Assembly: GCA_964403205.1 (NCBI GenBank)
Contig: CAYOER010000002.1
Location: 4,259 to 68,258 of the forward strand
Direction of reading: 5' to 3'
Origin: an uncultured Candidatus Saccharibacteria bacterium
GTDB lineage: Bacteria > Patescibacteriota > Minisyncoccia > Phycocordibacterales > PALSA-1337
Length of the DNA stretch: 64,000 bases
Part shown: positions 1 to 64,000 of the stretch, piece after piece
Numbering within the stretch: position 1 is the stretch's first letter
How the letters are laid out: each line of letters opens with the position of its first letter
Translations under genes and position numbers: made by a program
The notes under the pieces: model-generated
What the model was told of the DNA's origin: nothing
Database searches by the model: none
What the model saw: only the letters and a program-made list of their open reading frames with translations

Positions 1-572
1 GTATCACCCTGTTTCGGTGGCTTGGTCATATTCTCACTCTGCATTCTACCTCTTGCATCTACTTCTATTATCCTAGAACCATTCTGTCCTCCTAAGATTT
101 TATTAAAATATTTTTCAATTCCATCTATACCTTGGAAATCTTCTCTATAATAGAATCCCGCACTATCTTTCGAAGGATATTGTACATAACCTAGAATATG
201 AGAAAGTCCTGGTAAATCTATATATTTCCTAATAGGAAATTCTCCGGTACCCGGTTCATTCCAGATTAACTCTACACCATTCCTATCATATACTACTCCC
301 CTAGAGGCAAAGAGTGGTGTACTTCGTAATCTATTATTCTCACTTTTTATAGAATATACTTCACCATCTTTTATTTGTAGAATCCAAGTCTTCACTGTAT
401 ATGTTCCAACTATAAGTATAAAAAAAGAAAATAAAACAATCATACTCAATTTCGAAATCGGTTTATCTAGACGACCTTCGAATTGATTCGTATCATAATT
501 CGGCAAATTCCTAGAATCAATGAAAATTTCATCTGGATCTATTTCTTTATTAAATTTTATTTTATTACTCAT
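1..572 (-). CDS. mrdA: Penicillin-binding protein 2 (transpeptidase), N-terminal 190 aa only; the gene continues beyond the window edge
   Basis: Minus-strand translation from the ATG at 572 reads MSNKIKFNKEI...ASRGVVYDRNGVELIWNEP, the PBP2 N-terminal dimerisation-domain pattern. It sits immediately downstream of mreBCD with a 4-nt overlap (ATGAGTAA) with the mreD stop. Confidence 0.55.
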   Translation of the reverse strand, partial: MSNKIKFNKEIDPDEIFIDSRNLPNYDTNQFEGRLDKPISKLSMIVLFSFFILIVGTYTVKTWILQIKDGEVYSIKSENNRLRSTPLFASRGVVYDRNGVELIWNEPGTGEFPIRKYIDLPGLSHILGYVQYPSKDSAGFYYREDFQGIDGIEKYFNKILGGQNGSRIIEVDARGRMQSENMTKPPKQGD

Positions 573-840
573 AGACTATTAGATGTTTTCTAAAAAATAA
601 AGATGCAATCAAAAATAAAATACTAGCAATACTGAATATATATGGAATATGCCAAAACATATCTAATGGTATACCATATAGGGCATCATACATAATCCCC
701 CACAAGATAATCTCATAATATTTCGGTATAATAAAAACTAGAATAATAGATATAATCAATGGCAAATACCAGAATCCCCATAATATAGTAGAGAAAACTA
801 TTATTCCTAATAAAACTCTTATTTTCGTATTATTAACCAT
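565..840 (-). CDS. mreD: Small polytopic membrane protein at the MreD position of the operon
   Basis: 91 aa, multiple hydrophobic helices, located between mreC and pbp2 as in canonical mreBCD-mrdA operons. Confidence 0.4.
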   Translation of the reverse strand: MVNNTKIRVLLGIIVFSTILWGFWYLPLIISIILVFIIPKYYEIILWGIMYDALYGIPLDMFWHIPYIFSIASILFLIASLFFRKHLIVYE

Positions 841-1619
841 TTTAATTCATAAATATTTATCGGTTGTTTTATAAAAATCTTTTCAAATGGTTTAGACGGT
901 TCTTCTGATATTTCATATACTTTACCTGCAAAAGAATCCACCATATCAGGAACAGAGACAATATCTCCTATAGTAACTTCTGTATCTCTTGGTAATTCTG
1001 CAAAGAATATTCCCCCTCCCATACCATACGCTATTGTCTCTATATTATTATTACCGACAAATACATTGAACTTTTCTCCATAGGAAGAATAGAGCTTTAT
1101 CTTCGATGTATATATTCCAACTTCTACTATTTCACCTAGTATAATATCGCCTAGAGCATAGACTTTATCTCCATTCTCAATACCATGACTTCCACCTATG
1201 TCTATTATTATAGTGTCATAAGCAGAAAAAGGCGGTTTCTTTATTATTTTTGCTAAGATAGAATTATCACTCTGATTTCTTCCCATTATTTCTTTCAAAT
1301 GCTTATTCTCTTCTTGTATAAAATCTAGAAAATAATATTTAGACTCATTTTCTTCTATTTTCTTTTTTAATTCTTCATTTTCTTTTATTAAATTAGATAC
1401 CGATACGAATTCTTCACCATTTTTCACTATTCTCGGTATATTCCAGAATGGTCTAGCAACTATAGCAAAAACTGATGGCAGAAATCTCGGAAATAGAAAA
1501 TATACAATAGATAAAAGTATAGAAACTAATAAAATTATTTTTATTGGTTTTGATAATAATCCATAACGATGATCATTATTTATTTTGTCGTATTTCATCT
1601 TCGTTTTGTATGAGAACAT
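819..1619 (-). CDS. mreC: Rod shape-determining protein MreC
   Basis: N-terminal TM anchor, coiled-coil segment (ENEELKKKIEENESKYY) and a C-terminal beta-rich domain. It overlaps mreB upstream. Confidence 0.55.
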   Translation of the reverse strand: MFSYKTKMKYDKINNDHRYGLLSKPIKIILLVSILLSIVYFLFPRFLPSVFAIVARPFWNIPRIVKNGEEFVSVSNLIKENEELKKKIEENESKYYFLDFIQEENKHLKEIMGRNQSDNSILAKIIKKPPFSAYDTIIIDIGGSHGIENGDKVYALGDIILGEIVEVGIYTSKIKLYSSYGEKFNVFVGNNNIETIAYGMGGGIFFAELPRDTEVTIGDIVSVPDMVDSFAGKVYEISEEPSKPFEKIFIKQPINIYELKWLIIRK

Positions 1620-2676
1620 CCTGATACTTCTCTAGATCATCTAGTATTATACCTGTGCCACGCGCTATGGCTGTCATAGGATCTGGAGCTATATATACTG
1701 GTATTTGCAATGCTTTCTCAAGTAATACATCTAATCCCTTTATGAGTGCCCCACCGCCTACTAGATGTATTCCCCTTCTCATAACATCAGAGAGTATCTC
1801 TGGTGGTGTAGTTTCTAGAACTTCTTTTGAAGATTCTACTAATATATCTATAGAGCTTGCCATGGCCTCTCTCACATCTGAATCTGTGATGATTACTTCT
1901 CTAGGTAAACCAGTGATGAGATCCCTGCCTCGTATTGTGGTTTCCAATGATTCTCCTGGAACTACCGCACCAGCTGCTATCTTTATATATTCTGCTGTCT
2001 TTTCTCCGATAAGAATCTTGAATTCATTCCTGATATAGGACATTATATCATTATTGAGCTTGTCTCCAGCTATCTTTATATTTTTTGATTTTACTATTCC
2101 TGACATTGATATTATAGCGATATCTGTAGTGCCACCTCCGATATCTATTATCATATTACCTATTGGCTCTTCGATCGGTAATCGTATACCGATAGCTCCT
2201 GCCATCGGTTGTTCTACTATATATACTTCTCTCGCTCCGGCATTCCTCGTAGCATCTCTCACTGCTCGTATCTCTACATTTGTAACTCCAGATGGTACAC
2301 CGACTACTACCCTAGGACCCAATATCTTTTTAGAATATTGTTCTGCCTTTTTTATAAGATAGGCTATCATCTCTTCTGTAACTTCAAAATCAGAAATAAC
2401 TCCATCTACTAATGGTCGCACCGCTACTATATGTGCTGGTGTACGTCCTAGCATATTCTTGGCCTCGGTGCCGAGCGCCACTACTCTACCTGTTTTCTGA
2501 TTTACCGCTACTACAGAGGGTTCATTTACCACTATTCCCCTACCACGTAGATATACGAGGGTATTGGCAGTACCTAGATCTATACCTAGATCATTGGATA
2601 GAAACCCATATATCTTTTCTTTGAATTTCTTTATGGAATTATTGTTGGAATTAGAGTTTGGCATATTTATAGCCAT
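1576..2676 (-). CDS. mreB: Rod shape-determining actin homolog MreB
   Basis: GIDLGTANTLVY phosphate-1 motif, DIGGGTTDIA, VGGGALIKGLD. Full-length actin-like ATPase. Confidence 0.9.
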   Translation of the reverse strand: MAINMPNSNSNNNSIKKFKEKIYGFLSNDLGIDLGTANTLVYLRGRGIVVNEPSVVAVNQKTGRVVALGTEAKNMLGRTPAHIVAVRPLVDGVISDFEVTEEMIAYLIKKAEQYSKKILGPRVVVGVPSGVTNVEIRAVRDATRNAGAREVYIVEQPMAGAIGIRLPIEEPIGNMIIDIGGGTTDIAIISMSGIVKSKNIKIAGDKLNNDIMSYIRNEFKILIGEKTAEYIKIAAGAVVPGESLETTIRGRDLITGLPREVIITDSDVREAMASSIDILVESSKEVLETTPPEILSDVMRRGIHLVGGGALIKGLDVLLEKALQIPVYIAPDPMTAIARGTGIILDDLEKYQDVLIQNEDEIRQNK

Positions 2677-2840
2677 ACATTACCATATTTCTCTATAATA
2701 GTGCTATTTCCAAAAGTGATTTGGTGTTTTGTATTGTTTAAAAAATGTATTGACAATAGGGAGAGGTTTGGTAATATATTAGTATTCTCCGGCATAGACA
2801 AGCCAAGTAGGTTGCGACCTACATAGTTAGAAAGAGGCGA

Positions 2841-3242
2841 TCAGCTTAATATAAAAGCTACGGTCGCTTTTTTCAATTTATTATGTAGATAATCTGAAGT
2901 AATACCAATGTTTTTAACTAACCTTTTTTTATCAAAGACTTTTACCTGTAAAATTAATGCAGTATGAAACTCATAATCAAAATAGAATGATAAATGTGCA
3001 ATATCTTCTCTTAATTGAGTTGTTAATGGAATACCGATAAATGTCTTAGAGTTAATTTTCTTTAGAATATAAACCGGCCTAGTAAACATTTCCCCTTTAC
3101 CATCATTTTCAGCTCCTACATTAACACCCGTACTACACCACCAAATCTCCTTATCAGAAAAGGAAATCTTTAAACTGACATTCTCAAGTTTCTTCTTTAC
3201 ACTATTCCAATTATCGAAATCTTTCTTGTATGACATAACCAT
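2841..3242 (-). CDS. MazF/PemK-family endoribonuclease toxin-like protein with no adjacent antitoxin ORF
   Basis: GAENDGKGEMFTRPVYILK...IGIPLTTQ resembles the MazF GSEQxGxRPxLVLS...CVPxTTQ core motifs. Confidence 0.45.
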   Translation of the reverse strand: MVMSYKKDFDNWNSVKKKLENVSLKISFSDKEIWWCSTGVNVGAENDGKGEMFTRPVYILKKINSKTFIGIPLTTQLREDIAHLSFYFDYEFHTALILQVKVFDKKRLVKNIGITSDYLHNKLKKATVAFILS

Positions 3243-3256
3243 ACCTTATCAGATTA

Positions 3257-3338
3257 GTGATAAAGAAATAATAAAAAAATAATAAAATTTCGATAAAATT
3301 CCTAGTTGTACAATAGAAATTAGATTATTTCAAGAGAG
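3257..3338. repeat. Copy 1 of an 82-bp direct repeat (about 94% identical to 8590..8670), immediately upstream of the MazF-like gene
   Basis: gtgataaagaaataataaaaaaataataaaatttcgataaaattcctagttgtacaatagaaattagattatttcaagaga matches 8590..8670 with about 5 differences. Confidence 0.8.
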
Positions 3339-3395
3339 AAAGTGGGGGGGGTTAGTTACTATTGTTGTATATTGTGAAGTTGGGATTTTTATTGA

Positions 3396-4151
3396 TTACT
3401 GATTAAGAGTTTGGTCTTTATTCCTATTTCTTCTCCAAACTATTATTGCTGTAACTATTATTATTAATGCAATTGCGATAGCAAAGTATAACCAGAATTT
3501 AATACCATTATCTGTATCCCCAACTGCTGCTGTTAATTGATTATCTGTAGTATTTACTACTTCTGATTCTGTATCTGATATTTCATTTATTATTTCTTCT
3601 TTTGTAGTTGTAGCTATGACTGGTGTTTCAGCCGGTACAGTAGATGTAGGTGGAGGTACAATAACCTTTTTTACTAATGGATTGATCGTAAGAATTATAG
3701 TCTGTGATCCACTATTTTTATTTAGATTATCTTTATCTAGAATATTTGAAGTACTATTTAAGACGATACTTGCAGTTCCAGCTTTTTTTGCTTTTAGAGT
3801 GATTCTTCCAAATGCAGTAGTAGAATTGAAGCCCCCTGGATATCCACCTGTTTTTATCAATACTCCATTTATATTATCTATAGAATCATAACCAGCTTGT
3901 TTCAAAGGCATCCATGCATCATTCATAGTGAATGATTGTATTGATAATAGATCAGAAGGAATATTCATATTTAGAGAAACTGTATAGATAGTGACTCCAT
4001 TTGGATTCACAGATACTGGAATAGTTATAATATCTCCTACTGTATATGATAATTTTGTTGGAGATAATGTAAAATTAGCTGCAAAAATAGTATTCGGAAA
4101 TATTGTTATTATACCTAGGAAAATTGTTGTAATTATTATCTTTATTTTCAT
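3396..4151 (-). CDS. Secreted, C-terminally membrane-anchored protein with a cohesin-like beta-sandwich domain
   Basis: Signal peptide, cohesin-like spacing of conserved hydrophobic/Gly positions (FTLSP..VGD..IPV.V...GV....L...), Thr/Pro-rich linker and a C-terminal TM helix with a basic tail. Confidence 0.4.
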   Translation of the reverse strand: MKIKIIITTIFLGIITIFPNTIFAANFTLSPTKLSYTVGDIITIPVSVNPNGVTIYTVSLNMNIPSDLLSIQSFTMNDAWMPLKQAGYDSIDNINGVLIKTGGYPGGFNSTTAFGRITLKAKKAGTASIVLNSTSNILDKDNLNKNSGSQTIILTINPLVKKVIVPPPTSTVPAETPVIATTTKEEIINEISDTESEVVNTTDNQLTAAVGDTDNGIKFWLYFAIAIALIIIVTAIIVWRRNRNKDQTLNQ

Positions 4152-4161
4152 ATTATTTTAA

Positions 4162-4794
4162 TTATCTTGTCCAATTAATCATCAGCATATTGAAATCTAG
4201 AATATCAACTCTATCATTCTTATCTAAATCTCCTTTAATATTTGTTCCAGTTTTCCCCCAATCAATCATAACAATATTAAAATCAAATACATCTATTTTA
4301 TTGTCTCCAGTAATATCCGCAGAATTTGTGTTTGTATTAGTGTTGTTGGATGATGAACCACCGCTACTACTACCTCCTCCACTGCCACCTCCTCCACTAC
4401 CAGTATTGGGGGTGGGGGAAGGAACTGTGAATGTTCCAGGTACTATCAGATTAAGATTTGTAGATGAACCATTTACAAATATGGCTGTTTCTCCACTATC
4501 TATTCCGTTTACAAGAAAATTTATAGTCTTACCGTTATTATCTCCATTTTCATCCAAAACAAAGAGAAGTACTGGAAAATAACCATAATTTCCATTATTA
4601 ATAGCTGATTGAGCTTTTACAATACCATTTATTTTGGCCTCTACTATTATTCCATTAGCTGGTACGGAATTATCTTCTGCTTTTACTGTACCGTAGAATT
4701 TATGCGGAATACCAGGACTAGCACCTAATACTAATGATGGTGTAGAGAATAAAAGTATGCAAGAAATTAGAATAATTTTTATATATCTTTTCAT
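4162..4794 (-). CDS. Secreted protein with a C-terminal dockerin (two Ca-binding repeats) after a Gly/Ser linker
   Basis: Signal peptide. DITGDNKIDVFDFNIVMIDW and DLDKNDRVDILDFNMLMINW are a duplicated dockerin type-I-like EF-hand segment. GSGGGGSGGGSSSGGSSS linker. Confidence 0.55.
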   Translation of the reverse strand: MKRYIKIILISCILLFSTPSLVLGASPGIPHKFYGTVKAEDNSVPANGIIVEAKINGIVKAQSAINNGNYGYFPVLLFVLDENGDNNGKTINFLVNGIDSGETAIFVNGSSTNLNLIVPGTFTVPSPTPNTGSGGGGSGGGSSSGGSSSNNTNTNTNSADITGDNKIDVFDFNIVMIDWGKTGTNIKGDLDKNDRVDILDFNMLMINWTR

Positions 4795-4818
4795 TTCAGT
4801 TAATTAAGATAATTCAGG

Positions 4819-7656
4819 TTAATTATTGCTTGGCGTATATTCCTTTTCCTGTGGAAGAGAGATCCAGAATCCTTCACCAGGAAGAATAGTGTCATTTAGA
4901 CTTACATTCTTGAATGTTCCACCATCATTCTGGAATCCCCATAGTGCAGAATAACTTCCACCGAGACTTGCAAATGCATCATTTGGAGTACTAGAATTTT
5001 CTTCTTGAAGTTGATAATAACCTATTAGATTCCAACCTGACCCCAATGTTCTACTTGCTGGTAGATTAGGACCTACAGAAAGTAATGTTCCTAAACCTGA
5101 AATAGATGAATCATTATTTGCATTTATCCAATATCCATAACCGGATTTCATAGAGCTTAGATTATTTGTAGCTTCAGGATCATTTGGAGAATATGTTAAC
5201 CAGCCATTTATTGAATTTGGATTTGAAGGATCATATGTCCATACTGTATCTATACTATCCTTTGCATTACCTAGAACATCTACAATATCAGAATCAAGAG
5301 GAGTTACTGGTAATGATATTAGATTCCATGAATTATTTTCTGAATGATATAGTGGAATATTATAAGTAGTTATTGTGGTGAAATCTATTTCATTATGAGT
5401 AGAATTCATAGTATTCCCTGCTAGATCAGTTATTCCAGAAATAGATACGGAATATTCTGTATTACTTGATAGATTATTATTTGGAATTATAGTTATTACA
5501 TTTGTACCAGAATCTGCAACTGTGAAATCTGTAAATGATGGATTAAATGTAATATTGCTATTATTTACATTAACAGCCTCATCAAATGTAAGGGTTATAT
5601 AATTTTTCAAAGCAATATCTAGAGCTCCAACAGATGGAAGATATGATGATATTGTTGGTGAAGTTGTATCTACTACAATATTTCCACTAGCATTACCAAT
5701 ATTTCCTGCTATATCAGTACTTGAAACAGATATAGTATACGGATTATCAGAAAGAGTATCAGTTGTTTTTGACCATACTCCATTCTCTGGTTCAACTGTA
5801 TAATCATTTTCATTTATAGTAACTACAATATCTGAAGTATTATCATCTGTAGTACCTGTAATTGTTGGTGTATTGTCATTTGTTAGAGAAGTAGAGGTGA
5901 TGGAGAGGGAGGGAGCAGTAATATCAGTAATTACTACTACTTGTTCAGCTGTTGCAGAATTTCCAGAAGCATCTGTAGCTGTCCATATTACAGTAGTAGT
6001 ACCTAATGGAAATAGAGATGGGGCATCATTTGTTACTTCAGGTGATGAGTCTCCTATATCTGAAACAATTGGACTACCAAGGATAACAGACGTTGAAAGT
6101 GTATTATTCATATCTTGAACAATATTCTCTGGAGCAGTAATAGTAGGATCTGTAGTATCTATAACATTTACTATTCTAGTAGACGATACAGCTATATTAC
6201 CCGCTAAATCTGAAACATTATAAGTTACAGTATATACTCCGACAACTGATGTATTTACTGTACTATCTATTGTAATAGATAATGTAATATCTCCATCAAC
6301 AATATCTGAAGCTGTTGCACCCTGATCTGTATATGTATCACCAACTTCCATTGTAATTGTAGTAGTAGAAATTCCACCTATTACATTAATGATCGGAGCT
6401 GTGGTATCCTCTACTGTTACTGTAAATTCTAAAGTATTTTGATTTTCTAAGGAATCCGTAGCACTACATATAACTGGAGTTGTACCAATACTAAATAGTG
6501 AATCATTTGTTGGAGTACAATCAACATCTACATTTCCATCTACCAAATCTGTAGCTGTAGGATTTGTATAATTAACTGTGGCTCCAGATGCTGAGGTGGC
6601 CTCAACTGTTAGATTTTCATGAGAGGAGATGGTTGGTGGTGTACTGTCTATAATTTCTATTTGTGAAGTTACTGTGGAACTGTTTCTAGAAGCATCTGTA
6701 GCTGTCCAAGTAACTGTATGTGTCCCAACATTAAAGGTATGTGGTTCATAGGATATTGTCGGATTTGAATCTACAGTATCTACTGCTGTAGCTTGTACTA
6801 AGGTAGGTTCAGTTGAAGCACCTGTAGCTTGAAAAGATTGTGGTTCTATAGGAGCAGTAATAACTGGATCAGTGGTATCTACTACATTTACTGTTCTAAT
6901 AACTGGAATGGCATTATTATTTGCTAAATCTGAAACATTGTAAGTTACAGTATATACTCCGACAACTGATGTATTTACTGTACTATCTATTGTTATAGAT
7001 GATGTAATATCTCCATCAGCTAAATCCAAAGCCGTAGCTCCATCATCAATATAATTAGAACCAAATTCAACATTAACAGAATTTTGACCAATTAATGTTA
7101 TCTCTGGAGCTATTTTATCAATATTACTTATAGTTACAGTTTCGGTTGTAGAATTACCAGATTCATCTGTAGCAGTAAAATTAAAACTTCCATTTTCAAC
7201 AAAAGTATGGGAATCAAAATCTAATGTACCCTCATTAGTTATAACGGTTACAGTGATATCTTGATTTGTTGGAGTAGTTGAATCAAATGGATTTACAGTA
7301 ATAGTTGGAAAAATCTTGTCTACTGTAAAACTTATACTCGTTGTAGTGCTAGCTATCCCATCTACTGATGATTGAATTGCAAAAGTATGAACACCATCAG
7401 AAAGATTTGTTAAATTATGTGGAGATGAACAATCAGCATATGAATCAAGATTTAATTTACACTGTACAAAATTATCACTGACTGTAAAATCTACACTAAC
7501 AGTATTTGTATTTATAAAAGAATTATTCGCTGGGCTATTTATTATAGCAACTTCTGCCCTAGCAACATTAGCAAAAGAAACAGTTGCACTGAAGATAAGT
7601 GCCATTGCTATAAAAGTATATATAGCAATATTAGGAAACGATAGTTTATTTTTCAT
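4819..7656 (-). CDS. 945-aa secreted cell-surface protein with tandem Ig-like (DUF5011/HYR-like) domains
   Basis: Signal peptide. Duplicated module DGDIT.SITIDSTVNTSVVGVYTVTYNVSDLA.N...DTTDP.ITAP. Near-identical 120-bp intragenic DNA repeats (6181-6300 vs 6901-7020). Thr/Ser-rich throughout. Confidence 0.6.
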   Translation of the reverse strand: MKNKLSFPNIAIYTFIAMALIFSATVSFANVARAEVAIINSPANNSFINTNTVSVDFTVSDNFVQCKLNLDSYADCSSPHNLTNLSDGVHTFAIQSSVDGIASTTTSISFTVDKIFPTITVNPFDSTTPTNQDITVTVITNEGTLDFDSHTFVENGSFNFTATDESGNSTTETVTISNIDKIAPEITLIGQNSVNVEFGSNYIDDGATALDLADGDITSSITIDSTVNTSVVGVYTVTYNVSDLANNNAIPVIRTVNVVDTTDPVITAPIEPQSFQATGASTEPTLVQATAVDTVDSNPTISYEPHTFNVGTHTVTWTATDASRNSSTVTSQIEIIDSTPPTISSHENLTVEATSASGATVNYTNPTATDLVDGNVDVDCTPTNDSLFSIGTTPVICSATDSLENQNTLEFTVTVEDTTAPIINVIGGISTTTITMEVGDTYTDQGATASDIVDGDITLSITIDSTVNTSVVGVYTVTYNVSDLAGNIAVSSTRIVNVIDTTDPTITAPENIVQDMNNTLSTSVILGSPIVSDIGDSSPEVTNDAPSLFPLGTTTVIWTATDASGNSATAEQVVVITDITAPSLSITSTSLTNDNTPTITGTTDDNTSDIVVTINENDYTVEPENGVWSKTTDTLSDNPYTISVSSTDIAGNIGNASGNIVVDTTSPTISSYLPSVGALDIALKNYITLTFDEAVNVNNSNITFNPSFTDFTVADSGTNVITIIPNNNLSSNTEYSVSISGITDLAGNTMNSTHNEIDFTTITTYNIPLYHSENNSWNLISLPVTPLDSDIVDVLGNAKDSIDTVWTYDPSNPNSINGWLTYSPNDPEATNNLSSMKSGYGYWINANNDSSISGLGTLLSVGPNLPASRTLGSGWNLIGYYQLQEENSSTPNDAFASLGGSYSALWGFQNDGGTFKNVSLNDTILPGEGFWISLPQEKEYTPSNN

Positions 7657-7710
7657 TTATTTATTAAATAATTAATTATTAAATAGTAATAAGCTCTGTG
7701 AATAGATGCT

Positions 7711-7726
7711 AACTATAGTTAGCGAC
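7711..7726. promoter_or_regulatory. Perfect 16-bp palindrome gctaactatagttagc in the divergent intergenic region, with a partial second copy at 7797-7810. Putative operator for the XRE regulator
   Basis: Direct reading. It lies between the start of the 945-aa surface protein gene (7656, minus) and the XRE gene (7845, plus). Confidence 0.4.
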
Positions 7727-7844
7727 TATATACAGCAATATACTCTTCAATATCAATAATATCAAGTCAATCTGTGGATAAGAGGTGGAAAAGTGCTAAC
7801 TATAGTATGTAGAACTAATAGTATCAAAATACTACACTTTCCTT

Positions 7845-8063
7845 GTGAAAGATAAAACATATACACTTCTAAAGTTCGGAAGAAGGATACGCGAAGAAAG
7901 ATTGAAGAAAGGAATATCACAAGAAAGACTTGGTGAAATAGCTAGGGTACATAGAACCTATATCGGAATGATAGAAAGAGGTGAGAAGAATATTACCCTT
8001 TTAAATATGGAGAAGCTCGCCATGGCATTAGATCTAGAATTAAGTAAATTGATTGAAAATTGA
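7845..8063 (+). CDS. XRE-family helix-turn-helix transcriptional regulator
   Basis: SQERLGEIARVHRTYIGMIERGEKNITLLNMEKLAMAL is a canonical Cro/C1-type HTH. Confidence 0.75.
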   Translation: MKDKTYTLLKFGRRIREERLKKGISQERLGEIARVHRTYIGMIERGEKNITLLNMEKLAMALDLELSKLIEN

Positions 8064-8098
8064 GTTTTTTGGTTGGGGTTTTGTATTGTTGGGGAAGA

Positions 8099-8332
8099 TT
8101 AAACTTTAGTACGTATGTCTGATATTAAATTTACAGGAATTCCATTTCTTATATTTTTCTCTAATTCTTTGCTTTGTATAGATGATGCATCAAGTAACTC
8201 TATACCTAAAACATCCCCTTTTGAAGAAACATCAACAAATAATCTATCTTTAACTTTCAATGTTTTAGAAACCTTACCATCTTTGATAGTAAAGTATATT
8301 GCATCTGCTACTTTGTCATAGTCTATTTTCAT
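8099..8332 (-). CDS. DUF2283-family putative antitoxin
   Basis: MKIDYDKVADAIYFTIKDGKVSKT... matches the DUF2283 N-terminal signature (MKIxYDxEADALYI). It is paired with a DUF4258 gene upstream. Confidence 0.5.
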   Translation of the reverse strand: MKIDYDKVADAIYFTIKDGKVSKTLKVKDRLFVDVSSKGDVLGIELLDASSIQSKELEKNIRNGIPVNLISDIRTKV

Positions 8333-8338
8333 ATTTTA

Positions 8339-8569
8339 TTATATATAATAAGCAGTTATAATCAGATATTCTTCATATTTATCCCTGAATGCTTCCCTAC
8401 AATATATCACCTCTATTTCCTTTTGACCAATCTTCTTTCTTACTCTGATTCTAGCCTCGAAAGCTGTTTCCTTATAATCTGGATTATTAATTGCACTCTT
8501 TACATGCTCTATATCTATATTACGATACGATATCATATCTTGAGAATGTCTAGTTAATTTTAATTTCAT
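8339..8569 (-). CDS. DUF4258-family putative toxin
   Basis: 76 aa in the known DUF4258/DUF2283 two-gene arrangement. A copy of the 82-bp repeat lies immediately upstream. Confidence 0.45.
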   Translation of the reverse strand: MKLKLTRHSQDMISYRNIDIEHVKSAINNPDYKETAFEARIRVRKKIGQKEIEVIYCREAFRDKYEEYLIITAYYI

Positions 8570-8589
8570 TCACCTAAAATAGCATAGGG

Positions 8590-8670
8590 GTGATAAAGAA
8601 ATAATAAAAAAATAATAAAATTTTGATAAAATTTCTAGTTGGACAATAGAATTCAGATTATTTCAAGAGA
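8590..8670. repeat. Copy 2 of the 82-bp direct repeat
   Basis: See 3257..3338. Confidence 0.8.
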
Positions 8671-8834
8671 AAATAGAATCCTAAAGTCTCTTGAAATTCC
8701 CACCAGAAACAATAGATCTCTTTAATCTCTTCTCTAATTTCAGTTGACTACAGATTGTAGATAACTCAACCATAGACAATCTGTCGATAATTCATATATT
8801 ACAAAGGGGGGTGGCAATTTGCCCCCATCCTTTT

Positions 8835-9197
8835 ATCTCAACTGGTGACGTTTTGTCACCAGTTCACTTCATTAATCTTTTAATTGTTTTTTATTTGGCA
8901 AATAATTATTCCCAGTTATAACCGACTTGCCTGTTTTCTCTTCAAGAGCCTTTCTCGCGTCTTTGGCAAACGGACTGTAATTTCAGTTTGTCACATTTTG
9001 TGACAGACTCACTTCCCTCATTTTTAAGCCTGTTTTTTAGGGTCGTCCAATAACTTTAAGCTTTTTTGAAATCAACCTGCTCTGTCAGAGCTGCCACAAT
9101 ATCAATGACTGAAAAATACCAAGTTTCTGTTTTCTCATCAAAGTACCGACGAATTTTGTGAATTTCGAAAATAGCAAATGAAGTATTATTTTTCATA
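8835..9197 (-). pseudogene. Degraded remnant of a DinD/Bro-N-like (RhuM-type) gene: 46-codon N-terminal fragment, in-frame stop, then frame loss, plus a second shorter degenerate copy
   Basis: Minus-strand MKNNTSFAIFEIHKIRRYFDEKTETWYFSVIDIVAALTEQVDFKKA*SYWTTLKNRLKNEGSESVTKCDKLKLQS matches the N-terminal pattern of this family (IR..WD.E...WYFSV.D.V..LT......YW..LK.RLK.EG.E.VT.C..LK) but is interrupted. A second copy of the ...VTKxxxL segment at 8841-8870 carries the same inverted repeat (ctggtgacgttttgtcaccag vs tgtcacattttgtgaca). Confidence 0.4.
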
Positions 9198-9344
9198 TTA
9201 TTTTTTTCTTATGTCTTATAAATATTCAAGTATAAAGAATAACACGGTATATCTACAGTAACTTTTATAGAAAGAATTCACGACATGCTTATAAAAAGTG
9301 AACTCTGATGCAATAATCGTAGCTAAATAGAAATATTTTGTAAA

Positions 9345-10589
9345 CTAGACAGACAAGAAAGAGTGTATCGAGATATTCTCCACCTCCCCATTCCTCCTAT
9401 TTTTTACCTCCACACTTGCCTTTTCTAGAGTTTTCTCACTTATCACCACTCTCTTTGGAATACCGATAAGATCACTGTCTGCAAATTTCTCTCCCGCCCT
9501 CATATCCCTATCATCATAGAGAACTTCTATACCTTTTTTAATTAAATTTTCATAGAGTTTATCTGCTTCTTTTTTTACTTTACCTTCTTTATCTTCTATT
9601 GATATTAGATGTATTGAAAAAGGTGAGATAGAGTCCGGCCAGACTAGACCCTTATCATCAGATAGCACTTCTGCAACTGTACCCATCACTCTTCCAGGAC
9701 CGATACCATAGCTTCCCATTATTACTGGTTTTTCTGTACCATTTTCATCTTTATAATTGAGTTCAAATGATTCTGAAAATCTAGTACCGAGAGAAAATAT
9801 ATTACCAACTTCTACTGCTTTCTTTTCTATTAAGTCTTCTTTATTTATCCCTAGATCTTTCAATACTTCATCATTCATCACTTCTTTATTTATTGCAATT
9901 TTCTTCTTTTCATCTATGAAAATACTATCTTCACCAGCATCTGTAATAGTCTGGAATTCATGGGAATATCTAGAAAAAGAACCACCAGAAGCAAATGTTA
10001 CAAAAGTCCTATCACCTATCCCTATTTTATTAAAAATATTTATATATGCTTGTTTTGCCTTCTCATAGAAATCTTCATGAGCCTTTTCATCTATAGAAAA
10101 AGAATAAAGATCCTTCATAAGAAATTCCCTTCCACGCATTATGCCACTTTTTGCCCTAGTTTCATTTCGAAATTTTGTTTGGAATTGATACACATATACA
10201 GGTAGATCACGGAAAGATCTTATATGATCCTTCATCATACTAGTCAATGGCTCTTCATGGGTAAATGCAAGTCCTAGCTCAGTATCATTCTTCAATTTTG
10301 TTTTGAACCAGTTATCCACTGCCTCATCACTCCATCTACCAGTAGTCTCCCATATTTTCTTATCTTGTAGAGCGGTGAGATATAGTTCTTGTCCACCAAT
10401 CTTATTCATTTCTTCACGGATAATTCCAATTATTTTATTCATAACACGCAGTCCTAGAGGAAGATAGGAATACACTCCTGCTATTTCTTTATGTATATAT
10501 CCAGCACGAATAAGTAATTCTGCATTCTTTGATACTTCATCCTTTGGTGCATCTTTTCTAGTTTTAGTGAAAAGTAATGACTGCTTCAT
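9345..10589 (-). CDS. proS: Prolyl-tRNA synthetase (class II, compact form without an editing insertion)
   Basis: N-terminus TKTRKDAPKDEVSKNAELLIRAGYIHKEIAGVYSYLPLGLRVMNKI matches the ProRS motif-1 region. Class II core and a C-terminal anticodon-binding domain. Confidence 0.6.
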   Translation of the reverse strand: MKQSLLFTKTRKDAPKDEVSKNAELLIRAGYIHKEIAGVYSYLPLGLRVMNKIIGIIREEMNKIGGQELYLTALQDKKIWETTGRWSDEAVDNWFKTKLKNDTELGLAFTHEEPLTSMMKDHIRSFRDLPVYVYQFQTKFRNETRAKSGIMRGREFLMKDLYSFSIDEKAHEDFYEKAKQAYINIFNKIGIGDRTFVTFASGGSFSRYSHEFQTITDAGEDSIFIDEKKKIAINKEVMNDEVLKDLGINKEDLIEKKAVEVGNIFSLGTRFSESFELNYKDENGTEKPVIMGSYGIGPGRVMGTVAEVLSDDKGLVWPDSISPFSIHLISIEDKEGKVKKEADKLYENLIKKGIEVLYDDRDMRAGEKFADSDLIGIPKRVVISEKTLEKASVEVKNRRNGEVENISIHSFLSV

Positions 10590-10613
10590 GGTTTTATATT
10601 AGCTTAAAAATAA

Positions 10614-11687
10614 TTAATCTACAAATAATTTTGCAATGTCTTTATAAGTCACAACGATCATAAGTAATATGAGTAAACCGAATCCAATTGCATTAACAGT
10701 ATTTGCTATCACTGGTTTTATAGGTCTTCTTATTATTGATTCAATTATGACAAAGAAGATTCTTCCGCCATCAAGAGCTGGAAATGGTATGAAATTCAAT
10801 ACTCCTAGATTTATAGAAATAATAGCGGTAAACATAAGTAGATAAGTGAAGCCGAGCTTGGCCGCATCTCCTACAAGTCCTGCAATACCGATAGGTCCAG
10901 TAACAGCCGACATATTAGATGAGCCATCGAATATTCCATAGATCAAATCCCAAATACCAACAAAGGTTGCAGAGATAATATGAATAGTAAATCTAGCACT
11001 TTCATATATTGCTAGGTGAATTGGGAGTTTCAAAGTAGAAACATTATCCATCGCTATTCCTATTGCATATTTATCTTCTACTATTCCCTTTTCAGCTATT
11101 ATACTTTTCTCTATTTCTTCTCCATCTCTTCTGTACTTTATCTTTACTCCATTTTCTTTACTTGCATTTATATTATTCTGTATTTCCTCTACTGAGCTTG
11201 CTATGAGCTCATCTCCAGGCTTGAGCCCTGCCTTCTCTGCTGGAGAACTGGGATTGATAAATGTAATAGCAATATGACTATTTTCCATTCTATCTGTGTA
11301 TTGAGGATAACTATCCTTCGAAGCTAATACTCCTGATAGAAAAGCGATAGTGATGATAGCCCATGCAAAGATAAAGTTGAAAAGCACACCAGCACCGAGT
11401 ACAGCTATCTGTTCTAATTTACTTTTATTAACAAAGCTTCTAGCACTATCTGGACCGCTTATACTTTCTTCATCTGGATTTTCTCCGAATATTTTCACAT
11501 AACCACCAAAAGGTATAAGATTCAAAGAATATATTGTAGCTCCTACTTTTTTTGAAAATATTTTCGGCCCGAATCCCAGAGCAAATTCATCTACTCTTAT
11601 TCCACACCATCTAGCGAATAGGAAATGCCCAAGTTCATGGACGAAAATCAGTATTGCTAGAACTATGATAAAGATTATTACAGTCAC
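10614..11687 (-). CDS. rseP: RIP site-2 metalloprotease (M50 family) with an internal PDZ domain
   Basis: HELGHFLFARWCGIRV (HExxH) at the N-terminus, a PDZ-like segment (GLKPGDELIASS) and a C-terminal LDGG motif. Confidence 0.8.
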   Translation of the reverse strand: MTVIIFIIVLAILIFVHELGHFLFARWCGIRVDEFALGFGPKIFSKKVGATIYSLNLIPFGGYVKIFGENPDEESISGPDSARSFVNKSKLEQIAVLGAGVLFNFIFAWAIITIAFLSGVLASKDSYPQYTDRMENSHIAITFINPSSPAEKAGLKPGDELIASSVEEIQNNINASKENGVKIKYRRDGEEIEKSIIAEKGIVEDKYAIGIAMDNVSTLKLPIHLAIYESARFTIHIISATFVGIWDLIYGIFDGSSNMSAVTGPIGIAGLVGDAAKLGFTYLLMFTAIISINLGVLNFIPFPALDGGRIFFVIIESIIRRPIKPVIANTVNAIGFGLLILLMIVVTYKDIAKLFVD

Positions 11688-11702
11688 GATTTTATTCTCT
11701 AA

Positions 11703-12254
11703 TTATGCCATTATTTCCTTTTCTTTCTTTGAATAAAGCTCATCTAGCTTTTTATTGCTTTCATCTACCATCTTTTGTGTTTCATTTTTATATCGGAATA
11801 CATCGTCTTTACCGAGATCACCATTCTTTTCTTTTGATTGTAGATCTTTCATTATTTCATCTCTATGATTCCTTATTTGCTTTTTACCCTCTTCTAATTT
11901 CTCTTTTGCTATCTTTGTTATCTGTACTCTACGCTCAGCTGTAAGCTCGGGGAAATTCACCCTGAGACCCTTATCATCTGTAGAAACAGAAACACCGAGA
12001 TTTGCAAGTGTTATTGCCTTTTCAATCTCTTTAGTCTGTGATGCATCCCAAGGAACGATGCGTAATGTTCTAGGACCTTCGGAATTTACACTACCGATCT
12101 GTGAAAGTGGTGACAATGCACCATATGACTCTACCTTTACACTATCTAGAAGCGTAGGGCTAGCTTGACCAGTCCTAATATTACCGAATTCTTTTTTTAT
12201 CCATTCTTCAGCGCTTATTAATGATTTTTTGAATTTATTGAAATCGTATGACAT
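11703..12254 (-). CDS. frr: Ribosome recycling factor
   Basis: Full-length RRF signature (EEWIKKEFGNIRTGQASPTLLDSVKVESYG...LRVNFPELTAERRVQITK). Confidence 0.85.
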   Translation of the reverse strand: MSYDFNKFKKSLISAEEWIKKEFGNIRTGQASPTLLDSVKVESYGALSPLSQIGSVNSEGPRTLRIVPWDASQTKEIEKAITLANLGVSVSTDDKGLRVNFPELTAERRVQITKIAKEKLEEGKKQIRNHRDEIMKDLQSKEKNGDLGKDDVFRYKNETQKMVDESNKKLDELYSKKEKEIMA

Positions 12255-12312
12255 ATGGGTATTATAACATATTGATAGAGAATAGGGTAAATATTATATA
12301 AATTTGGAAATA

Positions 12313-12372
12313 AAAAAGCACCCAAGACTTGTCCGGCGTAGAACGAACGCGGAGGTCTATGGGTGCTAAAAG
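12313..12372 (-). terminator. Hairpin (agcacccaagac...gtctatgggtgct) followed on the minus strand by a T-run. Putative intrinsic terminator between the ncRNA candidate and frr
   Basis: An 11-12-bp stem with one mismatch, flanked by aataaaaaa on the plus strand (T-run on the minus strand). Confidence 0.4.
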
Positions 12373-12700
12373 AACTTTTTCTCCATAAGCCCATCAACTA
12401 GGTTTTCAGCATCATCCATTTTCAGGCGTGCCTATTACTTTTTGATGTGGAGAAAGGATAATTCCTTCTTAATTCTTTCTTTCAGGATTACCCTGTCCTG
12501 TGAGGGACTGGCTGGCTGTTACTAAACTAGCCAAGTTGTTGTGGGAAGGACCGCGACGGCGATCAGGCGGTTTGAATGGAGTTGATGGTGAGGGCATTCA
12601 TAGGCAAGTTGCCGATTGATTTGCGCCATTGATGTTTTCTCGTCATCTACTCCCTCGGTATCGGGGACTCGCTCGTTCAATGAACAAGATAGATGATCTA
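12373..12700 (-). ncRNA. rnpB: GC-rich (about 50%) ORF-free island; candidate structured RNA, possibly RNase P RNA (type A-like)
   Basis: No ORF of 60 aa or more on any frame. GC far above the flanks. The minus-strand RNA shows a small hairpin (GTTCATTGAAC) followed by GAGCGAGTCCCCGATACCGAGGGAG (compare the GAGGAAAGUCCGGGCUCCAUAGGGCA CR-I region), GGGTAATCCTGAAAG (compare GGUAAGGGUGAAAG), and GATGGGCTTATGGAG near the 3' end (compare CCCGGCUUAUCGG). It is terminated by the hairpin at 12313-12372. The assignment is tentative. Confidence 0.3.
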
Positions 12701-12720
12701 GTGGATATATTATTCCTACC

Positions 12721-13398
12721 CTAAGAAATAGTCAATACCACATATTCTAATAACTGCTTTATCGATGGCGACCTATCTCCCATATAATCTTTTGCTTTCA
12801 ATATTGCCTTCAAAGCTTTTGTATTTTTCAATCCTTCTTTTTTATATAGATAAACTTCAAGAGCTGTGAGGAAGCTCTGAGCATCTGCCTTTACTGCTTT
12901 TTCATCACTTATATTCTTTGCTATATCATCTACATAATCAATTCTATCTTTCTTATTCATCTTCATAAATCTTTCTATTTCTTTTTCTGGAAAATTATTA
13001 TTTTCTTCATTGTGTTTTATTATAGAAAGTCTAGAACGTAGAGTGGGTAAAAGTATTTCTATAGATGGCATAATAAGGAAGAAGTGACTGTCTTCATTTG
13101 GTTCCTCAAATATTTTCAAAAGTGAATTCTGTGCTTCATGTGTTATACCAGAACATTCTATTATAAATATCCTTTTATTTCCCTCTTTAAAACTCTTTGA
13201 TAAATGATTCTCTTTTATTTTCCTACTTTCATCTATTCCTAATACTTCAAATCTTTCATAATAAAAATCAGGGTTTTGTTTATGCGAAATACCAAATTTA
13301 CTTTTCAGAAAGTCCTTCAAATGCAAAAAAGTATCTTTGAAAGAATGGATGAAATAAGCGTGATGATCGAGGGATTTTAGGTTTTTGAGGGGTGACAT
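12721..13398 (-). CDS. holB: DNA polymerase III delta-prime (clamp-loader) subunit-like protein, short form
   Basis: EAQNSLLKIFEEP is the hallmark sensor motif of delta-prime/tau-family clamp loaders. No intact Walker A. Confidence 0.5.
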   Translation of the reverse strand: MSPLKNLKSLDHHAYFIHSFKDTFLHLKDFLKSKFGISHKQNPDFYYERFEVLGIDESRKIKENHLSKSFKEGNKRIFIIECSGITHEAQNSLLKIFEEPNEDSHFFLIMPSIEILLPTLRSRLSIIKHNEENNNFPEKEIERFMKMNKKDRIDYVDDIAKNISDEKAVKADAQSFLTALEVYLYKKEGLKNTKALKAILKAKDYMGDRSPSIKQLLEYVVLTIS

Positions 13399-13633
13399 TA
13401 TATTAAAATTTGACTTTTTAACCTAACGAATATATACTAAATCAATCGTTCGGAACCGTCGCGTTTCGCGGCGGTTTCTTTATTATATTCTAATAATATG
13501 CTTGAAAAATTATATAAGCAATATGGACTAGTTATTAACTATAGTATATATTTATAATATCTTGTCAAAGGGAATTTCCAACCGATGGTATTTCTGAACA
13601 AAAGGTCGCGAAAGCGGCTTTTTGTTTTATATA

Positions 13634-13678
13634 ATAAAAAAAACCTACTCGTAGAGACTAAATCTCTCAAGAGTAGGC
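13634..13678 (-). terminator. Intrinsic terminator downstream of the PEP-CTERM gene
   Basis: cctactc...gagtagg 7-bp stem, preceded on the plus strand by an A10 run (T-run on the minus strand). Confidence 0.5.
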
Positions 13679-13704
13679 TTCAGACAATTCTACTAGAATT
13701 GGAA

Positions 13705-14775
13705 TTATCTGCGATGCAACTTAATCAAAAAACCGCCAAACAAAACATAAACCAATGAACTTATTAACACAGAAGGTTCTGGTACTCCTCCCACAGGTGA
13801 ATTATCAGAAGCCATTATTATGGTAAACGGATTTATACTTCCCGTGGTTAACAAAAAAGCATGCTCTTCTCCTGCAGGATTGTTGCCCCATCCAACGATT
13901 TCTCCATTATTGTTAATAGCATTCGCCTCACGTAAAATCCAACCAGAATCTGAATCAATAAGCGTATTGAGATCGAGCATAGAGCCATCTTGATAAATCA
14001 TAGCTTTATGGTCACCATTAAAACCTACAATCTGGCCATAAGTATTAATTGCTCTAGCTGAACCTAAACCGAGATCAATCATGGAGTTATTCTGATAGAG
14101 AAAAGCATATCCATCTGACCAACCTACAATTTGGCCAGTATTATTGATTCCAAAAGCATAGCTTTTCCCACCAGATATCGTACCAAGATAACTTATATTC
14201 CCAGCAGAATATAGAAAGGCACGTTCATTCCGATCAAAACCAACAACTTGTCGAGAATCATTAATACCTAGACCAGTCCCACCAGTACCAAGATTTATTT
14301 GATTTCCATTTGACCATAGAAAAGAACTGGCACTGCTTACATAATAACCAGTTATATCTCCTGAAGAATTTATACCCCAAGCACCACTATGACGACTAGT
14401 AAGATCAGTCATGCTACCATTCTGATATATGAAAGCATAGTTTCCACCTTGACCACCAGAGCTCTGTGCATATCCAGCCACTTGACCGATCTGATTAATG
14501 GCATAAGCAGCAGAGAATAGTCGTGCAGAAGCAGATCCGAAAACTCCTAAATCTCGGAATGTATCATTCGAATAGAGAAATGAATGCTCTACTCCAGATG
14601 GTAATGTTGCGTAACCTACGATTTGCCTATTGTCATTAATACCATAAGCTGAACTCCTAGTACCACCAAAAGTTCCAAGATCATGGACATTGTAATGTCC
14701 AATAGTCATTTGTGCCTGTACATACACAGAGCATAGTAATAGGAAACTGACACTGACAATCGGTAGTCTTTTCAT
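13705..14775 (-). CDS. Secreted HAF-family extracellular repeat protein with a C-terminal PEP-CTERM sorting signal
   Basis: Signal peptide. At least 8 repeats of the form YA.GINd.GQIVGw...haFLY.ng.m.DLG. C-terminus VPEPSVLISSLVYVLFGGFLIKLHRR (VPEP + TM + basic tail). Local GC is visibly higher than the flanks. Confidence 0.6.
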   Translation of the reverse strand: MKRLPIVSVSFLLLCSVYVQAQMTIGHYNVHDLGTFGGTRSSAYGINDNRQIVGYATLPSGVEHSFLYSNDTFRDLGVFGSASARLFSAAYAINQIGQVAGYAQSSGGQGGNYAFIYQNGSMTDLTSRHSGAWGINSSGDITGYYVSSASSFLWSNGNQINLGTGGTGLGINDSRQVVGFDRNERAFLYSAGNISYLGTISGGKSYAFGINNTGQIVGWSDGYAFLYQNNSMIDLGLGSARAINTYGQIVGFNGDHKAMIYQDGSMLDLNTLIDSDSGWILREANAINNNGEIVGWGNNPAGEEHAFLLTTGSINPFTIIMASDNSPVGGVPEPSVLISSLVYVLFGGFLIKLHRR

Positions 14776-14883
14776 AACTTCTCAAGTCAATATTTTTGCT
14801 CGAATTACGTCGAGATTCGTAGATTTGAAAAGATCAAGTCTAAACAAAGACTACCACATGAATATATGTATGTCTACAGATTT

Positions 14884-15897
14884 CTATCTCTTCGCTATTA
14901 TGCTTTTCTTATAAGTATCTAGATGTTCTAGAGCGATACCTGTACCCTTCACCACACAGAAAAGTGCATCATCTGCGAGTCTTGCCTTCACACCTATTCT
15001 TCTGAATACTAATTCTGGGAAATTACGTAATATAGAGCTACCACCAGTCATAATAATTCCATAATCTATGATATCAGAAGCCAGTTCTGGCGGAGTTTCC
15101 TGCAATACATCTTTCATTGCTTTTATCATTGTATGAAGTTCTTTATTTATTGCTTTTACTACTTCATTTGTCTTCAATTCTGTCGATCTAGGAAGACCCG
15201 TGATAAAGTCCCTACCCTTTACCATCATAGATAACTCTTGTTCAAGTGGTATAGCTGAACCAATATTTATTTTTATATCTTCTGCGGTTTTATCTCCTAT
15301 AGCGAGATTGAAAGTTTTCTTTATATAATCAGCAATAGCATAGTCAACTTTATTCCCTGCACACTTTACAGATGTAGAAGCTACGATACCACCGAGGGAT
15401 ATCACTGCTACATCTGTAGTGCCTCCGCCTATATCTACTACCATATGCCCACGCGCCTCATGTATCGGTATTCCAGCACCGATAGCTGCGAGTATCGGCT
15501 CTTTCACTACATAGGCATTCCTGGCTCCAGCACGTATAGTCGCCTCTATGACAGCACGTCTCTCTGTAGATGTGATACCAGCAGGAACAGAAACCATGAC
15601 TTCAGGTTTGAAAATATTCCATTTTGGTAAAGCTTTATCTATGAAGTATCGTAGCATGGCCTCGGTCACCCTATAGTCTGCTATGACTCCATCCTTCATC
15701 GGTTTATAAGCGATGATACTATCAGGAGTTCGGCCGATCATTTCTTTTGCTTCATTACCAACTGCTAATATTCTTTTATCTTGTTCTCTCACTGCGACTA
15801 CAGATGGTTCATTCAATACTATGCCTTTCCTTGGTATGAAGACGAGAGTATTCGCCGTACCGAGATCTATTCCGATTTTCTGATTAAATAATGACAT
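14884..15897 (-). CDS. Second MreB/Mbl-family actin homolog (paralog of the gene at 1576..2676)
   Basis: IGIDLGTANTLVF, DIGGGTTDVAVIS, MTGGSSILRNFPE. Confidence 0.8.
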   Translation of the reverse strand: MSLFNQKIGIDLGTANTLVFIPRKGIVLNEPSVVAVREQDKRILAVGNEAKEMIGRTPDSIIAYKPMKDGVIADYRVTEAMLRYFIDKALPKWNIFKPEVMVSVPAGITSTERRAVIEATIRAGARNAYVVKEPILAAIGAGIPIHEARGHMVVDIGGGTTDVAVISLGGIVASTSVKCAGNKVDYAIADYIKKTFNLAIGDKTAEDIKINIGSAIPLEQELSMMVKGRDFITGLPRSTELKTNEVVKAINKELHTMIKAMKDVLQETPPELASDIIDYGIIMTGGSSILRNFPELVFRRIGVKARLADDALFCVVKGTGIALEHLDTYKKSIIAKR

Positions 15898-15974
15898 ATA
15901 GTTGAATAATATTCTTATTTTGACCTTTTTGCAATTTCCTATATTTTCTAGATTATATATGATATAAATAGATT

Positions 15975-17336
15975 ATGAAAAAGACTGTAAAAGTGCTAAA
16001 AAGTGCTAAAAAAGAGCTAAAATCACCGAATTTCCGTATAGAAGGAGGAAAAAGACTTTCTGGCGAAATAATAGTAAGAACTTCAAAGAATGGCGCCTTA
16101 GGTGTGATGTGTGCTTCTCTAATAAATAAAAATATAACGACTATAAAAAATGTACCGAAAATAGAAGAGGTTTTTCGCATTGCAGAAATATTAGAAAGTA
16201 TAGGAGTAAAAATAGAATGGAGTAGAAATGATATGATTATCACTCCACCAAAAAAAATATTAATAGAAAAAATAAATGAACAAGTAGCAGATCAAATGAA
16301 TAAAACTAGAGGAGGTATTATGTTTATCGGTCCTCTTATTCATAAATTTAATAATTTCAAAATACCACAACCAGCAGGATGTAAACTCGGCTCTAGAACT
16401 GTCAAACCATATTTTTATGCTTTAGATAAAATGGGTATAAAGATAGAAACCGAAAGTGATTGTTATAAAGTCAGTCATAAAGGATTGAATGCTTCTGAAA
16501 TAATACTCTATGAAGCTGGTGATACAGTAACAGAAACTGTACTTATGGTAGCAGCAGGGATAGATGGAAAAACTGTAATAAAATTTGCATCTGCCAATTA
16601 TCAAGTACAAGATGTATGCTACTATCTACAACTCCTAGGAATAAAGATAGAAGGTATAGGTACATCTACACTCACAGTTTATGGAAAAAAAGAAATAGAT
16701 ATTCCAGTAGAATACGCTCTTTCCGAAGATCCTATAGAAGCAATGTCACTTATCGCTACAGCAATAGTCACTAGATCTTCTATAACTATAAAGAGATGTT
16801 CTATTGATTTTCTAGAATTAGAATTATTGAAATTAGAGAAAATGGGATTCAGATATGAAATATTGAAAGAGTATAAAGCATTAAATGGTAAGACGAATCT
16901 AGTAGATATAAAGACTTACCCTAGCAATCTCATAGCTCTAGAAGAGAAGATACATGCTCTACCATATCCAGGAATAAATATGGACAATCTCCCCTTCTTT
17001 GCCATTATCGGAGCTGTAGCAGAAGGACAGACCTTCATACATGATTGGGTCTATGAAGAGAGAGCAATATATTATAAAGAATTGGATAAACTCGGTACAG
17101 ATACAATACTTGCAGATCCATATCGTTTCTATATAAAGGGTCCTACGAAATTCCGCGCAAATGAAATAGTATGCCCCCCTGCCCTACGACCGGCTATGAT
17201 TATTATGATCGCTATGCTCGCTTGTCCTGGTGTATCAATACTCAGAGGTGTATACAATATAAATAGAGGTTATGAGGATCTAGCAGAGAGACTGAATAAA
17301 CTCGGTGCAAAAATAGAGACTTTTAGCGATAAATAA
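15975..17336 (+). CDS. murA: UDP-N-acetylglucosamine 1-carboxyvinyltransferase; the first 18 codons are probably an N-terminal over-extension
   Basis: NFRIEGGKRLSGEI...KNGALGVMCASLI and the overall EPSP-synthase-fold pattern. A tandem aagtgctaaaa repeat sits at the 5' end. Confidence 0.75.
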   Translation: MKKTVKVLKSAKKELKSPNFRIEGGKRLSGEIIVRTSKNGALGVMCASLINKNITTIKNVPKIEEVFRIAEILESIGVKIEWSRNDMIITPPKKILIEKINEQVADQMNKTRGGIMFIGPLIHKFNNFKIPQPAGCKLGSRTVKPYFYALDKMGIKIETESDCYKVSHKGLNASEIILYEAGDTVTETVLMVAAGIDGKTVIKFASANYQVQDVCYYLQLLGIKIEGIGTSTLTVYGKKEIDIPVEYALSEDPIEAMSLIATAIVTRSSITIKRCSIDFLELELLKLEKMGFRYEILKEYKALNGKTNLVDIKTYPSNLIALEEKIHALPYPGINMDNLPFFAIIGAVAEGQTFIHDWVYEERAIYYKELDKLGTDTILADPYRFYIKGPTKFRANEIVCPPALRPAMIIMIAMLACPGVSILRGVYNINRGYEDLAERLNKLGAKIETFSDK

Positions 17337-17351
17337 TATTATATTAAAGAT

Positions 17352-19295
17352 ATGTTTATTATTGAAACAATTCCTATCGCAAAGACTATCGGAATAAAGA
17401 GTTTATCCTACTTTACTGATCAGGAAGTTTCTATCGGTGCAATAGTAGATATTCCACTCAGGAATAAAATAGTAAAAGGTATTGTTATATCTATAAAGCC
17501 TGCCATAGATATGAAAAGTGAAATAAAGAAAAGCTCTTTTGCTTTGAAAAAATTAGGAAAAATAAAAGCTATGAATTTCTTTTCCAATAGTTTCATGGAA
17601 ACTGTGGCATATATAGCAGATTATTATGCTAGCAATATCGGTAGTGTGATGAATACTATTGTTCCAGATTATATTCTAAAAAATATTGAAAAATTAAAAA
17701 TAAATAAAAAAGTTGAAAAGATAAATCCAAATCTAATAGAAGAAAAAGAAAAAAAAGAAAAATATGCTATACAAGGTGATGAAGAAGAAAGGTATGGTAA
17801 TTGGAAAAGTCTAATACGTCAGGAATTCGCAAGGAGAAAAAGTATTTTCTTCCTATTCCCTACTATAGAAGAGGCTGAATACGCCTTTAGCATATTGGAG
17901 AAAGGTATAGAAGGATACGCATTTCTTCTACATGGATCACTCGGAGACAAGAAAATAGTAGAGACGTGGAATGATATTATGCGGGACAAGCATCCTATCA
18001 TAGTCATCGCTACTGGAGCTTTCCTATCTATACCTAGAGAAGATATAGAAAGTATAGTTATAGAAAGAGAAAGTAATAGAGTATATAGGGGTATCGGTAG
18101 ACCATATATGGATATTAGACACTTTGCAGAAATCCTAGCAGAGAAAAGAGGCATAAAAGTATTTTTCTCTGATAATTTCCTAAGATTAGAAACTCTTAAT
18201 AGAAAAAATAAAGGAGAAATAATAGAAGGTACACTTTTCAAATGGAGATCGCTAAGTACTGGAAAAGACACTCTTGTGGATATGCGTCAATATATAGTAA
18301 AGAAATCAGAAGAAACAGGCCAAGAAATATCTAGTTTCAAAATAATTTCCCCAGAAGTAGAAGCTCTTATCAGACGAACAAAAGATAAAAGTGAAAGAAT
18401 GATAATATTCGGATTGAGGAAAGGTCTAGCACCATCTACAGTCTGTGCCGATTGTCAGAATATAGTATTATGCAATAAATGTAGCTTACCAGTAGTAATA
18501 CATAAAGTAAAAAATGAAAAAGGAGAAGAAAAAAATGTATTCATGTGTCATAGATGTGGTGAGAGAAGATCTACAGAAGAGTATTGCAAGATCTGTGGGA
18601 GCTGGAGACTAGCGACATTTGGTATCGGCATAGATCTAATAGAAGAAAAAATAAAAGATAAATTCAAAGATATAGAAATATTTCGTATAGATGGAGAGAA
18701 TACACCAAATGATAAAAGTATAAAATCAATAATACAGAAGTATCGCAATAAACCAGGCAGTATACTACTCGGTGGAGAGATGATGCTTCAATATATGCAT
18801 GATAAAGTAGAAAATACAGCAATTATTTCTCTTGATTCCCTTTTCTCTATTCCAGATTTCCGTATTCAAGAAAAGATATTGCAAATATTGATAAAGTTAC
18901 GCTCGCTCACTAGTAGAGATTTCATAATACAAACTAGAAAAAGTGATGAGAAAGTATTCGAGTATGGTCTGAAAGGTAATACAAATGATTTCTACAAAGA
19001 CACTATAATAGAAAGAGAGAAATTCCATTATCCACCTTTTACTACTCTTATAAAGCTAACATTAGAAGGTAATAAAGATAATATAGTAAAAGAAATGGAA
19101 ATAGCACAGAATATTCTAGATCCTTATGAAGTAGAAGTATTCCCTGCTTTTACACATACAGTAAAGGGTAAATATGTTCTACATGGACTCATAAGACTGC
19201 AGAATAATAAATGGATAGATAGAGCTCTATTAGAGAAGTTGAATTCCCTTTCGCCTATAGTATCTATAAGAGTAGATCCTGAACATTTGCTATAA
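17352..19295 (+). CDS. priA: Primosomal protein N' (PriA)-like protein with degenerate Walker A and Walker B motifs
   Basis: PriA-type N-terminal 3'-DNA-binding domain. Cys-rich zinc region CADCQNIVLCNKCSLPVVIH...CHRCGERRSTEEYCKICGS. LLHGSLGDKK in place of LLHGVTGSGKT, and IVIERESN in place of IVDEEHDS. Conserved priA-def-fmt gene order. Confidence 0.55.
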   Translation: MFIIETIPIAKTIGIKSLSYFTDQEVSIGAIVDIPLRNKIVKGIVISIKPAIDMKSEIKKSSFALKKLGKIKAMNFFSNSFMETVAYIADYYASNIGSVMNTIVPDYILKNIEKLKINKKVEKINPNLIEEKEKKEKYAIQGDEEERYGNWKSLIRQEFARRKSIFFLFPTIEEAEYAFSILEKGIEGYAFLLHGSLGDKKIVETWNDIMRDKHPIIVIATGAFLSIPREDIESIVIERESNRVYRGIGRPYMDIRHFAEILAEKRGIKVFFSDNFLRLETLNRKNKGEIIEGTLFKWRSLSTGKDTLVDMRQYIVKKSEETGQEISSFKIISPEVEALIRRTKDKSERMIIFGLRKGLAPSTVCADCQNIVLCNKCSLPVVIHKVKNEKGEEKNVFMCHRCGERRSTEEYCKICGSWRLATFGIGIDLIEEKIKDKFKDIEIFRIDGENTPNDKSIKSIIQKYRNKPGSILLGGEMMLQYMHDKVENTAIISLDSLFSIPDFRIQEKILQILIKLRSLTSRDFIIQTRKSDEKVFEYGLKGNTNDFYKDTIIEREKFHYPPFTTLIKLTLEGNKDNIVKEMEIAQNILDPYEVEVFPAFTHTVKGKYVLHGLIRLQNNKWIDRALLEKLNSLSPIVSIRVDPEHLL

Positions 19296-19322
19296 AATCA
19301 TCTAATAAGTTATAGTATATAT

Positions 19323-20672
19323 ATGGTAAAGATTGTCCAAAATGGAGATAAAGTACTGCGAAAAAAAGCAGATCTTGTTCCTATTGCTGATATTGGATCA
19401 GATAAAATAAAGCAGATCCTAGATGATATGCAAAGTGCTCTAAAAAGAGAAAAAGATGGTATAGCTATAGCAGCACCACAGATAGGACAAGCTCTGAGAA
19501 TCTTTATAGTCTCTGGAGAAGTATTGCGCACTGCAGATAAGAAATATAAAGGCGATAACTCCAATCTAATTTTCATAAATCCAGAAATAATAAAAATCTC
19601 AAAAGAAAGACAAGAAGTAGAAGAAGGTTGTCTATCTGTAAGATGGAAATATGGAATGATGAAAAGAGCAAGAAAAGTAAGTATAAATGCATATAATGAA
19701 AGAGGAGAGAAGATAGAGCGCGGAGCTAGTGGTATACTCGCTCAGGTTTTCCAACATGAAATAGATCATTTGAATGGTATTCTCTTTATAGATAATGCTT
19801 ATGATATTAAAGATTGCCCACCAGAAAATGAGAATGTTAAAAAAATAAAAATCGGATTCTTTGGTACTCCTGATTATGCAGTGATGACATTGGATAAGCT
19901 ATATGAAGCAAATTATGATATTGCTTTTATAGTAACTGCAACAGATAAGCCGAAGGGTAGGAATCTCATAGTCACTCCACCACCCGCTAAAGTCTGGGGA
20001 TTGGAACATAATGTTCCAGTATTACAACCAGATAAATTAAGAGATCCTAATTTCGAAAAAGAATTAAGAAAGTATAATTGTGATGTCTTTATCGTTATTG
20101 CCTATGGGAAAATAATCCCAGATAATATTATCAATATTCCAAAAGCAAAAACTCTCAATATCCACGCTTCCCTATTGCCGAAATACAGAGGATCATGCCC
20201 TATAGAAAGTGCAATCCTAGCAGATGATAGAGAGACTGGAGTAACAATAATGCGTATAGATAATGAAATGGATCATGGACCTACAATAATACAGAGAAAA
20301 GTGATATTGGAACCATGGCCACCGAAAAAAGATGAACTGGGTAAATCTCTAGTTGAAGTAGGAAATAAATTATTAATTTCTATATTACCTAACTGGATAA
20401 ATGGAAAAATAAAAGAAAAAGAACAGAATCATCTAGAGGCAAGCTATACAGAAAAAATAAAAAAGGAAAATGGACTTATAGATCTAGAAGATGATCCTTA
20501 TAAGAATTATTTGAAAATACAGGCATACGATGGCTGGCCAGGTACATTCTTCTTTAAAGATAAAATTAGAGTAAAGATTACAAAAGCAAATTTCAGAGAA
20601 GGTATGCTCTTCATAGAGAAAGTCATACCCGAAGGTAAAAAGGAAATGCTTTATAAGGATTTCCTGAGATAA
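19323..20672 (+). CDS. Single ORF fusing peptide deformylase (about aa 1-165) to methionyl-tRNA formyltransferase (about aa 175-449)
   Basis: Def motifs GIAIAAPQIG, EGCLSV and QHEIDHLNG, followed in-frame by Fmt motifs IGFFGTPDYA and HASLLPKYRGSCPIE. No stop codon between the domains. Confidence 0.75.
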   Translation: MVKIVQNGDKVLRKKADLVPIADIGSDKIKQILDDMQSALKREKDGIAIAAPQIGQALRIFIVSGEVLRTADKKYKGDNSNLIFINPEIIKISKERQEVEEGCLSVRWKYGMMKRARKVSINAYNERGEKIERGASGILAQVFQHEIDHLNGILFIDNAYDIKDCPPENENVKKIKIGFFGTPDYAVMTLDKLYEANYDIAFIVTATDKPKGRNLIVTPPPAKVWGLEHNVPVLQPDKLRDPNFEKELRKYNCDVFIVIAYGKIIPDNIINIPKAKTLNIHASLLPKYRGSCPIESAILADDRETGVTIMRIDNEMDHGPTIIQRKVILEPWPPKKDELGKSLVEVGNKLLISILPNWINGKIKEKEQNHLEASYTEKIKKENGLIDLEDDPYKNYLKIQAYDGWPGTFFFKDKIRVKITKANFREGMLFIEKVIPEGKKEMLYKDFLR

Positions 20673-20821
20673 TCTTCAGAAGTAACAACTATGTTTTCAC
20701 CGATTATCTGAGCTTTAGCTGTAAGATAATATAGAACTACCCAGAAAGCCATAAGTGATATGAGTGCAATACATAAATATTGATTAACTTTCTGTTTAAA
20801 AAATTCTGGAATATGATCCAT
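20651..20821 (-). CDS. Possible 56-aa single-TM membrane peptide immediately downstream of hpf (below the ORF-track size cutoff)
   Basis: Minus-strand ATG 3 nt after the hpf stop. Translation MDHIPEFFKQKVNQYLCIALISLMAFWVVLYYLTAKAQIIGENIVVTSEDYLRKSL. It overlaps the fmt 3' end by about 20 nt. Confidence 0.2.
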   Translation of the reverse strand: MDHIPEFFKQKVNQYLCIALISLMAFWVVLYYLTAKAQIIGENIVVTSEDYLRKSL

Positions 20822-20824
20822 AAT

Positions 20825-21211
20825 TTATTCTATATTATTTGTTTTATTACCAGGCCAGAGACCTTTTATAATATTTTTTATCCTTGCTCCACCTCTTCTA
20901 ACTAAAGATATTTTCTTTGCCTTCAATGATCTTACCTCACGGAGCATTTCATCTCTCACTACATCTATCGCTCTATATATATCTTTCTCTTCTGCACTAG
21001 CATAATGATTTTTATTCTTTGCTATTATATGTATTTCCGCACGGAAAATATCACCGGTTTTATGATGCTCTGTTGTCTTTGCAAGCTCTATATCACACTG
21101 TGCTGATGGATCATTCTTGAATAACTTTTCTATTGCATCTAATCTCTTTGCTACATAACCATATATAGCACCTGTCAAAACCATATTTGTATTCTTGATA
21201 TTTATATTCAT
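20825..21211 (-). CDS. hpf: Ribosome hibernation promoting factor / RaiA-family protein
   Basis: NINIKNTNMVLTGAIYGYVAKRLDAIEKLF...IELAKTTEHHKTGDIFRAEIHI...ASAEEKDIYRAIDVVRDEMLREVR matches the YfiA/HPF fold pattern. Confidence 0.75.
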   Translation of the reverse strand: MNINIKNTNMVLTGAIYGYVAKRLDAIEKLFKNDPSAQCDIELAKTTEHHKTGDIFRAEIHIIAKNKNHYASAEEKDIYRAIDVVRDEMLREVRSLKAKKISLVRRGGARIKNIIKGLWPGNKTNNIE

Positions 21212-21265
21212 ATTTTATTTCTTATTTTTATGATTTATATTATCTAATACTATAATTATACAGGA

Positions 21266-21490
21266 CTATTCTTCTTTTGTCTCAATACTCAATATTTTGC
21301 TAGGTGAATGATGTCCACTTATTATCTTTATTGATACATTTGGATACATTTTTCTGAATATTTCTAGTATTCTATCATTAGCCTTATTATTCTTGGCCTC
21401 TTCTCGAAGTGATATATCATAATGATCATCTTTTATCTTCTCTATCATTTCCCTTTTGGCTTTTGTCCTTACCTTCACTTTTATATACAT
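21266..21490 (-). CDS. DUF167 (YggU-family) protein. The listed 140-aa ORF is an artefactual read-through into the tRNA
   Basis: MYIKVKVRTKAKREMIEKI...DISLREEAKNNKANDRILEIFRKMY...IKIISGHHSPSKILSIE fits the DUF167 pattern (LKV.V.P.AKRN.I...L.V.L.APP.DGKAN..L..FLA......V.I..G..SR.K.V.I). Confidence 0.5.
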   Translation of the reverse strand: MYIKVKVRTKAKREMIEKIKDDHYDISLREEAKNNKANDRILEIFRKMYPNVSIKIISGHHSPSKILSIETKEE

Positions 21491-21520
21491 ATTTGGTATT
21501 ATAGCAAAGTTCGAGAATAT

Positions 21521-21593
21521 TCCGCGATAGCTCAGTCGGTAGAGCGCCTCGCTGTTAACGAGGATGTCCCAGGTTCGAGCCCTGGTCGCGGAG
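21521..21593 (+). tRNA. tRNA-Asn (anticodon GTT), CCA not encoded
   Basis: Cloverleaf: acceptor TCCGCGA/TCGCGGA, D-arm GCTC-AGTCGGTA-GAGC, anticodon arm CCTCG-CTGTTAA-CGAGG, T-arm CCAGG-TTCGAGC-CCTGG, discriminator G. Confidence 0.85.
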
Positions 21594-23288
21594 CAAGGTA
21601 GGACGCACATACTCAAAAACCTCGTTTCGACTTGATAAATCTTCAATTTTTTCAGGTTCGAACTGAGGTTTTTTGGTCTTTGCATCAATCAGTCCATTTA
21701 TAATTATTGAGTACAATTTTGTGTTGCTAACATTGAGTTTTTTCTCTTTTAAAGTTAGGTTCGAACCGATTTCCCACAAAGCTGATTTCTTCTCCTCAAC
21801 TGTTCCATTCTTGAATATTTCTGATATTCCTACGGCTAGATCGAACGCTCTGTGGCTCTCTTTAAGCCTCTGTGGGTCGATATTGTTCATACTTTGTAGT
21901 TCCTTTCGAATAGTCTCTATTTCACTCCCTATAACCGATTTAGAGCTTATAAATTCACTATCATTGAGTAATCCTCGAGTTTTCATAAACACTAATTCTT
22001 GATACTCTTTTTCTTTCTGAGTAAGTAATTTTTCGACTGATACTTTCTTGTCAGATTCATTATTTTTTTCTGATGTATCCAATTGATATAGGTTTTCTAT
22101 ACACCAATCACTTAGTGATTTTGATATTTTTAAATTATTTTGAAAATACGATGATAGATAACCATCTATATATGATTCTTGTACACAACCCTCTGGACAA
22201 TCTGGATGTGCTCTTTTTGTGCAGTGATAGTAGATATAGTGTAGATATAATGGGTCTTTCATATCACCTATTTTTATTTCACATTTTGGACAATTTGTTT
22301 TATTTGAATATGAGAATTTGTGCTTACAGTTTGAGCAGATGAGCTGATGCTTATGTTCTGCAGTTACCGAACCTCCACATGTTCCACATTTAGTCTTTCC
22401 AGTATAGGCAAAAGTCATTATGTTTTTATATGGTCTTGGTCTACCACGAACACCAAGTATTTTTTGATTATCCCAGTATAATTCCTCGGATATTATTCTT
22501 GGAACACTATCATTGAGTTTATGTCGTTCACCATCCTTTGTAATAAAAAAGCCAGCATATATAGGATTTTTTAAAATAGTATCGGTTACATATGATAATA
22601 CTAATTTCTTACCACCCTGTTTTTTATGTTGTGGCGTTCTAAGTCCCATCTTTTCATTTGCTTCTCTCATAAGTCCACGAATAGAGTATTTTCCTGTATG
22701 AAATAACTCATGCATTTGGCGAACTAAATTAAATCTTTCTTTATCGATTATCCATCCTCTACTTCCAGGTTCTGCTGACATATCATTAAGATACCCTATA
22801 GGAGCAACACCACTTGGATATCCTCTCTCAACCCTTTCTCGCATACCCCTTTTTGTATCTGTACTCAAATCTCTTATGTATTGATTTGCCATACCAAGTT
22901 CTACTGCCATAACTATCACATTATCTTCAGGATAATAACTTCTACCAAATGTATGAATATGTTTAATTAATCTTTGTTGTAACATCCAACTTACAGTTCC
23001 TCCATCTACAGGATTACGAGCAAGTCTGTTTAGTTTCCAAACAAGAAGTCCCTCGGCTTCACCTTTGTTTATTCTTTCAACCATCTCTGTAAATATCGGT
23101 CTGCCAGGTGCCTTTGCGGATTGTGATTCTTCAAAAATCTTAATAACCTCAAGTCCATTTTCTTTTGCGAAATCACCTAATTCTCTTTTTTGTGCATCAA
23201 TTGACTGTACTTGCCTATCCTCAGTATCGCTCGAGCGACGGCAATACATAAAATACTTTATTTTTTCTTGTTTTGATTCCTTATACAT
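21555..23288 (-). CDS. Large serine recombinase (integrase) of the integrated element; its 3' end overlaps tRNA-Asn by 39 nt
   Basis: N-terminal resolvase catalytic domain (YCRRSSDTEDRQVQSIDAQ, nucleophilic Ser), recombinase domain, zinc-ribbon (CGTCGGS...CSNCKHK...CPKCE) and a coiled-coil tail. Confidence 0.85.
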   Translation of the reverse strand: MYKESKQEKIKYFMYCRRSSDTEDRQVQSIDAQKRELGDFAKENGLEVIKIFEESQSAKAPGRPIFTEMVERINKGEAEGLLVWKLNRLARNPVDGGTVSWMLQQRLIKHIHTFGRSYYPEDNVIVMAVELGMANQYIRDLSTDTKRGMRERVERGYPSGVAPIGYLNDMSAEPGSRGWIIDKERFNLVRQMHELFHTGKYSIRGLMREANEKMGLRTPQHKKQGGKKLVLSYVTDTILKNPIYAGFFITKDGERHKLNDSVPRIISEELYWDNQKILGVRGRPRPYKNIMTFAYTGKTKCGTCGGSVTAEHKHQLICSNCKHKFSYSNKTNCPKCEIKIGDMKDPLYLHYIYYHCTKRAHPDCPEGCVQESYIDGYLSSYFQNNLKISKSLSDWCIENLYQLDTSEKNNESDKKVSVEKLLTQKEKEYQELVFMKTRGLLNDSEFISSKSVIGSEIETIRKELQSMNNIDPQRLKESHRAFDLAVGISEIFKNGTVEEKKSALWEIGSNLTLKEKKLNVSNTKLYSIIINGLIDAKTKKPQFEPEKIEDLSSRNEVFEYVRPTLLRDQGSNLGHPR

Positions 23289-23376
23289 ATAATAATATTA
23301 TTTGCTTATAATCCTTAAACAACACAGTACCGCTAGGTTCTAACAAGTCCACCCCTAGTTGTCCCCAGCTAGAAAA

Positions 23377-24927
23377 TCAAAAATCACCCTCTAAAGTTTT
23401 CTTTAAATCAGTAAGGTAACTTTCAACGATTCCACCCATTTGTGGTTCTATTTTTTCCACATCAACCATTAAATCATTTAGAAAAGTCTCTATAGAAAAT
23501 GTGATGTCATGCTCTTTATAAATTATTGGTTCTATTTTATCCACCATACGATAAAAGTCGTTATTTAATAATTTAATGATTTGCTTGAGAGCATTTGTCT
23601 TTTCACTTATTTTATAAGTTAAATCAATTTCATATGTCTTAGATAATCTTTTAAAGATTTCTTCATATCCTAGTAAGATGGCGTATTCTTTTAATAATCT
23701 ATGTTGATTAATGTATATAGACACATTACTTATTAACTTAAAATCATCAACTTGTTTTTTATAGTCCACGACAAATTTCTTATCATTTTCTAAATAATAT
23801 AAACTTTCACCTGTTATTATTTTTCTTGTTTCCTTAAATTTAAATATATCTCTTGTTTTATTCTCAACTTTTAGCTTTCCCAAATCAATCAATTCCTGAA
23901 TCATTATTATTGCTTCTGCTTTAGCATTAAGCCATTTTATAAAGATTTCATCATGTGGCAATTTTGTATCAGCACCATTACAAGTTTCTTTATTTTTACT
24001 ATTATATAAGGGTATATAATCCTCAGTAAAAAGACCATCATCAAGCCATGTAAGTATAGTATTTTTTAATAATTCACATATATCAATTACATTTTCCTCT
24101 GCATACTTCTTAATTTTTTCTATTAGAATTTCATTTGAATCATTTGTTTCATTTCCTATGTATATTTTATTATTGTCTGCCCACTTTTTAACTACTTCTA
24201 ATATTGGCAAATCAGCATAATATTGATAAAGATTCCACTCTTCACTTGCTAATCCATTCTCCTTGAATACAGTATGATATTTATTACGAAGTGACTCGAT
24301 TATTAAATTAGTAATCTTTTCCTTATCTTCTATATCTAACTTTTTCTTATTATTAAATATAGACGCAATAGATTCTTCTTGATCAAGATATTGTCTTTCA
24401 GTTTCTGCATCTGGATACAATGTTAAAATATCCTTTTTAATGTCGTCGCTTAAACTTTCAAACGCATATCTATAGATAACCTGCTCAAATTCAAGACCAC
24501 TATTTTGAAGGAGGATATTTAATGCATTATTATCATCTATTTTAAGACCAAGACCATGAAGACGTTTAAAATATTCACTATTTTTTTTGTAATTTGACCA
24601 TTCAATAAAATCTACAAGTCTACTTATTTGCGTATATGAGATAACGGCATGTAAATATATTGTCTGTGCATCAAGTATCGCAAATCCAGCTAATCTCCAT
24701 CCGTCATTAAAACGATTATATTCTCTTGCTTCACTATTTTCCTTTGGTCTCCAACCATCACTTATTGCATGTCTATCTGCCTTAGTTAAGATTCCCTTGC
24801 CAGTTTTATCCTCTTCTATATAACTATGTACTAATAGTAATACTCTATCCTTAGGGGTTAAGTTTCCATTTTGTAATGATGTTATAAGTTTTTTCATGCT
24901 ATCTTTTCTTTTTAAGAAACTGCTCAA
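23377..24927 (-). CDS. Hypothetical protein (516 aa), element cargo, no recognisable motifs
   Basis: Long uninterrupted ORF only. Confidence 0.3.
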   Translation of the reverse strand: MSSFLKRKDSMKKLITSLQNGNLTPKDRVLLLVHSYIEEDKTGKGILTKADRHAISDGWRPKENSEAREYNRFNDGWRLAGFAILDAQTIYLHAVISYTQISRLVDFIEWSNYKKNSEYFKRLHGLGLKIDDNNALNILLQNSGLEFEQVIYRYAFESLSDDIKKDILTLYPDAETERQYLDQEESIASIFNNKKKLDIEDKEKITNLIIESLRNKYHTVFKENGLASEEWNLYQYYADLPILEVVKKWADNNKIYIGNETNDSNEILIEKIKKYAEENVIDICELLKNTILTWLDDGLFTEDYIPLYNSKNKETCNGADTKLPHDEIFIKWLNAKAEAIIMIQELIDLGKLKVENKTRDIFKFKETRKIITGESLYYLENDKKFVVDYKKQVDDFKLISNVSIYINQHRLLKEYAILLGYEEIFKRLSKTYEIDLTYKISEKTNALKQIIKLLNNDFYRMVDKIEPIIYKEHDITFSIETFLNDLMVDVEKIEPQMGGIVESYLTDLKKTLEGDF

Positions 24928-25111
24928 TAAATTCGACCCTATTATTTAAATCTACAACCTCAATAACTTTTGCTAATGCTATCGCAATACGAGATACCGT
25001 CAGTGCATGTCGTAGAGTAATTTTCCTTTCTACTACATCTCTCATAGTTTGAGATAGAAGTTCAGCGGTTTCTTCTATACTTATATGTTTATTTTTTTCT
25101 TGATTTTCCAT
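24899..25111 (-). CDS. Small hypothetical protein (70 aa)
   Basis: ORF only, translationally coupled. Confidence 0.2.
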   Translation of the reverse strand: MENQEKNKHISIEETAELLSQTMRDVVERKITLRHALTVSRIAIALAKVIEVVDLNNRVEFIEQFLKKKR

Positions 25112-25119
25112 ATTTTTAA

Positions 25120-25509
25120 TTACATACCTTCAACAATCTCATACCAAGCTTTCACTTCTGATGCCTTGCCATCCTTTATTATTGTCTTATAAAGTGCCAT
25201 GAGTACATTTGGAGTAAGTTTGCGTGACCAAGTATTTAATCTATGTATTAATCCATCTTTTTCCAATTTCCTATTCCAATCTGTAAGAGTTGCTAAGTCC
25301 TTTATATCAAATCTTTTAGCAAACTCTGTCTGCGTTTTAATTCCAAGTAGACTTATGGCAAGTTCATCATCTATTCCAAACTTCTCTAGTACTTGTCTTG
25401 GTTGACCACGAAGAACTGAGGGGATAGCTTTCCACATAGCATAGGATTCAAAATCTTGTGTTTTATAGACCCCTTGATTTTTGGCATTTTTTGGCATTTC
25501 AACAATCAT
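25120..25509 (-). CDS. Hypothetical protein (129 aa)
   Basis: ORF in an operonic array with the methyltransferase genes. Confidence 0.25.
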   Translation of the reverse strand: MIVEMPKNAKNQGVYKTQDFESYAMWKAIPSVLRGQPRQVLEKFGIDDELAISLLGIKTQTEFAKRFDIKDLATLTDWNRKLEKDGLIHRLNTWSRKLTPNVLMALYKTIIKDGKASEVKAWYEIVEGM

Positions 25510-26261
25510 ATTTTTTCAGCTTTTTTACCTATGAGTTTTTCTAATCTAATGATTGAAGTTGAGATATATGATGGTTCAAGATCAATCCCTATACATCTTC
25601 GACCTAGATGCTCTGATGCAATACATGTACTACCAGAACCTATAAAAGGATCGTATATGTATTCTCCAATCTTGGTTGAGTTTGGTATTAGCTTTCTTAA
25701 TAATCCTATTGGCTTTTGGGTAGGATGCAGTTTGGATTTTACTGGTTTAGGATGAAATATTACACTCTTTGCTTTACTCCTTTCCATTTTATGTCTGCCA
25801 TACCATCCATACGCTATAAGCTCGAACATTGGTAAATAATCCTTTCTACCTAATACAACATGATTTTTCAGCCAGATAATCATTTGACTATAGTAATAAC
25901 CTGCATCTTTCATTCCTACTCGTAATGCTGGGTACATCATGTCTCCATTAAATATATAGCAAGCATTGTATGATTCTAGATGAGGTATCGCTACTTCTAA
26001 CCATGTCTTAGTAAATAGAGAATATTCATTATCACTTTGAAGCTGGTCTCCAATAATCACCTTATCCGTATCAATACCAAGCTTATTGAAATTTCTTTTA
26101 CCCTCAACATATGCAACCCCATAGGGAGGATCTGAGATAATTGCTCTAATTCTTTTATCACCTATAACTTTACTCACAAACTCTTGATTGAGTGAATCCC
26201 CACATGCGATCACGTGTTCACCCAATCTGTATATATCTCCTTGTTGAATATTCATTTTCAT
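25506..26261 (-). CDS. Beta-class N6-adenine/N4-cytosine DNA methyltransferase (orphan)
   Basis: Motif IV IISDPPYGV precedes motif I DPFIGSGSTCIA. Confidence 0.7.
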   Translation of the reverse strand: MKMNIQQGDIYRLGEHVIACGDSLNQEFVSKVIGDKRIRAIISDPPYGVAYVEGKRNFNKLGIDTDKVIIGDQLQSDNEYSLFTKTWLEVAIPHLESYNACYIFNGDMMYPALRVGMKDAGYYYSQMIIWLKNHVVLGRKDYLPMFELIAYGWYGRHKMERSKAKSVIFHPKPVKSKLHPTQKPIGLLRKLIPNSTKIGEYIYDPFIGSGSTCIASEHLGRRCIGIDLEPSYISTSIIRLEKLIGKKAEKI

Positions 26262-27562
26262 AATAGTTTTGCTTTTTTATTTGTAAATTTTTCCCAACGG
26301 TCCAAGCATACAGTTGCGAAAATTAAATCCTGTTCTACTCCTCTCCATTTTCTATTAAGTTGTTCACAGGCTATCAGGTCACTTCCACCTCCAGCAAACC
26401 CACTAAATACAATCTGTCCGGGGGCACTGCATCTCTTCAAGGGCTTTTCGTTTAAGGTAACTGGCTTTTGTGTCGGATGATTATAGTCTTGAGCATTATC
26501 TCTTTTTTCTAGCCATATATTTATTATGTCTATTATTTCCTCATGTACTTGATTGCCACTACCTATTTCCTTATTTAATAATTCATTTGAATTCGTAATA
26601 TTTTTATTCAATAATGGCTTACCAATAGTTCCATATACGCATGGTTCGTATGCTTTATTGAATGCCACCTGTGGAGTCATATTGAAATTATTCTTTATCC
26701 ATAAACATACTCTTTTACTATCGATTTCATTTTGACGGAACAGTGTCTGTATAAGCCAGATGTATCGTTCATCACACCAGTAGAATACATGTGCATTAGG
26801 TTTTGCGATTGATAATGTTGCTTTAATACTCAAATCTATAAATAGAGCATAAACACCATCCTTTTTTGAATCTTTCTTTCCAGTATATGAACCTTCATAT
26901 TTTCCAGATGTACTTATACCTTTTGAATAATCAAGACCAATATTATATGGAGGATCACAATAGATAAGATCTGCAAGATCAGACCCCATAAGTCTCTGTA
27001 CCTGTTCTGATACGGTAGAGTCTCCTACTAAAAGTTTATGGTCTCCCATTTGCCATATTTCCCCAGGCTTCACTCTAGCTACTTTAGTCTCCTTTACGGC
27101 CCTTTCAATATCAAAATCATCATCTATAACATCCACATCATCGAACAGAGCTTGTAAATCCTCGTCGCCAAAGCCGACCTCGAGAAGTAAGTCCATGTCT
27201 AATTCTTTCAACATTTCTTCATTCCAGCTTCCAGTATTTTTATTTAATCGTAAATTTAATGTTTTTTCTTCTTTTTCATTCAATTCTCGACTTGGTATCA
27301 TTACATTGATTTCCTCAATTCCTAAGTCTGCATATATTTTCACACGCTGATGTCCACCAATCAGAATATTCTCTCGTGTTCCTGTATTCAGAACAACAGG
27401 TACCACAGTGCCGAACTCCTTTATTGAATCCTCGAGGTCTCGTCTCTCATTTTCAGTCATTTTTCGAGGGTTATATTCTGCTCCAAGTAAGTCTCTAACC
27501 TTACGCTTGGCATTTGTCCATATTAGTGCTTCTTTTATTGTATTTGTATTGTTTTTTGTCAT
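26258..27562 (-). CDS. ParB-like nuclease domain fused to a beta-class DNA methyltransferase
   Basis: N-terminal ParB/Srx-like segment (VVPVVLNTGTRENILIGGHQRVKI). LIYCDPPYNIGLDY (motif IV) and FSGFAGGGSDLIACEQL (motif I). Confidence 0.7.
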   Translation of the reverse strand: MTKNNTNTIKEALIWTNAKRKVRDLLGAEYNPRKMTENERRDLEDSIKEFGTVVPVVLNTGTRENILIGGHQRVKIYADLGIEEINVMIPSRELNEKEEKTLNLRLNKNTGSWNEEMLKELDMDLLLEVGFGDEDLQALFDDVDVIDDDFDIERAVKETKVARVKPGEIWQMGDHKLLVGDSTVSEQVQRLMGSDLADLIYCDPPYNIGLDYSKGISTSGKYEGSYTGKKDSKKDGVYALFIDLSIKATLSIAKPNAHVFYWCDERYIWLIQTLFRQNEIDSKRVCLWIKNNFNMTPQVAFNKAYEPCVYGTIGKPLLNKNITNSNELLNKEIGSGNQVHEEIIDIINIWLEKRDNAQDYNHPTQKPVTLNEKPLKRCSAPGQIVFSGFAGGGSDLIACEQLNRKWRGVEQDLIFATVCLDRWEKFTNKKAKLL

Positions 27563-27650
27563 TTTTTGTATCTTCCTGCTTTCTATACTATATATAGGTT
27601 AGAAAACAGGAAGTTCATTAAGGCTTGTAAATAGTTAACCAATTTGACTA

Positions 27651-29678
27651 TCATCCAGACGAATCATTAATTGACTCTGAAATAGAATCGAACCATTCAT
27701 TTTGAGCTAGTGACATATGTCCTGTATCTTCCTGCTTCTCCATATCTATAGAGAGTTGGGAAACAGGATGCTCAGTATCATTTGCACTAGGTATTCGATA
27801 GTATGCTTTTCTTCTATTTTCCTTTGATATTTCTTCTTTAGGAACTCTCACAATAGCTCCAGACTCTTCGGCAATCTTTATTCCATCATCTATGGCTGTT
27901 TTACCAAATTCATCTTTTAGAATTTCATGTAGTTCAATTCTGTTCTTCATACCTTCTGAAAGAATTGTGGTAATAGCTTCTGATACCTCTTCTGCTTTCT
28001 TTTTCTTATCATCATAATCACCCACATATTCAATTCCTGATGGACATAGTTTGCCTTTATCATTAGTATTATTCTTTAAAATTTTAATTTCAAAAGGCTT
28101 AAGCTCCTCATCTTGGCGTAATTTACTTTGTTTAATAATAAGCTGGTCTGGTTCATCCTTCTTTTTCTCAATAGATATATGGCAATCTACCGCTGCCAAA
28201 ATATCAGAAGACCCTCTCATCATTTGTCCTAAATTACTAGGGGCAAATCCTTGTTGTTTCCTATGATGATGTGTAAATAGAATCGATGCCCCTGCACCAA
28301 GTATCTTCTGTAAACTACTAAATACCTTCGCCATACCTTTTGCATCATTTTCTTCTTGATTGTGAACCCTAACTAATGAATCAAGTATGAGAAGCTTAAT
28401 ATTTTTTTCTTTTACAATTCCGAGTATATAATCACGAACAGATTCAATATCAACCTTGATACCATTTTGAGATAGATAGTAAATATTATCTGTATCTTTT
28501 GCTCCAAACAATTCCAGTCGTCTTTTTAATAGTCTTATATGATCCTCCTCATCAATGATCAATACTGCTCCTTGTGTTACATTAAACTTTCCAAATACAG
28601 GAATATTTCTAGATACACATATAGCTGTGTGAATTGTTACCCAAGTCTTACCATCTCCCGGACTACCAGATATTACTGTCATACCTTCCTTAGGAATTAA
28701 GGATTCAACAACCCACTCAGCATTACCAAAATCATGTGCTAAAATTTCCCCAATGTTCCAAAGATGATGTTTAATTTCAGAAACTTTCTGTCTCCCAGCT
28801 ATTTCTCGTTTTAGTATTCCTTCTATAGTATCATCCAACTCTGTTTTTCTCTGTTGGAATGGTTCTGGTGATTTGACAACACATCTATCCCATCCATATA
28901 CTGCCAAGCGAGCTAATTCAACTTCCTCTGGTGTGGTGGCATTTTTTAGAGCTAAACCAGCTACTTGTGCTATAGCCATATGTCTCATTCCATCACCAAC
29001 TTTTACTCCATTTTTTAAGATATCCGATACAGGAATTTTTTCTTCATCAATCTCATTATCAGAATCTTTAGGAACTGCTATATCTAACTCATCAAGTGTA
29101 CATCTTGCTTCTGGTTTATATGATATTGTTTTTATCTCAAAAGGGTTTTGTGGGTCCTTTAAATGAAAAGTATATGGTAGTCTAAGCACACGAGAAGGAT
29201 CAATAGGGTTCTTATCACCCTTGAAAAACTTAACTACTCGTTTTTGAACATCTCTCCATCTTGCAACATTTTCTACTGTTGGTTCGAGTTTCTCTGGATA
29301 TAGCCAGATGAAATGAGCACCTTTTTGAGTGCGATTGATAATTGTTGGTGCTGGTACACCTGCGTCTATACCACTCATAAGAGTTTCTTGAATCTCTCTG
29401 CTTTTTTCTTCCTGTGATAATTCTATAGCTACATCAAAATCAGTATAGTTACCATTCAATGATAATAATTGAGCCTGTGTAGCTGAACCACAGGATGGAA
29501 ATCCATTAACTGTAAAGAAAACACCATATCCTCTTTCATTCCATGATAAATCAAGTTCATTAGTGCCTTGTATAACTGTTTTATTTACATCATGAATATA
29601 ACGGAACCTTGTATCTGGGAATAGAGAGATAAATTCTTTTTGGCTAAGAGAATCTTTTATATTTATTTTAGTTTCCAT
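27651..29678 (-). CDS. Replication protein: N-terminal primase-like domain plus C-terminal RepA/AAA_25-type P-loop ATPase
   Basis: Walker A VISGSPGDGKTWV. Walker B LIIDEEDH. Downstream ILFTHHHRKQ and RGSSDILAAVDCHISIEK are typical of AAA_25/RepA helicase-loader proteins. The N-terminal primase assignment is weaker. Confidence 0.5.
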   Translation of the reverse strand: METKINIKDSLSQKEFISLFPDTRFRYIHDVNKTVIQGTNELDLSWNERGYGVFFTVNGFPSCGSATQAQLLSLNGNYTDFDVAIELSQEEKSREIQETLMSGIDAGVPAPTIINRTQKGAHFIWLYPEKLEPTVENVARWRDVQKRVVKFFKGDKNPIDPSRVLRLPYTFHLKDPQNPFEIKTISYKPEARCTLDELDIAVPKDSDNEIDEEKIPVSDILKNGVKVGDGMRHMAIAQVAGLALKNATTPEEVELARLAVYGWDRCVVKSPEPFQQRKTELDDTIEGILKREIAGRQKVSEIKHHLWNIGEILAHDFGNAEWVVESLIPKEGMTVISGSPGDGKTWVTIHTAICVSRNIPVFGKFNVTQGAVLIIDEEDHIRLLKRRLELFGAKDTDNIYYLSQNGIKVDIESVRDYILGIVKEKNIKLLILDSLVRVHNQEENDAKGMAKVFSSLQKILGAGASILFTHHHRKQQGFAPSNLGQMMRGSSDILAAVDCHISIEKKKDEPDQLIIKQSKLRQDEELKPFEIKILKNNTNDKGKLCPSGIEYVGDYDDKKKKAEEVSEAITTILSEGMKNRIELHEILKDEFGKTAIDDGIKIAEESGAIVRVPKEEISKENRRKAYYRIPSANDTEHPVSQLSIDMEKQEDTGHMSLAQNEWFDSISESINDSSG

Positions 29679-29679
29679 A

Positions 29680-29853
29680 TTATTTAAAAGTTATATTCTG
29701 ACAATCTTGACAAAAACCAGATATAATAAATTCTCTCCTACTACGAGAATCTATAATATTCTCATGTTTTATAAGCTCACTACATGAAGGACAAGATGTC
29801 TTTAATAAAAGCTTTGATATGAATTCTATTTGTTGGTTTAAATTATTTTTCAT
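29680..29853 (-). CDS. Small zinc-ribbon protein (probable true start at MKNNLNQ)
   Basis: CPSC...CQDC pairs. An 8-bp perfect inverted repeat (gcagtcag...ctgactgc, 29862-29899) lies just upstream. Confidence 0.25.
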   Translation of the reverse strand: MKNNLNQQIEFISKLLLKTSCPSCSELIKHENIIDSRSRREFIISGFCQDCQNITFK

Positions 29854-30124
29854 ATTGCAGTCAGGTTTCCGATTAGAGTTCTGGTGCTGACTGCAAAGTC
29901 TTTTCACCAAAACCCTAATCGACAACCAAAGATTAATTAATAATTGACTTAGCTAATAAATGTTTATCTTCCACCACATCTAGAGCAGTTAATGCAGACT
30001 TAGAAAGTTTAAGTAGTGAAAAACCTAGTCGATTCGCATCTTCATCAGATAAATCAACCTTGTAATCATTTTTGATGATCATCTTTAATTCCTCTATGCT
30101 TCTTACTTTCAGTTGCATAGGATC

Positions 30125-30262
30125 ATCGTCCCATATAAAAAAATCACAAAAGATGTGACTAATTTGTGATGAATTCTAAAAAACTATACTAAATAAAGCT
30201 TTTTTAGAATAAAAAAATTCCTAAAGTTCTCTACTTTCTATTTTTTGTGCTGATTTTGTGAC
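30125..30262. promoter_or_regulatory. Iteron-like cluster of TTTGTGA(C/T) / TCACAAA repeats next to the replication gene block
   Basis: atcacaaaagatgtgactaatttgtgatgaa ... ttttgtgctgattttgtgactcaaactaaaattttgtgattta. At least 6 copies of the 7-8-mer in both orientations within 140 bp. Confidence 0.35.
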
Positions 30263-30757
30263 TCAAACTAAAATTTTGTGATTTAAATGATAACCACGCT
30301 CGCGTTTATTTTTAATGAAATCACCTATATTTGTTTTACCCTTCACTACCAATTCTCTGATGATCTTATTAATTAAACCTATCCTATTTTTGATGTATCT
30401 GGGGGTTTTTCTACCTATTTCTGTTTCCATCTCTAATACTAGTTGGGCAATTTTAAAACATTCATCTTTATTTTCTATATATTTATAGTACAAGAAAAAT
30501 ATAAGGAATTTATCTGTACTATTGATTTTCTTTTTTATACCTCGTCTTGATATAGAATAATCATGAATCTTAATACTCAAAGTCTTTATATCTATAACTT
30601 CCTTCACACCTTGATATTTTTTAGTATTACTCTCTTCATAATATATCGTAGGTGATGCTTTTAGTTTATTATTTGTTTGTCCTAACAGGTTTACCTTATA
30701 AGCATTGTATCGCTCTTCAAAATCTTCAGGAAATTGTATTTCTAGTTCTCCCATCAT
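30263..30757 (-). CDS. Hypothetical protein (164 aa)
   Basis: ORF only. Confidence 0.25.
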   Translation of the reverse strand: MMGELEIQFPEDFEERYNAYKVNLLGQTNNKLKASPTIYYEESNTKKYQGVKEVIDIKTLSIKIHDYSISRRGIKKKINSTDKFLIFFLYYKYIENKDECFKIAQLVLEMETEIGRKTPRYIKNRIGLINKIIRELVVKGKTNIGDFIKNKRERGYHLNHKILV

Positions 30758-30759
30758 AT

Positions 30760-31440
30760 TTACATTCCTATATTATAAAACTGATATCTGATTAAACTTT
30801 CTTCTTCAAATGTTCCTAGTATATTCCCAAGTTGATTATAATTTATATCGCACTTTCGTTGCCAAACGGTGTGAGTTTGTTCAGAAACAGATATTTTTTT
30901 ACCATTAATCTTTTTCGGAGCTAAATCCCATTCATCCTTCAGTCGTTCTAAGATATAAAGTTTCTTTACATCCGCTTTAGAAATCTGTTGTGGTAGAACC
31001 TCATTCTTTTTGTCTTTACCTTCTCTAATTTCACATTCTTTGTAATACTCATCAAACTTTGGCTGAAGGATAGTTATGCGAAATTTGATTTCAGACTCCT
31101 CATCTTTTCTTCTATCAAAGACTGGCATCTCAATAGGAAATACTATTCCAAGATTAGAATAATTAGTATCCATATCTTCTATATTAATAACTCTCAAACC
31201 ATCTAATTTGAATAAAATCTTTTTTTGAGTTTGATTACTGGGAACATGATCATTGATCTTGCCAGTATCAAACATCTCCTTTTTATTCAGTGAGAAAGTA
31301 GGACGTCCACTTAGTAATGATTCTTTTCTAAGTTGTTGCATCACCCACCATATTTCTAATTGAAGCATATCTTCAGGATTCATAAGATTAAATCTACTCC
31401 TTATTGATAAATTTTTCAATACCCAACAAAAAACTCCCAC
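30760..31440 (-). CDS. Hypothetical protein (true start probably MNPEDML near 31383)
   Basis: ORF only. The N-terminal 19 codons fall in a GC-rich non-coding-looking stretch. Confidence 0.25.
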   Translation of the reverse strand: MGVFCWVLKNLSIRSRFNLMNPEDMLQLEIWWVMQQLRKESLLSGRPTFSLNKKEMFDTGKINDHVPSNQTQKKILFKLDGLRVINIEDMDTNYSNLGIVFPIEMPVFDRRKDEESEIKFRITILQPKFDEYYKECEIREGKDKKNEVLPQQISKADVKKLYILERLKDEWDLAPKKINGKKISVSEQTHTVWQRKCDINYNQLGNILGTFEEESLIRYQFYNIGM

Positions 31441-31634
31441 GAATGGAAGTTCTTTGTTGGAATAGCACTCTTGGTAGACCCGTAAGCCAGTTATCGCTTT
31501 TCACCGCTACCTTCGCCCTTTCGGACAATCCACCGCACAAAGGCGGATGACGGACTTAATTCACGACCCCCGTTTCTAGTTAAAGCTAGAAAATACCAAC
31601 TCTCGCTATTCCGTAATTATTCTATCATATATCG

Positions 31635-31862
31635 CTACATCTCATCAGCCAACTCAATAGCATCTTCTTCGTCTAAGCCCTCATCAATCAATTCTTGAGC
31701 TTTCTCCGCAGTTTCTCTATCAATATCATGATCCTTCATCAATCGTCTGGCTTCTTCATCCTCAGAATTTTCATCAATATGCTTTACCAAGATATCTGCA
31801 AATTGTTCTACGGCGGAATCCATAACTTCTTTATTAGTTTTTCCTAGTGATTTTTTTATCAT
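31635..31862 (-). CDS. Small highly acidic protein (75 aa)
   Basis: DENSEDEEARRLMKDHDIDRETAEKAQELIDEGLDEEDAIELADEM. Confidence 0.25.
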   Translation of the reverse strand: MIKKSLGKTNKEVMDSAVEQFADILVKHIDENSEDEEARRLMKDHDIDRETAEKAQELIDEGLDEEDAIELADEM

Positions 31863-31875
31863 GATACTGTCCTCA

Positions 31876-32418
31876 TTACCTTAAATTCCTATAACTCTGT
31901 TTATTTAAACCTTCCCTATGCATAGCAAAAAGTGCCATATCCAATTCTCTAGGTGTAACACTATTTTCCTTTGACCATTCTCTCATGATTTTCAGATACT
32001 TTCCCCAAATGTTCAAGGAAGGATACTTGTTAATGTTACAATTCATTTTTCTGAGCATTTCTAAACATCTAATATCAATAACAGCATAACTTTCTGGATA
32101 TACTACAGTAAGTAGTGCTGATGCTGTCGGTATGCCAACCCCATCTAAATTTTTTGATAGAATTTTCATTTTTCGTCTTTCATCTTTCTCAGCAAAAGCT
32201 TTTTTAGATATTTCTTCAATAATGTCTCTATTTTGTATATATCTCTGCTTCTGTCTTGCTGACTTCCACATACAAATATCATAAAATTCACTGAATTTAA
32301 AATATCCCCTTTTCTTTACCCTAGGTCCAATAACATTGAACAAGTAACCTTCACCGTAAATCTCTATGTATTTTTTTATATTTGGTATTTTCATTATTAT
32401 CTTCTTGTTATATCCCAC
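31876..32418 (-). CDS. Hypothetical protein (180 aa)
   Basis: ORF only. Confidence 0.25.
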   Translation of the reverse strand: MGYNKKIIMKIPNIKKYIEIYGEGYLFNVIGPRVKKRGYFKFSEFYDICMWKSARQKQRYIQNRDIIEEISKKAFAEKDERRKMKILSKNLDGVGIPTASALLTVVYPESYAVIDIRCLEMLRKMNCNINKYPSLNIWGKYLKIMREWSKENSVTPRELDMALFAMHREGLNKQSYRNLR

Positions 32419-32467
32419 AGCCTTTATTTAAATCTTATCGCATCTTTCTTCTCATTACTAATATCAA

Positions 32468-33058
32468 CTACAGTTTTTTGAATTTGATAAAATCTATATA
32501 TATCAGTGCTAAATTTTCAAGATGTTTATAAACTCTATTCAAATCCTTTATCGGATAAATATTTTTCAATATATGTGGTATATTTCTTTCAATAGACCAC
32601 TCATAAATCCCAATACTTCCCAAGGTATCTAATCCACCTAGTTCATAAAATACAGTCTTTCTTTCCCGTCTTTTTTTACCATTAAAATCTTCAGTCTCTT
32701 CTAGTGGATGTTTTACGATATTATTTGCGATTTTTATTATTTCAATTATATCTGGTAACTCTTTATCTCTATAATCCTGTAATTGTCGTGAATTATTTTT
32801 TGGCTGAAAATACTCTGATAATCTTTGAGATGATTCTAGACATGTCCGTATAAGAGTGTAAAAGCCGAAGCAATAGGAATAGCAATATTCTGCATAACTA
32901 CCCATATCTCCAATCTTGAAACCATCCTCTAGATTCTTCTCAAGACTTCTCACTTGAATTTCAGCTAGATAAAAATATCTTCTAGTCGTTTCGGCAAGGT
33001 GATGAATACTCTCATCTGAAAGCCTATCAATAAAATTTGAGTAATTATTTAATTCCAT
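32468..33058 (-). CDS. Hypothetical protein (196 aa)
   Basis: ORF only. Confidence 0.25.
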   Translation of the reverse strand: MELNNYSNFIDRLSDESIHHLAETTRRYFYLAEIQVRSLEKNLEDGFKIGDMGSYAEYCYSYCFGFYTLIRTCLESSQRLSEYFQPKNNSRQLQDYRDKELPDIIEIIKIANNIVKHPLEETEDFNGKKRRERKTVFYELGGLDTLGSIGIYEWSIERNIPHILKNIYPIKDLNRVYKHLENLALIYIDFIKFKKL

Positions 33059-33144
33059 ATTTCTACTATATAATCATATATTATTCAATCACCTATGTAT
33101 TAAAAGAAATTTTAGAATTTGATTAGGATTTTTTTAATAACAAA

Positions 33145-34188
33145 CTATTCTTTACTCTTATCTCTATATACCTTTCTAGATTTTGCCCCATTCGCTGACC
33201 CTATTACCCTATTCTGCTCAAGTAAGTCTATTAATTGTGCTGATCTTGAATACCCTATGCCTAATTTCCTTTGGATATAAGAAGTAGATGCTTTACCACC
33301 CTCTAGAACAACTTTTTTTGCTTCTTCATATAGATTATCGTATTCAAGGATTTCATTATTTTCATTCAAATTAAAAAAATTATCAGGTGATTCATATTCT
33401 CCACTATTCTCTTTAATTATTTTCTTATACTTATTCTTTAAACTTTTTATCATTGCTTTAACCTCATCATGATTGATTTGATAGGTCTGAGCACGAATAG
33501 GATATTTCAATCCTTCACGATAGAGAATATCTCCAACTCCATGTAGATTATGAGCATCTGGCATTCCTATAATAAGCCTTGATTCTTTTATTGAGGAATT
33601 CTGCATTGCAATACGAGTACTTATAGAATCACGAATAGACTTGGTTATTATTTTATTATTTGATCTGGATGTAGAGAGTATTATATGAATTCCAACAATA
33701 TATCCAGTTTGAGCGATTCCAAAAATTACTGATTCGATTTCCTTTGGATAAATCCCCATGAAATCTGCAAGTTCATCAATGACTAAGACAATAACTGGCA
33801 TATCCTCTTTTCCATCATAGTCAATAATACTTCTATACTTATTTTCTTTTAGAATATCTAGACGCCTAATAATTTCTTTTGCTAACCACTTCATAGCAAG
33901 TATTACTTTCTTCGGATCGAAAATATTCGGAATGAGTAAATGTGGAATTCCATCATATATCTGTAATTCAACTCTACTTGAATCAATCATAATCAGTTTC
34001 AGATTCTCTGGAGAATTATTTGATATTAATGTGCTTATAATCTTATGTAATAAAGTTGATTTACCAAAGCCGAGATTTCCAGCAATAAGTAAATCTTTAA
34101 TTGTGATTAAATCAATTATTAAATCCTTATTATATTCATCTTTTGCAATATTGATTGCTAGATTTGCTTTCATAGTTTTATTATACAT
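33145..34188 (-). CDS. FtsK/SpoIIIE-family DNA translocase-like ATPase with a C-terminal gamma (winged-helix) domain
   Basis: Walker A GNLGFGKSTLL. Walker B VLVIDELAD. The C-terminus KASTSYIQRKLGIGYSRSAQLIDLLEQNRVIGSANGAKSRKV matches the FtsK gamma-domain pattern. Confidence 0.6.
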   Translation of the reverse strand: MYNKTMKANLAINIAKDEYNKDLIIDLITIKDLLIAGNLGFGKSTLLHKIISTLISNNSPENLKLIMIDSSRVELQIYDGIPHLLIPNIFDPKKVILAMKWLAKEIIRRLDILKENKYRSIIDYDGKEDMPVIVLVIDELADFMGIYPKEIESVIFGIAQTGYIVGIHIILSTSRSNNKIITKSIRDSISTRIAMQNSSIKESRLIIGMPDAHNLHGVGDILYREGLKYPIRAQTYQINHDEVKAMIKSLKNKYKKIIKENSGEYESPDNFFNLNENNEILEYDNLYEEAKKVVLEGGKASTSYIQRKLGIGYSRSAQLIDLLEQNRVIGSANGAKSRKVYRDKSKE

Positions 34189-34215
34189 CCATTAAAAATA
34201 AAATTCATTTCTTTA

Positions 34216-34569
34216 TTATATATCATTATTAGATTGTTTTTCTTCTATTCTCTTACCAAACATAAGAAATAGGCCAGTAGAAATCACAATCACAAAACTA
34301 AAAATACCGTAATTCTTGAAATTATTTAACAATTCTTTACCTACTGGAATGTAGTATGGGTCACCATATTCAACACATTCTGTATATTCATCAAACCTTC
34401 CAGAAGAAGCCTCTTCTAAACACACATCTTTTCTAACTACATATCCATTAGTTGAGATTTTTGGTAGCATTTTCAATGTAGAAACTAGAAATAGTATAGC
34501 CCAGATTATTAGCCAGTAAATGAATATTCTTAGTGGGTATTCTTTTGAGGTTTGTGGTAGAAATCTCAT
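34216..34569 (-). CDS. Small membrane protein (2 TM)
   Basis: Hydrophobic helices only. Confidence 0.3.
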   Translation of the reverse strand: MRFLPQTSKEYPLRIFIYWLIIWAILFLVSTLKMLPKISTNGYVVRKDVCLEEASSGRFDEYTECVEYGDPYYIPVGKELLNNFKNYGIFSFVIVISTGLFLMFGKRIEEKQSNNDI

Positions 34570-34573
34570 ATAC

Positions 34574-36874
34574 TTAGAAAATTAGTGGTGTCCACTCAGA
34601 CCAATCACTATTTTTGACTTTATCCCAGTTATATTCCTGTAAATTATTAATTAGAAGCTGATTACCTTTTTTCACTATTATTCCACCGAATATATCTTTT
34701 CTTTCTTGATCTCTAATATATTGCTGTAGTCTTTCTGCTTTTTCTCTAGTAATAGTCAAACCATCAGCATCACTTTGATCCTTGGTCTCAAAAATACCTA
34801 GCTTTCCATTATTAAACTGTACTATATAATCTGGATAGAAGGTGTAAATCTCATTATCTAATAAATATTTAATACCAAAATAATCATTTTTATTTTTTCC
34901 ATTTTTCCACCACCATTCAATCTTGTCTCCTTTTTCCTCAACAAAGTTTTCAAAAGCTTTTTCTGGCTCAGAACGATCTTTTTCTAAATAACAAGGTTTC
35001 ATTACATATTTAGGGACTCTTTCTACCTTTTCACTTACATTCTCATTATAATATTCGCTTTTGGGTATTTCAAAAGTATAGAACCGCTCTCCTTCAGCTG
35101 ATCTTTTCTTAACTTCTATGTCTTTAATCTTTTTATACTCATCGACAGAATCAGATATTATCTTTTTAAAATGATTTTGATTATCATCATTTATAATAAT
35201 ACTTTGTATGTATACATTTTGCCTTTTCAAATTAAAACCTAAATATTGCTCAAACCACTGATAAATAACGCTAGATATAATAGGTGTTGATCTCTTTATA
35301 TTACTAAATGAGCCTAGATTTTCTTTTAGAAAGGAATAATATTTATTTTCTATCTCATCAGAAGATGCTGATAGCTTTGCAAAATCATCAGCTTTAATTT
35401 CACCTTTGAGTAAATCAAAATCTTTAGTCTCAATGCCAGTATCTGCCATTATTTTTTGACTATATCTATCCATATCTAGAGATACGCCAACTTTCTCTAC
35501 TAACTTTTTATTATCATTTATTTTTTCTCCAGAAATTCCAAAATATTCATTAGCTTTTATCACGAATGTATCATAAAAATTTGCTTTTATATCACCATAG
35601 TCTGCTCTAGTTTTAAAATATGAAGGAAGTTTAATAGATTTATAAGTATCTATTCTTTTTGCAGGTAATCTATTTATAATATTTAACTTATATTCGTCTG
35701 GTTTTACAGTAATACTTTCAACATTAGAATATATATATCCTGTATTTAGCTTTTCATTATCATAATGCTTTCTTTCTGGCATTCTAAGTATTCTTCCAAC
35801 AATTTGTATTTCAAAAGTCTCACTTGATGACTCTCGAAGCTTTATTAAAATATGAGCTCTTGGACAATCCCAACCTGTATCAATAGCTTGTTTAAAGATA
35901 AGAAAATCTGTTTTATTATTTAAATCAATAATGCCATCAATATTTTCTGTCTTCTTGTCAGATAACCATATAGCCAACTTACCATTTGCTACTGTAATAT
36001 CATTTTTAGATAAAAATACCTGTATTGAGTCTAATTTTGCCTCACCTGCATCTGAATTGGGTATCTGTATCAATGCCAGAGGATTTATGTCAGACCCCAT
36101 TTTTTCAAATAGTTTCTTTAATTCGTTTCTCTTATTAAGAGCAGTCATCAATACTAAATCTTGAGAATCAGTTTCATCTTTTGAAATTTCATTTATTCCA
36201 TCATTAATAATTAACTCTTTTTTTATCATCCCTTGCTCAATTACATCATTTGCATTCACCTTAACATTTACTTCAACCCTAGCCCCGCTATCGGTTTTTT
36301 TAGGTGTCGCACTCATTTCAATAACAACTTCTGCACTAATTATTTCTCTGATTTCTTTTGTTCTATCTGCAGTATGACCAATATGACTTTCATCAATTAT
36401 CAATATTATTTTTCTTTTTTTATTAGTCTCAGCAATCAATTCTCTGAAATTAACTTTCTCTCCATCTTTCATTAAGATATTTTTCCACTCCTTTGTTTCT
36501 CCATCCTTACTTCTTAATTTCTCCCAGTTTGCCACAACAACCTCATTTCTATTTATTATCACTCTACTTCCACCAAACTCTTCTTCGACTAAAGAAACCC
36601 TAGGTGACCCACCAAAAATACTTTCTAAACTCTTTTTGCTTTGTATATGAAGTTCTCCCTTACCAATAGATAGCCAGATAAAGCACAGATCGTCCTTATT
36701 TCTTTCTTTTATCAATTCCTCAATAAATTTAGCAATTACTACAGTTTTTCCTGATCCCGTCGGGGATTGGAAGACTATGACTTCTCCCTTACCCTGTCTG
36801 TCTAAAAAGTGGCTTGTATTAAAAACAAGATCATTTAATGCTATTTCTTGGTATTTTTTTAAATTAATATTCAT
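34574..36874 (-). CDS. res: Type III restriction enzyme Res subunit (SF2 helicase-like ATPase plus C-terminal endonuclease region)
   Basis: QSPTGSGKTVV (motif I), LIIDESH (motif II). Overlaps the mod gene by 11 nt. Confidence 0.7.
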   Translation of the reverse strand: MNINLKKYQEIALNDLVFNTSHFLDRQGKGEVIVFQSPTGSGKTVVIAKFIEELIKERNKDDLCFIWLSIGKGELHIQSKKSLESIFGGSPRVSLVEEEFGGSRVIINRNEVVVANWEKLRSKDGETKEWKNILMKDGEKVNFRELIAETNKKRKIILIIDESHIGHTADRTKEIREIISAEVVIEMSATPKKTDSGARVEVNVKVNANDVIEQGMIKKELIINDGINEISKDETDSQDLVLMTALNKRNELKKLFEKMGSDINPLALIQIPNSDAGEAKLDSIQVFLSKNDITVANGKLAIWLSDKKTENIDGIIDLNNKTDFLIFKQAIDTGWDCPRAHILIKLRESSSETFEIQIVGRILRMPERKHYDNEKLNTGYIYSNVESITVKPDEYKLNIINRLPAKRIDTYKSIKLPSYFKTRADYGDIKANFYDTFVIKANEYFGISGEKINDNKKLVEKVGVSLDMDRYSQKIMADTGIETKDFDLLKGEIKADDFAKLSASSDEIENKYYSFLKENLGSFSNIKRSTPIISSVIYQWFEQYLGFNLKRQNVYIQSIIINDDNQNHFKKIISDSVDEYKKIKDIEVKKRSAEGERFYTFEIPKSEYYNENVSEKVERVPKYVMKPCYLEKDRSEPEKAFENFVEEKGDKIEWWWKNGKNKNDYFGIKYLLDNEIYTFYPDYIVQFNNGKLGIFETKDQSDADGLTITREKAERLQQYIRDQERKDIFGGIIVKKGNQLLINNLQEYNWDKVKNSDWSEWTPLIF

Positions 36875-38666
36875 GGATTTCTTTATATATATCTAATATT
36901 TTTTGTGGTATTGGCTCTAATCTAACCTCCTTCCAATCTTCAAAGTCAGACTCATTTAATCCCAGCGAATCTAGAGTAAAACAATATAGAATCTTTTCCC
37001 CCTCCATCTTATCTAGTTCCTTTTTTAGTGCAGGTAACTCTTTCTGACTAAGAAAGTAGTATACTGCCATAATTTTTTTACCTTGTTTGAATATCTTATA
37101 TGCAGATTTATTTCTTATTTCTTCATATATTCCTTCTCTTATACATAGCATTTCAGTACACTCTTCGGTAATTCTGATTTTCATTTCATCTCTGTTGTAA
37201 CTCTTTGGAATTAATATGGTTTTATAATACTTTAAATTTCCACCAATACCTTTTATCACCTTTCCTTTATTATTTTTATAACCCCTTATCACACGCTTAA
37301 TACGCTCATTTGTTACATCTTCACAAATATTATTTTCATTATTCGTACAAAGAATAAATTGACGATTTCCACCATCTAATTTGTTTAATTCCATAACAGC
37401 ATGACCTGTCGTGCCAGAACCAGCGAAAAAGTCTAGTATTATTGAGTCTCTTTTAGATGTTATTTTCAATATATCCTCTAAAAGGTATATTGATTTAGGA
37501 TAGTCGAAGATTTTATTACCGAGTATATCTCTGATTAGATTTGATCCATTAAATTCTGAAAAGTATTTTTTATTAGTCCAAACATTTTTGTATATTTGTT
37601 GTTCATAAAATTTTCTAAAAAGCTGATAACGACCATCAAGATGTTCTACAACAAATTCTTTATTTTCCTTATTTTTTTCTAAAAATGTATCTGGTAAATT
37701 TATCCACGAAAATTCTCTGCCATTATTAGATGTTGGTAATAATTTTATTGAGTCAGATGATGGTGATAGAGAAAACCTTTCATTCTTTTTGTTATAGTAA
37801 ATTGGATAATAGAAATCTGGTTTGTTTATTCTTAGTGTCTCTGTTCGGCAACGCATATATGGCTCTAATCTATATCTTTTTCCATCATTATCTTTCATAT
37901 CAAAGGATGCCATTACTTCTTCATCAATTGCCACACTATTAAATTCAGCAAGACTTGAATTTTTCGAGTAGACAAGCATATACTCACTGTTGGCGGAAAA
38001 AAACTTTGTAAAGTTTCTACCTTTAGGATTATGCAAAACTGTCACTAGACCCAATCTATTTTCCTCGCCAAAATATTCATCAAATAGTAAACCAAGAGTA
38101 AAAAGTTCGTTGTGATCTATTGCACAGATAAAATATCCATTATCTTTCAACAAACTTTTTGCAAGATTTAGCCTATTTTTTATAAAAGTAATAAACTTAC
38201 TATGTCTGTAACCATCATCCTTATCAATATAGTCATTGTTATATCTCCATGTAGTAGAACCCGTGTTATATGGCGGATCTATATATATCACATCAATTTT
38301 ACCAGCATGTGTATAGTTCAAAACAGAGAGCGAATGGTAATTATCTCCTTCAATTAAAATATTCACTAGTTTACTTTCATCAGTAATTATTTCTCTGCTT
38401 TTTATTTCTTTCAGAACAGGAATATTTGTCTTACACAATTCAACTACATCCTCTGGTTTATCTTCCCAGACGAGTCCGTATTTCTTGTGTTTACTGAGAC
38501 GATCAACCTCATCTATGAGTTGATCTTTTGTCCAATTATTATATTTTTCACTAACCTTTTTGGTAGATGATTCTTGTTTTGATGGTTTTTGAGACATAGA
38601 GGGATGGTTGCTATGTTGCTGGCAGGAAGCACAGAACCCCGTGCCAGCCGGACCTTTCGATCCCAT
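36864..38666 (-). CDS. mod: Type III restriction-modification Mod subunit (beta-class N6-adenine methyltransferase); the first ~24 codons are probably over-extension
   Basis: DVIYIDPPYNTGS (motif IV) precedes FFAGSGTTGHAV (motif I). Immediately upstream of res. Confidence 0.75.
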   Translation of the reverse strand: MGSKGPAGTGFCASCQQHSNHPSMSQKPSKQESSTKKVSEKYNNWTKDQLIDEVDRLSKHKKYGLVWEDKPEDVVELCKTNIPVLKEIKSREIITDESKLVNILIEGDNYHSLSVLNYTHAGKIDVIYIDPPYNTGSTTWRYNNDYIDKDDGYRHSKFITFIKNRLNLAKSLLKDNGYFICAIDHNELFTLGLLFDEYFGEENRLGLVTVLHNPKGRNFTKFFSANSEYMLVYSKNSSLAEFNSVAIDEEVMASFDMKDNDGKRYRLEPYMRCRTETLRINKPDFYYPIYYNKKNERFSLSPSSDSIKLLPTSNNGREFSWINLPDTFLEKNKENKEFVVEHLDGRYQLFRKFYEQQIYKNVWTNKKYFSEFNGSNLIRDILGNKIFDYPKSIYLLEDILKITSKRDSIILDFFAGSGTTGHAVMELNKLDGGNRQFILCTNNENNICEDVTNERIKRVIRGYKNNKGKVIKGIGGNLKYYKTILIPKSYNRDEMKIRITEECTEMLCIREGIYEEIRNKSAYKIFKQGKKIMAVYYFLSQKELPALKKELDKMEGEKILYCFTLDSLGLNESDFEDWKEVRLEPIPQKILDIYKEIHEY

Positions 38667-38893
38667 ACCAGTTTCCTGATATGACCATCCCTGATGAGCT
38701 GAACGCGGGGTTCAATATCAAGGATGGATTTCTATGCCATACCTCGCAGAAAAACTACGAGGGTTAGGCACGTATTTTATTTATAATGTTTTTACTTCAT
38801 AATAATTATGAATATCATCATAATATCGCCTTTTTGATATTTTTGCACGCAAGTGATTAATGGGTATAATATCGATATGAATTTAGTCATTAA

Positions 38894-39211
38894 TTGTCCA
38901 GTAACATGAGTGAACTACTCATAACAATCATTAGTGGTGTTATTGTTGCAATTATTGTTGCTTGGTTTGGAATAGGAGGTACAAAACATGTAACCATTCA
39001 TGGATCTCCAGTTCGTAAGACTGGTAAATGGATAATTTTCTTTTCTATAATAGCTATCTTTGGAGGACTTGCATGGGCTGGACATTATTCACTACCTCAA
39101 GGTGGTTTAGATTTTAGTAAGCATGGTACAGTTTATGGAATAGCCTTAGCTAGTTTTGGTCTTTTAGCTCTTATTGTCGGAAAGATTGTTGCGTGGTTTC
39201 AAAAGTCATAA
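38894..39211 (+). CDS. Small membrane protein (3 TM)
   Basis: Hydrophobic segments only. Confidence 0.3.
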   Translation: MSSNMSELLITIISGVIVAIIVAWFGIGGTKHVTIHGSPVRKTGKWIIFFSIIAIFGGLAWAGHYSLPQGGLDFSKHGTVYGIALASFGLLALIVGKIVAWFQKS

Positions 39212-39222
39212 TTCATAACCAT

Positions 39223-39849
39223 TTAATTAAAGTTAAGCATAATCTGACGATAATTCATTGCCAATACTCGTGGATCATTAATAAATCTATTAATTACTTC
39301 TAAATCAGCAGATAAAACCGCAATTTTATTTTTACTATCTGTGAGATCATCAACGGTAACATATATCGAAATATCACCCATTTGAATAACTGGATTTTTA
39401 TGATTAATATGTTTCAGAATCTTGATCTTATCTGCTTTTACTTCTCCCATACTATTTATCAATGGCATAATCTCCTTCAAGACATCTTGATAGTTTTCCC
39501 ATTTGTGATATCCCATATCTCGGAATAATTGAAATACCTCAGTTAAAATATGAGGCGTAACAAAAAATCTATTCCACTCATTTTTAATTTTGATTAATTC
39601 CAAAAAACGTAGAATCATTTCAAAATCTGGTATGTTTGCCGAATTCTTCTTACTTATTCTTGTCTCAATAAAACCATCAATAAGTGTTTTAATCACACAC
39701 GCGTCAATAATTATACCCTGTCTTATAAACGGGCTAATTTCCTTATCAAAATTAAAACCATCTGAACTTAAATCGAGAAGCACTTTTTTATTTATTATTT
39801 TCAGTTGAATCTTCTTGTTTTGAAACTGTATATTTTTGTGGAGGCACAC
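39223..39849 (-). CDS. Hypothetical protein (208 aa)
   Basis: ORF only. Confidence 0.25.
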   Translation of the reverse strand: MCLHKNIQFQNKKIQLKIINKKVLLDLSSDGFNFDKEISPFIRQGIIIDACVIKTLIDGFIETRISKKNSANIPDFEMILRFLELIKIKNEWNRFFVTPHILTEVFQLFRDMGYHKWENYQDVLKEIMPLINSMGEVKADKIKILKHINHKNPVIQMGDISIYVTVDDLTDSKNKIAVLSADLEVINRFINDPRVLAMNYRQIMLNFN

Positions 39850-40120
39850 CTTCTGCAGATAATTTTTTTATTGTTACAGTGTTTTCAATTAGATTTACTG
39901 AGGCAAGAAAGCGAGTAGGCGAACTACTACCAAGGGACTCAAAAAAACTACAAACAACATCCCATTTTTGAGATTCTGTAGTTGGACTTCCATTAGTAGG
40001 TTTTAATTCTTCTACAGAGAATTTGAGAATACCAAGATTACCGTGTATATGTTCAAACACGGAACGTGCTAATTCAATTGCCCTAATTGAAGCTGATACT
40101 GTGGAAGGTTTTGTAGTCAT
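39788..40120 (-). CDS. Hypothetical protein (110 aa)
   Basis: ORF only. Overlaps the previous gene by 62 nt in another frame. Confidence 0.2.
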   Translation of the reverse strand: MTTKPSTVSASIRAIELARSVFEHIHGNLGILKFSVEELKPTNGSPTTESQKWDVVCSFFESLGSSSPTRFLASVNLIENTVTIKKLSAEGVPPQKYTVSKQEDSTENNK

Positions 40121-40391
40121 AATTATAATTTAAAGATAATAATTATCTTGTAAAGATAACACTATCATACCATACTTCATTCAATCAAGTCGTCTTTATT
40201 ACATAATTATATGTAGTTTAAAGTAACATCTTTTGTTTACTGTGACTTTCTATAGTGTACATCCTACACAAATACTATAAAATCCATAAAAAGCATCTAA
40301 ACGCTCTTACTATACCCTACCTATACGTTCTAACCTCGTTCAACATTCGGAGCAATTGACAAACTTAATAAAATATGCTATCATTAAAAAA

Positions 40392-40410
40392 TAGCAGTTT
40401 TTTGACATAT
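40392..40410 (+). promoter_or_regulatory. Conserved promoter module tagcagttttttgacatat (copy 1 of 3)
   Basis: Near-identical 17-19-mers at 46092-46110 and 47482-47500, each upstream of a plus-strand gene, containing a TTGACA -35 hexamer. Two TGGTTGCA direct repeats follow at about 40423 and 40468. Confidence 0.4.
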
Positions 40411-40515
40411 TACCCACAAATTGGTTGCATCTTTTAGATTCTAATTGCACTGGAATTTTGAAGATGTAACCAATGTCTGGTTGCACACAAACAACAAATT
40501 AGGAGAACAAACAAA

Positions 40516-40995
40516 ATGTTCGTCGCTAAAAAATACTTAGAAACCGGTAATTACGTTGAAGTGGCAGGTCGTATCTTCCAGGAAAGCCATTGGCGTGAAG
40601 CCATTCTCTACTTCCTACACGGTATGTGGTCAGCCAATCCAGAAGTCACCAACAAATCATCAATCACCTTTGCTGGTGTAACAATGAGGTTGGATGTAGG
40701 CACAAAAAAATACTGGTGCTTCGTTCGACCAATGATGTCCACTTCCCTTGACTCAGAATCAAGTAACCCTCAGATTGAGCTTCATGATGGCGACACACTT
40801 GAGGTTCGTGATGACTATAACGACGTCGAGATGGGCATGATGCGTTTCGTTAAGAATGATGACATAGGCTGTTTAACAATCCGTTTCTATTACAATGGTT
40901 CGGAAAGCTCGTTGTCATTACACAAGACTTCGAAACGTGGTGAGTATCTTACAAGTGGTGAAAACTTGGGATACCTGCCACCTCGAAGATATTAG
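40516..40995 (+). CDS. Hypothetical protein (159 aa) in the GC-rich segment, divergent from the PurA-like operon
   Basis: AGGAGA RBS 8 nt upstream. GC about 45%. Confidence 0.3.
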   Translation: MFVAKKYLETGNYVEVAGRIFQESHWREAILYFLHGMWSANPEVTNKSSITFAGVTMRLDVGTKKYWCFVRPMMSTSLDSESSNPQIELHDGDTLEVRDDYNDVEMGMMRFVKNDDIGCLTIRFYYNGSESSLSLHKTSKRGEYLTSGENLGYLPPRRY

Positions 40996-41241
40996 GGTCG
41001 CCTCAAGATCCAAAAGGTATGCTGACTACCTTCTCATGTGAGAAATTGTCAGGCAAGTCACAGATATTCTGTGGCTTTTTTTATACCATTGAAACATATG
41101 CAAAGTCCTGATAAACTGTATTTCATTACTAATTACTGACCAGTTCACAGTTCGGAGCTCGTCCAACATGCGGAGCATAAAAAAGAAAAACTCCGTAGGG
41201 ACTGCCCTGCGAAGTTTTGTGAGTAGAACAAGAAGTCAGTA

Positions 41242-42579
41242 TTAACCGATGACTTTTTTGTCTCTAGCACATGCACCATGAGAGGTATATTTTACCTTTG
41301 ATCCAGTGCTTTCCTGAATGAGTCTATAGAGTTGGTCTTCAGTTGAGACCGATTTGATTTCAGGAATAGTTACATTCTCGAGCATTGTGGTTAGTTTCGA
41401 TTGATAGTCCAGATCACGTTTGTAATTTGGAATGAGACGACCAAAGGGTAGACCATCATGAAGATATTGATCAACATAGGGCAGAACTTTTCGATGTTGC
41501 AATATGTCAACATGTGTAACAGCTATTGAGTCAAGTCCTCCATGAGCACGCGTACATTCAGCAGCGTATTTTAGAAGGACTAGATCCAGTGCTCCTGAAC
41601 GAAAGCCGCCTTGCCAATCGTTCAATGTATTGTGTTCCTTAAGGCTCACTCCATACATCCCTACATCTTCAGTTGGAAATGGACCTGAACCATGCCTGGT
41701 CGTATAAGATCGTGTAATGCCTACTGTCTCAACTTCCCCATCAAAACAACATTCCCTGAGCAAGGAACGCGCATTTTCTGTCACGATCCTACTCCATGTC
41801 GTATATGGATGAAAACCCTGCCACTCATCCAGAAGAACTCCTTGTGCTCCCTCAAATACAGGTTTTGAAGATTGAACAAGATCTGCCACTTTCTTTTCGT
41901 TCAGAAATTGGTAATGCTTTGCCATAGATCTGTAGGCATCGACCAATTGATCAAGTTTTTCCGGACTGAAGATATTCAGTGACAATGCAATTGTTCTCGG
42001 GAGTTTTTCACCGAAATCTAATCCCAGCTCCGCAAGTTCATTGCGTTTCCTTTCAGAAATTACTTCGAGCATTGCTTTGAGTTTCCCTGCATTTGTAAGA
42101 TCAATTGCTTTGATGACTTCATCAGGATGATTGACAATATCAAACATTGTCTCACCAATTCCCTTTCCACATGAACCGTGTTTTTTTCCTCCTCGCATCC
42201 ACTCCCTTGCTTGATTTGTTGCAACATGGAATGGCGTAATAACTGGTGCACGTTCATCAATAAAATGACGATCCAGAGCGAAATGCTTGAGTTTAGGTGA
42301 CAAGCATGACGTCTCATGGGCCAGAGCTATCGGGTCCCAGAGCATGTATCTCGAAATAAGGGTTTTGACAAATGGAATGAATGTCCCGCTACCGAACTGT
42401 GAGAAGGTATGATGTAGCCCTTCATCAGTCACTACATTATGCGCTGCTTGAGATCCGCCATTATAACGTACTACAAGATCAGCATTACCGTGACGACAGA
42501 GGAAATCTGTCATAGTTCCCTTACCTTCATCACCAAAACCGAGTCCAACGATAATTCGAGCTTTTTTTGTGTTTTTCAT
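41242..42579 (-). CDS. Adenylosuccinate synthetase (PurA)-family protein, divergent in its substrate loops
   Basis: GLGFGDEGKGTMTDFL (P-loop GDEGKGK), GGSQAAHN (GGHNAGHT), SCGKGIGE (TTGRGIGP), FEGAQGVLLD (FEGAQGTLLD), HGSGPFPTE (VGAGPFPTE), THVDIL (TKLDVLD). The Asp-binding TTGRRRRTGW loop is replaced by QGGFRSG, and C-terminal STGP becomes SHGA. Confidence 0.7.
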   Translation of the reverse strand: MKNTKKARIIVGLGFGDEGKGTMTDFLCRHGNADLVVRYNGGSQAAHNVVTDEGLHHTFSQFGSGTFIPFVKTLISRYMLWDPIALAHETSCLSPKLKHFALDRHFIDERAPVITPFHVATNQAREWMRGGKKHGSCGKGIGETMFDIVNHPDEVIKAIDLTNAGKLKAMLEVISERKRNELAELGLDFGEKLPRTIALSLNIFSPEKLDQLVDAYRSMAKHYQFLNEKKVADLVQSSKPVFEGAQGVLLDEWQGFHPYTTWSRIVTENARSLLRECCFDGEVETVGITRSYTTRHGSGPFPTEDVGMYGVSLKEHNTLNDWQGGFRSGALDLVLLKYAAECTRAHGGLDSIAVTHVDILQHRKVLPYVDQYLHDGLPFGRLIPNYKRDLDYQSKLTTMLENVTIPEIKSVSTEDQLYRLIQESTGSKVKYTSHGACARDKKVIG

Positions 42580-42637
42580 AAAAAGAACCTAGCTACCTCT
42601 AGCTAGGTTCTACACTAAAACCTAATTTTTGTCAAGC

Positions 42638-43690
42638 TTAGTGTGTTGTGCGCTTTCTTCCTTTGCGACTGCCTGAGGATGTTGCGAGTGCGCCACCGGA
42701 AACTTTTCCGGCAACAATCGCTCCACGAGCAACAGGAACAAGTGCTTGTGTCGCAATCAGTGCAGCGGATACACCGCGGATTCCTTTGGACTTCAAAACA
42801 TCAGCCAAGTCATCCTCAGTTTCTCCTGCGAGCCGACCGATAGCAGCCGCCATGGTTGGAACAATGTCCGATGTTTCAGGAACCTCCAGAACGTACTCAG
42901 GATTTTCTCCTGCGTCCGACAGAAGTTTCTGCCACATTTTCTTGATGGACTTGTTCGTGCCATGATTGGTATGTCCAGGTCGAATAACGAAAACGTGATA
43001 CCGTTCGCACGTTTTCCGCACAGACTCGAGCATGGGAATTTCTGACTGAATTCTGTCCCCAAAGACTTCTTTGGCCAGTGCAGGGGTAGTCCCGTGTACT
43101 GCGGGATCTCCACTGTCGTAGAAAGGCTGTTCGTCCTCAATGAGGAAAAAGTAACCCTTTGCGCCGTCACGCTCGAATGATTCGATACGTGTATGATTGG
43201 CGGCAGCATAGAATGCAAGATGATATGCTTCGCCATTGTTTCCACCACCATTACCGGGGATGATCATTTCATTGAGTGCTGTGAGCAACTCTTTGGAGCC
43301 AATTTCAAACTGACTCATTTGGAATGCTGCATCCGGTGGGGTGGCGCGTTCATCGTCGAACATCATGAACATCACATTAGGGTGATCAGAGATCCCCTTT
43401 TCTGTGATCATGTCGATAAGTTTTGGTAACTGCTTTTGCATGTCGTGTGGAACATGCTCCATCGAACCAGTTCCGTCGAGGGCGACAATGATCGGTGTCG
43501 CATCGTTGAAACCGGGAGCGAAGCATGATTCCCTCATCCCGTTCTTGAGCTTGCGTGGGTCGAGGATATCGGCAATATTCCGAACGCCTGTCGACACAGC
43601 AGTCGCTGAACGACTGAAGGTTGAACCAGAACTTGCGAGCCCTCTTACGCCAGCATCGAAGTCCATTGAACTGAAGCCTGAATGTCCCAT
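42638..43690 (-). CDS. von Willebrand factor type A (vWA) domain protein with a C-terminal Ala/Gly-rich basic tail
   Basis: MIDAS motif IIVALDGTGSM. Rossmann-like alternation following it. The probable true start is MGHSGF at 43690. Confidence 0.6.
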   Translation of the reverse strand: MGHSGFSSMDFDAGVRGLASSGSTFSRSATAVSTGVRNIADILDPRKLKNGMRESCFAPGFNDATPIIVALDGTGSMEHVPHDMQKQLPKLIDMITEKGISDHPNVMFMMFDDERATPPDAAFQMSQFEIGSKELLTALNEMIIPGNGGGNNGEAYHLAFYAAANHTRIESFERDGAKGYFFLIEDEQPFYDSGDPAVHGTTPALAKEVFGDRIQSEIPMLESVRKTCERYHVFVIRPGHTNHGTNKSIKKMWQKLLSDAGENPEYVLEVPETSDIVPTMAAAIGRLAGETEDDLADVLKSKGIRGVSAALIATQALVPVARGAIVAGKVSGGALATSSGSRKGRKRTTH

Positions 43691-43720
43691 AGTGATTTTT
43701 TTCTCTTTGTGCCAAACCAC

Positions 43721-43876
43721 TTAGAGTTTGGCTGTTTTTGTTTCTTCCACCTGCTCAACAACAGGTTGAACAGATACGCCGGTTTCTGCGGTTTGTGTCT
43801 CTTTCTTGGTCTCATCCAATGTTTGTGCAACTTTGGAAGGACTTTCCGCCTCTGTCTCATCCACTGGTTTTCCCAT
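43721..43876 (-). CDS. Small acidic protein (51 aa) between the kinase-like and vWA genes
   Basis: Minus-strand MGKPVDETEAESPSKVAQTLDETKKETQTAETGVSVQPVVEQVEETKTAKL. Its stop abuts the vWA ORF. Confidence 0.25.
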   Translation of the reverse strand: MGKPVDETEAESPSKVAQTLDETKKETQTAETGVSVQPVVEQVEETKTAKL

Positions 43877-43907
43877 GATGTATCTTTCTTGTTTTGTTTG
43901 TTGTGGT

Positions 43908-45104
43908 TTAGGTCATTACAAGTTCGACAAATCTCTTTGGGCCGAAAACGGCTTTGGTTATCTGTCGAAATTCTGTGTAAACAGCATCAGCTGTCTGCGG
44001 TCTTCGAACACTTTTTGGTTGAAGACATCTATTGAGCAATTCCCTGATTGGCATTTCAACCGAGTCAGGAATGACTTTTTCTTCGGAACTTCCACCAAGT
44101 ATGTAAACCATGCACCACGCTGACATGTATATGTCAGACGCAGGAGATGGTAACATACTCGTGGATTTTAATTCCTCTGGAAAATAAGCTTGATACCTGT
44201 CATCAGTATAAGGAACTTTCTCACCACTACTTATCTTGCAAGAAGCAGTCCAATCTAGGATCTGTCCAAGATGGTCTTTTGCATGGATGAGAATATGATT
44301 TGGAGTAAGTGCACTGTGCACCACTCCCGAATAGTGAGCGAGGGTCAATCCCTCAAGAACTCTATTCCAAATAAATGTCATGTGTCGAGTAGACACACCA
44401 GAAGGATACGTCTTACGGATTTCCTCTAGTGTATACCACCCTTTATCAAAGCCTGGTTGTATGAGAAAAATATTTACTGTCTTTTTCCCAGAACCGTCAT
44501 CAATTCGAACTGACTCATGAAGTTCCGGCATGCGTAGTAAAAACTTACGTGCAGTTTCCTGACCAGCTGGATTGCTAGCCAAGGATTTTGCCTTCTTTCT
44601 GAAAAGGTCAAATGCTCGTGCCTCCCGCTCCATAAGGTCATTATCCTTGATTGAATGCGGTACCTTGAACAGTGCAGATGAAACAACAGATTTCTTGTCC
44701 TGAATAGTTCCCCTGAAAACACCGCATGTCCCACCGGAATAAATCCGATTGCCGACAGTATAGACATATTTGGGAGAACTAAACTGCACCAAGGCAGGAT
44801 CTTCAGTGGGCTTCGGTGACAATTCTGCTTTCTTGTCCCCGTATATTCCACCTTTGATTTTATCTTGGGCAGTATGCCAAAAAACGTTGAGAAGTCTCTG
44901 GGCCTCAGTTGTGTCCGCCACATCTTTGGGATTACCCATAAGACGGACCTTGTGTATGCACTTTGCCAGCCTACGGAACACTTTCTGGACTGCATGATAG
45001 ACCTTGTCAGAACTACCCTTTTCCAGTCCAAAAATATCTTCTGGATGATTCGCCTTCTTAAGGGCTTCGAGAAGTCTTTGTAATTCAGTCATAATTCCTT
45101 TCAA
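43908..45104 (-). CDS. Protein kinase-like (Ser/Thr kinase fold) protein with an atypical catalytic loop; possible pseudokinase
   Basis: Gly-rich loop SGGTCGVF. Beta3 Lys in SALFKVP. Catalytic-loop equivalent VVHSALTPNHILIH (HRD changed to HSA). ILDWTAS (DFG-like). YFPEE (APE-like). SDIYMSAWCMVYIL (subdomain IX). Confidence 0.5.
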   Translation of the reverse strand: MKGIMTELQRLLEALKKANHPEDIFGLEKGSSDKVYHAVQKVFRRLAKCIHKVRLMGNPKDVADTTEAQRLLNVFWHTAQDKIKGGIYGDKKAELSPKPTEDPALVQFSSPKYVYTVGNRIYSGGTCGVFRGTIQDKKSVVSSALFKVPHSIKDNDLMEREARAFDLFRKKAKSLASNPAGQETARKFLLRMPELHESVRIDDGSGKKTVNIFLIQPGFDKGWYTLEEIRKTYPSGVSTRHMTFIWNRVLEGLTLAHYSGVVHSALTPNHILIHAKDHLGQILDWTASCKISSGEKVPYTDDRYQAYFPEELKSTSMLPSPASDIYMSAWCMVYILGGSSEEKVIPDSVEMPIRELLNRCLQPKSVRRPQTADAVYTEFRQITKAVFGPKRFVELVMT

Positions 45105-45317
45105 AGATCATTGTGTTTAATTACTATAAATCACATTACATTAAAAAATACTTTTGTCAAGCAGTTCGTAATGCAAGGTAAAAATGAAACCAAACTAATC
45201 TAATTACAGTATATAATTAACTCGTATATAGTGTCAATAGTACAATATTACAAAAAACATAATAAATGGCATGTCAATATTTCCCAGACACACCAGTAGG
45301 AATAGTTCCTAAGAAAA

Positions 45318-45962
45318 TCACTTTATAAATGAATATAGAACTGCTGGTCGCATAATCCCCTGCTTCTTTGTTTTGTTTGTATTGATAAGTATACCTTCAG
45401 ACAAAATTTTCTTTCTAAAATTTCTTTTATCAAATTTTTGCTTTAATACTATTTCGTAGATAGTTTGAAGTTCAGTTAATGTAAATTCCTTTTGCAGTAG
45501 ATATTTTGCAATTGAAGTATAAATTATTTTTGATCGCAAGCGGTCAATTGCTGTTGTAAGTATTCTATTATGATCATATCCTAATATAGGTAATTCATCT
45601 ATTGTGCACCACCTTGTTTTAATTTGAGTATTTGTAATTTTACGAGGATCATCTGCAGCAAGAGCTAGATATGCAACTGATACTATTCTTCCCCGAGGAT
45701 CGCGATCTATTTCACTAAAAGTATATAATTGTTCTTTATAAATCTTACGAATTCCAGCCTTATCTTTCAATAGTCTTTCTGCAGCAATTTCTGCTGTCTC
45801 TGTTGGTAAAATAAGTCCACCAATAAGGGCCCACATACCTTTATATTGATTTGAAGAAATTACCTTACCAATGAGGACTGAGAGATTTCCATCAATAATT
45901 CTTAAACAGACAATATCTGTTGCAAGAACTGCATAGCGAATATTATTATCTGTTTTTGACAT
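45318..45962 (-). CDS. NrtR-like regulator: degenerate Nudix domain plus C-terminal winged-helix (start taken at MSKTDNN)
   Basis: GGLILPTETAEIAAERLLKDKAGI (degenerate Nudix box). The C-terminal FTLTELQTIYEIVLKQKFDKRNFRKKI resembles the NrtR DNA-binding domain. Confidence 0.45.
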   Translation of the reverse strand: MSKTDNNIRYAVLATDIVCLRIIDGNLSVLIGKVISSNQYKGMWALIGGLILPTETAEIAAERLLKDKAGIRKIYKEQLYTFSEIDRDPRGRIVSVAYLALAADDPRKITNTQIKTRWCTIDELPILGYDHNRILTTAIDRLRSKIIYTSIAKYLLQKEFTLTELQTIYEIVLKQKFDKRNFRKKILSEGILINTNKTKKQGIMRPAVLYSFIK

Positions 45963-46091
45963 TGTGTATAATATACACGATATATAACAAAAGTAAAGAT
46001 TTAATAGCACACGCCTACTTTGTTGCAATTAGAATGCTAATTCACTGCGAGCAAGTTGACAACTACTATTTTATATGATAGTTTTAAATTA

Positions 46092-46110
46092 GCATAGTTT
46101 TTTGATATTT
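46092..46110 (+). promoter_or_regulatory. Conserved promoter module (copy 2): gcatagttttttgatattt
   Basis: See 40392..40410. Confidence 0.35.
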
Positions 46111-46195
46111 CCTCTTGTTTGACCGTATCTTTTAGATCTTTTACGAGTTTTGAAAGATGCGGTTATAACGAACAACACTCAATTCAAAAGAGAAT

Positions 46196-46531
46196 ATGCC
46201 AACACAAATAACTGAAATCATCCCCGCAGGTAAGAAACGTTTAATTAACACCTTAACCGAAGCAGGTCTGACAACACTGGAAGCTTGTGCGCAAGCTGGA
46301 CCAGAAAAACTCCTAAAGTATAGGGGTTTGGGACACAAAACCTTGATTGCACTGAAAGAGCACTGCTTCAAACGCGGTATCAAATGGTCAGATAGCCATT
46401 CAAGGATTCACAAGCTGTCCATCCACTTCATGAGCCGTTACAAGCTAAGTCCCAAAGATGCAAAACTGGTAGCAACTGCATTTTACTGGGATAACGCATA
46501 TCCGACTTCCCTCCTTCATCCCATGTTTTAA
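46196..46531 (+). CDS. Small helix-hairpin-helix-like protein (111 aa)
   Basis: GKKRLINTLTEAGLTTLEACAQAGPEKLLKYRGLGHKTLIALKEH is an HhH-like pattern. Followed by the conserved terminator module. Confidence 0.3.
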   Translation: MPTQITEIIPAGKKRLINTLTEAGLTTLEACAQAGPEKLLKYRGLGHKTLIALKEHCFKRGIKWSDSHSRIHKLSIHFMSRYKLSPKDAKLVATAFYWDNAYPTSLLHPMF

Positions 46532-46546
46532 GAGACTGGAACAATC

Positions 46547-46598
46547 CCCGCCCGAACAGGAGAAACCCTCCGTTCGCTGGCGGGTTTTTCTTTTTTCT
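46547..46598 (+). terminator. Conserved terminator module, copy 1 of 6 (ccccgcccgaacaggagaaaccctccgttcgctggcgggtttttctttttt)
   Basis: Stem cccgcccgaac/gttcg(ct)ggcggg with a 2-nt bulge, followed by a T-run. The core tcgctggcgggttttt recurs at 47352-47408, 47954-48001, 52835-52884, 53465-53518 and 54229-54265. Confidence 0.6.
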
Positions 46599-46613
46599 TA
46601 ATCCTATAACCAA

Positions 46614-46629
46614 GCCCTGGTCGCGGAGC
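46614..46629 (+). repeat. Direct repeat of the tRNA-Asn 3' end (gccctggtcgcggagc); att-like junction 1
   Basis: 16/16 identical to 21580-21595. Embedded in the 35-bp unit ttcttaatcctataaccaagccctggtcgcggagc, which recurs at 47046-47079 and 47406-47442. Confidence 0.7.
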
Positions 46630-46710
46630 TTGATAAGAAAAAGTATTCTTTAGGGTGTCTTCTTTCTTATCACTATTTCTATATTTGACAATCTCTCTGA
46701 AGATAGTACG

Positions 46711-46971
46711 ATGATTCCAGATCACCACAAACCTGAAAGAATTCTTATGATAACTGAAGTAAGCAAAAGAACACTCAGAGGATACAGACAGACATGTCGT
46801 GTCAAAATCAAGATCAGCAACAAAATTGAGATCGCACGCTTGATATTCGCTCATCAACAATCTGGGGGACTGAATAATGTACCTATTGGGGATAGAGTGT
46901 ATCTCGAACCATTGGGATGGTTCAATACTGATGATGTCGAACTACTCGAAGTTCTGACTTGGGATGATTGA
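46711..46971 (+). CDS. Small hypothetical protein (86 aa)
   Basis: ORF only. TTGACA-containing promoter-like sequence upstream. Confidence 0.2.
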   Translation: MIPDHHKPERILMITEVSKRTLRGYRQTCRVKIKISNKIEIARLIFAHQQSGGLNNVPIGDRVYLEPLGWFNTDDVELLEVLTWDD

Positions 46972-47064
46972 GTCAAGACCATGAATTATCAGTAATCTCT
47001 ATTTAAGCACATAGCGCACGACCCTCGGGTACGGCGTTTTCTTTTTTCTAAATTCCGTGACCAT

Positions 47065-47079
47065 GCCCTGGTTGTAGAC
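47065..47079 (+). repeat. Degenerate copy of the tRNA-Asn 3'-end repeat (gccctggttgtagac); att-like junction 2
   Basis: Same 35-bp context (ttctaaattccgtgaccatgccctgg...) but the last 7 nt diverge. Confidence 0.45.
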
Positions 47080-47166
47080 TGAATTGACACTCCTTAATCA
47101 ATGTGTTAGTTTATTTATAGAACCAGATGAGAATCTGACAACTGTTCCAAACAAAAAAAATTAACC

Positions 47167-47337
47167 ATGAACGCAACTACGATTCCTGAAGATGTAACAA
47201 ACACGCCTGCAGGTCCAAATAATAACGGATTCATTGTGCTCGACATATTCGCTTCATCCATTGTTGGATCAGACGGCGAATGCTATACGCGTAAAAACGG
47301 AATAGTGACCATCGCCTCCGAAGAAGACGAACACTAA
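47167..47337 (+). CDS. Small hypothetical protein (56 aa)
   Basis: MNATTIPEDVTNTPAGPNNNGFIVLDIFASSIVGSDGECYTRKNGIVTIASEEDEH. Followed by terminator module copy 2. Confidence 0.2.
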   Translation: MNATTIPEDVTNTPAGPNNNGFIVLDIFASSIVGSDGECYTRKNGIVTIASEEDEH

Positions 47338-47351
47338 TGGATTCAATCACA

Positions 47352-47408
47352 CCCGCCCGAACACGAGAGCCCTAGGGCTTTCAGTTCGCTGGCGGGTTTT
47401 TCTTTTTC
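47352..47408 (+). terminator. Conserved terminator module, copy 2
   Basis: cccgcccgaacacgagagccctagggctttcagttcgctggcgggtttttctttttct. Confidence 0.55.
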
Positions 47409-47425
47409 TAAATTCTATAACCAAT

Positions 47426-47442
47426 CCCTGGTCGCGGAGCAA
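47426..47442 (+). repeat. Direct repeat of the tRNA-Asn 3' end (ccctggtcgcggagcaa); att-like junction 3
   Basis: 17/17 identical to 21582-21598. Confidence 0.7.
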
Positions 47443-47481
47443 TACTTGACACTAAACATATTCCGTGCTACCATGCTGGTA

Positions 47482-47500
47482 TAGTAGTTTTTTGACATGT
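47482..47500 (+). promoter_or_regulatory. Conserved promoter module (copy 3): tagtagttttttgacatgt
   Basis: See 40392..40410. Confidence 0.4.
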
Positions 47501-47585
47501 ATGTTGGTAGTTAGCTGTATCCCCTAGGACATTATTGTGTCTTGTGGGATACGGCCAACTAGAGGCCACGAAAAAACATCAAACT

Positions 47586-47948
47586 ATGAATAAACAATTC
47601 GTTCCACTTCACCACATTGACGCACTCTCTTATGGCCAATGGGATTTCACTCTCGAGCCATTTCGAGATTGGCTGCAGATTCAAAAACACATCGGGGTTA
47701 AAGTTCTAATTCTTCCGACCCCAAAAAGCAAGGAAGAGCAATTCAATCTAGGTATGGTAAGCCACGATATCCGCAAGGAAGCTGAGAAGTTCGCCTTGGT
47801 TGTGGTTTCCGAAGCAAGATTGCGTCATGCTGGTATTCTGAAAACAAAACCAGCCGTAGTTGTCGATGCTAAACCAATTCTGTTTCCAAGTCCATTTTTA
47901 GTTTTAGTTGTGGATGCGGATAAAAACGAACTCAGTATCACTAACTAA
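47586..47948 (+). CDS. Hypothetical protein (start taken at MNKQFVPL)
   Basis: ORF followed by terminator module copy 3. Confidence 0.3.
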   Translation: MNKQFVPLHHIDALSYGQWDFTLEPFRDWLQIQKHIGVKVLILPTPKSKEEQFNLGMVSHDIRKEAEKFALVVVSEARLRHAGILKTKPAVVVDAKPILFPSPFLVLVVDADKNELSITN

Positions 47949-47953
47949 CCACA

Positions 47954-48001
47954 CCCGTCCGAACAGGAGAAACCCTCCGTTCGCTGGCGGGTTTCTTTTT
48001 T
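47954..48001 (+). terminator. Conserved terminator module, copy 3
   Basis: cccgtccgaacaggagaaaccctccgttcgctggcgggtttctttttt. Confidence 0.55.
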
Positions 48002-48091
48002 AATACAAACCATTGACATATTCACATACTTACTTTAAACTCCATAAAAGTAAACCGTGCTGAGTAATAGTCAGCAAAACAACTAAATAAT

Positions 48092-48268
48092 ATGAACGAT
48101 AAACAAGTGGAGGAATTGAGAGCAAGCATCAATTTCCTTCATGAACACATCTGTCTTTTGGAAACTTGGGTTCAGCGAGGAGACACTCATCCTGGACTCC
48201 AAGATTGTGCGCAGAATATCAGACTTCAGTTTGAAGAAATCATGCGCAAGCTTCCACCTAAAAAGTGA
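48092..48268 (+). CDS. Small coiled-coil protein (58 aa, below the ORF-track cutoff)
   Basis: MNDKQVEELRASINFLHEHICLLETWVQRGDTHPGLQDCAQNIRLQFEEIMRKLPPKK. Confidence 0.2.
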   Translation: MNDKQVEELRASINFLHEHICLLETWVQRGDTHPGLQDCAQNIRLQFEEIMRKLPPKK

Positions 48269-48365
48269 TGGTTTTCCATACAACCACTTCATTACGAGAG
48301 TTCTGAGGTGGTTTTCTTATTTTCTAAATAATCAACAACCAATCAAATTATGATATACTAAAACC

Positions 48366-48572
48366 ATGCAAAAAATAGCCACTCGCGTATTTATATATTC
48401 ATCAATCGCCTTCGGTATCATCGGGCTACTTATTGTCTTTACTAGCTCTGGACCAGACCATATGGACACACCGTGGGATCAGACACTCGCCAAGCTTTTG
48501 TTTACTTGCGTCTTTATCATACTCCCATCTTTTGCACTCAGTATTGCTAGTAAATATTTGAGGGAAAAATAA
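48366..48572 (+). CDS. Small two-TM membrane protein (68 aa); a truncated duplicate ORF lies at 50069..50176
   Basis: MQKIATRVFIYSSIAFGIIGLLIVFTSSGPDHM... The second copy, MQRIATRVFIYSSIAFGIIGLLIVFTSSGPDHMSF*, ends prematurely. Confidence 0.35.
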   Translation: MQKIATRVFIYSSIAFGIIGLLIVFTSSGPDHMDTPWDQTLAKLLFTCVFIILPSFALSIASKYLREK

Positions 48573-48586
48573 TACAATATTATATT

Positions 48587-49189
48587 ATGAAAAAAACATT
48601 AACTATTATTTTTATTATTTTACTTATAGCGACTTTTGGTATTGTCTGGAAATTTTCAAAAAATGAAGTACAGAAACCTATTATAAGCAGTGATGAACTA
48701 GATAAAACAGATTTGATTCAATTAGACTCTCCCCGTCCTAATCAGATCATCACAAGTCCACTAATTATAAAGGGTAAGGCAAGAGGAACTTGGTTCTTCG
48801 AAGCTAGTTTCCCAATAGACCTAGTGGATTGGGATGGTAGGATAATAGCCCAAGGTATAGCTTCAGCGAAAAGTGATTGGATGACAGAAGACTTCGTCCC
48901 ATTTGAAGCAAGTCTGGATTTTACAATTGATAAAGATGTATACAGTTATAGAGGAGCACTCATTCTTCATAGAGATAATCCTTCTGGTCTACCAGAGAAT
49001 GATGACGCATTGGAGATTCCAATAGAATTTGCCAAGATCATTACATCCCCCACGATGTGCACAGCAGATGCGAAACTCTGTCCCGATGGATCCGCAGTAG
49101 GTCGTATCGGTCCCAACTGTGAGTTCGCACAGTGTCCAAACACCGACAATGGAGGAGGTGGATCAGGAATTGTACCCTTTAAATATTGA
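48587..49189 (+). CDS. Secreted/membrane-anchored protein with a Cys-rich C-terminus
   Basis: N-terminal TM/signal. CTADAKLCPDGSAVGRIGPNCEFAQCPN. Confidence 0.3.
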   Translation: MKKTLTIIFIILLIATFGIVWKFSKNEVQKPIISSDELDKTDLIQLDSPRPNQIITSPLIIKGKARGTWFFEASFPIDLVDWDGRIIAQGIASAKSDWMTEDFVPFEASLDFTIDKDVYSYRGALILHRDNPSGLPENDDALEIPIEFAKIITSPTMCTADAKLCPDGSAVGRIGPNCEFAQCPNTDNGGGGSGIVPFKY

Positions 49190-49274
49190 TTTGTCTTGTG
49201 ATACAGGGATTAGATAATTATATTTTAGATACACTTATTTATTAGAACTTTCATATGATAAATGATATTATATT

Positions 49275-50033
49275 ATGATGAAGAAAATAATTATTTTTGT
49301 TTCAGTTTTAATAATTTTAGTTGCGAGTTATTTATTTTTTAAACAAAATAAATCTATTGGTGGTAATTTTGGTTTAAGTGGTTGTGTAATTGAAGAGAAT
49401 CGTGGAGAAACAGTACCTGTTGACATTGCTCAAGCCGTTGCTCAAAGAAATGTTATTAACAATAACAAACCATATAATTGGGTGCCAGTTGGTTACTATC
49501 CCGTTTATAATAGCTCTGATTCAATTAATTATTATGCATTTGTTTTTAGAAAATCTGATTATTCAAAATTCACGACGTTGGATAGTTTAGAGCAAAATGC
49601 TAGTAATTATTCTGACGGCGATAATAAATACCAATTTAATGATATAGCTTCTGTCTGGACAGGAGCATCTAACGGACAGAAATTGCTAATGCGTCATTAT
49701 CGCGGTATTCCAGAAATTGTTGCTGAAAAGATGAAAATCAAGAATTTTATCAATGATAAGTACCAAGATAAAACTATTGGTAATATTATTGCTGATTCTG
49801 AAGCTGGTAAGATGTATTTTGATATTGTTAATAAATCAGGTGGTAAATCGACTGGTAATATTATAGGTCTTGATTATTCAATAGTTTCAAAGAAAGAGCT
49901 AATTAATAATCAGGAGAAAATAGAAGAAAAACGATATGCTGGTTTAAGTGGTGATAGATGCGACAAAATGAAACGAGCTATACTAGAAAGAGACACTGAT
50001 TTTATGAGACAGTGGAGTGAAGCTGGTAATTAA
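49275..50033 (+). CDS. Membrane-anchored hypothetical protein (252 aa)
   Basis: N-terminal TM helix. No motifs recognised. Confidence 0.3.
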   Translation: MMKKIIIFVSVLIILVASYLFFKQNKSIGGNFGLSGCVIEENRGETVPVDIAQAVAQRNVINNNKPYNWVPVGYYPVYNSSDSINYYAFVFRKSDYSKFTTLDSLEQNASNYSDGDNKYQFNDIASVWTGASNGQKLLMRHYRGIPEIVAEKMKIKNFINDKYQDKTIGNIIADSEAGKMYFDIVNKSGGKSTGNIIGLDYSIVSKKELINNQEKIEEKRYAGLSGDRCDKMKRAILERDTDFMRQWSEAGN

Positions 50034-50058
50034 AATAGATAATACTCCGTTTATGCTA

Positions 50059-50167
50059 TACTAAAACCATGCAAAGAATAGCTACACGCGTATTTATATA
50101 TTCATCAATCGCCTTTGGTATTATCGGACTGCTTATTGTTTTTACGAGTTCTGGACCGGACCATATG
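50059..50167 (+). repeat. About 109-bp direct duplication (about 90% identical) of 48356..48464
   Basis: tactaaaaccatgcaaagaatagctacacgcgtatttatatattcatcaatcgcctttggtattatcggactgcttattgtttttacgagttctggaccggaccatatg compared with the copy at 48356. Confidence 0.8.
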
Positions 50168-50305
50168 TCATTTTGAGATTCCAATAAAATTTGCCAGATC
50201 ACCACTGTAATAAATCACTAGCTAATACGGCAATATAATATGTCAAACTATAAATGACATTGAGTTGGTCTATTTTATTAACATTATAATCAAATAATAA
50301 AAATT

Positions 50306-50590
50306 ATGTCTTCATCATTATTCAAAGCTGATATTTTTTTCTTCATATCTTCTATAGCAACGATCGTATTTACAATCTTGACTTCTATTCTATTGATATA
50401 TCTCATCAAAGCTGGGAGAAATCTATACAAACTTTCAGAAACTCTGAAGAGTAGCTATAGCGATTCGGAAGAATTCATCGGAGAACTCAAGGAACGTCTA
50501 GAAAACAATATGGTATTCCGAATGTTCTTTCCTCCCCTCCGCAAAAGACGAATATCAAAATCAAATGATGATAGTACAAAAAATAATTAA
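50306..50590 (+). CDS. Small membrane protein (94 aa)
   Basis: One N-terminal TM helix. Confidence 0.3.
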   Translation: MSSSLFKADIFFFISSIATIVFTILTSILLIYLIKAGRNLYKLSETLKSSYSDSEEFIGELKERLENNMVFRMFFPPLRKRRISKSNDDSTKNN

Positions 50591-50616
50591 TTATTAGCAT
50601 TTAATAACAAAAGTAA

Positions 50617-50958
50617 ATGAAAAATAAAATAATAAAAAAGAGCTCTGGCACAGCAAAATATGTTGCAATCGGTGCTAGCATCGCTGGTATAGCGGCTGCA
50701 TATTTCTTCCTCGGCCCAAAAGGTAAAATAAATCAGAGAAAGACAAAGGCTTGGGCGATAAAAATGAAAGCAGATGTTGTAGAGAAACTCGAAGAAGTTC
50801 GTGATATGAGCGAACCTGTATATCATCAGATCATTGACACTATAGCAAAGGAATATGAGGAGAAGAAAAAAGTTGGCCGTGAAGAAATCCAATCATTGGC
50901 GATGGATTTGAAAAAACATTGGAAGACGATCAGTAAAGAGATTGGGATTGGGAAGTAA
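50617..50958 (+). CDS. YtxH-like (DUF948) membrane-anchored stress protein
   Basis: N-terminal TM helix followed by a charged helical region (KADVVEKLEEVRDMSEPVYHQIIDTIAKEYEEKKK). Confidence 0.35.
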   Translation: MKNKIIKKSSGTAKYVAIGASIAGIAAAYFFLGPKGKINQRKTKAWAIKMKADVVEKLEEVRDMSEPVYHQIIDTIAKEYEEKKKVGREEIQSLAMDLKKHWKTISKEIGIGK

Positions 50959-50979
50959 TATAGGATATAATTTATCCTT

Positions 50980-51924
50980 ATGAAATCATACAGAATAAAT
51001 TCGTTTAATAGCATATTAATCATATTATTAATACTCGGCTTTGGTTATTATTATGAAAAAGCAGAAATTGATTATGCTTTTTCATCATTATTAAATAAAA
51101 TACAACCTTGTAAAAGACCAATAACATATTCTATTGGAGAACTAGATACACGTTTCGGTCTAACAGAAACAGAAGTATTAAATGAAATAAAAAAGGCAGA
51201 AAAAATATGGGAATCTTCAATTGATAAACAATTATTCGAATATTCACCTACAGGAAAATTGAAGATAAACTTTATTTATGATTATAGACAGAGAGCGACA
51301 AATGCTATGGAAGATGTGGGTATAGTGATCGATGATAATAAATCTAATTATGATGTATTGAAAGCAAAACGTGATTCACTTATCATTTCATATAATAAAG
51401 AGAAAGCAAAAATTGAGTCTTTAATAAAAGATTATACTGCAAATAAAAGTATTTATGAGAAAAGCGTTAGTAATTGGAATAATCAAAAAAGAGGGAGTGA
51501 AGAACAATATAATATATTGGAAAAAGAAAGAATTGCTTTGAATAATAAGGCTAAAGCGATAACAGAAGCAGAGAGATCTATTAATCAATTAGCTGAAGCA
51601 ATAAATTCAACTGGAATAATTCTCAATAAATTAATTGTCACATTGAATCTTAATGTAGAAAAATACAATACAATAGGAGCGAGTACAGGTGAGAAATTCG
51701 ACGAAGGAGAATATATAAGCGACTCCAGTGGAGCAACAATTAATATTTTCCAATACGATAGTGCCAATAGACTCTTGAGAGTTCTGGCTCATGAATTTGG
51801 ACATGCACTCGGGCTAGGACATATAGATAATACAAAAGCTATAATGTATTATCTGAATGAGGGTATGAATGATGAATTGACAATAGATGATATAAATGCC
51901 CTAAAAGAGGTGTGTAAAATATAA
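50980..51924 (+). CDS. Membrane-anchored metzincin (matrixin/M10-like) zinc metalloprotease
   Basis: HEFGHALGLGHIDNTKAIMY: HExxHxxGxxH plus a Met-turn. A long coiled-coil linker precedes it. Confidence 0.6.
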   Translation: MKSYRINSFNSILIILLILGFGYYYEKAEIDYAFSSLLNKIQPCKRPITYSIGELDTRFGLTETEVLNEIKKAEKIWESSIDKQLFEYSPTGKLKINFIYDYRQRATNAMEDVGIVIDDNKSNYDVLKAKRDSLIISYNKEKAKIESLIKDYTANKSIYEKSVSNWNNQKRGSEEQYNILEKERIALNNKAKAITEAERSINQLAEAINSTGIILNKLIVTLNLNVEKYNTIGASTGEKFDEGEYISDSSGATINIFQYDSANRLLRVLAHEFGHALGLGHIDNTKAIMYYLNEGMNDELTIDDINALKEVCKI

Positions 51925-52064
51925 TAGATAAATATCTTTATAAATAAGTAATTACATGATCATTGACACAGGCAATAAACTGTGATATCTTCTAATAAAT
52001 AGCACAGAGTAGGAATCAGTAGACCTGCTCAGAAAACAAAAAACAATCAAAAAGAAGACTGATT

Positions 52065-52823
52065 ATGTATAATCAAAAGTTAGCTTTTGTAACCGGTGCA
52101 ACATCTGGTATCGGCAGAGCAATAGTCATCGAACTGATTCAGATGGACTATCATGTTGTAGCAATAGGTAGAGACGATAACCGGTTGAGAGAATTGAAGG
52201 AGATGTTTCGACCAGAAGTCATCGCTACCATCAAGGTTGATGTATGCGACTTTGAAACTCTCGATAAGATTATCAGGGCACAGAATATCTACTTTGATCT
52301 AGTTGTCCATTCGGCCGGTATTCTAAGAATCGGGTCACTGGATAATACTACAAGAGAAGATGCATGGATCTGCATGGAGACGAATTATCATGGTACTGTA
52401 AATGTTATAACAGCTCTGCGACATCATATCAAGACTGGAGGACATATTGCAGTTGTGAGTTCAATCGGATGTTTGACTGTTCTTCCTGGAGGCTTCGCCT
52501 CTTATGCATCCTCAAAAAGTGCAATCGCAACTTTCTGTGAGCATATCCGAGATGAACTCAGGATGAAAGGCATTCGTCTCACTGTAGTCTATCCATCGAT
52601 TATCGCTACACCAATGATCAAAAACATTGAAAGTACTTTGCCACCTGTCTACAGAGCCTTCGGATGGCACAGTGCTGAACATGAAGCAAGGCAGATCATT
52701 AGTGACACTTTGAGAGGAAGGAAGACCTCCTTTACAACCTTCTCTGATCGTCTACTGTCTATGATTGCCAATTTGGCACCGAGAACATTCAGAGGGATCC
52801 TGACTTGGTGGATTAACCGATAG
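52065..52823 (+). CDS. Short-chain dehydrogenase/reductase (SDR)
   Basis: VTGATSGIGRAIV (TGxxxGIG), YASSKSA (YxxxK). Confidence 0.8.
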   Translation: MYNQKLAFVTGATSGIGRAIVIELIQMDYHVVAIGRDDNRLRELKEMFRPEVIATIKVDVCDFETLDKIIRAQNIYFDLVVHSAGILRIGSLDNTTREDAWICMETNYHGTVNVITALRHHIKTGGHIAVVSSIGCLTVLPGGFASYASSKSAIATFCEHIRDELRMKGIRLTVVYPSIIATPMIKNIESTLPPVYRAFGWHSAEHEARQIISDTLRGRKTSFTTFSDRLLSMIANLAPRTFRGILTWWINR

Positions 52824-52834
52824 CGATTAGTAAC

Positions 52835-52884
52835 CTGCCCGAACATGAACCCCCCAGCCTCACATTCGCTGGCGGGTTTTTTTT
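52835..52884 (+). terminator. Conserved terminator module, copy 4 (subtype 2: aaccccccagcctcacattcgctggcgggtttt)
   Basis: 34 bp nearly identical to 54228-54261. Confidence 0.5.
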
Positions 52885-52969
52885 ATATTAAATTACTCAT
52901 ATTTATTTCCTTGTCTTTCTCCATATTTTGCAGTAATATTCAAATCAGAACAAGAGAAAGAACCTGACT

Positions 52970-53449
52970 ATGAAAAACCGAATGGTTAATGCAGTAGCGG
53001 TTTATTTGATTTTACGACGTCTTGACGGTGATATTCTGATTATGAGACGTTTCAATACAGGTTATATGGATGGTATGTATCATCCATGTTCTGGACATGT
53101 CGAAATGAGAGAACTTCCAACCGAAGCCATGATCCGTGAAGCCAAAGAAGAAATCGGAATTGTACTTAAAAGAGAAGATCTCGCGCTCATTCATATATCT
53201 GCTCGTCCTAAGCATGATGAGACAGGTAATCGTATCGATATGTTCTATCTAGCCACACGCTGGCGAGGAAGACCAAAAATCATGGAGTCAGATAAATGTG
53301 ACGATATGAGATGGTCGTCACCTGATAATTTACCAGAGAATTTTGTCCCTCATATGGCACATTGTATTGCATTGAGTAGAAATGGGATACTATGTTCAGA
53401 GTTTGATCTGACATGGATTAAATCTCATACTGTTTACGAGATCAAGTAA
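52970..53449 (+). CDS. NUDIX hydrolase
   Basis: Canonical Nudix box GHVEMRELPTEAMIREAKEEIGI. Confidence 0.75.
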   Translation: MKNRMVNAVAVYLILRRLDGDILIMRRFNTGYMDGMYHPCSGHVEMRELPTEAMIREAKEEIGIVLKREDLALIHISARPKHDETGNRIDMFYLATRWRGRPKIMESDKCDDMRWSSPDNLPENFVPHMAHCIALSRNGILCSEFDLTWIKSHTVYEIK

Positions 53450-53464
53450 ACACCAGCAGATACC

Positions 53465-53518
53465 CACCCCAAACTCGAAAGCCCACTAGCCCATAGTCCG
53501 CTGGCGGGTTTTTCTTTT
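53465..53518 (+). terminator. Conserved terminator module, copy 5 (variant)
   Basis: ...gtccgctggcgggtttttctttt. Confidence 0.45.
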
Positions 53519-53621
53519 ATTCAAATTAGACTTCTATAATTCCCTCGCTGTTCTTGATTTTTACCCATAAAGTATGTAATATCATAAAAGAACAGAAACA
53601 AAGTCAAGGAAAGGTAAAACC

Positions 53622-54200
53622 ATGACACCATTCGTTAGATTACAAACTGCAATCATTAGCATTCTCTTCAAGCTACATAGATATCATCCTGAAGAATTAA
53701 AAAGGCTTGCAAGTGTATACTGTGAGCAAAATCCAAAAGATCTCCATATAACAGATTGGGCATTGTTATATTATCATGGAATCTTGCCATATAGTGCAAA
53801 TGATTGGCCAGAAACTGGATCATTCTTAAAGATATGCGGAGAAATCCTGCATGATCAGATCGATAATACGAGTGAAAATGGAATCACCATCAGGAATCTA
53901 CTCGGTACAGCATTGTCTAACACTTCCCCGATAGACTACAAGACATTCATCTATGATCGTGGTAGTGGTAACAATCGATTGAGAACACACTACTTTTCTC
54001 AGCCACGAGTTCTCAAAAAAGGTGATGTGTTATCAACTGGTGACCGTCTATTATCACCACCTCGTGAAGGTGGAAATGGTTCAGTCCTTCTCCATCTGAC
54101 AGGTGGCATTGATGGACATTGGATATCAATACCGGCACGCTTACCTATCGCTCTTCTGGTCGAAGAACTTCATGCACCACCAAACTTAGTCGAGAAGTAA
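53622..54200 (+). CDS. Hypothetical protein (192 aa)
   Basis: ORF followed by terminator copy 6. Confidence 0.3.
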   Translation: MTPFVRLQTAIISILFKLHRYHPEELKRLASVYCEQNPKDLHITDWALLYYHGILPYSANDWPETGSFLKICGEILHDQIDNTSENGITIRNLLGTALSNTSPIDYKTFIYDRGSGNNRLRTHYFSQPRVLKKGDVLSTGDRLLSPPREGGNGSVLLHLTGGIDGHWISIPARLPIALLVEELHAPPNLVEK

Positions 54201-54228
54201 TACTTGATCAATTATCGACAAAAACCCC

Positions 54229-54265
54229 CAGCCTCACATTCGCTGGCGGGTTTTTCTTTTGTCTG
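54229..54265 (+). terminator. Conserved terminator module, copy 6 (subtype 2)
   Basis: acccccagcctcacattcgctggcgggtttttctttt. Confidence 0.5.
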
Positions 54266-54654
54266 ATTCCCCTATTTCAAATTCAATTTGATTTTTATCT
54301 ATTTGACACATTATATATAAGGTGTTACTATATACGGTAGAAAACATCCACATCGGATCCTTATAAATACCCTCTTACAAGCATATCCCAAGATCAGACT
54401 CTTCACCTGAACCGGAATGCAAAAGTATTAGGGGTTGGACGACAACGGTCCTATATAAGGTAAAAAGTCTTATTGGAGGTACGAGCTATATATTATATCA
54501 GCGCTCTACACCTTTATAAGGTTACAGTTGTACACGCCCCTCGAGGACAATACGGTCCTCGGGGGTTTTCTATTACCCTACATATACCAAAAACACCGTA
54601 CAATTTTCATTGTACTGTGTCTCAGATCCGAGATAGTAATTTAATTAAAAATTA

Positions 54655-55074
54655 TTACCAGCCCAGAAGCCTCAACCAGCCATGTGATGAGAAATCAGCA
54701 TGCATAGCTATCTTGGTTACTGGTCCGAAATATCCTACTGCAGGTGTTACATTCCTTGCAGATTGATAGCTCGCTACTGCATTCTTGGTAAGCTGACCAT
54801 AATAGCCAAATGGTATACCAATAGGCACATTGAGATATCCTAATTCGGACATAAGTCCCTGAAGAACTACAACTCCTTGGCCAGTAGAACCTACTGTAAG
54901 ATTACTATCTACTAGAATATTAGGATATTCAGCAGCATTAACCTTTGAAGTTGGAACTAATAACATAGTCGCAAAAACGAATATGAGACTAGCCCCGACA
55001 ATAACACTAGTTGAAACTTTCAAAACATTTTTTATATTATTCATATATATTATATTAATTTTAATAATTATCAT
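54655..55074 (-). CDS. Membrane-anchored protein with a putative peptidoglycan-binding (PG_binding_1-like) domain
   Basis: N-terminal TM helix. VVVLQGLMSELGYLNVPIGIPFGYYGQLTKNAVASYQ. Confidence 0.45.
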   Translation of the reverse strand: MIIIKINIIYMNNIKNVLKVSTSVIVGASLIFVFATMLLVPTSKVNAAEYPNILVDSNLTVGSTGQGVVVLQGLMSELGYLNVPIGIPFGYYGQLTKNAVASYQSARNVTPAVGYFGPVTKIAMHADFSSHGWLRLLGW

Positions 55075-55157
55075 TAATTGTTAATAGTACAAAGGCTCGA
55101 CCTAATATTTAACCCTCCATAATACTATGATGCCGTACAAGCAAGACAATTATTACA

Positions 55158-55739
55158 CTAAACTTTTTTCAAACTTTCAATATATAATTCAATCTTTCTT
55201 GTTCTCTCCTCTATTTCTGCTTCGAAAACTGTGACATGGCTACTCAGCTTCTCTGCAACTGCCATAACTTCTGTAACATCTTCCATAGCTAGAAGAATGA
55301 TCTCTGGAAAAGATTCTGATGAGGGATGACTTTTATTGAATCTAGAATATATTTGACGAGCATTCAATATAATAACTTTATGACCAATACCAGGAAAATC
55401 ATGATCAACTTCAAATCCTTTAAAGAAAGTATGTTTTGGTAAGATAGTTTCTAGAAGTTTACGTAAAGCAGGAATATCCCATTGACCATTTCCCAATTCA
55501 TATACAATCTTATCTTCTGTATCCCTGGCTTTAACCTGAAATGTTTGATAAAAAGGCTCATTTGCAGCCATAACACGGAAATCCTTATCTAGAATCAATA
55601 TAGGTTCCCGCATAACATCCACCACAGTCCTTATATATGTCCAGCTTTCCTCCCATAATTTCTTGAAGAAATCATTATCAACTGGATTGATTATATCCAG
55701 TATCTTCTTTTTGTTTTTATTTATTTTTTTCATAATCAT
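55158..55739 (-). CDS. PAS-domain protein
   Basis: PILILDKDFRVMAANEPFYQTFQVKARDTEDKIVYELGNGQWDIP is PAS fold-like. Confidence 0.4.
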   Translation of the reverse strand: MIMKKINKNKKKILDIINPVDNDFFKKLWEESWTYIRTVVDVMREPILILDKDFRVMAANEPFYQTFQVKARDTEDKIVYELGNGQWDIPALRKLLETILPKHTFFKGFEVDHDFPGIGHKVIILNARQIYSRFNKSHPSSESFPEIILLAMEDVTEVMAVAEKLSSHVTVFEAEIEERTRKIELYIESLKKV

Positions 55740-55825
55740 ATAGCCGTTATATAGCTTAATCTATTACAATAGACAAGTGACTATAAATTATGGTATAATC
55801 AGCATTAAGTTAAATATTCTCTACT

Positions 55826-56359
55826 ATGAATAAAAAACAAATTATAAAGCAGAAAGCTATATTGACATTGGCACACAATGACTATAATAAAGGTCTTAAT
55901 CTACATGCTTTTTTCAAAATAAATGATCATGATACCGGTGAAGATCTAGTTCAAGAAACCTTTATGAAAACATGGAGATATCTAGTACGAGGTGGAAAAA
56001 TACATATTATAAAAGCTTTTCTATATCATATACTCAATAATCTTATTATAGATGAATATAGAAAACATAAAACTACTTCTCTAGAGACTCTAGCCGAGAA
56101 AGGATTCGATCCACATACTGATGATTCCGAATCAAAGAAAATCTCTAATATTTTAGATGGTAAATCTGCATTCCTATTGATTCATAAACTTCCAAAGATG
56201 TATAGAGAGATTATGCTAATGAAATTTGTTAAGGATCTATCTCTAAAAGAGATTTCTCTTATAACTGGGCAGACAAAAAATGCTATAACAGTGAAAGTAC
56301 ATCGTGGTCTAGCAAAACTAAGGATATTATATAGAGCCCCAGCGATTACTAGTATTTGA
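55826..56359 (+). CDS. ECF-type sigma-70 family RNA polymerase sigma factor
   Basis: Region 2 (LVQETFMKTWRYL) and a region 4 HTH (LSLKEISLITGQTKNAITVKVHRGLAKLR). Confidence 0.7.
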   Translation: MNKKQIIKQKAILTLAHNDYNKGLNLHAFFKINDHDTGEDLVQETFMKTWRYLVRGGKIHIIKAFLYHILNNLIIDEYRKHKTTSLETLAEKGFDPHTDDSESKKISNILDGKSAFLLIHKLPKMYREIMLMKFVKDLSLKEISLITGQTKNAITVKVHRGLAKLRILYRAPAITSI

Positions 56360-56378
56360 TAAATTTCTAATATCTGAG

Positions 56379-56600
56379 ATGAGAGAAAAAATACAGAAAA
56401 TAATAGATAAAATAAGACCATATATACAGATGCATGGTGGTGATGTTTTCCTTATTGGTATAAGAGGCGGTACAGTTACCTTGAAAGTAACAGGGAGTTG
56501 TTCACATTGTTCTTTGAAAAATCTGACGTATAATAACATGTTGGGAAGTATACTCAGGCAGGAAATTCCTGAGATTAAAAAAATTATTATTAAGAGTTAA
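56379..56600 (+). CDS. NifU-like (Nfu) Fe-S cluster scaffold domain protein
   Basis: IRPYIQMHGGDVFLIGIRGGTVTLKVTGSCSHCS (CxxC). Confidence 0.55.
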   Translation: MREKIQKIIDKIRPYIQMHGGDVFLIGIRGGTVTLKVTGSCSHCSLKNLTYNNMLGSILRQEIPEIKKIIIKS

Positions 56601-56634
56601 TTGTGAATTATTTAATATAAAAAAATAAAATATT

Positions 56635-56895
56635 ATGGCAAATACAAAAGAATATGCGCGCAATAAAGAAGGTTCTAATATTGCAAAGATAGTGATAGAT
56701 AGAGATCTATGTATCAGTGCTGCTTCATGTATAGCGATAGCAGGTGCAACATATGCACTAGACAATGAAAATAAAGCAATAATAATAGATGCAAATGTAA
56801 TAGATGATCAGACACTTATGGCATCAGCAGAGTCTTGTCCAACAAAAGCAATATTTCTATTTGATAAAGAAGGAAAAAAACTATTTCCAAATTAA
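56635..56895 (+). CDS. Small ferredoxin
   Basis: DRDLCISAASCIAIAG...AESCPTKAIF, the Cys pattern of single-cluster ferredoxins. Confidence 0.5.
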   Translation: MANTKEYARNKEGSNIAKIVIDRDLCISAASCIAIAGATYALDNENKAIIIDANVIDDQTLMASAESCPTKAIFLFDKEGKKLFPN

Positions 56896-56904
56896 TATAA
56901 ATAT

Positions 56905-58146
56905 ATGAATGAATCATATAAATATTTGATTATAGGTGGTGGTGCATCTGGAACTACAGCAGGAGAAACAATAAGACAGAAAGATCCCGAAGGAAGCATA
57001 GCTATAGTGAGCGATGAAGCTCATGCATTGTATTCACGTGTAATGCTATCAAAGCCGAACTTTTTCCTAGAAAAGATACCATTTGAACAGATATTCATGA
57101 AGGGTGATGAATGGTATAAGAAAAATAAAATTGCATTTTTAAATAATGAAACATCTATTAAACTAGATAAAGACAGTAGAACAATAACTCTAAAAAGTGG
57201 TAAGGAAATATCATATGAAAAGTTATTATTAGCGACTGGTGTCCGAGCAAGACCATGGAAAGTCTCTGGCAGTGATAAGAGGGGTATATATTCCCTACGA
57301 ACATTGGAAGATGGTAAAGCCATAATAGATGCAATAAAGACCGCGAAAAGTGCTGTAGTCATCGGTGGTGGCTTCATAGGGTTCGAAATGGCAGATCTTA
57401 TGAAATTGGCAGGACTAGAAACGACCATGCTATTACGTGAATCATATTTCTGGGAACCCACACTAGATAGAGCATCAGGTGAAATGATAGAAAATGCTTT
57501 AACTAAGGCGGGTATAAAGATAATAAAAAATGCTGAAGTAGCTGAAGTTATAGGTAATGATCATGTAGAAGAAGTAATATTGAAAGACGGTACAAAAATA
57601 AAATGTGAAATAGTAATAGCCGGAGTAGGAGTAGTACCTCCAGCCATGGACTGGCTCAAGGAAGCAGGTATAGATATAAAAAGTGGTATCCTAGCAAATG
57701 AGTATCTAGAAACAAATGCCCCACATATCTATACTGCCGGAGATATTGCAGAATATAAAGATCTAATTCTAGAAGAAAATATACAATTAGGAAACTGGGT
57801 GAATGCCCGTGAACAAGGACGTATAGCAGGACTCAATATGGTAGGGATAAAAACTCCTTTCAAATTCGTATCATTCTATACAACACAAGGCATGAATATA
57901 AATATTGCTTTTATCGGTGATGCTAGAGCATTACCAGATCGTATAATGATACAGCGTGGTTCTCCAGAAATAAACTCCTATGCACGTATACTCATAGTAG
58001 GTAAGGAGCTCGTAGGAGTGACTATGATAAACAGAACTTCAGAACTGACTCCCCTAGCCAAGATTATAGAAAAAAATATAGATGTTTCAGATAAATATAA
58101 AGAATTAGCAGATCCTAATTTCGATTTAAAAAATCTAATAATATAA
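56905..58146 (+). CDS. FAD-dependent pyridine nucleotide-disulfide oxidoreductase (likely diaphorase partner of the hydrogenase)
   Basis: Two Rossmann dinucleotide motifs, IIGGGASGTTAGE and VVIGGGFIGFEMA. Directly upstream of the hydrogenase subunit genes. Confidence 0.65.
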   Translation: MNESYKYLIIGGGASGTTAGETIRQKDPEGSIAIVSDEAHALYSRVMLSKPNFFLEKIPFEQIFMKGDEWYKKNKIAFLNNETSIKLDKDSRTITLKSGKEISYEKLLLATGVRARPWKVSGSDKRGIYSLRTLEDGKAIIDAIKTAKSAVVIGGGFIGFEMADLMKLAGLETTMLLRESYFWEPTLDRASGEMIENALTKAGIKIIKNAEVAEVIGNDHVEEVILKDGTKIKCEIVIAGVGVVPPAMDWLKEAGIDIKSGILANEYLETNAPHIYTAGDIAEYKDLILEENIQLGNWVNAREQGRIAGLNMVGIKTPFKFVSFYTTQGMNINIAFIGDARALPDRIMIQRGSPEINSYARILIVGKELVGVTMINRTSELTPLAKIIEKNIDVSDKYKELADPNFDLKNLII

Positions 58147-58152
58147 TCAAAT

Positions 58153-58647
58153 ATGGAAAAAGTAGAAAAAATAAAATTAGGTTGGTTCTCCTATTCATGC
58201 TGTGAAGATAGTACAGTAGTTCTTACAGAGATTATGAACGATCATTGGCAAGAATGGAAAAAGATATTTGATTTCCGACATGTACGAGTATTGAAGTCAA
58301 AAAATATAATGGACGAATTTGACATAGCATGTATAGAAGGAGCTATAGCTTCTCCAGCACACGAAGAGGAAGTAAAGAAAATAAGAAGCATATCAAAAAG
58401 AGTAGTAGCTATAGGTGCTTGTGCTGTGATAGGGCTACCCGCAGGACAGAGGAATACCTTCACACCAGATCAGAAAGCTAGTATTGATTTCCTCATTACA
58501 CGTTTCGGCTCATTACCAATGGTGAAGAAATTATCAGAAGTTGTAAAAGTAGATGCAGAAGTACCAGGATGCCCTATGGATCCGAAAATGTTCCTAGAGA
58601 AAATCACAGCATTAGTAACAGAGTTTCAAAAAACTAAATTTAAATAA
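58153..58647 (+). CDS. [NiFe]-hydrogenase small subunit (group 3 delta-like, NuoB-type)
   Basis: SYSCCEDS (CxxC proximal cluster ligands). GACAVIGLPAG. EVPGCPMDP (GCPP-like). Confidence 0.6.
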   Translation: MEKVEKIKLGWFSYSCCEDSTVVLTEIMNDHWQEWKKIFDFRHVRVLKSKNIMDEFDIACIEGAIASPAHEEEVKKIRSISKRVVAIGACAVIGLPAGQRNTFTPDQKASIDFLITRFGSLPMVKKLSEVVKVDAEVPGCPMDPKMFLEKITALVTEFQKTKFK

Positions 58648-58656
58648 ATAAAATAT

Positions 58657-59967
58657 ATGCATACATTTGATCTATCTCTTGACCATATTACGAAAGTAGA
58701 AGGCAATGCTTCACTACATCTCTCTGTAGAAGATAATAAGGTTAAGAGTGTAAAGTTTGCTATAGTAGAGAGCAAGCGCTTCTTCACAGAGGCTATGAAA
58801 GGAAAAACTATAGGATCTATACCACAGCATCTATCTAGAATATGTGGTACATGCTCGAACGCTCATCTACTCTGTGCTATAGAAGCATGTGAGGATGCTC
58901 TAGATATAGAAGTTTCAGAGCAGACAAAAATAATGCGTGCACTCACTGTACATGGACTTATTATCCGTGATCATGCTCTACACCTATACATATTCTGTTT
59001 ACCAGATATATACGGAGTAGATGCCTTCCTAGATCTAGATGAGAATATTCCAGAGCAACATCAGATATTACATGATGCTTTCGATATAAAGTCCGCTGGG
59101 AATTATCTAGCAACCCTCATAGCCGGTAGGAGTGTACATGCTATATACCCTACACTCGGTGGTTATCTGCATTTCCCAGAGAAAGACGGTATAGATGAGG
59201 CAATAAAGAAATTGAAATCTATACGTGAGGCAGTATTACGTACAGTAGAAATATTCAAGAATTCCCCATTCCATTTTGATCGTAAAACGCATTATATGGC
59301 GCTTATACCTGATAAGACATTTGGCTATCTCTATGGATCTATAGAGACGAGTCTCGGAGAGAAATATGGTGAGGAAGAATTCCGCTCCCATCTAGAACAT
59401 GTAGTACTTCCATATTCCCAAGCATCTGCATATACATATGATAAAGAAGGTTATATGGTAGGTTCTCTAGCACGTATAAATCTAGCAAAGGATAGATTAC
59501 ATCCGAAAACAAAAGAGTCACTGAAAGATACATTGAAACTATTCCCTTCTACTGATATTTTCTATAATAATCTAGCTCAAGCTATTGAAATACTACATTC
59601 TGTAGATGAATCAATAGATCTATTAACACAGAATACATTCAGGGCTGAGCCAATAATAAAAAAAGAAATGAAGGAAAGCGTAGGTATAGGCGTAGTAGAG
59701 GCACCACGCGGTACGCTATATCACAAGGTAGTACTCGGAGCAGATGGTAAGATAAAAGAAGGTGAAGTCATAGTACCTACAGGACAGAATCAGATAAATA
59801 TTGAAAGGGATATAGCGACTCTAGTAGAGAGACTACTTCCAGATACGTCTAAAGAGCAGATAACTGTAGAAATAGAAAAACTAATAAGGGCATATGATCC
59901 ATGTATGAGCTGTGCATCACATTTTTTGAAAATAAAATGGAACGAAAAAAAGAAGAGGGTTAAATAG
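58657..59967 (+). CDS. [NiFe]-hydrogenase large (catalytic) subunit
   Basis: N-terminal RICGTCSNAH (RxCGxCxxxH). C-terminal DPCMSCASH (DPCxxCxxH). Confidence 0.8.
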   Translation: MHTFDLSLDHITKVEGNASLHLSVEDNKVKSVKFAIVESKRFFTEAMKGKTIGSIPQHLSRICGTCSNAHLLCAIEACEDALDIEVSEQTKIMRALTVHGLIIRDHALHLYIFCLPDIYGVDAFLDLDENIPEQHQILHDAFDIKSAGNYLATLIAGRSVHAIYPTLGGYLHFPEKDGIDEAIKKLKSIREAVLRTVEIFKNSPFHFDRKTHYMALIPDKTFGYLYGSIETSLGEKYGEEEFRSHLEHVVLPYSQASAYTYDKEGYMVGSLARINLAKDRLHPKTKESLKDTLKLFPSTDIFYNNLAQAIEILHSVDESIDLLTQNTFRAEPIIKKEMKESVGIGVVEAPRGTLYHKVVLGADGKIKEGEVIVPTGQNQINIERDIATLVERLLPDTSKEQITVEIEKLIRAYDPCMSCASHFLKIKWNEKKKRVK

Positions 59968-60691
59968 TTTGATTTGCAAATTCAATATTTTTCAATGTAT
60001 ATTTCTTTAGATTTTTCTGTTGCTTTTTATCTATTACTTCACAAGGTATACCCCAATGTATAGAGACTATTTGACCTATCTTTATCTGTTCAATATCATA
60101 TTCTGATTCCAATTGCCTAGTCAGAGTTCTAGTGATAGCTGTGCCGAAAGAGAACTTCCCTTTCATATAGATTATCGGCTCTGTAAGAACAGTAATATTT
60201 TTACCAGAAACAGCAGTTACTATACCAGAATTTATACAGCATTCATTCATACTATCTACCTTCTGTGCAATATTTGCATCCTTATTGTGTCGCCAGACAT
60301 TCAATACATGGAAAGAATGATGTGGTAATGCACCTTGACCTATTTTTTCTTCTAACCATAGAAACTCTCTTTTATCTATTTTATCTTTTATATGAAGATC
60401 ATCAATAAGAAATCTGTGTAAATTTCTCTTCTCTATAGTCTCTAGTAGACTATTACCCAGCCAATACGCCTCTACTACACGTCTATCAAAAGGATCTTTT
60501 ATATTATTTTCTCTAGCTATATATTTCAAATATGGATAAAGTGTCTGGAATTGCTTCAAAAGATGGTGTAAACCAAAATCGTTTTTCCCGCTTTCTATAA
60601 GATCGTGTAATTCTTTACTAGCATCTGGACCACAATAGTGAAGACGATTGGGACCAAAGGAATATCTACTACATAACATAATGCCTTCCAT
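59960..60691 (-). CDS. Hypothetical Cys-rich protein (start taken at MEGIML; the listed ORF is probably N-terminally over-extended)
   Basis: CSRYSFGPNRLHYCGP...ECCINSG. Sits between the hydrogenase structural genes and the maturation protease. Confidence 0.25.
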   Translation of the reverse strand: MEGIMLCSRYSFGPNRLHYCGPDASKELHDLIESGKNDFGLHHLLKQFQTLYPYLKYIARENNIKDPFDRRVVEAYWLGNSLLETIEKRNLHRFLIDDLHIKDKIDKREFLWLEEKIGQGALPHHSFHVLNVWRHNKDANIAQKVDSMNECCINSGIVTAVSGKNITVLTEPIIYMKGKFSFGTAITRTLTRQLESEYDIEQIKIGQIVSIHWGIPCEVIDKKQQKNLKKYTLKNIEFANQTI

Positions 60692-60757
60692 ATTGCCATT
60701 GTAGCAAATAATCATTATTTTTGATAAAGTTACCCTAGATAAGAGAAAGTAAAAACA

Positions 60758-61177
60758 ATGAGTACACCAATGACAGGTGAGAGACTCTTCCTGCGCTATG
60801 TATGGCCATGTGCAAGAGTGAGACTCGATGCAAAGAAAATAAGCCAACAACAATATAATGAACTCGAGGAAACAGTAAGAAATGATAGCGAACCTAGAAA
60901 GCAATTATTAGCTGTGTGTTTCCCTGGAGCATATAAAGATATAACAAACTGGAGTTATGAGTTTGTAGTCCATTATTGGCGATATATCCATCGTCATGAT
61001 GATGAACCGGTTCAAAAAGATGTATGGCAAGCCATAGTTATAGAGACACCTGATTCGCAGTTTGTAAGTCTACAAATCAGTGATAGACATATCATCGCTA
61101 TCAATGAATACCGTATTCCATTACGGGCTGGCGATATAGTCTATGGACATAAACATATGATAGTTGAGAAAATCTGA
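60758..61177 (+). CDS. Hypothetical protein (139 aa)
   Basis: ORF only. Confidence 0.25.
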   Translation: MSTPMTGERLFLRYVWPCARVRLDAKKISQQQYNELEETVRNDSEPRKQLLAVCFPGAYKDITNWSYEFVVHYWRYIHRHDDEPVQKDVWQAIVIETPDSQFVSLQISDRHIIAINEYRIPLRAGDIVYGHKHMIVEKI

Positions 61178-61255
61178 ATGAGGGAATTCAGATAAACGTT
61201 GCTCCTAGTGGGCACGTTTTTTTATTTAGAAAATTAATTATTTATTTTTTTAGAT

Positions 61256-61648
61256 TTACTTATATAGAGAGTTAATTATCATCACAATCTCAGAAATTGC
61301 TTTCTTTTTACTAATATTAACTGGAATACCAATTATTTTTATCTTATCTATTTTGCCTAGTTTCATTAGAAGACGAATATTAGCAAAAGCATCAAAGTCA
61401 TGCATGGAAACTCTAGGTGCGTTATCAAATTTCAATATATCATTATAAACAGTTATTTTCTTTATACCTACAACAGTATCAATTATAATCAAATTATTTG
61501 GTATATCCCATTCTTCATTTGGATCTTTCAATTCAAAAGTGATATTTGGAAATTCTTTATTTAATTCTGGTAAAATTTCTAAAGGAAGTGAATCTCCTTT
61601 CAAATCTGCATTACCAAATACAAAAATAGTCATATTATTTATAGCCAT
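61256..61648 (-). CDS. Hydrogenase maturation endopeptidase (HycI/HybD family)
   Basis: IFVFGNADLKGDSLP (GNxxxxDDGxG-like) and SMHDFDAFANIRLL (His ligand motif). Confidence 0.65.
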   Translation of the reverse strand: MAINNMTIFVFGNADLKGDSLPLEILPELNKEFPNITFELKDPNEEWDIPNNLIIIDTVVGIKKITVYNDILKFDNAPRVSMHDFDAFANIRLLMKLGKIDKIKIIGIPVNISKKKAISEIVMIINSLYK

Positions 61649-61746
61649 ATTATATTCATAATATCATATTATCCACAATTCAATCTTATCAATATAATCA
61701 TAAATGATACAATTATAGACATTATTATAATAACTAAATTAGTTAT

Positions 61747-62124
61747 ATGGATATCACAATTTTAGTAACAAAGATATTAGCAATATATCTTGTAGTTAGT
61801 GGTGTATTTCTTATTATGAAAGGTAGAACAGTGCCTCATATGCTTAGGGATTTCTTTGACCACCCAGCTATGACATATCTGACTGGTATTATACTAGTCT
61901 TCCTATCATCTATGTATCTTATACAATACAATATCTGGAATGGTACATGGAAAACTGTAATAACAGTTTTTGTATGGATAGTACTAATAAAGGGTCTAGC
62001 ATATATCTTTACACCTGGCATGTTGAGCAAAATGGTAATAAATAAATCCAGAGGCCTATTCAGCGCTTATGGTCTAATATCTATTGCTATAGGTCTATAT
62101 CTCTTCTTCTTACTTACAAAATAG
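61747..62124 (+). CDS. Polytopic membrane protein (4 TM)
   Basis: Hydrophobic helices only. Confidence 0.3.
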   Translation: MDITILVTKILAIYLVVSGVFLIMKGRTVPHMLRDFFDHPAMTYLTGIILVFLSSMYLIQYNIWNGTWKTVITVFVWIVLIKGLAYIFTPGMLSKMVINKSRGLFSAYGLISIAIGLYLFFLLTK

Positions 62125-62180
62125 CACTATATTCAGTTATCTTGACAAAATATCTATGATGTAATATAGTAAAGGACTAT

Positions 62181-63323
62181 ATGTACAGAAGACAGATAAG
62201 AAGATCCCGTCCGGGACAGAAGCAGTTTCGTGATATTTCAAAATTCATAAATAAAGCTTCTCCTATATTAGACAATAAGCCATATGTATCAATAAACTCT
62301 TTCTCAAGTTTTGCTATTAGTGAAACTCTAAAGAAAAATGTTATAAATGCAGGCTATATTCACCCTACCCCGATACAAGATCAGGCTATTCCATATATAT
62401 TGAATAATAGAGATATTGTTGGTATTGCCAATACAGGAACAGGTAAAACTGCAGCTTTTATTATTCCACTTTTAAATAAAGTAGTTAACGATAGAAATCA
62501 GAATGTATTGATCATGACACCGACAAGAGAGCTTGCAATACAGATCAATCAAGAATTAATAAAATTTGCAAAAGATCTAAATATCTTCTCTGTTTCAACT
62601 GTTGGTGGAATGTCTATATCAAAGCAGATAAGTGATCTACAACATAGACATAATTTTATCATTGGAACTCCGGGCAGAATAAAAGATCTAGTGAAGAGAA
62701 ACTGTATAGATCTGAAGAGATGCCAGAATGTGGTACTAGATGAAAGTGATAGAATGCTTGATATGGGATTTATAAATGATATGCGTTTTCTATTGTCTAT
62801 AATGCCGAAGAATCGTCATACATTATTCTTTTCAGCTACATTGTCTAGTGATATAAAAAATTTAATAAAAGAATTCCTGAATAATCCAGTGAGTATTTCT
62901 GTAAAGACTGGTGATACTGCTCGTGGTGTAGACCAAGATGTAGTGTATGTAAAAGATAAAATAAAATTCGATCTATTGCATTCCCTATTAACTAAAGATG
63001 AATTCAAAAAAGTATTGGTATTCGGAAGAACAAAGATGGGTGTGGAGAAGCTATCGAAACAACTTTCTAATAAAGGCCATAGAGTAGAATCTATACATGG
63101 TAATAAGAATCATAGTCAGAGACAGAGAGCATTATCCCAATTCAAAGAAAATAAAAGCCAAATATTAGTAGCAACAGATGTAGCAGCTCGTGGACTAGAT
63201 ATACCAGATATAAGCCATGTTATAAACTATGAGCTCCCTTCTACATACGAAGACTATATACATCGTATTGGGCGTACTGGACGTGGTGGAAAAACAGGAA
63301 AAGCACTTACTTTTATAGATTAA
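62181..63323 (+). CDS. DEAD-box ATP-dependent RNA helicase (DESD variant of motif II)
   Basis: Q-motif region, GTGKTAAF, PTRELAIQ, LDESDRML, SAT, HRIGRTGRGG. Confidence 0.85.
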   Translation: MYRRQIRRSRPGQKQFRDISKFINKASPILDNKPYVSINSFSSFAISETLKKNVINAGYIHPTPIQDQAIPYILNNRDIVGIANTGTGKTAAFIIPLLNKVVNDRNQNVLIMTPTRELAIQINQELIKFAKDLNIFSVSTVGGMSISKQISDLQHRHNFIIGTPGRIKDLVKRNCIDLKRCQNVVLDESDRMLDMGFINDMRFLLSIMPKNRHTLFFSATLSSDIKNLIKEFLNNPVSISVKTGDTARGVDQDVVYVKDKIKFDLLHSLLTKDEFKKVLVFGRTKMGVEKLSKQLSNKGHRVESIHGNKNHSQRQRALSQFKENKSQILVATDVAARGLDIPDISHVINYELPSTYEDYIHRIGRTGRGGKTGKALTFID

Positions 63324-63364
63324 TAGGTAGAAAATATAGTATAATTCGGTATAGAAAGCACCTC

Positions 63365-63841
63365 GTGAACAATATGAGAATTCTAATTTTTCTGATTCTA
63401 TTCCCAATCTTTGTATTTACCTATCGCCTTTATAAGCGTATAGGTAGACGCTGTGATTGTGGAGCAGTATTCGAGCTCAAGCGCTATCACTATATCCATC
63501 TTGCAAATGATGAATCCATATCAATATGGACATCAGGGAAGACTGGTAAGAGACGTTGGCGCTGGTGGATACGGAGAGTTTATAGTATTACGTTCTCTGT
63601 TTGTAATCGTTGTAATGCTATGGTGATATGGAAAACTAGCAAATGTCCTATTTCACTTTGGCATGCATGGTGGGTCAAGCTATTCAAACCAAATCAATAC
63701 AGACAACATCCAAGGCTTGGTAGTTTCGAAACTACCATGTATCTCGAAGCATTGAGTATGAAAGGACTCAATCATCTAAAAGCGGGACATAAAGACTCGC
63801 CAAAAGATACACCACCAATAGAGCTTAATCTAGATCTCTAA
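63365..63841 (+). CDS. Hypothetical Cys-rich basic protein
   Basis: CDCG...CNRCN...CP spacing suggests zinc binding. N-terminal TM helix. Confidence 0.3.
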   Translation: MNNMRILIFLILFPIFVFTYRLYKRIGRRCDCGAVFELKRYHYIHLANDESISIWTSGKTGKRRWRWWIRRVYSITFSVCNRCNAMVIWKTSKCPISLWHAWWVKLFKPNQYRQHPRLGSFETTMYLEALSMKGLNHLKAGHKDSPKDTPPIELNLDL

Positions 63842-63850
63842 ACCACTATA

Positions 63851-63885
63851 CACCGCTCTGCCTTCAGCATAGCGGTTGTTTTTTA
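63851..63885 (+). terminator. Intrinsic terminator after the 63365..63841 gene
   Basis: caccgct...agcggttg hairpin followed by ttgtttttt. Confidence 0.45.
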
Positions 63886-64000
63886 AACAAAAAAGAACTC
63901 CGAAGAGTCCTCTTTTGTATGTACATAAAAAGATAAACTGCTATTACATAGGTTGAGATGCATCAGAACCCTTGCAAGCACTACAATTCTTCTTATGAGT

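Follow-up and report, generated by a model that had tools for sequence, protein, structure and literature searches.

The small genes between 40 and 54.6 kb of the window (the whole 64-kb stretch of DNA analyzed here) probably represent the far end of a series of units that inserted site-specifically, one behind another, at the 3′ end of a chromosomal tRNA-Asn(GUU) gene (tandem accretion). Nearest the tRNA would lie a ~19-kb integrative element, E1, whose recombinase gene overlaps the tRNA, and beyond it self-expressed mini-cassettes. These measure 0.36-0.8 kb and each carries one small, usually orphan ORF. Because the units have their own promoter and terminator and many are separated by copies of the tRNA-Asn end, the array has the appearance of many tiny site-specific insertions stacked together. 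The original prediction, which was confined to a cassette-like array at 46082-54265, overlooked the tRNA-Asn 3′-end boundaries, the recombinase 25 kb upstream, and the ~19-kb element.

Table 1. Coordinates of the tRNA anchor, E1, junctions, and cassettes in the window
Feature	Position	Strand	Parts and description	Basis
tRNA-Asn(GUU)	21521..21594	+	Anchor and attL side	ARAGORN; Rfam tRNA
Large serine recombinase	21555..23288	-	577 aa	Pfam Resolvase + Recombinase
E1	21595..40326		Integrative element, ~18.7 kb	Pfam; L068/L071 backbone; L074 empty site
J0	40327..40354	+	28-nt tRNA-like junction ending CGGAGCA	PWM 35.7 bits; L074/L075 alignment
C1	40355..41149	+	Promoter 40356-40384; leader motif 40392-40408 + hairpin; 159-aa ORF 40516-40995; terminator 41055-41077	Homologues in L074, L075
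J1	41150..41177	+	28-nt second junction, C1 right boundary	PWM 39.8 bits; alignment
Minus-strand operon	41179..45240	-	Higher GC; divergent adenylosuccinate synthetase 41242-42579 (-); 360-aa phrog_2971 protein; 51-aa ORF; protein-kinase-like gene 43908-45104	Pfam; PHROGs; PADLOC; PDB sequence search; GC profile
C2	46056..46630	+	Promoter 46056-46084; leader motif 46090-46108 + hairpin; 111-aa HhH-like ORF 46196-46531; terminator module 46545-46596; spacer D4-1 with tRNA-Asn 3′-end copy 46614-46630	Hairpin fold; covariance model; tRNA repeat
C3	46631..47080	+	Promoter 46685-46712; 74/86-aa ORF ending 46971; non-canonical terminator 47013-47040; degenerate spacer D4-2 47051-47080	Repeat family D4; promoter scan
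C4	47081..47441	+	361 nt; promoter at 47084; 56-aa ORF 47167-47337; terminator module 47350-47408; spacer D4-3 with tRNA-Asn 3′-end copy 47425-47441	Hairpin fold; covariance model; tRNA repeat
C5	47442..48003	+	Promoter 47446-47474; leader motif 47482-47498 + hairpin; ORF 47586-47948; terminator module 47952-48003	Hairpin fold; covariance model; promoter scan
C6	48004..48345	+	Promoter 48013-48041; 58-aa ORF 48092-48268; terminator 48282-48323	Promoter scan; hairpin fold
C7	51951..52888	+	Promoter 51963-51991; SDR gene 52065-52823; terminator module 52832-52888	Promoter scan; hairpin fold; covariance model
C8	52889..53520	+	NUDIX hydrolase 52970-53449; terminator module 53462-53520; degenerate D4-like stretch ~53520-53560 after	Hairpin fold; covariance model
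C9	53521..54262	+	192-aa ORF 53622-54200; 5′-truncated terminator module 54223-54262	Hairpin fold; covariance model
Last unit	54303..54572	+	Promoter 54303-54331; terminator 54538-54572; no convincing ORF between

A tRNA-Asn anchor and a large serine recombinase

The tRNA-Asn gene lies in a neighborhood of conserved synteny (priA, def-fmt, hpf, and yggU, by Pfam on the neighboring genes) that is common to contigs L015, L020, L038, L065, and L067. The stop codon of the 577-aa large serine recombinase, the only recombinase found in the window, falls within this tRNA gene. The recombinase has >2000 homologues, the named ones mostly from Patescibacteria MAGs, and those that are ~70% identical in L067 and L071-L073 likewise overlap tRNA-Asn, showing that the recombinase family is specific for this target. 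E1, whose backbone is also found in L068 and L071, occupies the interval between tRNA-Asn and the cassettes. It encodes the recombinase, a 516-aa ORF, a MarR-like protein, an AAA_25 helicase, an FtsK-like translocase, two DNA methylases (one fused to ParB-N), a type III R-M system, and a LOOT RNA. The array starts at the 3′ end of a tRNA gene and the recombinase adjoins attL, as in tandem site-specific integrative elements at tRNA/tmRNA genes.

In L074, we found the corresponding empty site, with a homologue of cassette C1 directly after tRNA-Asn and no recombinase element. Cassettes also begin immediately after tRNA-Asn in L028 and L065, whereas L020 and L038 have them downstream of this tRNA; in-silico removal of the group I introns allowed tRNA-Asn to be recovered. 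No recombinase was seen alongside the arrays in L020, L028, L038, L065, L075, and L076.

A conserved terminator module follows six genes

A search for TCGCTGGCGGGTTTTT with up to two mismatches returned six matches in the 64-kb window, against 0.02 expected, all on the plus strand (46574, 47386, 47981, 52866, 53498, and 54240) and confined to 46.5-54.3 kb. With its filters off, a covariance model built from 32 modules recovered the same six sites (27-72 bits), with no other hit above 15 bits in the 64 kb. Each site lies 0-20 nt past a stop codon, on the strand of its gene. Folding the repeats, a check proposed with the original prediction, gave at every one of the six a hairpin (-16 to -30 kcal/mol) with a T-run behind it. 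Motif search, covariance model, and folds therefore agree on the predicted conserved terminator behind six genes, with the reservation that these are six sites rather than six full copies, since the one at 54223-54262 is missing its 5′ arm and pairs internally in an alternative way. The ORFs of 86 aa (C3) and 58 aa (C6) have distinct terminators of their own rather than the conserved module.

The consensus consists of AACCCGCCCGAAC, a variable stem-loop, GTTCG, CT, GGCGGG, and a U-run, and forms a strong bulged hairpin. A G+C-rich hairpin with an immediate U-run, placed after the stop codon and co-oriented with the gene, is the arrangement of an intrinsic terminator, and to judge from the sequence the conserved hairpin probably acts as a transcription terminator and insulator. 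The suggestion that the motif might be the ordinary terminator of the genome did not hold. It is not the general terminator of the host, being absent elsewhere in the 64 kb, and the ~50-nt module is present in ~35 other Patescibacteria contigs behind unrelated small ORFs, although part of this apparent conservation reflects ascertainment, because the searches held the sequence of the 3′ arm fixed. The ORFs that bear the module elsewhere have a GC of 0.38-0.55 regardless of host GC (0.27-0.65), and additional diverged copies occur at the same loci on the same strand. Most of the genes that bear the module elsewhere have no recognizable junction of the kind described below.

Promoters, leader, and cargo of the array

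A promoter scan identified sigma-70-type promoters (TTGACA-N16-17-TAnnnT) in most units; those of C2, C4, C8, and C9 were read by eye from the sequence. Several cassettes also share a leader motif, AGTTTTTTGAYAT, with a long hairpin. This motif had been described as a promoter module preceding three genes. There are two good copies, at 40392 (beyond the predicted array) and 47482, and a degenerate one at 46090, and since the motif lies downstream of the -10 box, it marks the start of the transcript or leader rather than the promoter.

All modules are on the plus strand, as predicted, but the array is interrupted at 48.35-51.95 kb by 3.6 kb of host-like low GC with six genes and no modules. The first array ends with C6, which abuts a host gene for a 68-aa membrane protein; homologues of this gene also come right after cassettes in L029 and L038. 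The 3′ end of C6 retains a D4-type left arm without a tRNA repeat. A partial duplication (48348 and 50051) lies near the array. A homologue search with the 111-aa ORF of C2 found nothing besides itself, and the 192-aa ORF of C9 belongs to a family of 147 cluster representatives. The last unit has a predicted fold z-score of -3.68 and may encode a ~240-nt non-coding RNA.

Junctions copied from the tRNA 3′ end bound the cassettes

The exact last 16-17 nt of the tRNA-Asn gene in the window are repeated in two inter-cassette spacers, D4-1 and D4-3 (0 expected). A PWM of the J-type junction, built solely from other contigs, matched the window at J0 and J1 only, with a shuffle maximum of 16.2 bits; J0 serves both as the attR of E1 and as the left boundary of C1. 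The window junctions are copies of the tRNA-Asn 3′ end, and in the first array such direct repeats of the target's 3′ end delimit the units. About half of the units (C1-C4) are followed by a short junction that derives from tRNA-Asn and ends in CGGAGCA, and J0 precedes C1. These junctions lie 5-53 nt past the hairpin and directly before the promoter of the next unit. No clear junction was found for C5-C9, and the second array (52-54.6 kb) has no recognizable tRNA repeats. The presence of two junction types in one array suggests more than one crossover point or enzyme.

The same junctions occur in L007, L028, L034, L058, L074, and L076; L038 has them on both sides of one cassette and L075 has three copies. 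Module and junction are therefore spread across Patescibacteria.

Evidence for discrete units came from comparisons among genomes. Homologues of the 159-aa ORF of C1 are present in L074 (62% amino acid identity) and L075 (80%), in the latter inside a different cassette array, between other cassettes. In an alignment of the three loci, C1 homology stops exactly at the GGAGCA core on both sides, so that C1 keeps the same two ends in each of three contexts. The related genomes provide both an empty site and an alternative occupancy. A protein search with the C9 cargo led to the homologue P0125 in an array in L076 that is built alike, sharing both the hairpin and the TTCGAAC...GGAGCA junction architecture, and that was ascertained independently of the module. 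The variability expected of cassettes is thus seen in the context of C1 but not within the species, where contigs that are 99-100% identical showed no cassette gain or loss and no excised or circular form. In L015, one cassette separates priA from def; it is not next to the tRNA and has no junction. This location, together with the lack of junctions at most modules elsewhere and in the second array, indicates that some cassettes spread by other routes.

Possible mobilization of the cassettes

Under the accretion model, cassettes would enter and leave by recombination at the tRNA-derived junctions, and the serine recombinase, our candidate for the mobilizing enzyme, would act in trans on the junctions of the mini-cassettes. 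Alternatively, cassettes could be co-excised with E1 via a more distal junction, which would transfer them between hosts. Conservation of the hairpin would then reflect common descent of all cassettes from a single mobile pool rather than a role as the recombination site. Large serine recombinases normally require att sites of ~40-50 bp and leave only 2 bp of identity; the 16-28-nt repeats differ from such sites, which counts against accretion. The two junction types, the many modules that lack a junction, the arrays with no recombinase beside them, and the absence of gain or loss within the species also count against it.

Alternative explanations

The region could instead be the early or "moron" region of a prophage remnant or plasmid. 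The conserved promoters and terminators would then be regulatory signals that belong to a single phage or plasmid family, the cassettes would move only through natural transformation and general or illegitimate recombination, and the tRNA repeats would be relics of old whole-element integrations rather than cassette boundaries. The organization of each gene as promoter, ORF, and terminator, with atypical GC, fits this explanation, as do the matches of the adjoining minus-strand operon to phage protein families, the L015 cassette, and the many modules without a junction. Nevertheless, we consider it unlikely, if well short of negligible. Neither module nor junctions had a match in IMG/VR (2.9 million contigs) or in INPHARED, and no structural phage genes were found. 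C1 homology ends precisely at the junction core in three genomes, and junctions stand at every cassette boundary in L075, L076, and L028. Decay of large elements would hardly produce such boundary junctions, as the left ends of those elements are recombinase genes, not promoters.

A selfish palindrome of the REP/MITE type (RAYT/IS200-type) or a DNA-uptake signal would also account for an imperfect palindrome with a conserved base and variable top that is extragenic at gene 3′ ends and common to distant lineages considered naturally competent. We think this very improbable, because strict copies number 1-2 per representative genome, with six clustered in the window, rather than hundreds dispersed; because they always share the orientation of the gene before them and precede a U-run; and because the hairpin travels with a specific promoter, leader, and junction. 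No RAYT, Y1, or IS200-like gene was found in the window either.

An integron or CALIN-type array, in which the hairpins would be attC-like single-strand sites for a distant integron integrase, seems slightly less credible still. The one-strand arrangement, the unrelated small cargo, and an imperfect palindrome at each 3′ end, with an unpaired CT bulge and internal AAC...GTT, do resemble one. However, in agreement with the original prediction, Pfam found no IntI-type tyrosine recombinase (Phage_integrase) among ~70 window ORFs, including all of at least 250 aa, nor is there a canonical attC: the AAC/GTT lies inside the G+C clamp before the U-run and not at the element ends, sequence is conserved and not structure alone, and the boundary repeat is a separate, tRNA-like junction past the hairpin. 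The hairpin spans 44-58 nt, versus a palindrome of 57-141 nt for attC, and an Rfam scan found no family matching the module. The cassette-like character of the units stands insofar as they are discrete and self-contained, are conserved at both ends (5′ and 3′), and carry unrelated genes; the hairpin is not attC-like, and every cassette has its own promoter. Least probable of all is local tandem duplication with gene conversion in one genome, without mobility, for which the near-identical module pairs 46545/47952 and 52832/54223 and the nearby partial duplication could be cited but which does not explain module, junction, and leader in dozens of unrelated contigs with different cargo.

Comparison with known systems

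Phage morons are extra genes with their own promoter and factor-independent terminator and atypical composition, inserted between two genes (the Hendrix/Juhala concept). The L015 cassette between priA and def is moron-like. Unlike morons, the window cassettes are not in phage genomes (no IMG/VR match), are arrayed, and are bounded by tRNA-derived repeats.

Like integron and CALIN arrays, the cassette array is unidirectional, consists of small, unrelated, often orphan single-gene units with a recurrent recombination-associated repeat, and may be integrase-less. Integron cassettes are typically promoterless and expressed from a common Pc, whereas those in the window carry promoters and terminators. 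There is no IntI, attI, or attC, the repeat is a mimic of a tRNA 3′ end, and the candidate enzyme is a serine, not a tyrosine, recombinase. Since IntI and attC are lacking and the cassettes have promoters, the array is integron-like in logic but is not an integron.

SCCmec, pseudo-SCC composite islands, and CIMEs form by accretion with a large serine recombinase. They resemble the window in that insertion targets an essential gene at its 3′ end, that short direct repeats mark off the members of tandem composites, and that some elements have no recombinase gene. Their scale, however, is kilobases to tens of kilobases rather than less than 1 kb, their target is rlmH/orfX rather than a tRNA, and they lack a common promoter/terminator framing.

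The closest precedent is the ssrA-specific genomic islands of Dehalococcoides (McMurdie et al. 2011, PMC3146451), where a comparison with CcrB was also made. These islands lie in tandem downstream of a single-copy small-RNA gene and are bounded by ssrA or a ~20-bp direct repeat of its 3′ end, with a conserved short motif just upstream of each repeat. A ~540-aa serine recombinase on the reverse strand adjoins attL, the integration module includes ParB-domain and methylase-type genes, and some units that lack an integrase were proposed to have joined by accretion as cis-mobilizable elements (PMC3146451). The target in the window is tRNA-Asn rather than tmRNA and the host belongs to the Patescibacteria; the integrase-less units are single genes of 0.36-0.8 kb rather than multi-kb islands and, unlike those islands, follow one plan of promoter, leader, and terminator that is conserved across classes.

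Junctions between the cassettes are copies of the tRNA-Asn 3' end

We found a 47-nt repeat (family D4) downstream of three terminators in the window. Two of its three copies contain CCCTGGTCGCGGAGC(A), which is exactly the last 16-17 nt of the window tRNA-Asn(GUU), with 0 occurrences expected; the third copy is degenerate. The original prediction left the spacers out of account and missed these tRNA-Asn-derived repeats between cassettes. A second, J-type junction of 28 nt (GTTCnGAAC...CGGAGCA) resembles the tRNA segment from the T-loop to the 3' end, and it directly precedes cassette promoters at seven loci on other contigs (L007, L028, L058, L038, L034, L075, and L076). A PWM for this type, built from outside sequences only with the window excluded, gave exactly two window matches, J0 (35.7 bits) and J1 (39.8 bits), against a shuffle maximum of 16.2, and the two flank the 159-aa ORF of cassette C1. 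In IMG/VR, the sole match to either junction type was L079, where a coding region of 61% GC matched by chance. Two other identities were rejected for the junction: that of a dif/Xer site, as dyad symmetry is absent, and that of a mere promoter part, as J1, the L038 downstream copy, and the L074 copy have no promoter after them.

A conserved ~150-nt element lies between the tRNA-Asn (or junction) and the first cassette promoter at L065:5243-5400 and in L034 (minus strand, ~5100-4950). The element, which a spurious "ORF" common to L012, L034, and L065 brought to light, terminates in a second tRNA 3'-end copy and could be a structured RNA or a pseudo-tRNA.

The array is anchored at tRNA-Asn beside a serine recombinase

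Our comparisons show that the array is anchored at a tRNA-Asn gene adjoining a tRNA-Asn-specific serine recombinase. The neighbourhood of the tRNA is conserved (priA, def-fmt, hpf, and yggU), and no other recombinase was found among the ~70 window ORFs scanned, including all those of at least 250 aa. The recombinase family has >2000 members, the named ones mostly from Patescibacteria MAGs; a scan of IMG/VR for it was negative. Homologues of ~70% identity overlap tRNA-Asn likewise in L067 and L071-L073, and these loci have a backbone in common (a Prim-Pol/AAA_25 helicase, a ParB-methylase, and ORFs of 129 and 525 aa), which argues that window 21.6-40.3 kb is an integrative element, E1. Further genes of E1 encode an FtsK-like translocase and a type III R-M system. 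A full-length LOOT RNA (RF03000; 84 bits vs. a gathering score of 46) is also located within E1, a short way upstream of the methylase gene of that system.

Cassettes also start at this tRNA elsewhere. The L028 cassette starts at the tRNA-Asn 3' end (tRNA...GGAGCT/aatgTTGACA), that of L074 begins directly at the same end, and L065 has a perfect 21-nt repeat of the tRNA-Asn end followed by TTGAC; cassettes are found downstream of tRNA-Asn in L020 and L038 as well. Group I introns occupy the anticodon loop of tRNA-Asn(GUU) at four Patescibacteria loci, L020:3457-3814, L028:567-798, L038:8738-9003(-), and L065:4881-5195, and in-silico splicing at CUGU/...G/UAA restored tRNA-Asn(GUU) at the three loci tested (L020, L028, and L065). 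The window tRNA-Asn is intronless.

Between J1 and the host NrtR gene lies a higher-GC operon that encodes a divergent adenylosuccinate synthetase (phrog_1211), a 360-aa phrog_2971 protein for which a PDB relative was not found, a 51-aa ORF, and a protein-kinase-like protein (phrog_3043) with weak MkoA/PD-T4-6 matches. This operon may be a phage-derived or defence-related module.

Coordinates of features in the window
Feature	Position	Strand	Remarks
tRNA-Asn(GUU)	21521-21594		
Large serine recombinase, 577 aa	21555-23288	Opposite to tRNA-Asn	Resolvase + Recombinase domains; stop codon within tRNA
MarR-like protein of E1, 129 aa	25120-25509		
LOOT RNA	38650-38770	-	
J-type junctions J0, J1	40327, 41150		
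Leader motif, good copies	40392, 47482		
Leader motif, degenerate copy	46090		
159-aa ORF of C1	40516-40995		
Higher-GC operon	41242-45104	-	
Matches to 16-mer TCGCTGGCGGGTTTTT	46574, 47386, 47981, 52866, 53498, 54240	+	Motif search, <=2 mismatches
Last module copy	54223-54262		
Higher-GC segments (0.40-0.50)	40.4-45.2, 46.1-48.3, 52.0-54.6 kb		GC profile
Block without modules	48.35-51.95 kb		
117-nt direct repeat	48348-48464, 50051-50167		
Further repeat pair	49010-49034, 50172-50196		
Mismatch patch, Gmad2-domain gene	48713-48868		
Mismatch patch, M10-peptidase-like gene	51264-51624		
Promoter-terminator unit	54303-54572		

One cassette occurs in several contexts

C1 has homologues in L074 (62% amino acid identity) and L075 (80%). 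In L074, the homologue stands immediately after tRNA-Asn in the same hpf-yggU synteny, without the recombinase element; this locus is an empty site for E1. In L075, the homologue is part of an array: the gene before it ends in the canonical module, and a 135-aa cassette of another kind comes after it. In all three genomes, the left homology begins at GGAGCA, beyond which lies E1, the tRNA, or another cassette, and the right homology stops just past the junction GGAGCA, where the sequences become unrelated. Boundaries that stay at GGAGCA in three contexts are the hallmark of a discrete unit. Independently of the DNA motifs, a protein search led to a homologue of the 192-aa cargo protein (53% identity) that is likewise in a multi-gene array. 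Each gene of this array has a CCCGCC...GGCGGG-U hairpin at its end and a TTCGAAC...GGAGCA junction behind the hairpin; the same array also holds a canonical J-type junction. We conclude that the array is made up of tandem units delimited by tRNA-Asn-derived repeats, with an occupancy that differs among related genomes.

No cassette gain or loss was seen within the species, contigs from four other samples being 100% identical over both arrays (one reaching to ~48.3 kb, the second at 52-54.6 kb). Over 13 kb, the window and the same-species contigs are 100% identical save for two dense patches with 12 mismatches in 156 nt and 49 in 361 nt, which have the look of recombination tracts or of hypervariable stretches of secreted proteins. 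DGRs are common in CPR genomes; one was considered here and rejected, as neither an RT nor a template/variable repeat pair was seen.

The terminator module

The predicted six-copy terminator motif is real. The 16-mer TCGCTGGCGGGTTTTT matched six times in the window against 0.02 expected, and a covariance model built from 32 copies of the module, in the window and elsewhere, and run with filters off over the whole 64 kb, recovered exactly the same six plus-strand sites at 27-72 bits, with no further match >15 bits. In the predicted folds, all copies give strong hairpins with a U-run behind them, at -16 to -30 kcal/mol and z-scores of -2.7 to -4.9. A complete module reads AACCCGCC-CGAAC-(variable stem-loop)-GTTCG-CT-GGCGGG-UUUUUCUUUU; the bulged CT is invariant, and the apical stem varies in sequence with its pairing kept; the last copy has lost the 5' arm and has an alternative internal pairing instead.

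A stop codon on the gene's strand lies only a few nucleotides before the start of each copy. The hairpin has the orientation of its gene in every case, stands right against the stop codon, and runs into a stretch of U's; it is best read as a terminator plus insulator. Its distance to the junction ranges from 5 to 53 nt, which is hard to reconcile with a fixed recombinase site. Conservation of the lower stem and the CT bulge exceeds what termination requires. The 3' arm was prescribed in both our scan of per-species genomes and that of metagenomes, so its conservation, and that of its pairing partner, is in part an ascertainment effect. No constraint was placed on the AA prefix, the unpaired A's, or the UUUCUYUUUUAUAUA tail.

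Leader and array layout

What had been predicted as a promoter module is a real conserved sequence that was misnamed, since it is located after the -10 box. The region, AGTTTTTTGAYAT, is present in two good copies and one degenerate copy, and its position downstream of the -10 of consensus-like TTGACA-17-TAnnnT promoters places it at the transcript 5' end; we refer to it as the leader. It is followed by a 23-bp hairpin in which 13 pairs stay paired despite two-sided changes, even between non-homologous cassettes.

The window belongs to a low-GC (~0.31) Patescibacteria (CPR) genome from groundwater. The array of module-bearing small genes on the plus strand is interrupted by a 3.6-kb block of host-like GC with six genes without modules. 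Its cargo is mixed, comprising ORFs of 74/86, 56, 120, and 58 aa, an SDR, a NUDIX hydrolase, an orphan HhH-like protein of 111 aa whose sole database match is itself, and the 192-aa protein, a member of a modest family. PADLOC gave only generic kinase and NUDIX matches on the window.

A 117-nt direct repeat of 90% identity is accompanied by a further repeat pair; its second copy is a truncated duplicate of a 68-aa membrane-protein gene fused to a Gmad2 gene fragment, and the repeat is a remnant of local duplication followed by deletion. At the array end, a stretch of ~240 nt that lacks a convincing ORF lies between a consensus promoter (TTGACA-17-TACTAT) and a strong terminator; it may be a small RNA gene (predicted fold z-score, -3.68).

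The module beyond this genome

A strict 22-mer scan over one genome per species returned 16 loci, ten of them in Patescibacteria (Saccharibacteria, Paceibacteria, and others) with the complete module, including the 5' arm, at one or two copies per genome; ~23 additional loci came from a metagenome scan. The ORFs upstream are 31-252 aa long, all but one of at least 52 aa, and are mutually unrelated except for one three-member family. Their GC is 0.38-0.55 whether the surrounding DNA has a GC of 0.27 or 0.65, which fits a shared, horizontally moving pool. Several loci have diverged module copies nearby on the same strand. The module is not the host's ordinary terminator, nor is it confined to this genome. 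It is clustered in six copies in the window and found behind unrelated ORFs in other Patescibacteria.

The module had no match in IMG/VR or INPHARED, and 40.3-48.3 kb had no blastn match among 50,697 phage records. At the gathering threshold, Rfam found only the LOOT RNA and tRNA-Asn in the window, and at E<=1 it found nothing for the module at three loci. In tblastn, window proteins had no cargo in common with the first 16 loci, and searches of the literature for the motif string, as well as for palindromic terminators or integrons in CPR, brought up nothing of relevance. A DNA-uptake sequence was rejected as the identity of the module because the per-genome copy number is too low. An IS30-like insertion (HTH_38 transposase) adjoins a cassette at L058 ~880-1900 and L057:849-1829; the likeness of its terminal inverted repeats (AATCCGAACACTC) to the module's 5' arm is probably coincidental.

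Discussion

The cassette units would have arrived through site-specific recombination at the tRNA-derived junctions. E1 may gather distal cassettes by excising from a farther junction (accretion and co-excision), thereby spreading them, and the small units themselves could be cis-mobilizable. Our tentative proposal, which we consider possible but rather doubtful, is a so far undescribed Patescibacteria gene-capture platform that would work like an integron with a different build. Single-gene cassettes, each equipped with a promoter, a leader, and a terminator, would enter and leave singly at the tRNA-Asn-derived core (…CGGAGCA) through a tRNA-Asn-specific large serine recombinase acting in trans, with the conserved bulged hairpin and the junction jointly as the cassette-borne attachment site and a cassette pool common to classes of this radiation. 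Against recombination at the junctions stand the lack of cassette gain or loss within the species, the presence of two junction types, and the many modules elsewhere, as well as the second array, that have no junctions; moreover, serine recombinases have no need for long sequence identities. The suggested likeness to integrons holds in part for the logic; the array is not an integron, as no IntI was found among the ~70 window ORFs scanned, attC is absent, and each cassette has a promoter of its own.

Gene flow and mobile elements are poorly charted in the candidate phyla radiation, a group with tiny genomes in which recognisable integrases are few and orphan genes many. An array of sub-kilobase, ready-to-express cassettes with tRNA-derived repeats and with regulatory ends common to distant lineages would explain a trade in small accessory genes in CPR, and the terminator module, junction, and leader would serve as three portable markers by which to find this gene pool in metagenomic data. 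Should the serine recombinase prove to move single cassettes, the system would represent a second, independently evolved solution to the integron problem and a compact natural "landing pad plus expression cassette" design.

By analogy, the nearest described system is the ssrA islands of Dehalococcoides. These are tandem and bounded by 20-bp repeats of the tmRNA 3' end; at attL, a serine recombinase of ~540 aa is encoded on the reverse strand, every repeat has a conserved motif upstream, and the units that lack an integrase were taken to be cis-mobilizable elements (PMC3146451). The cassette array also resembles SCC composite islands and phage morons in part. Compared with the ssrA islands, the Patescibacteria host group and the tRNA-Asn target are new here, as is a unit pared down to one self-expressed gene in a promoter-leader-terminator-junction frame conserved across classes.
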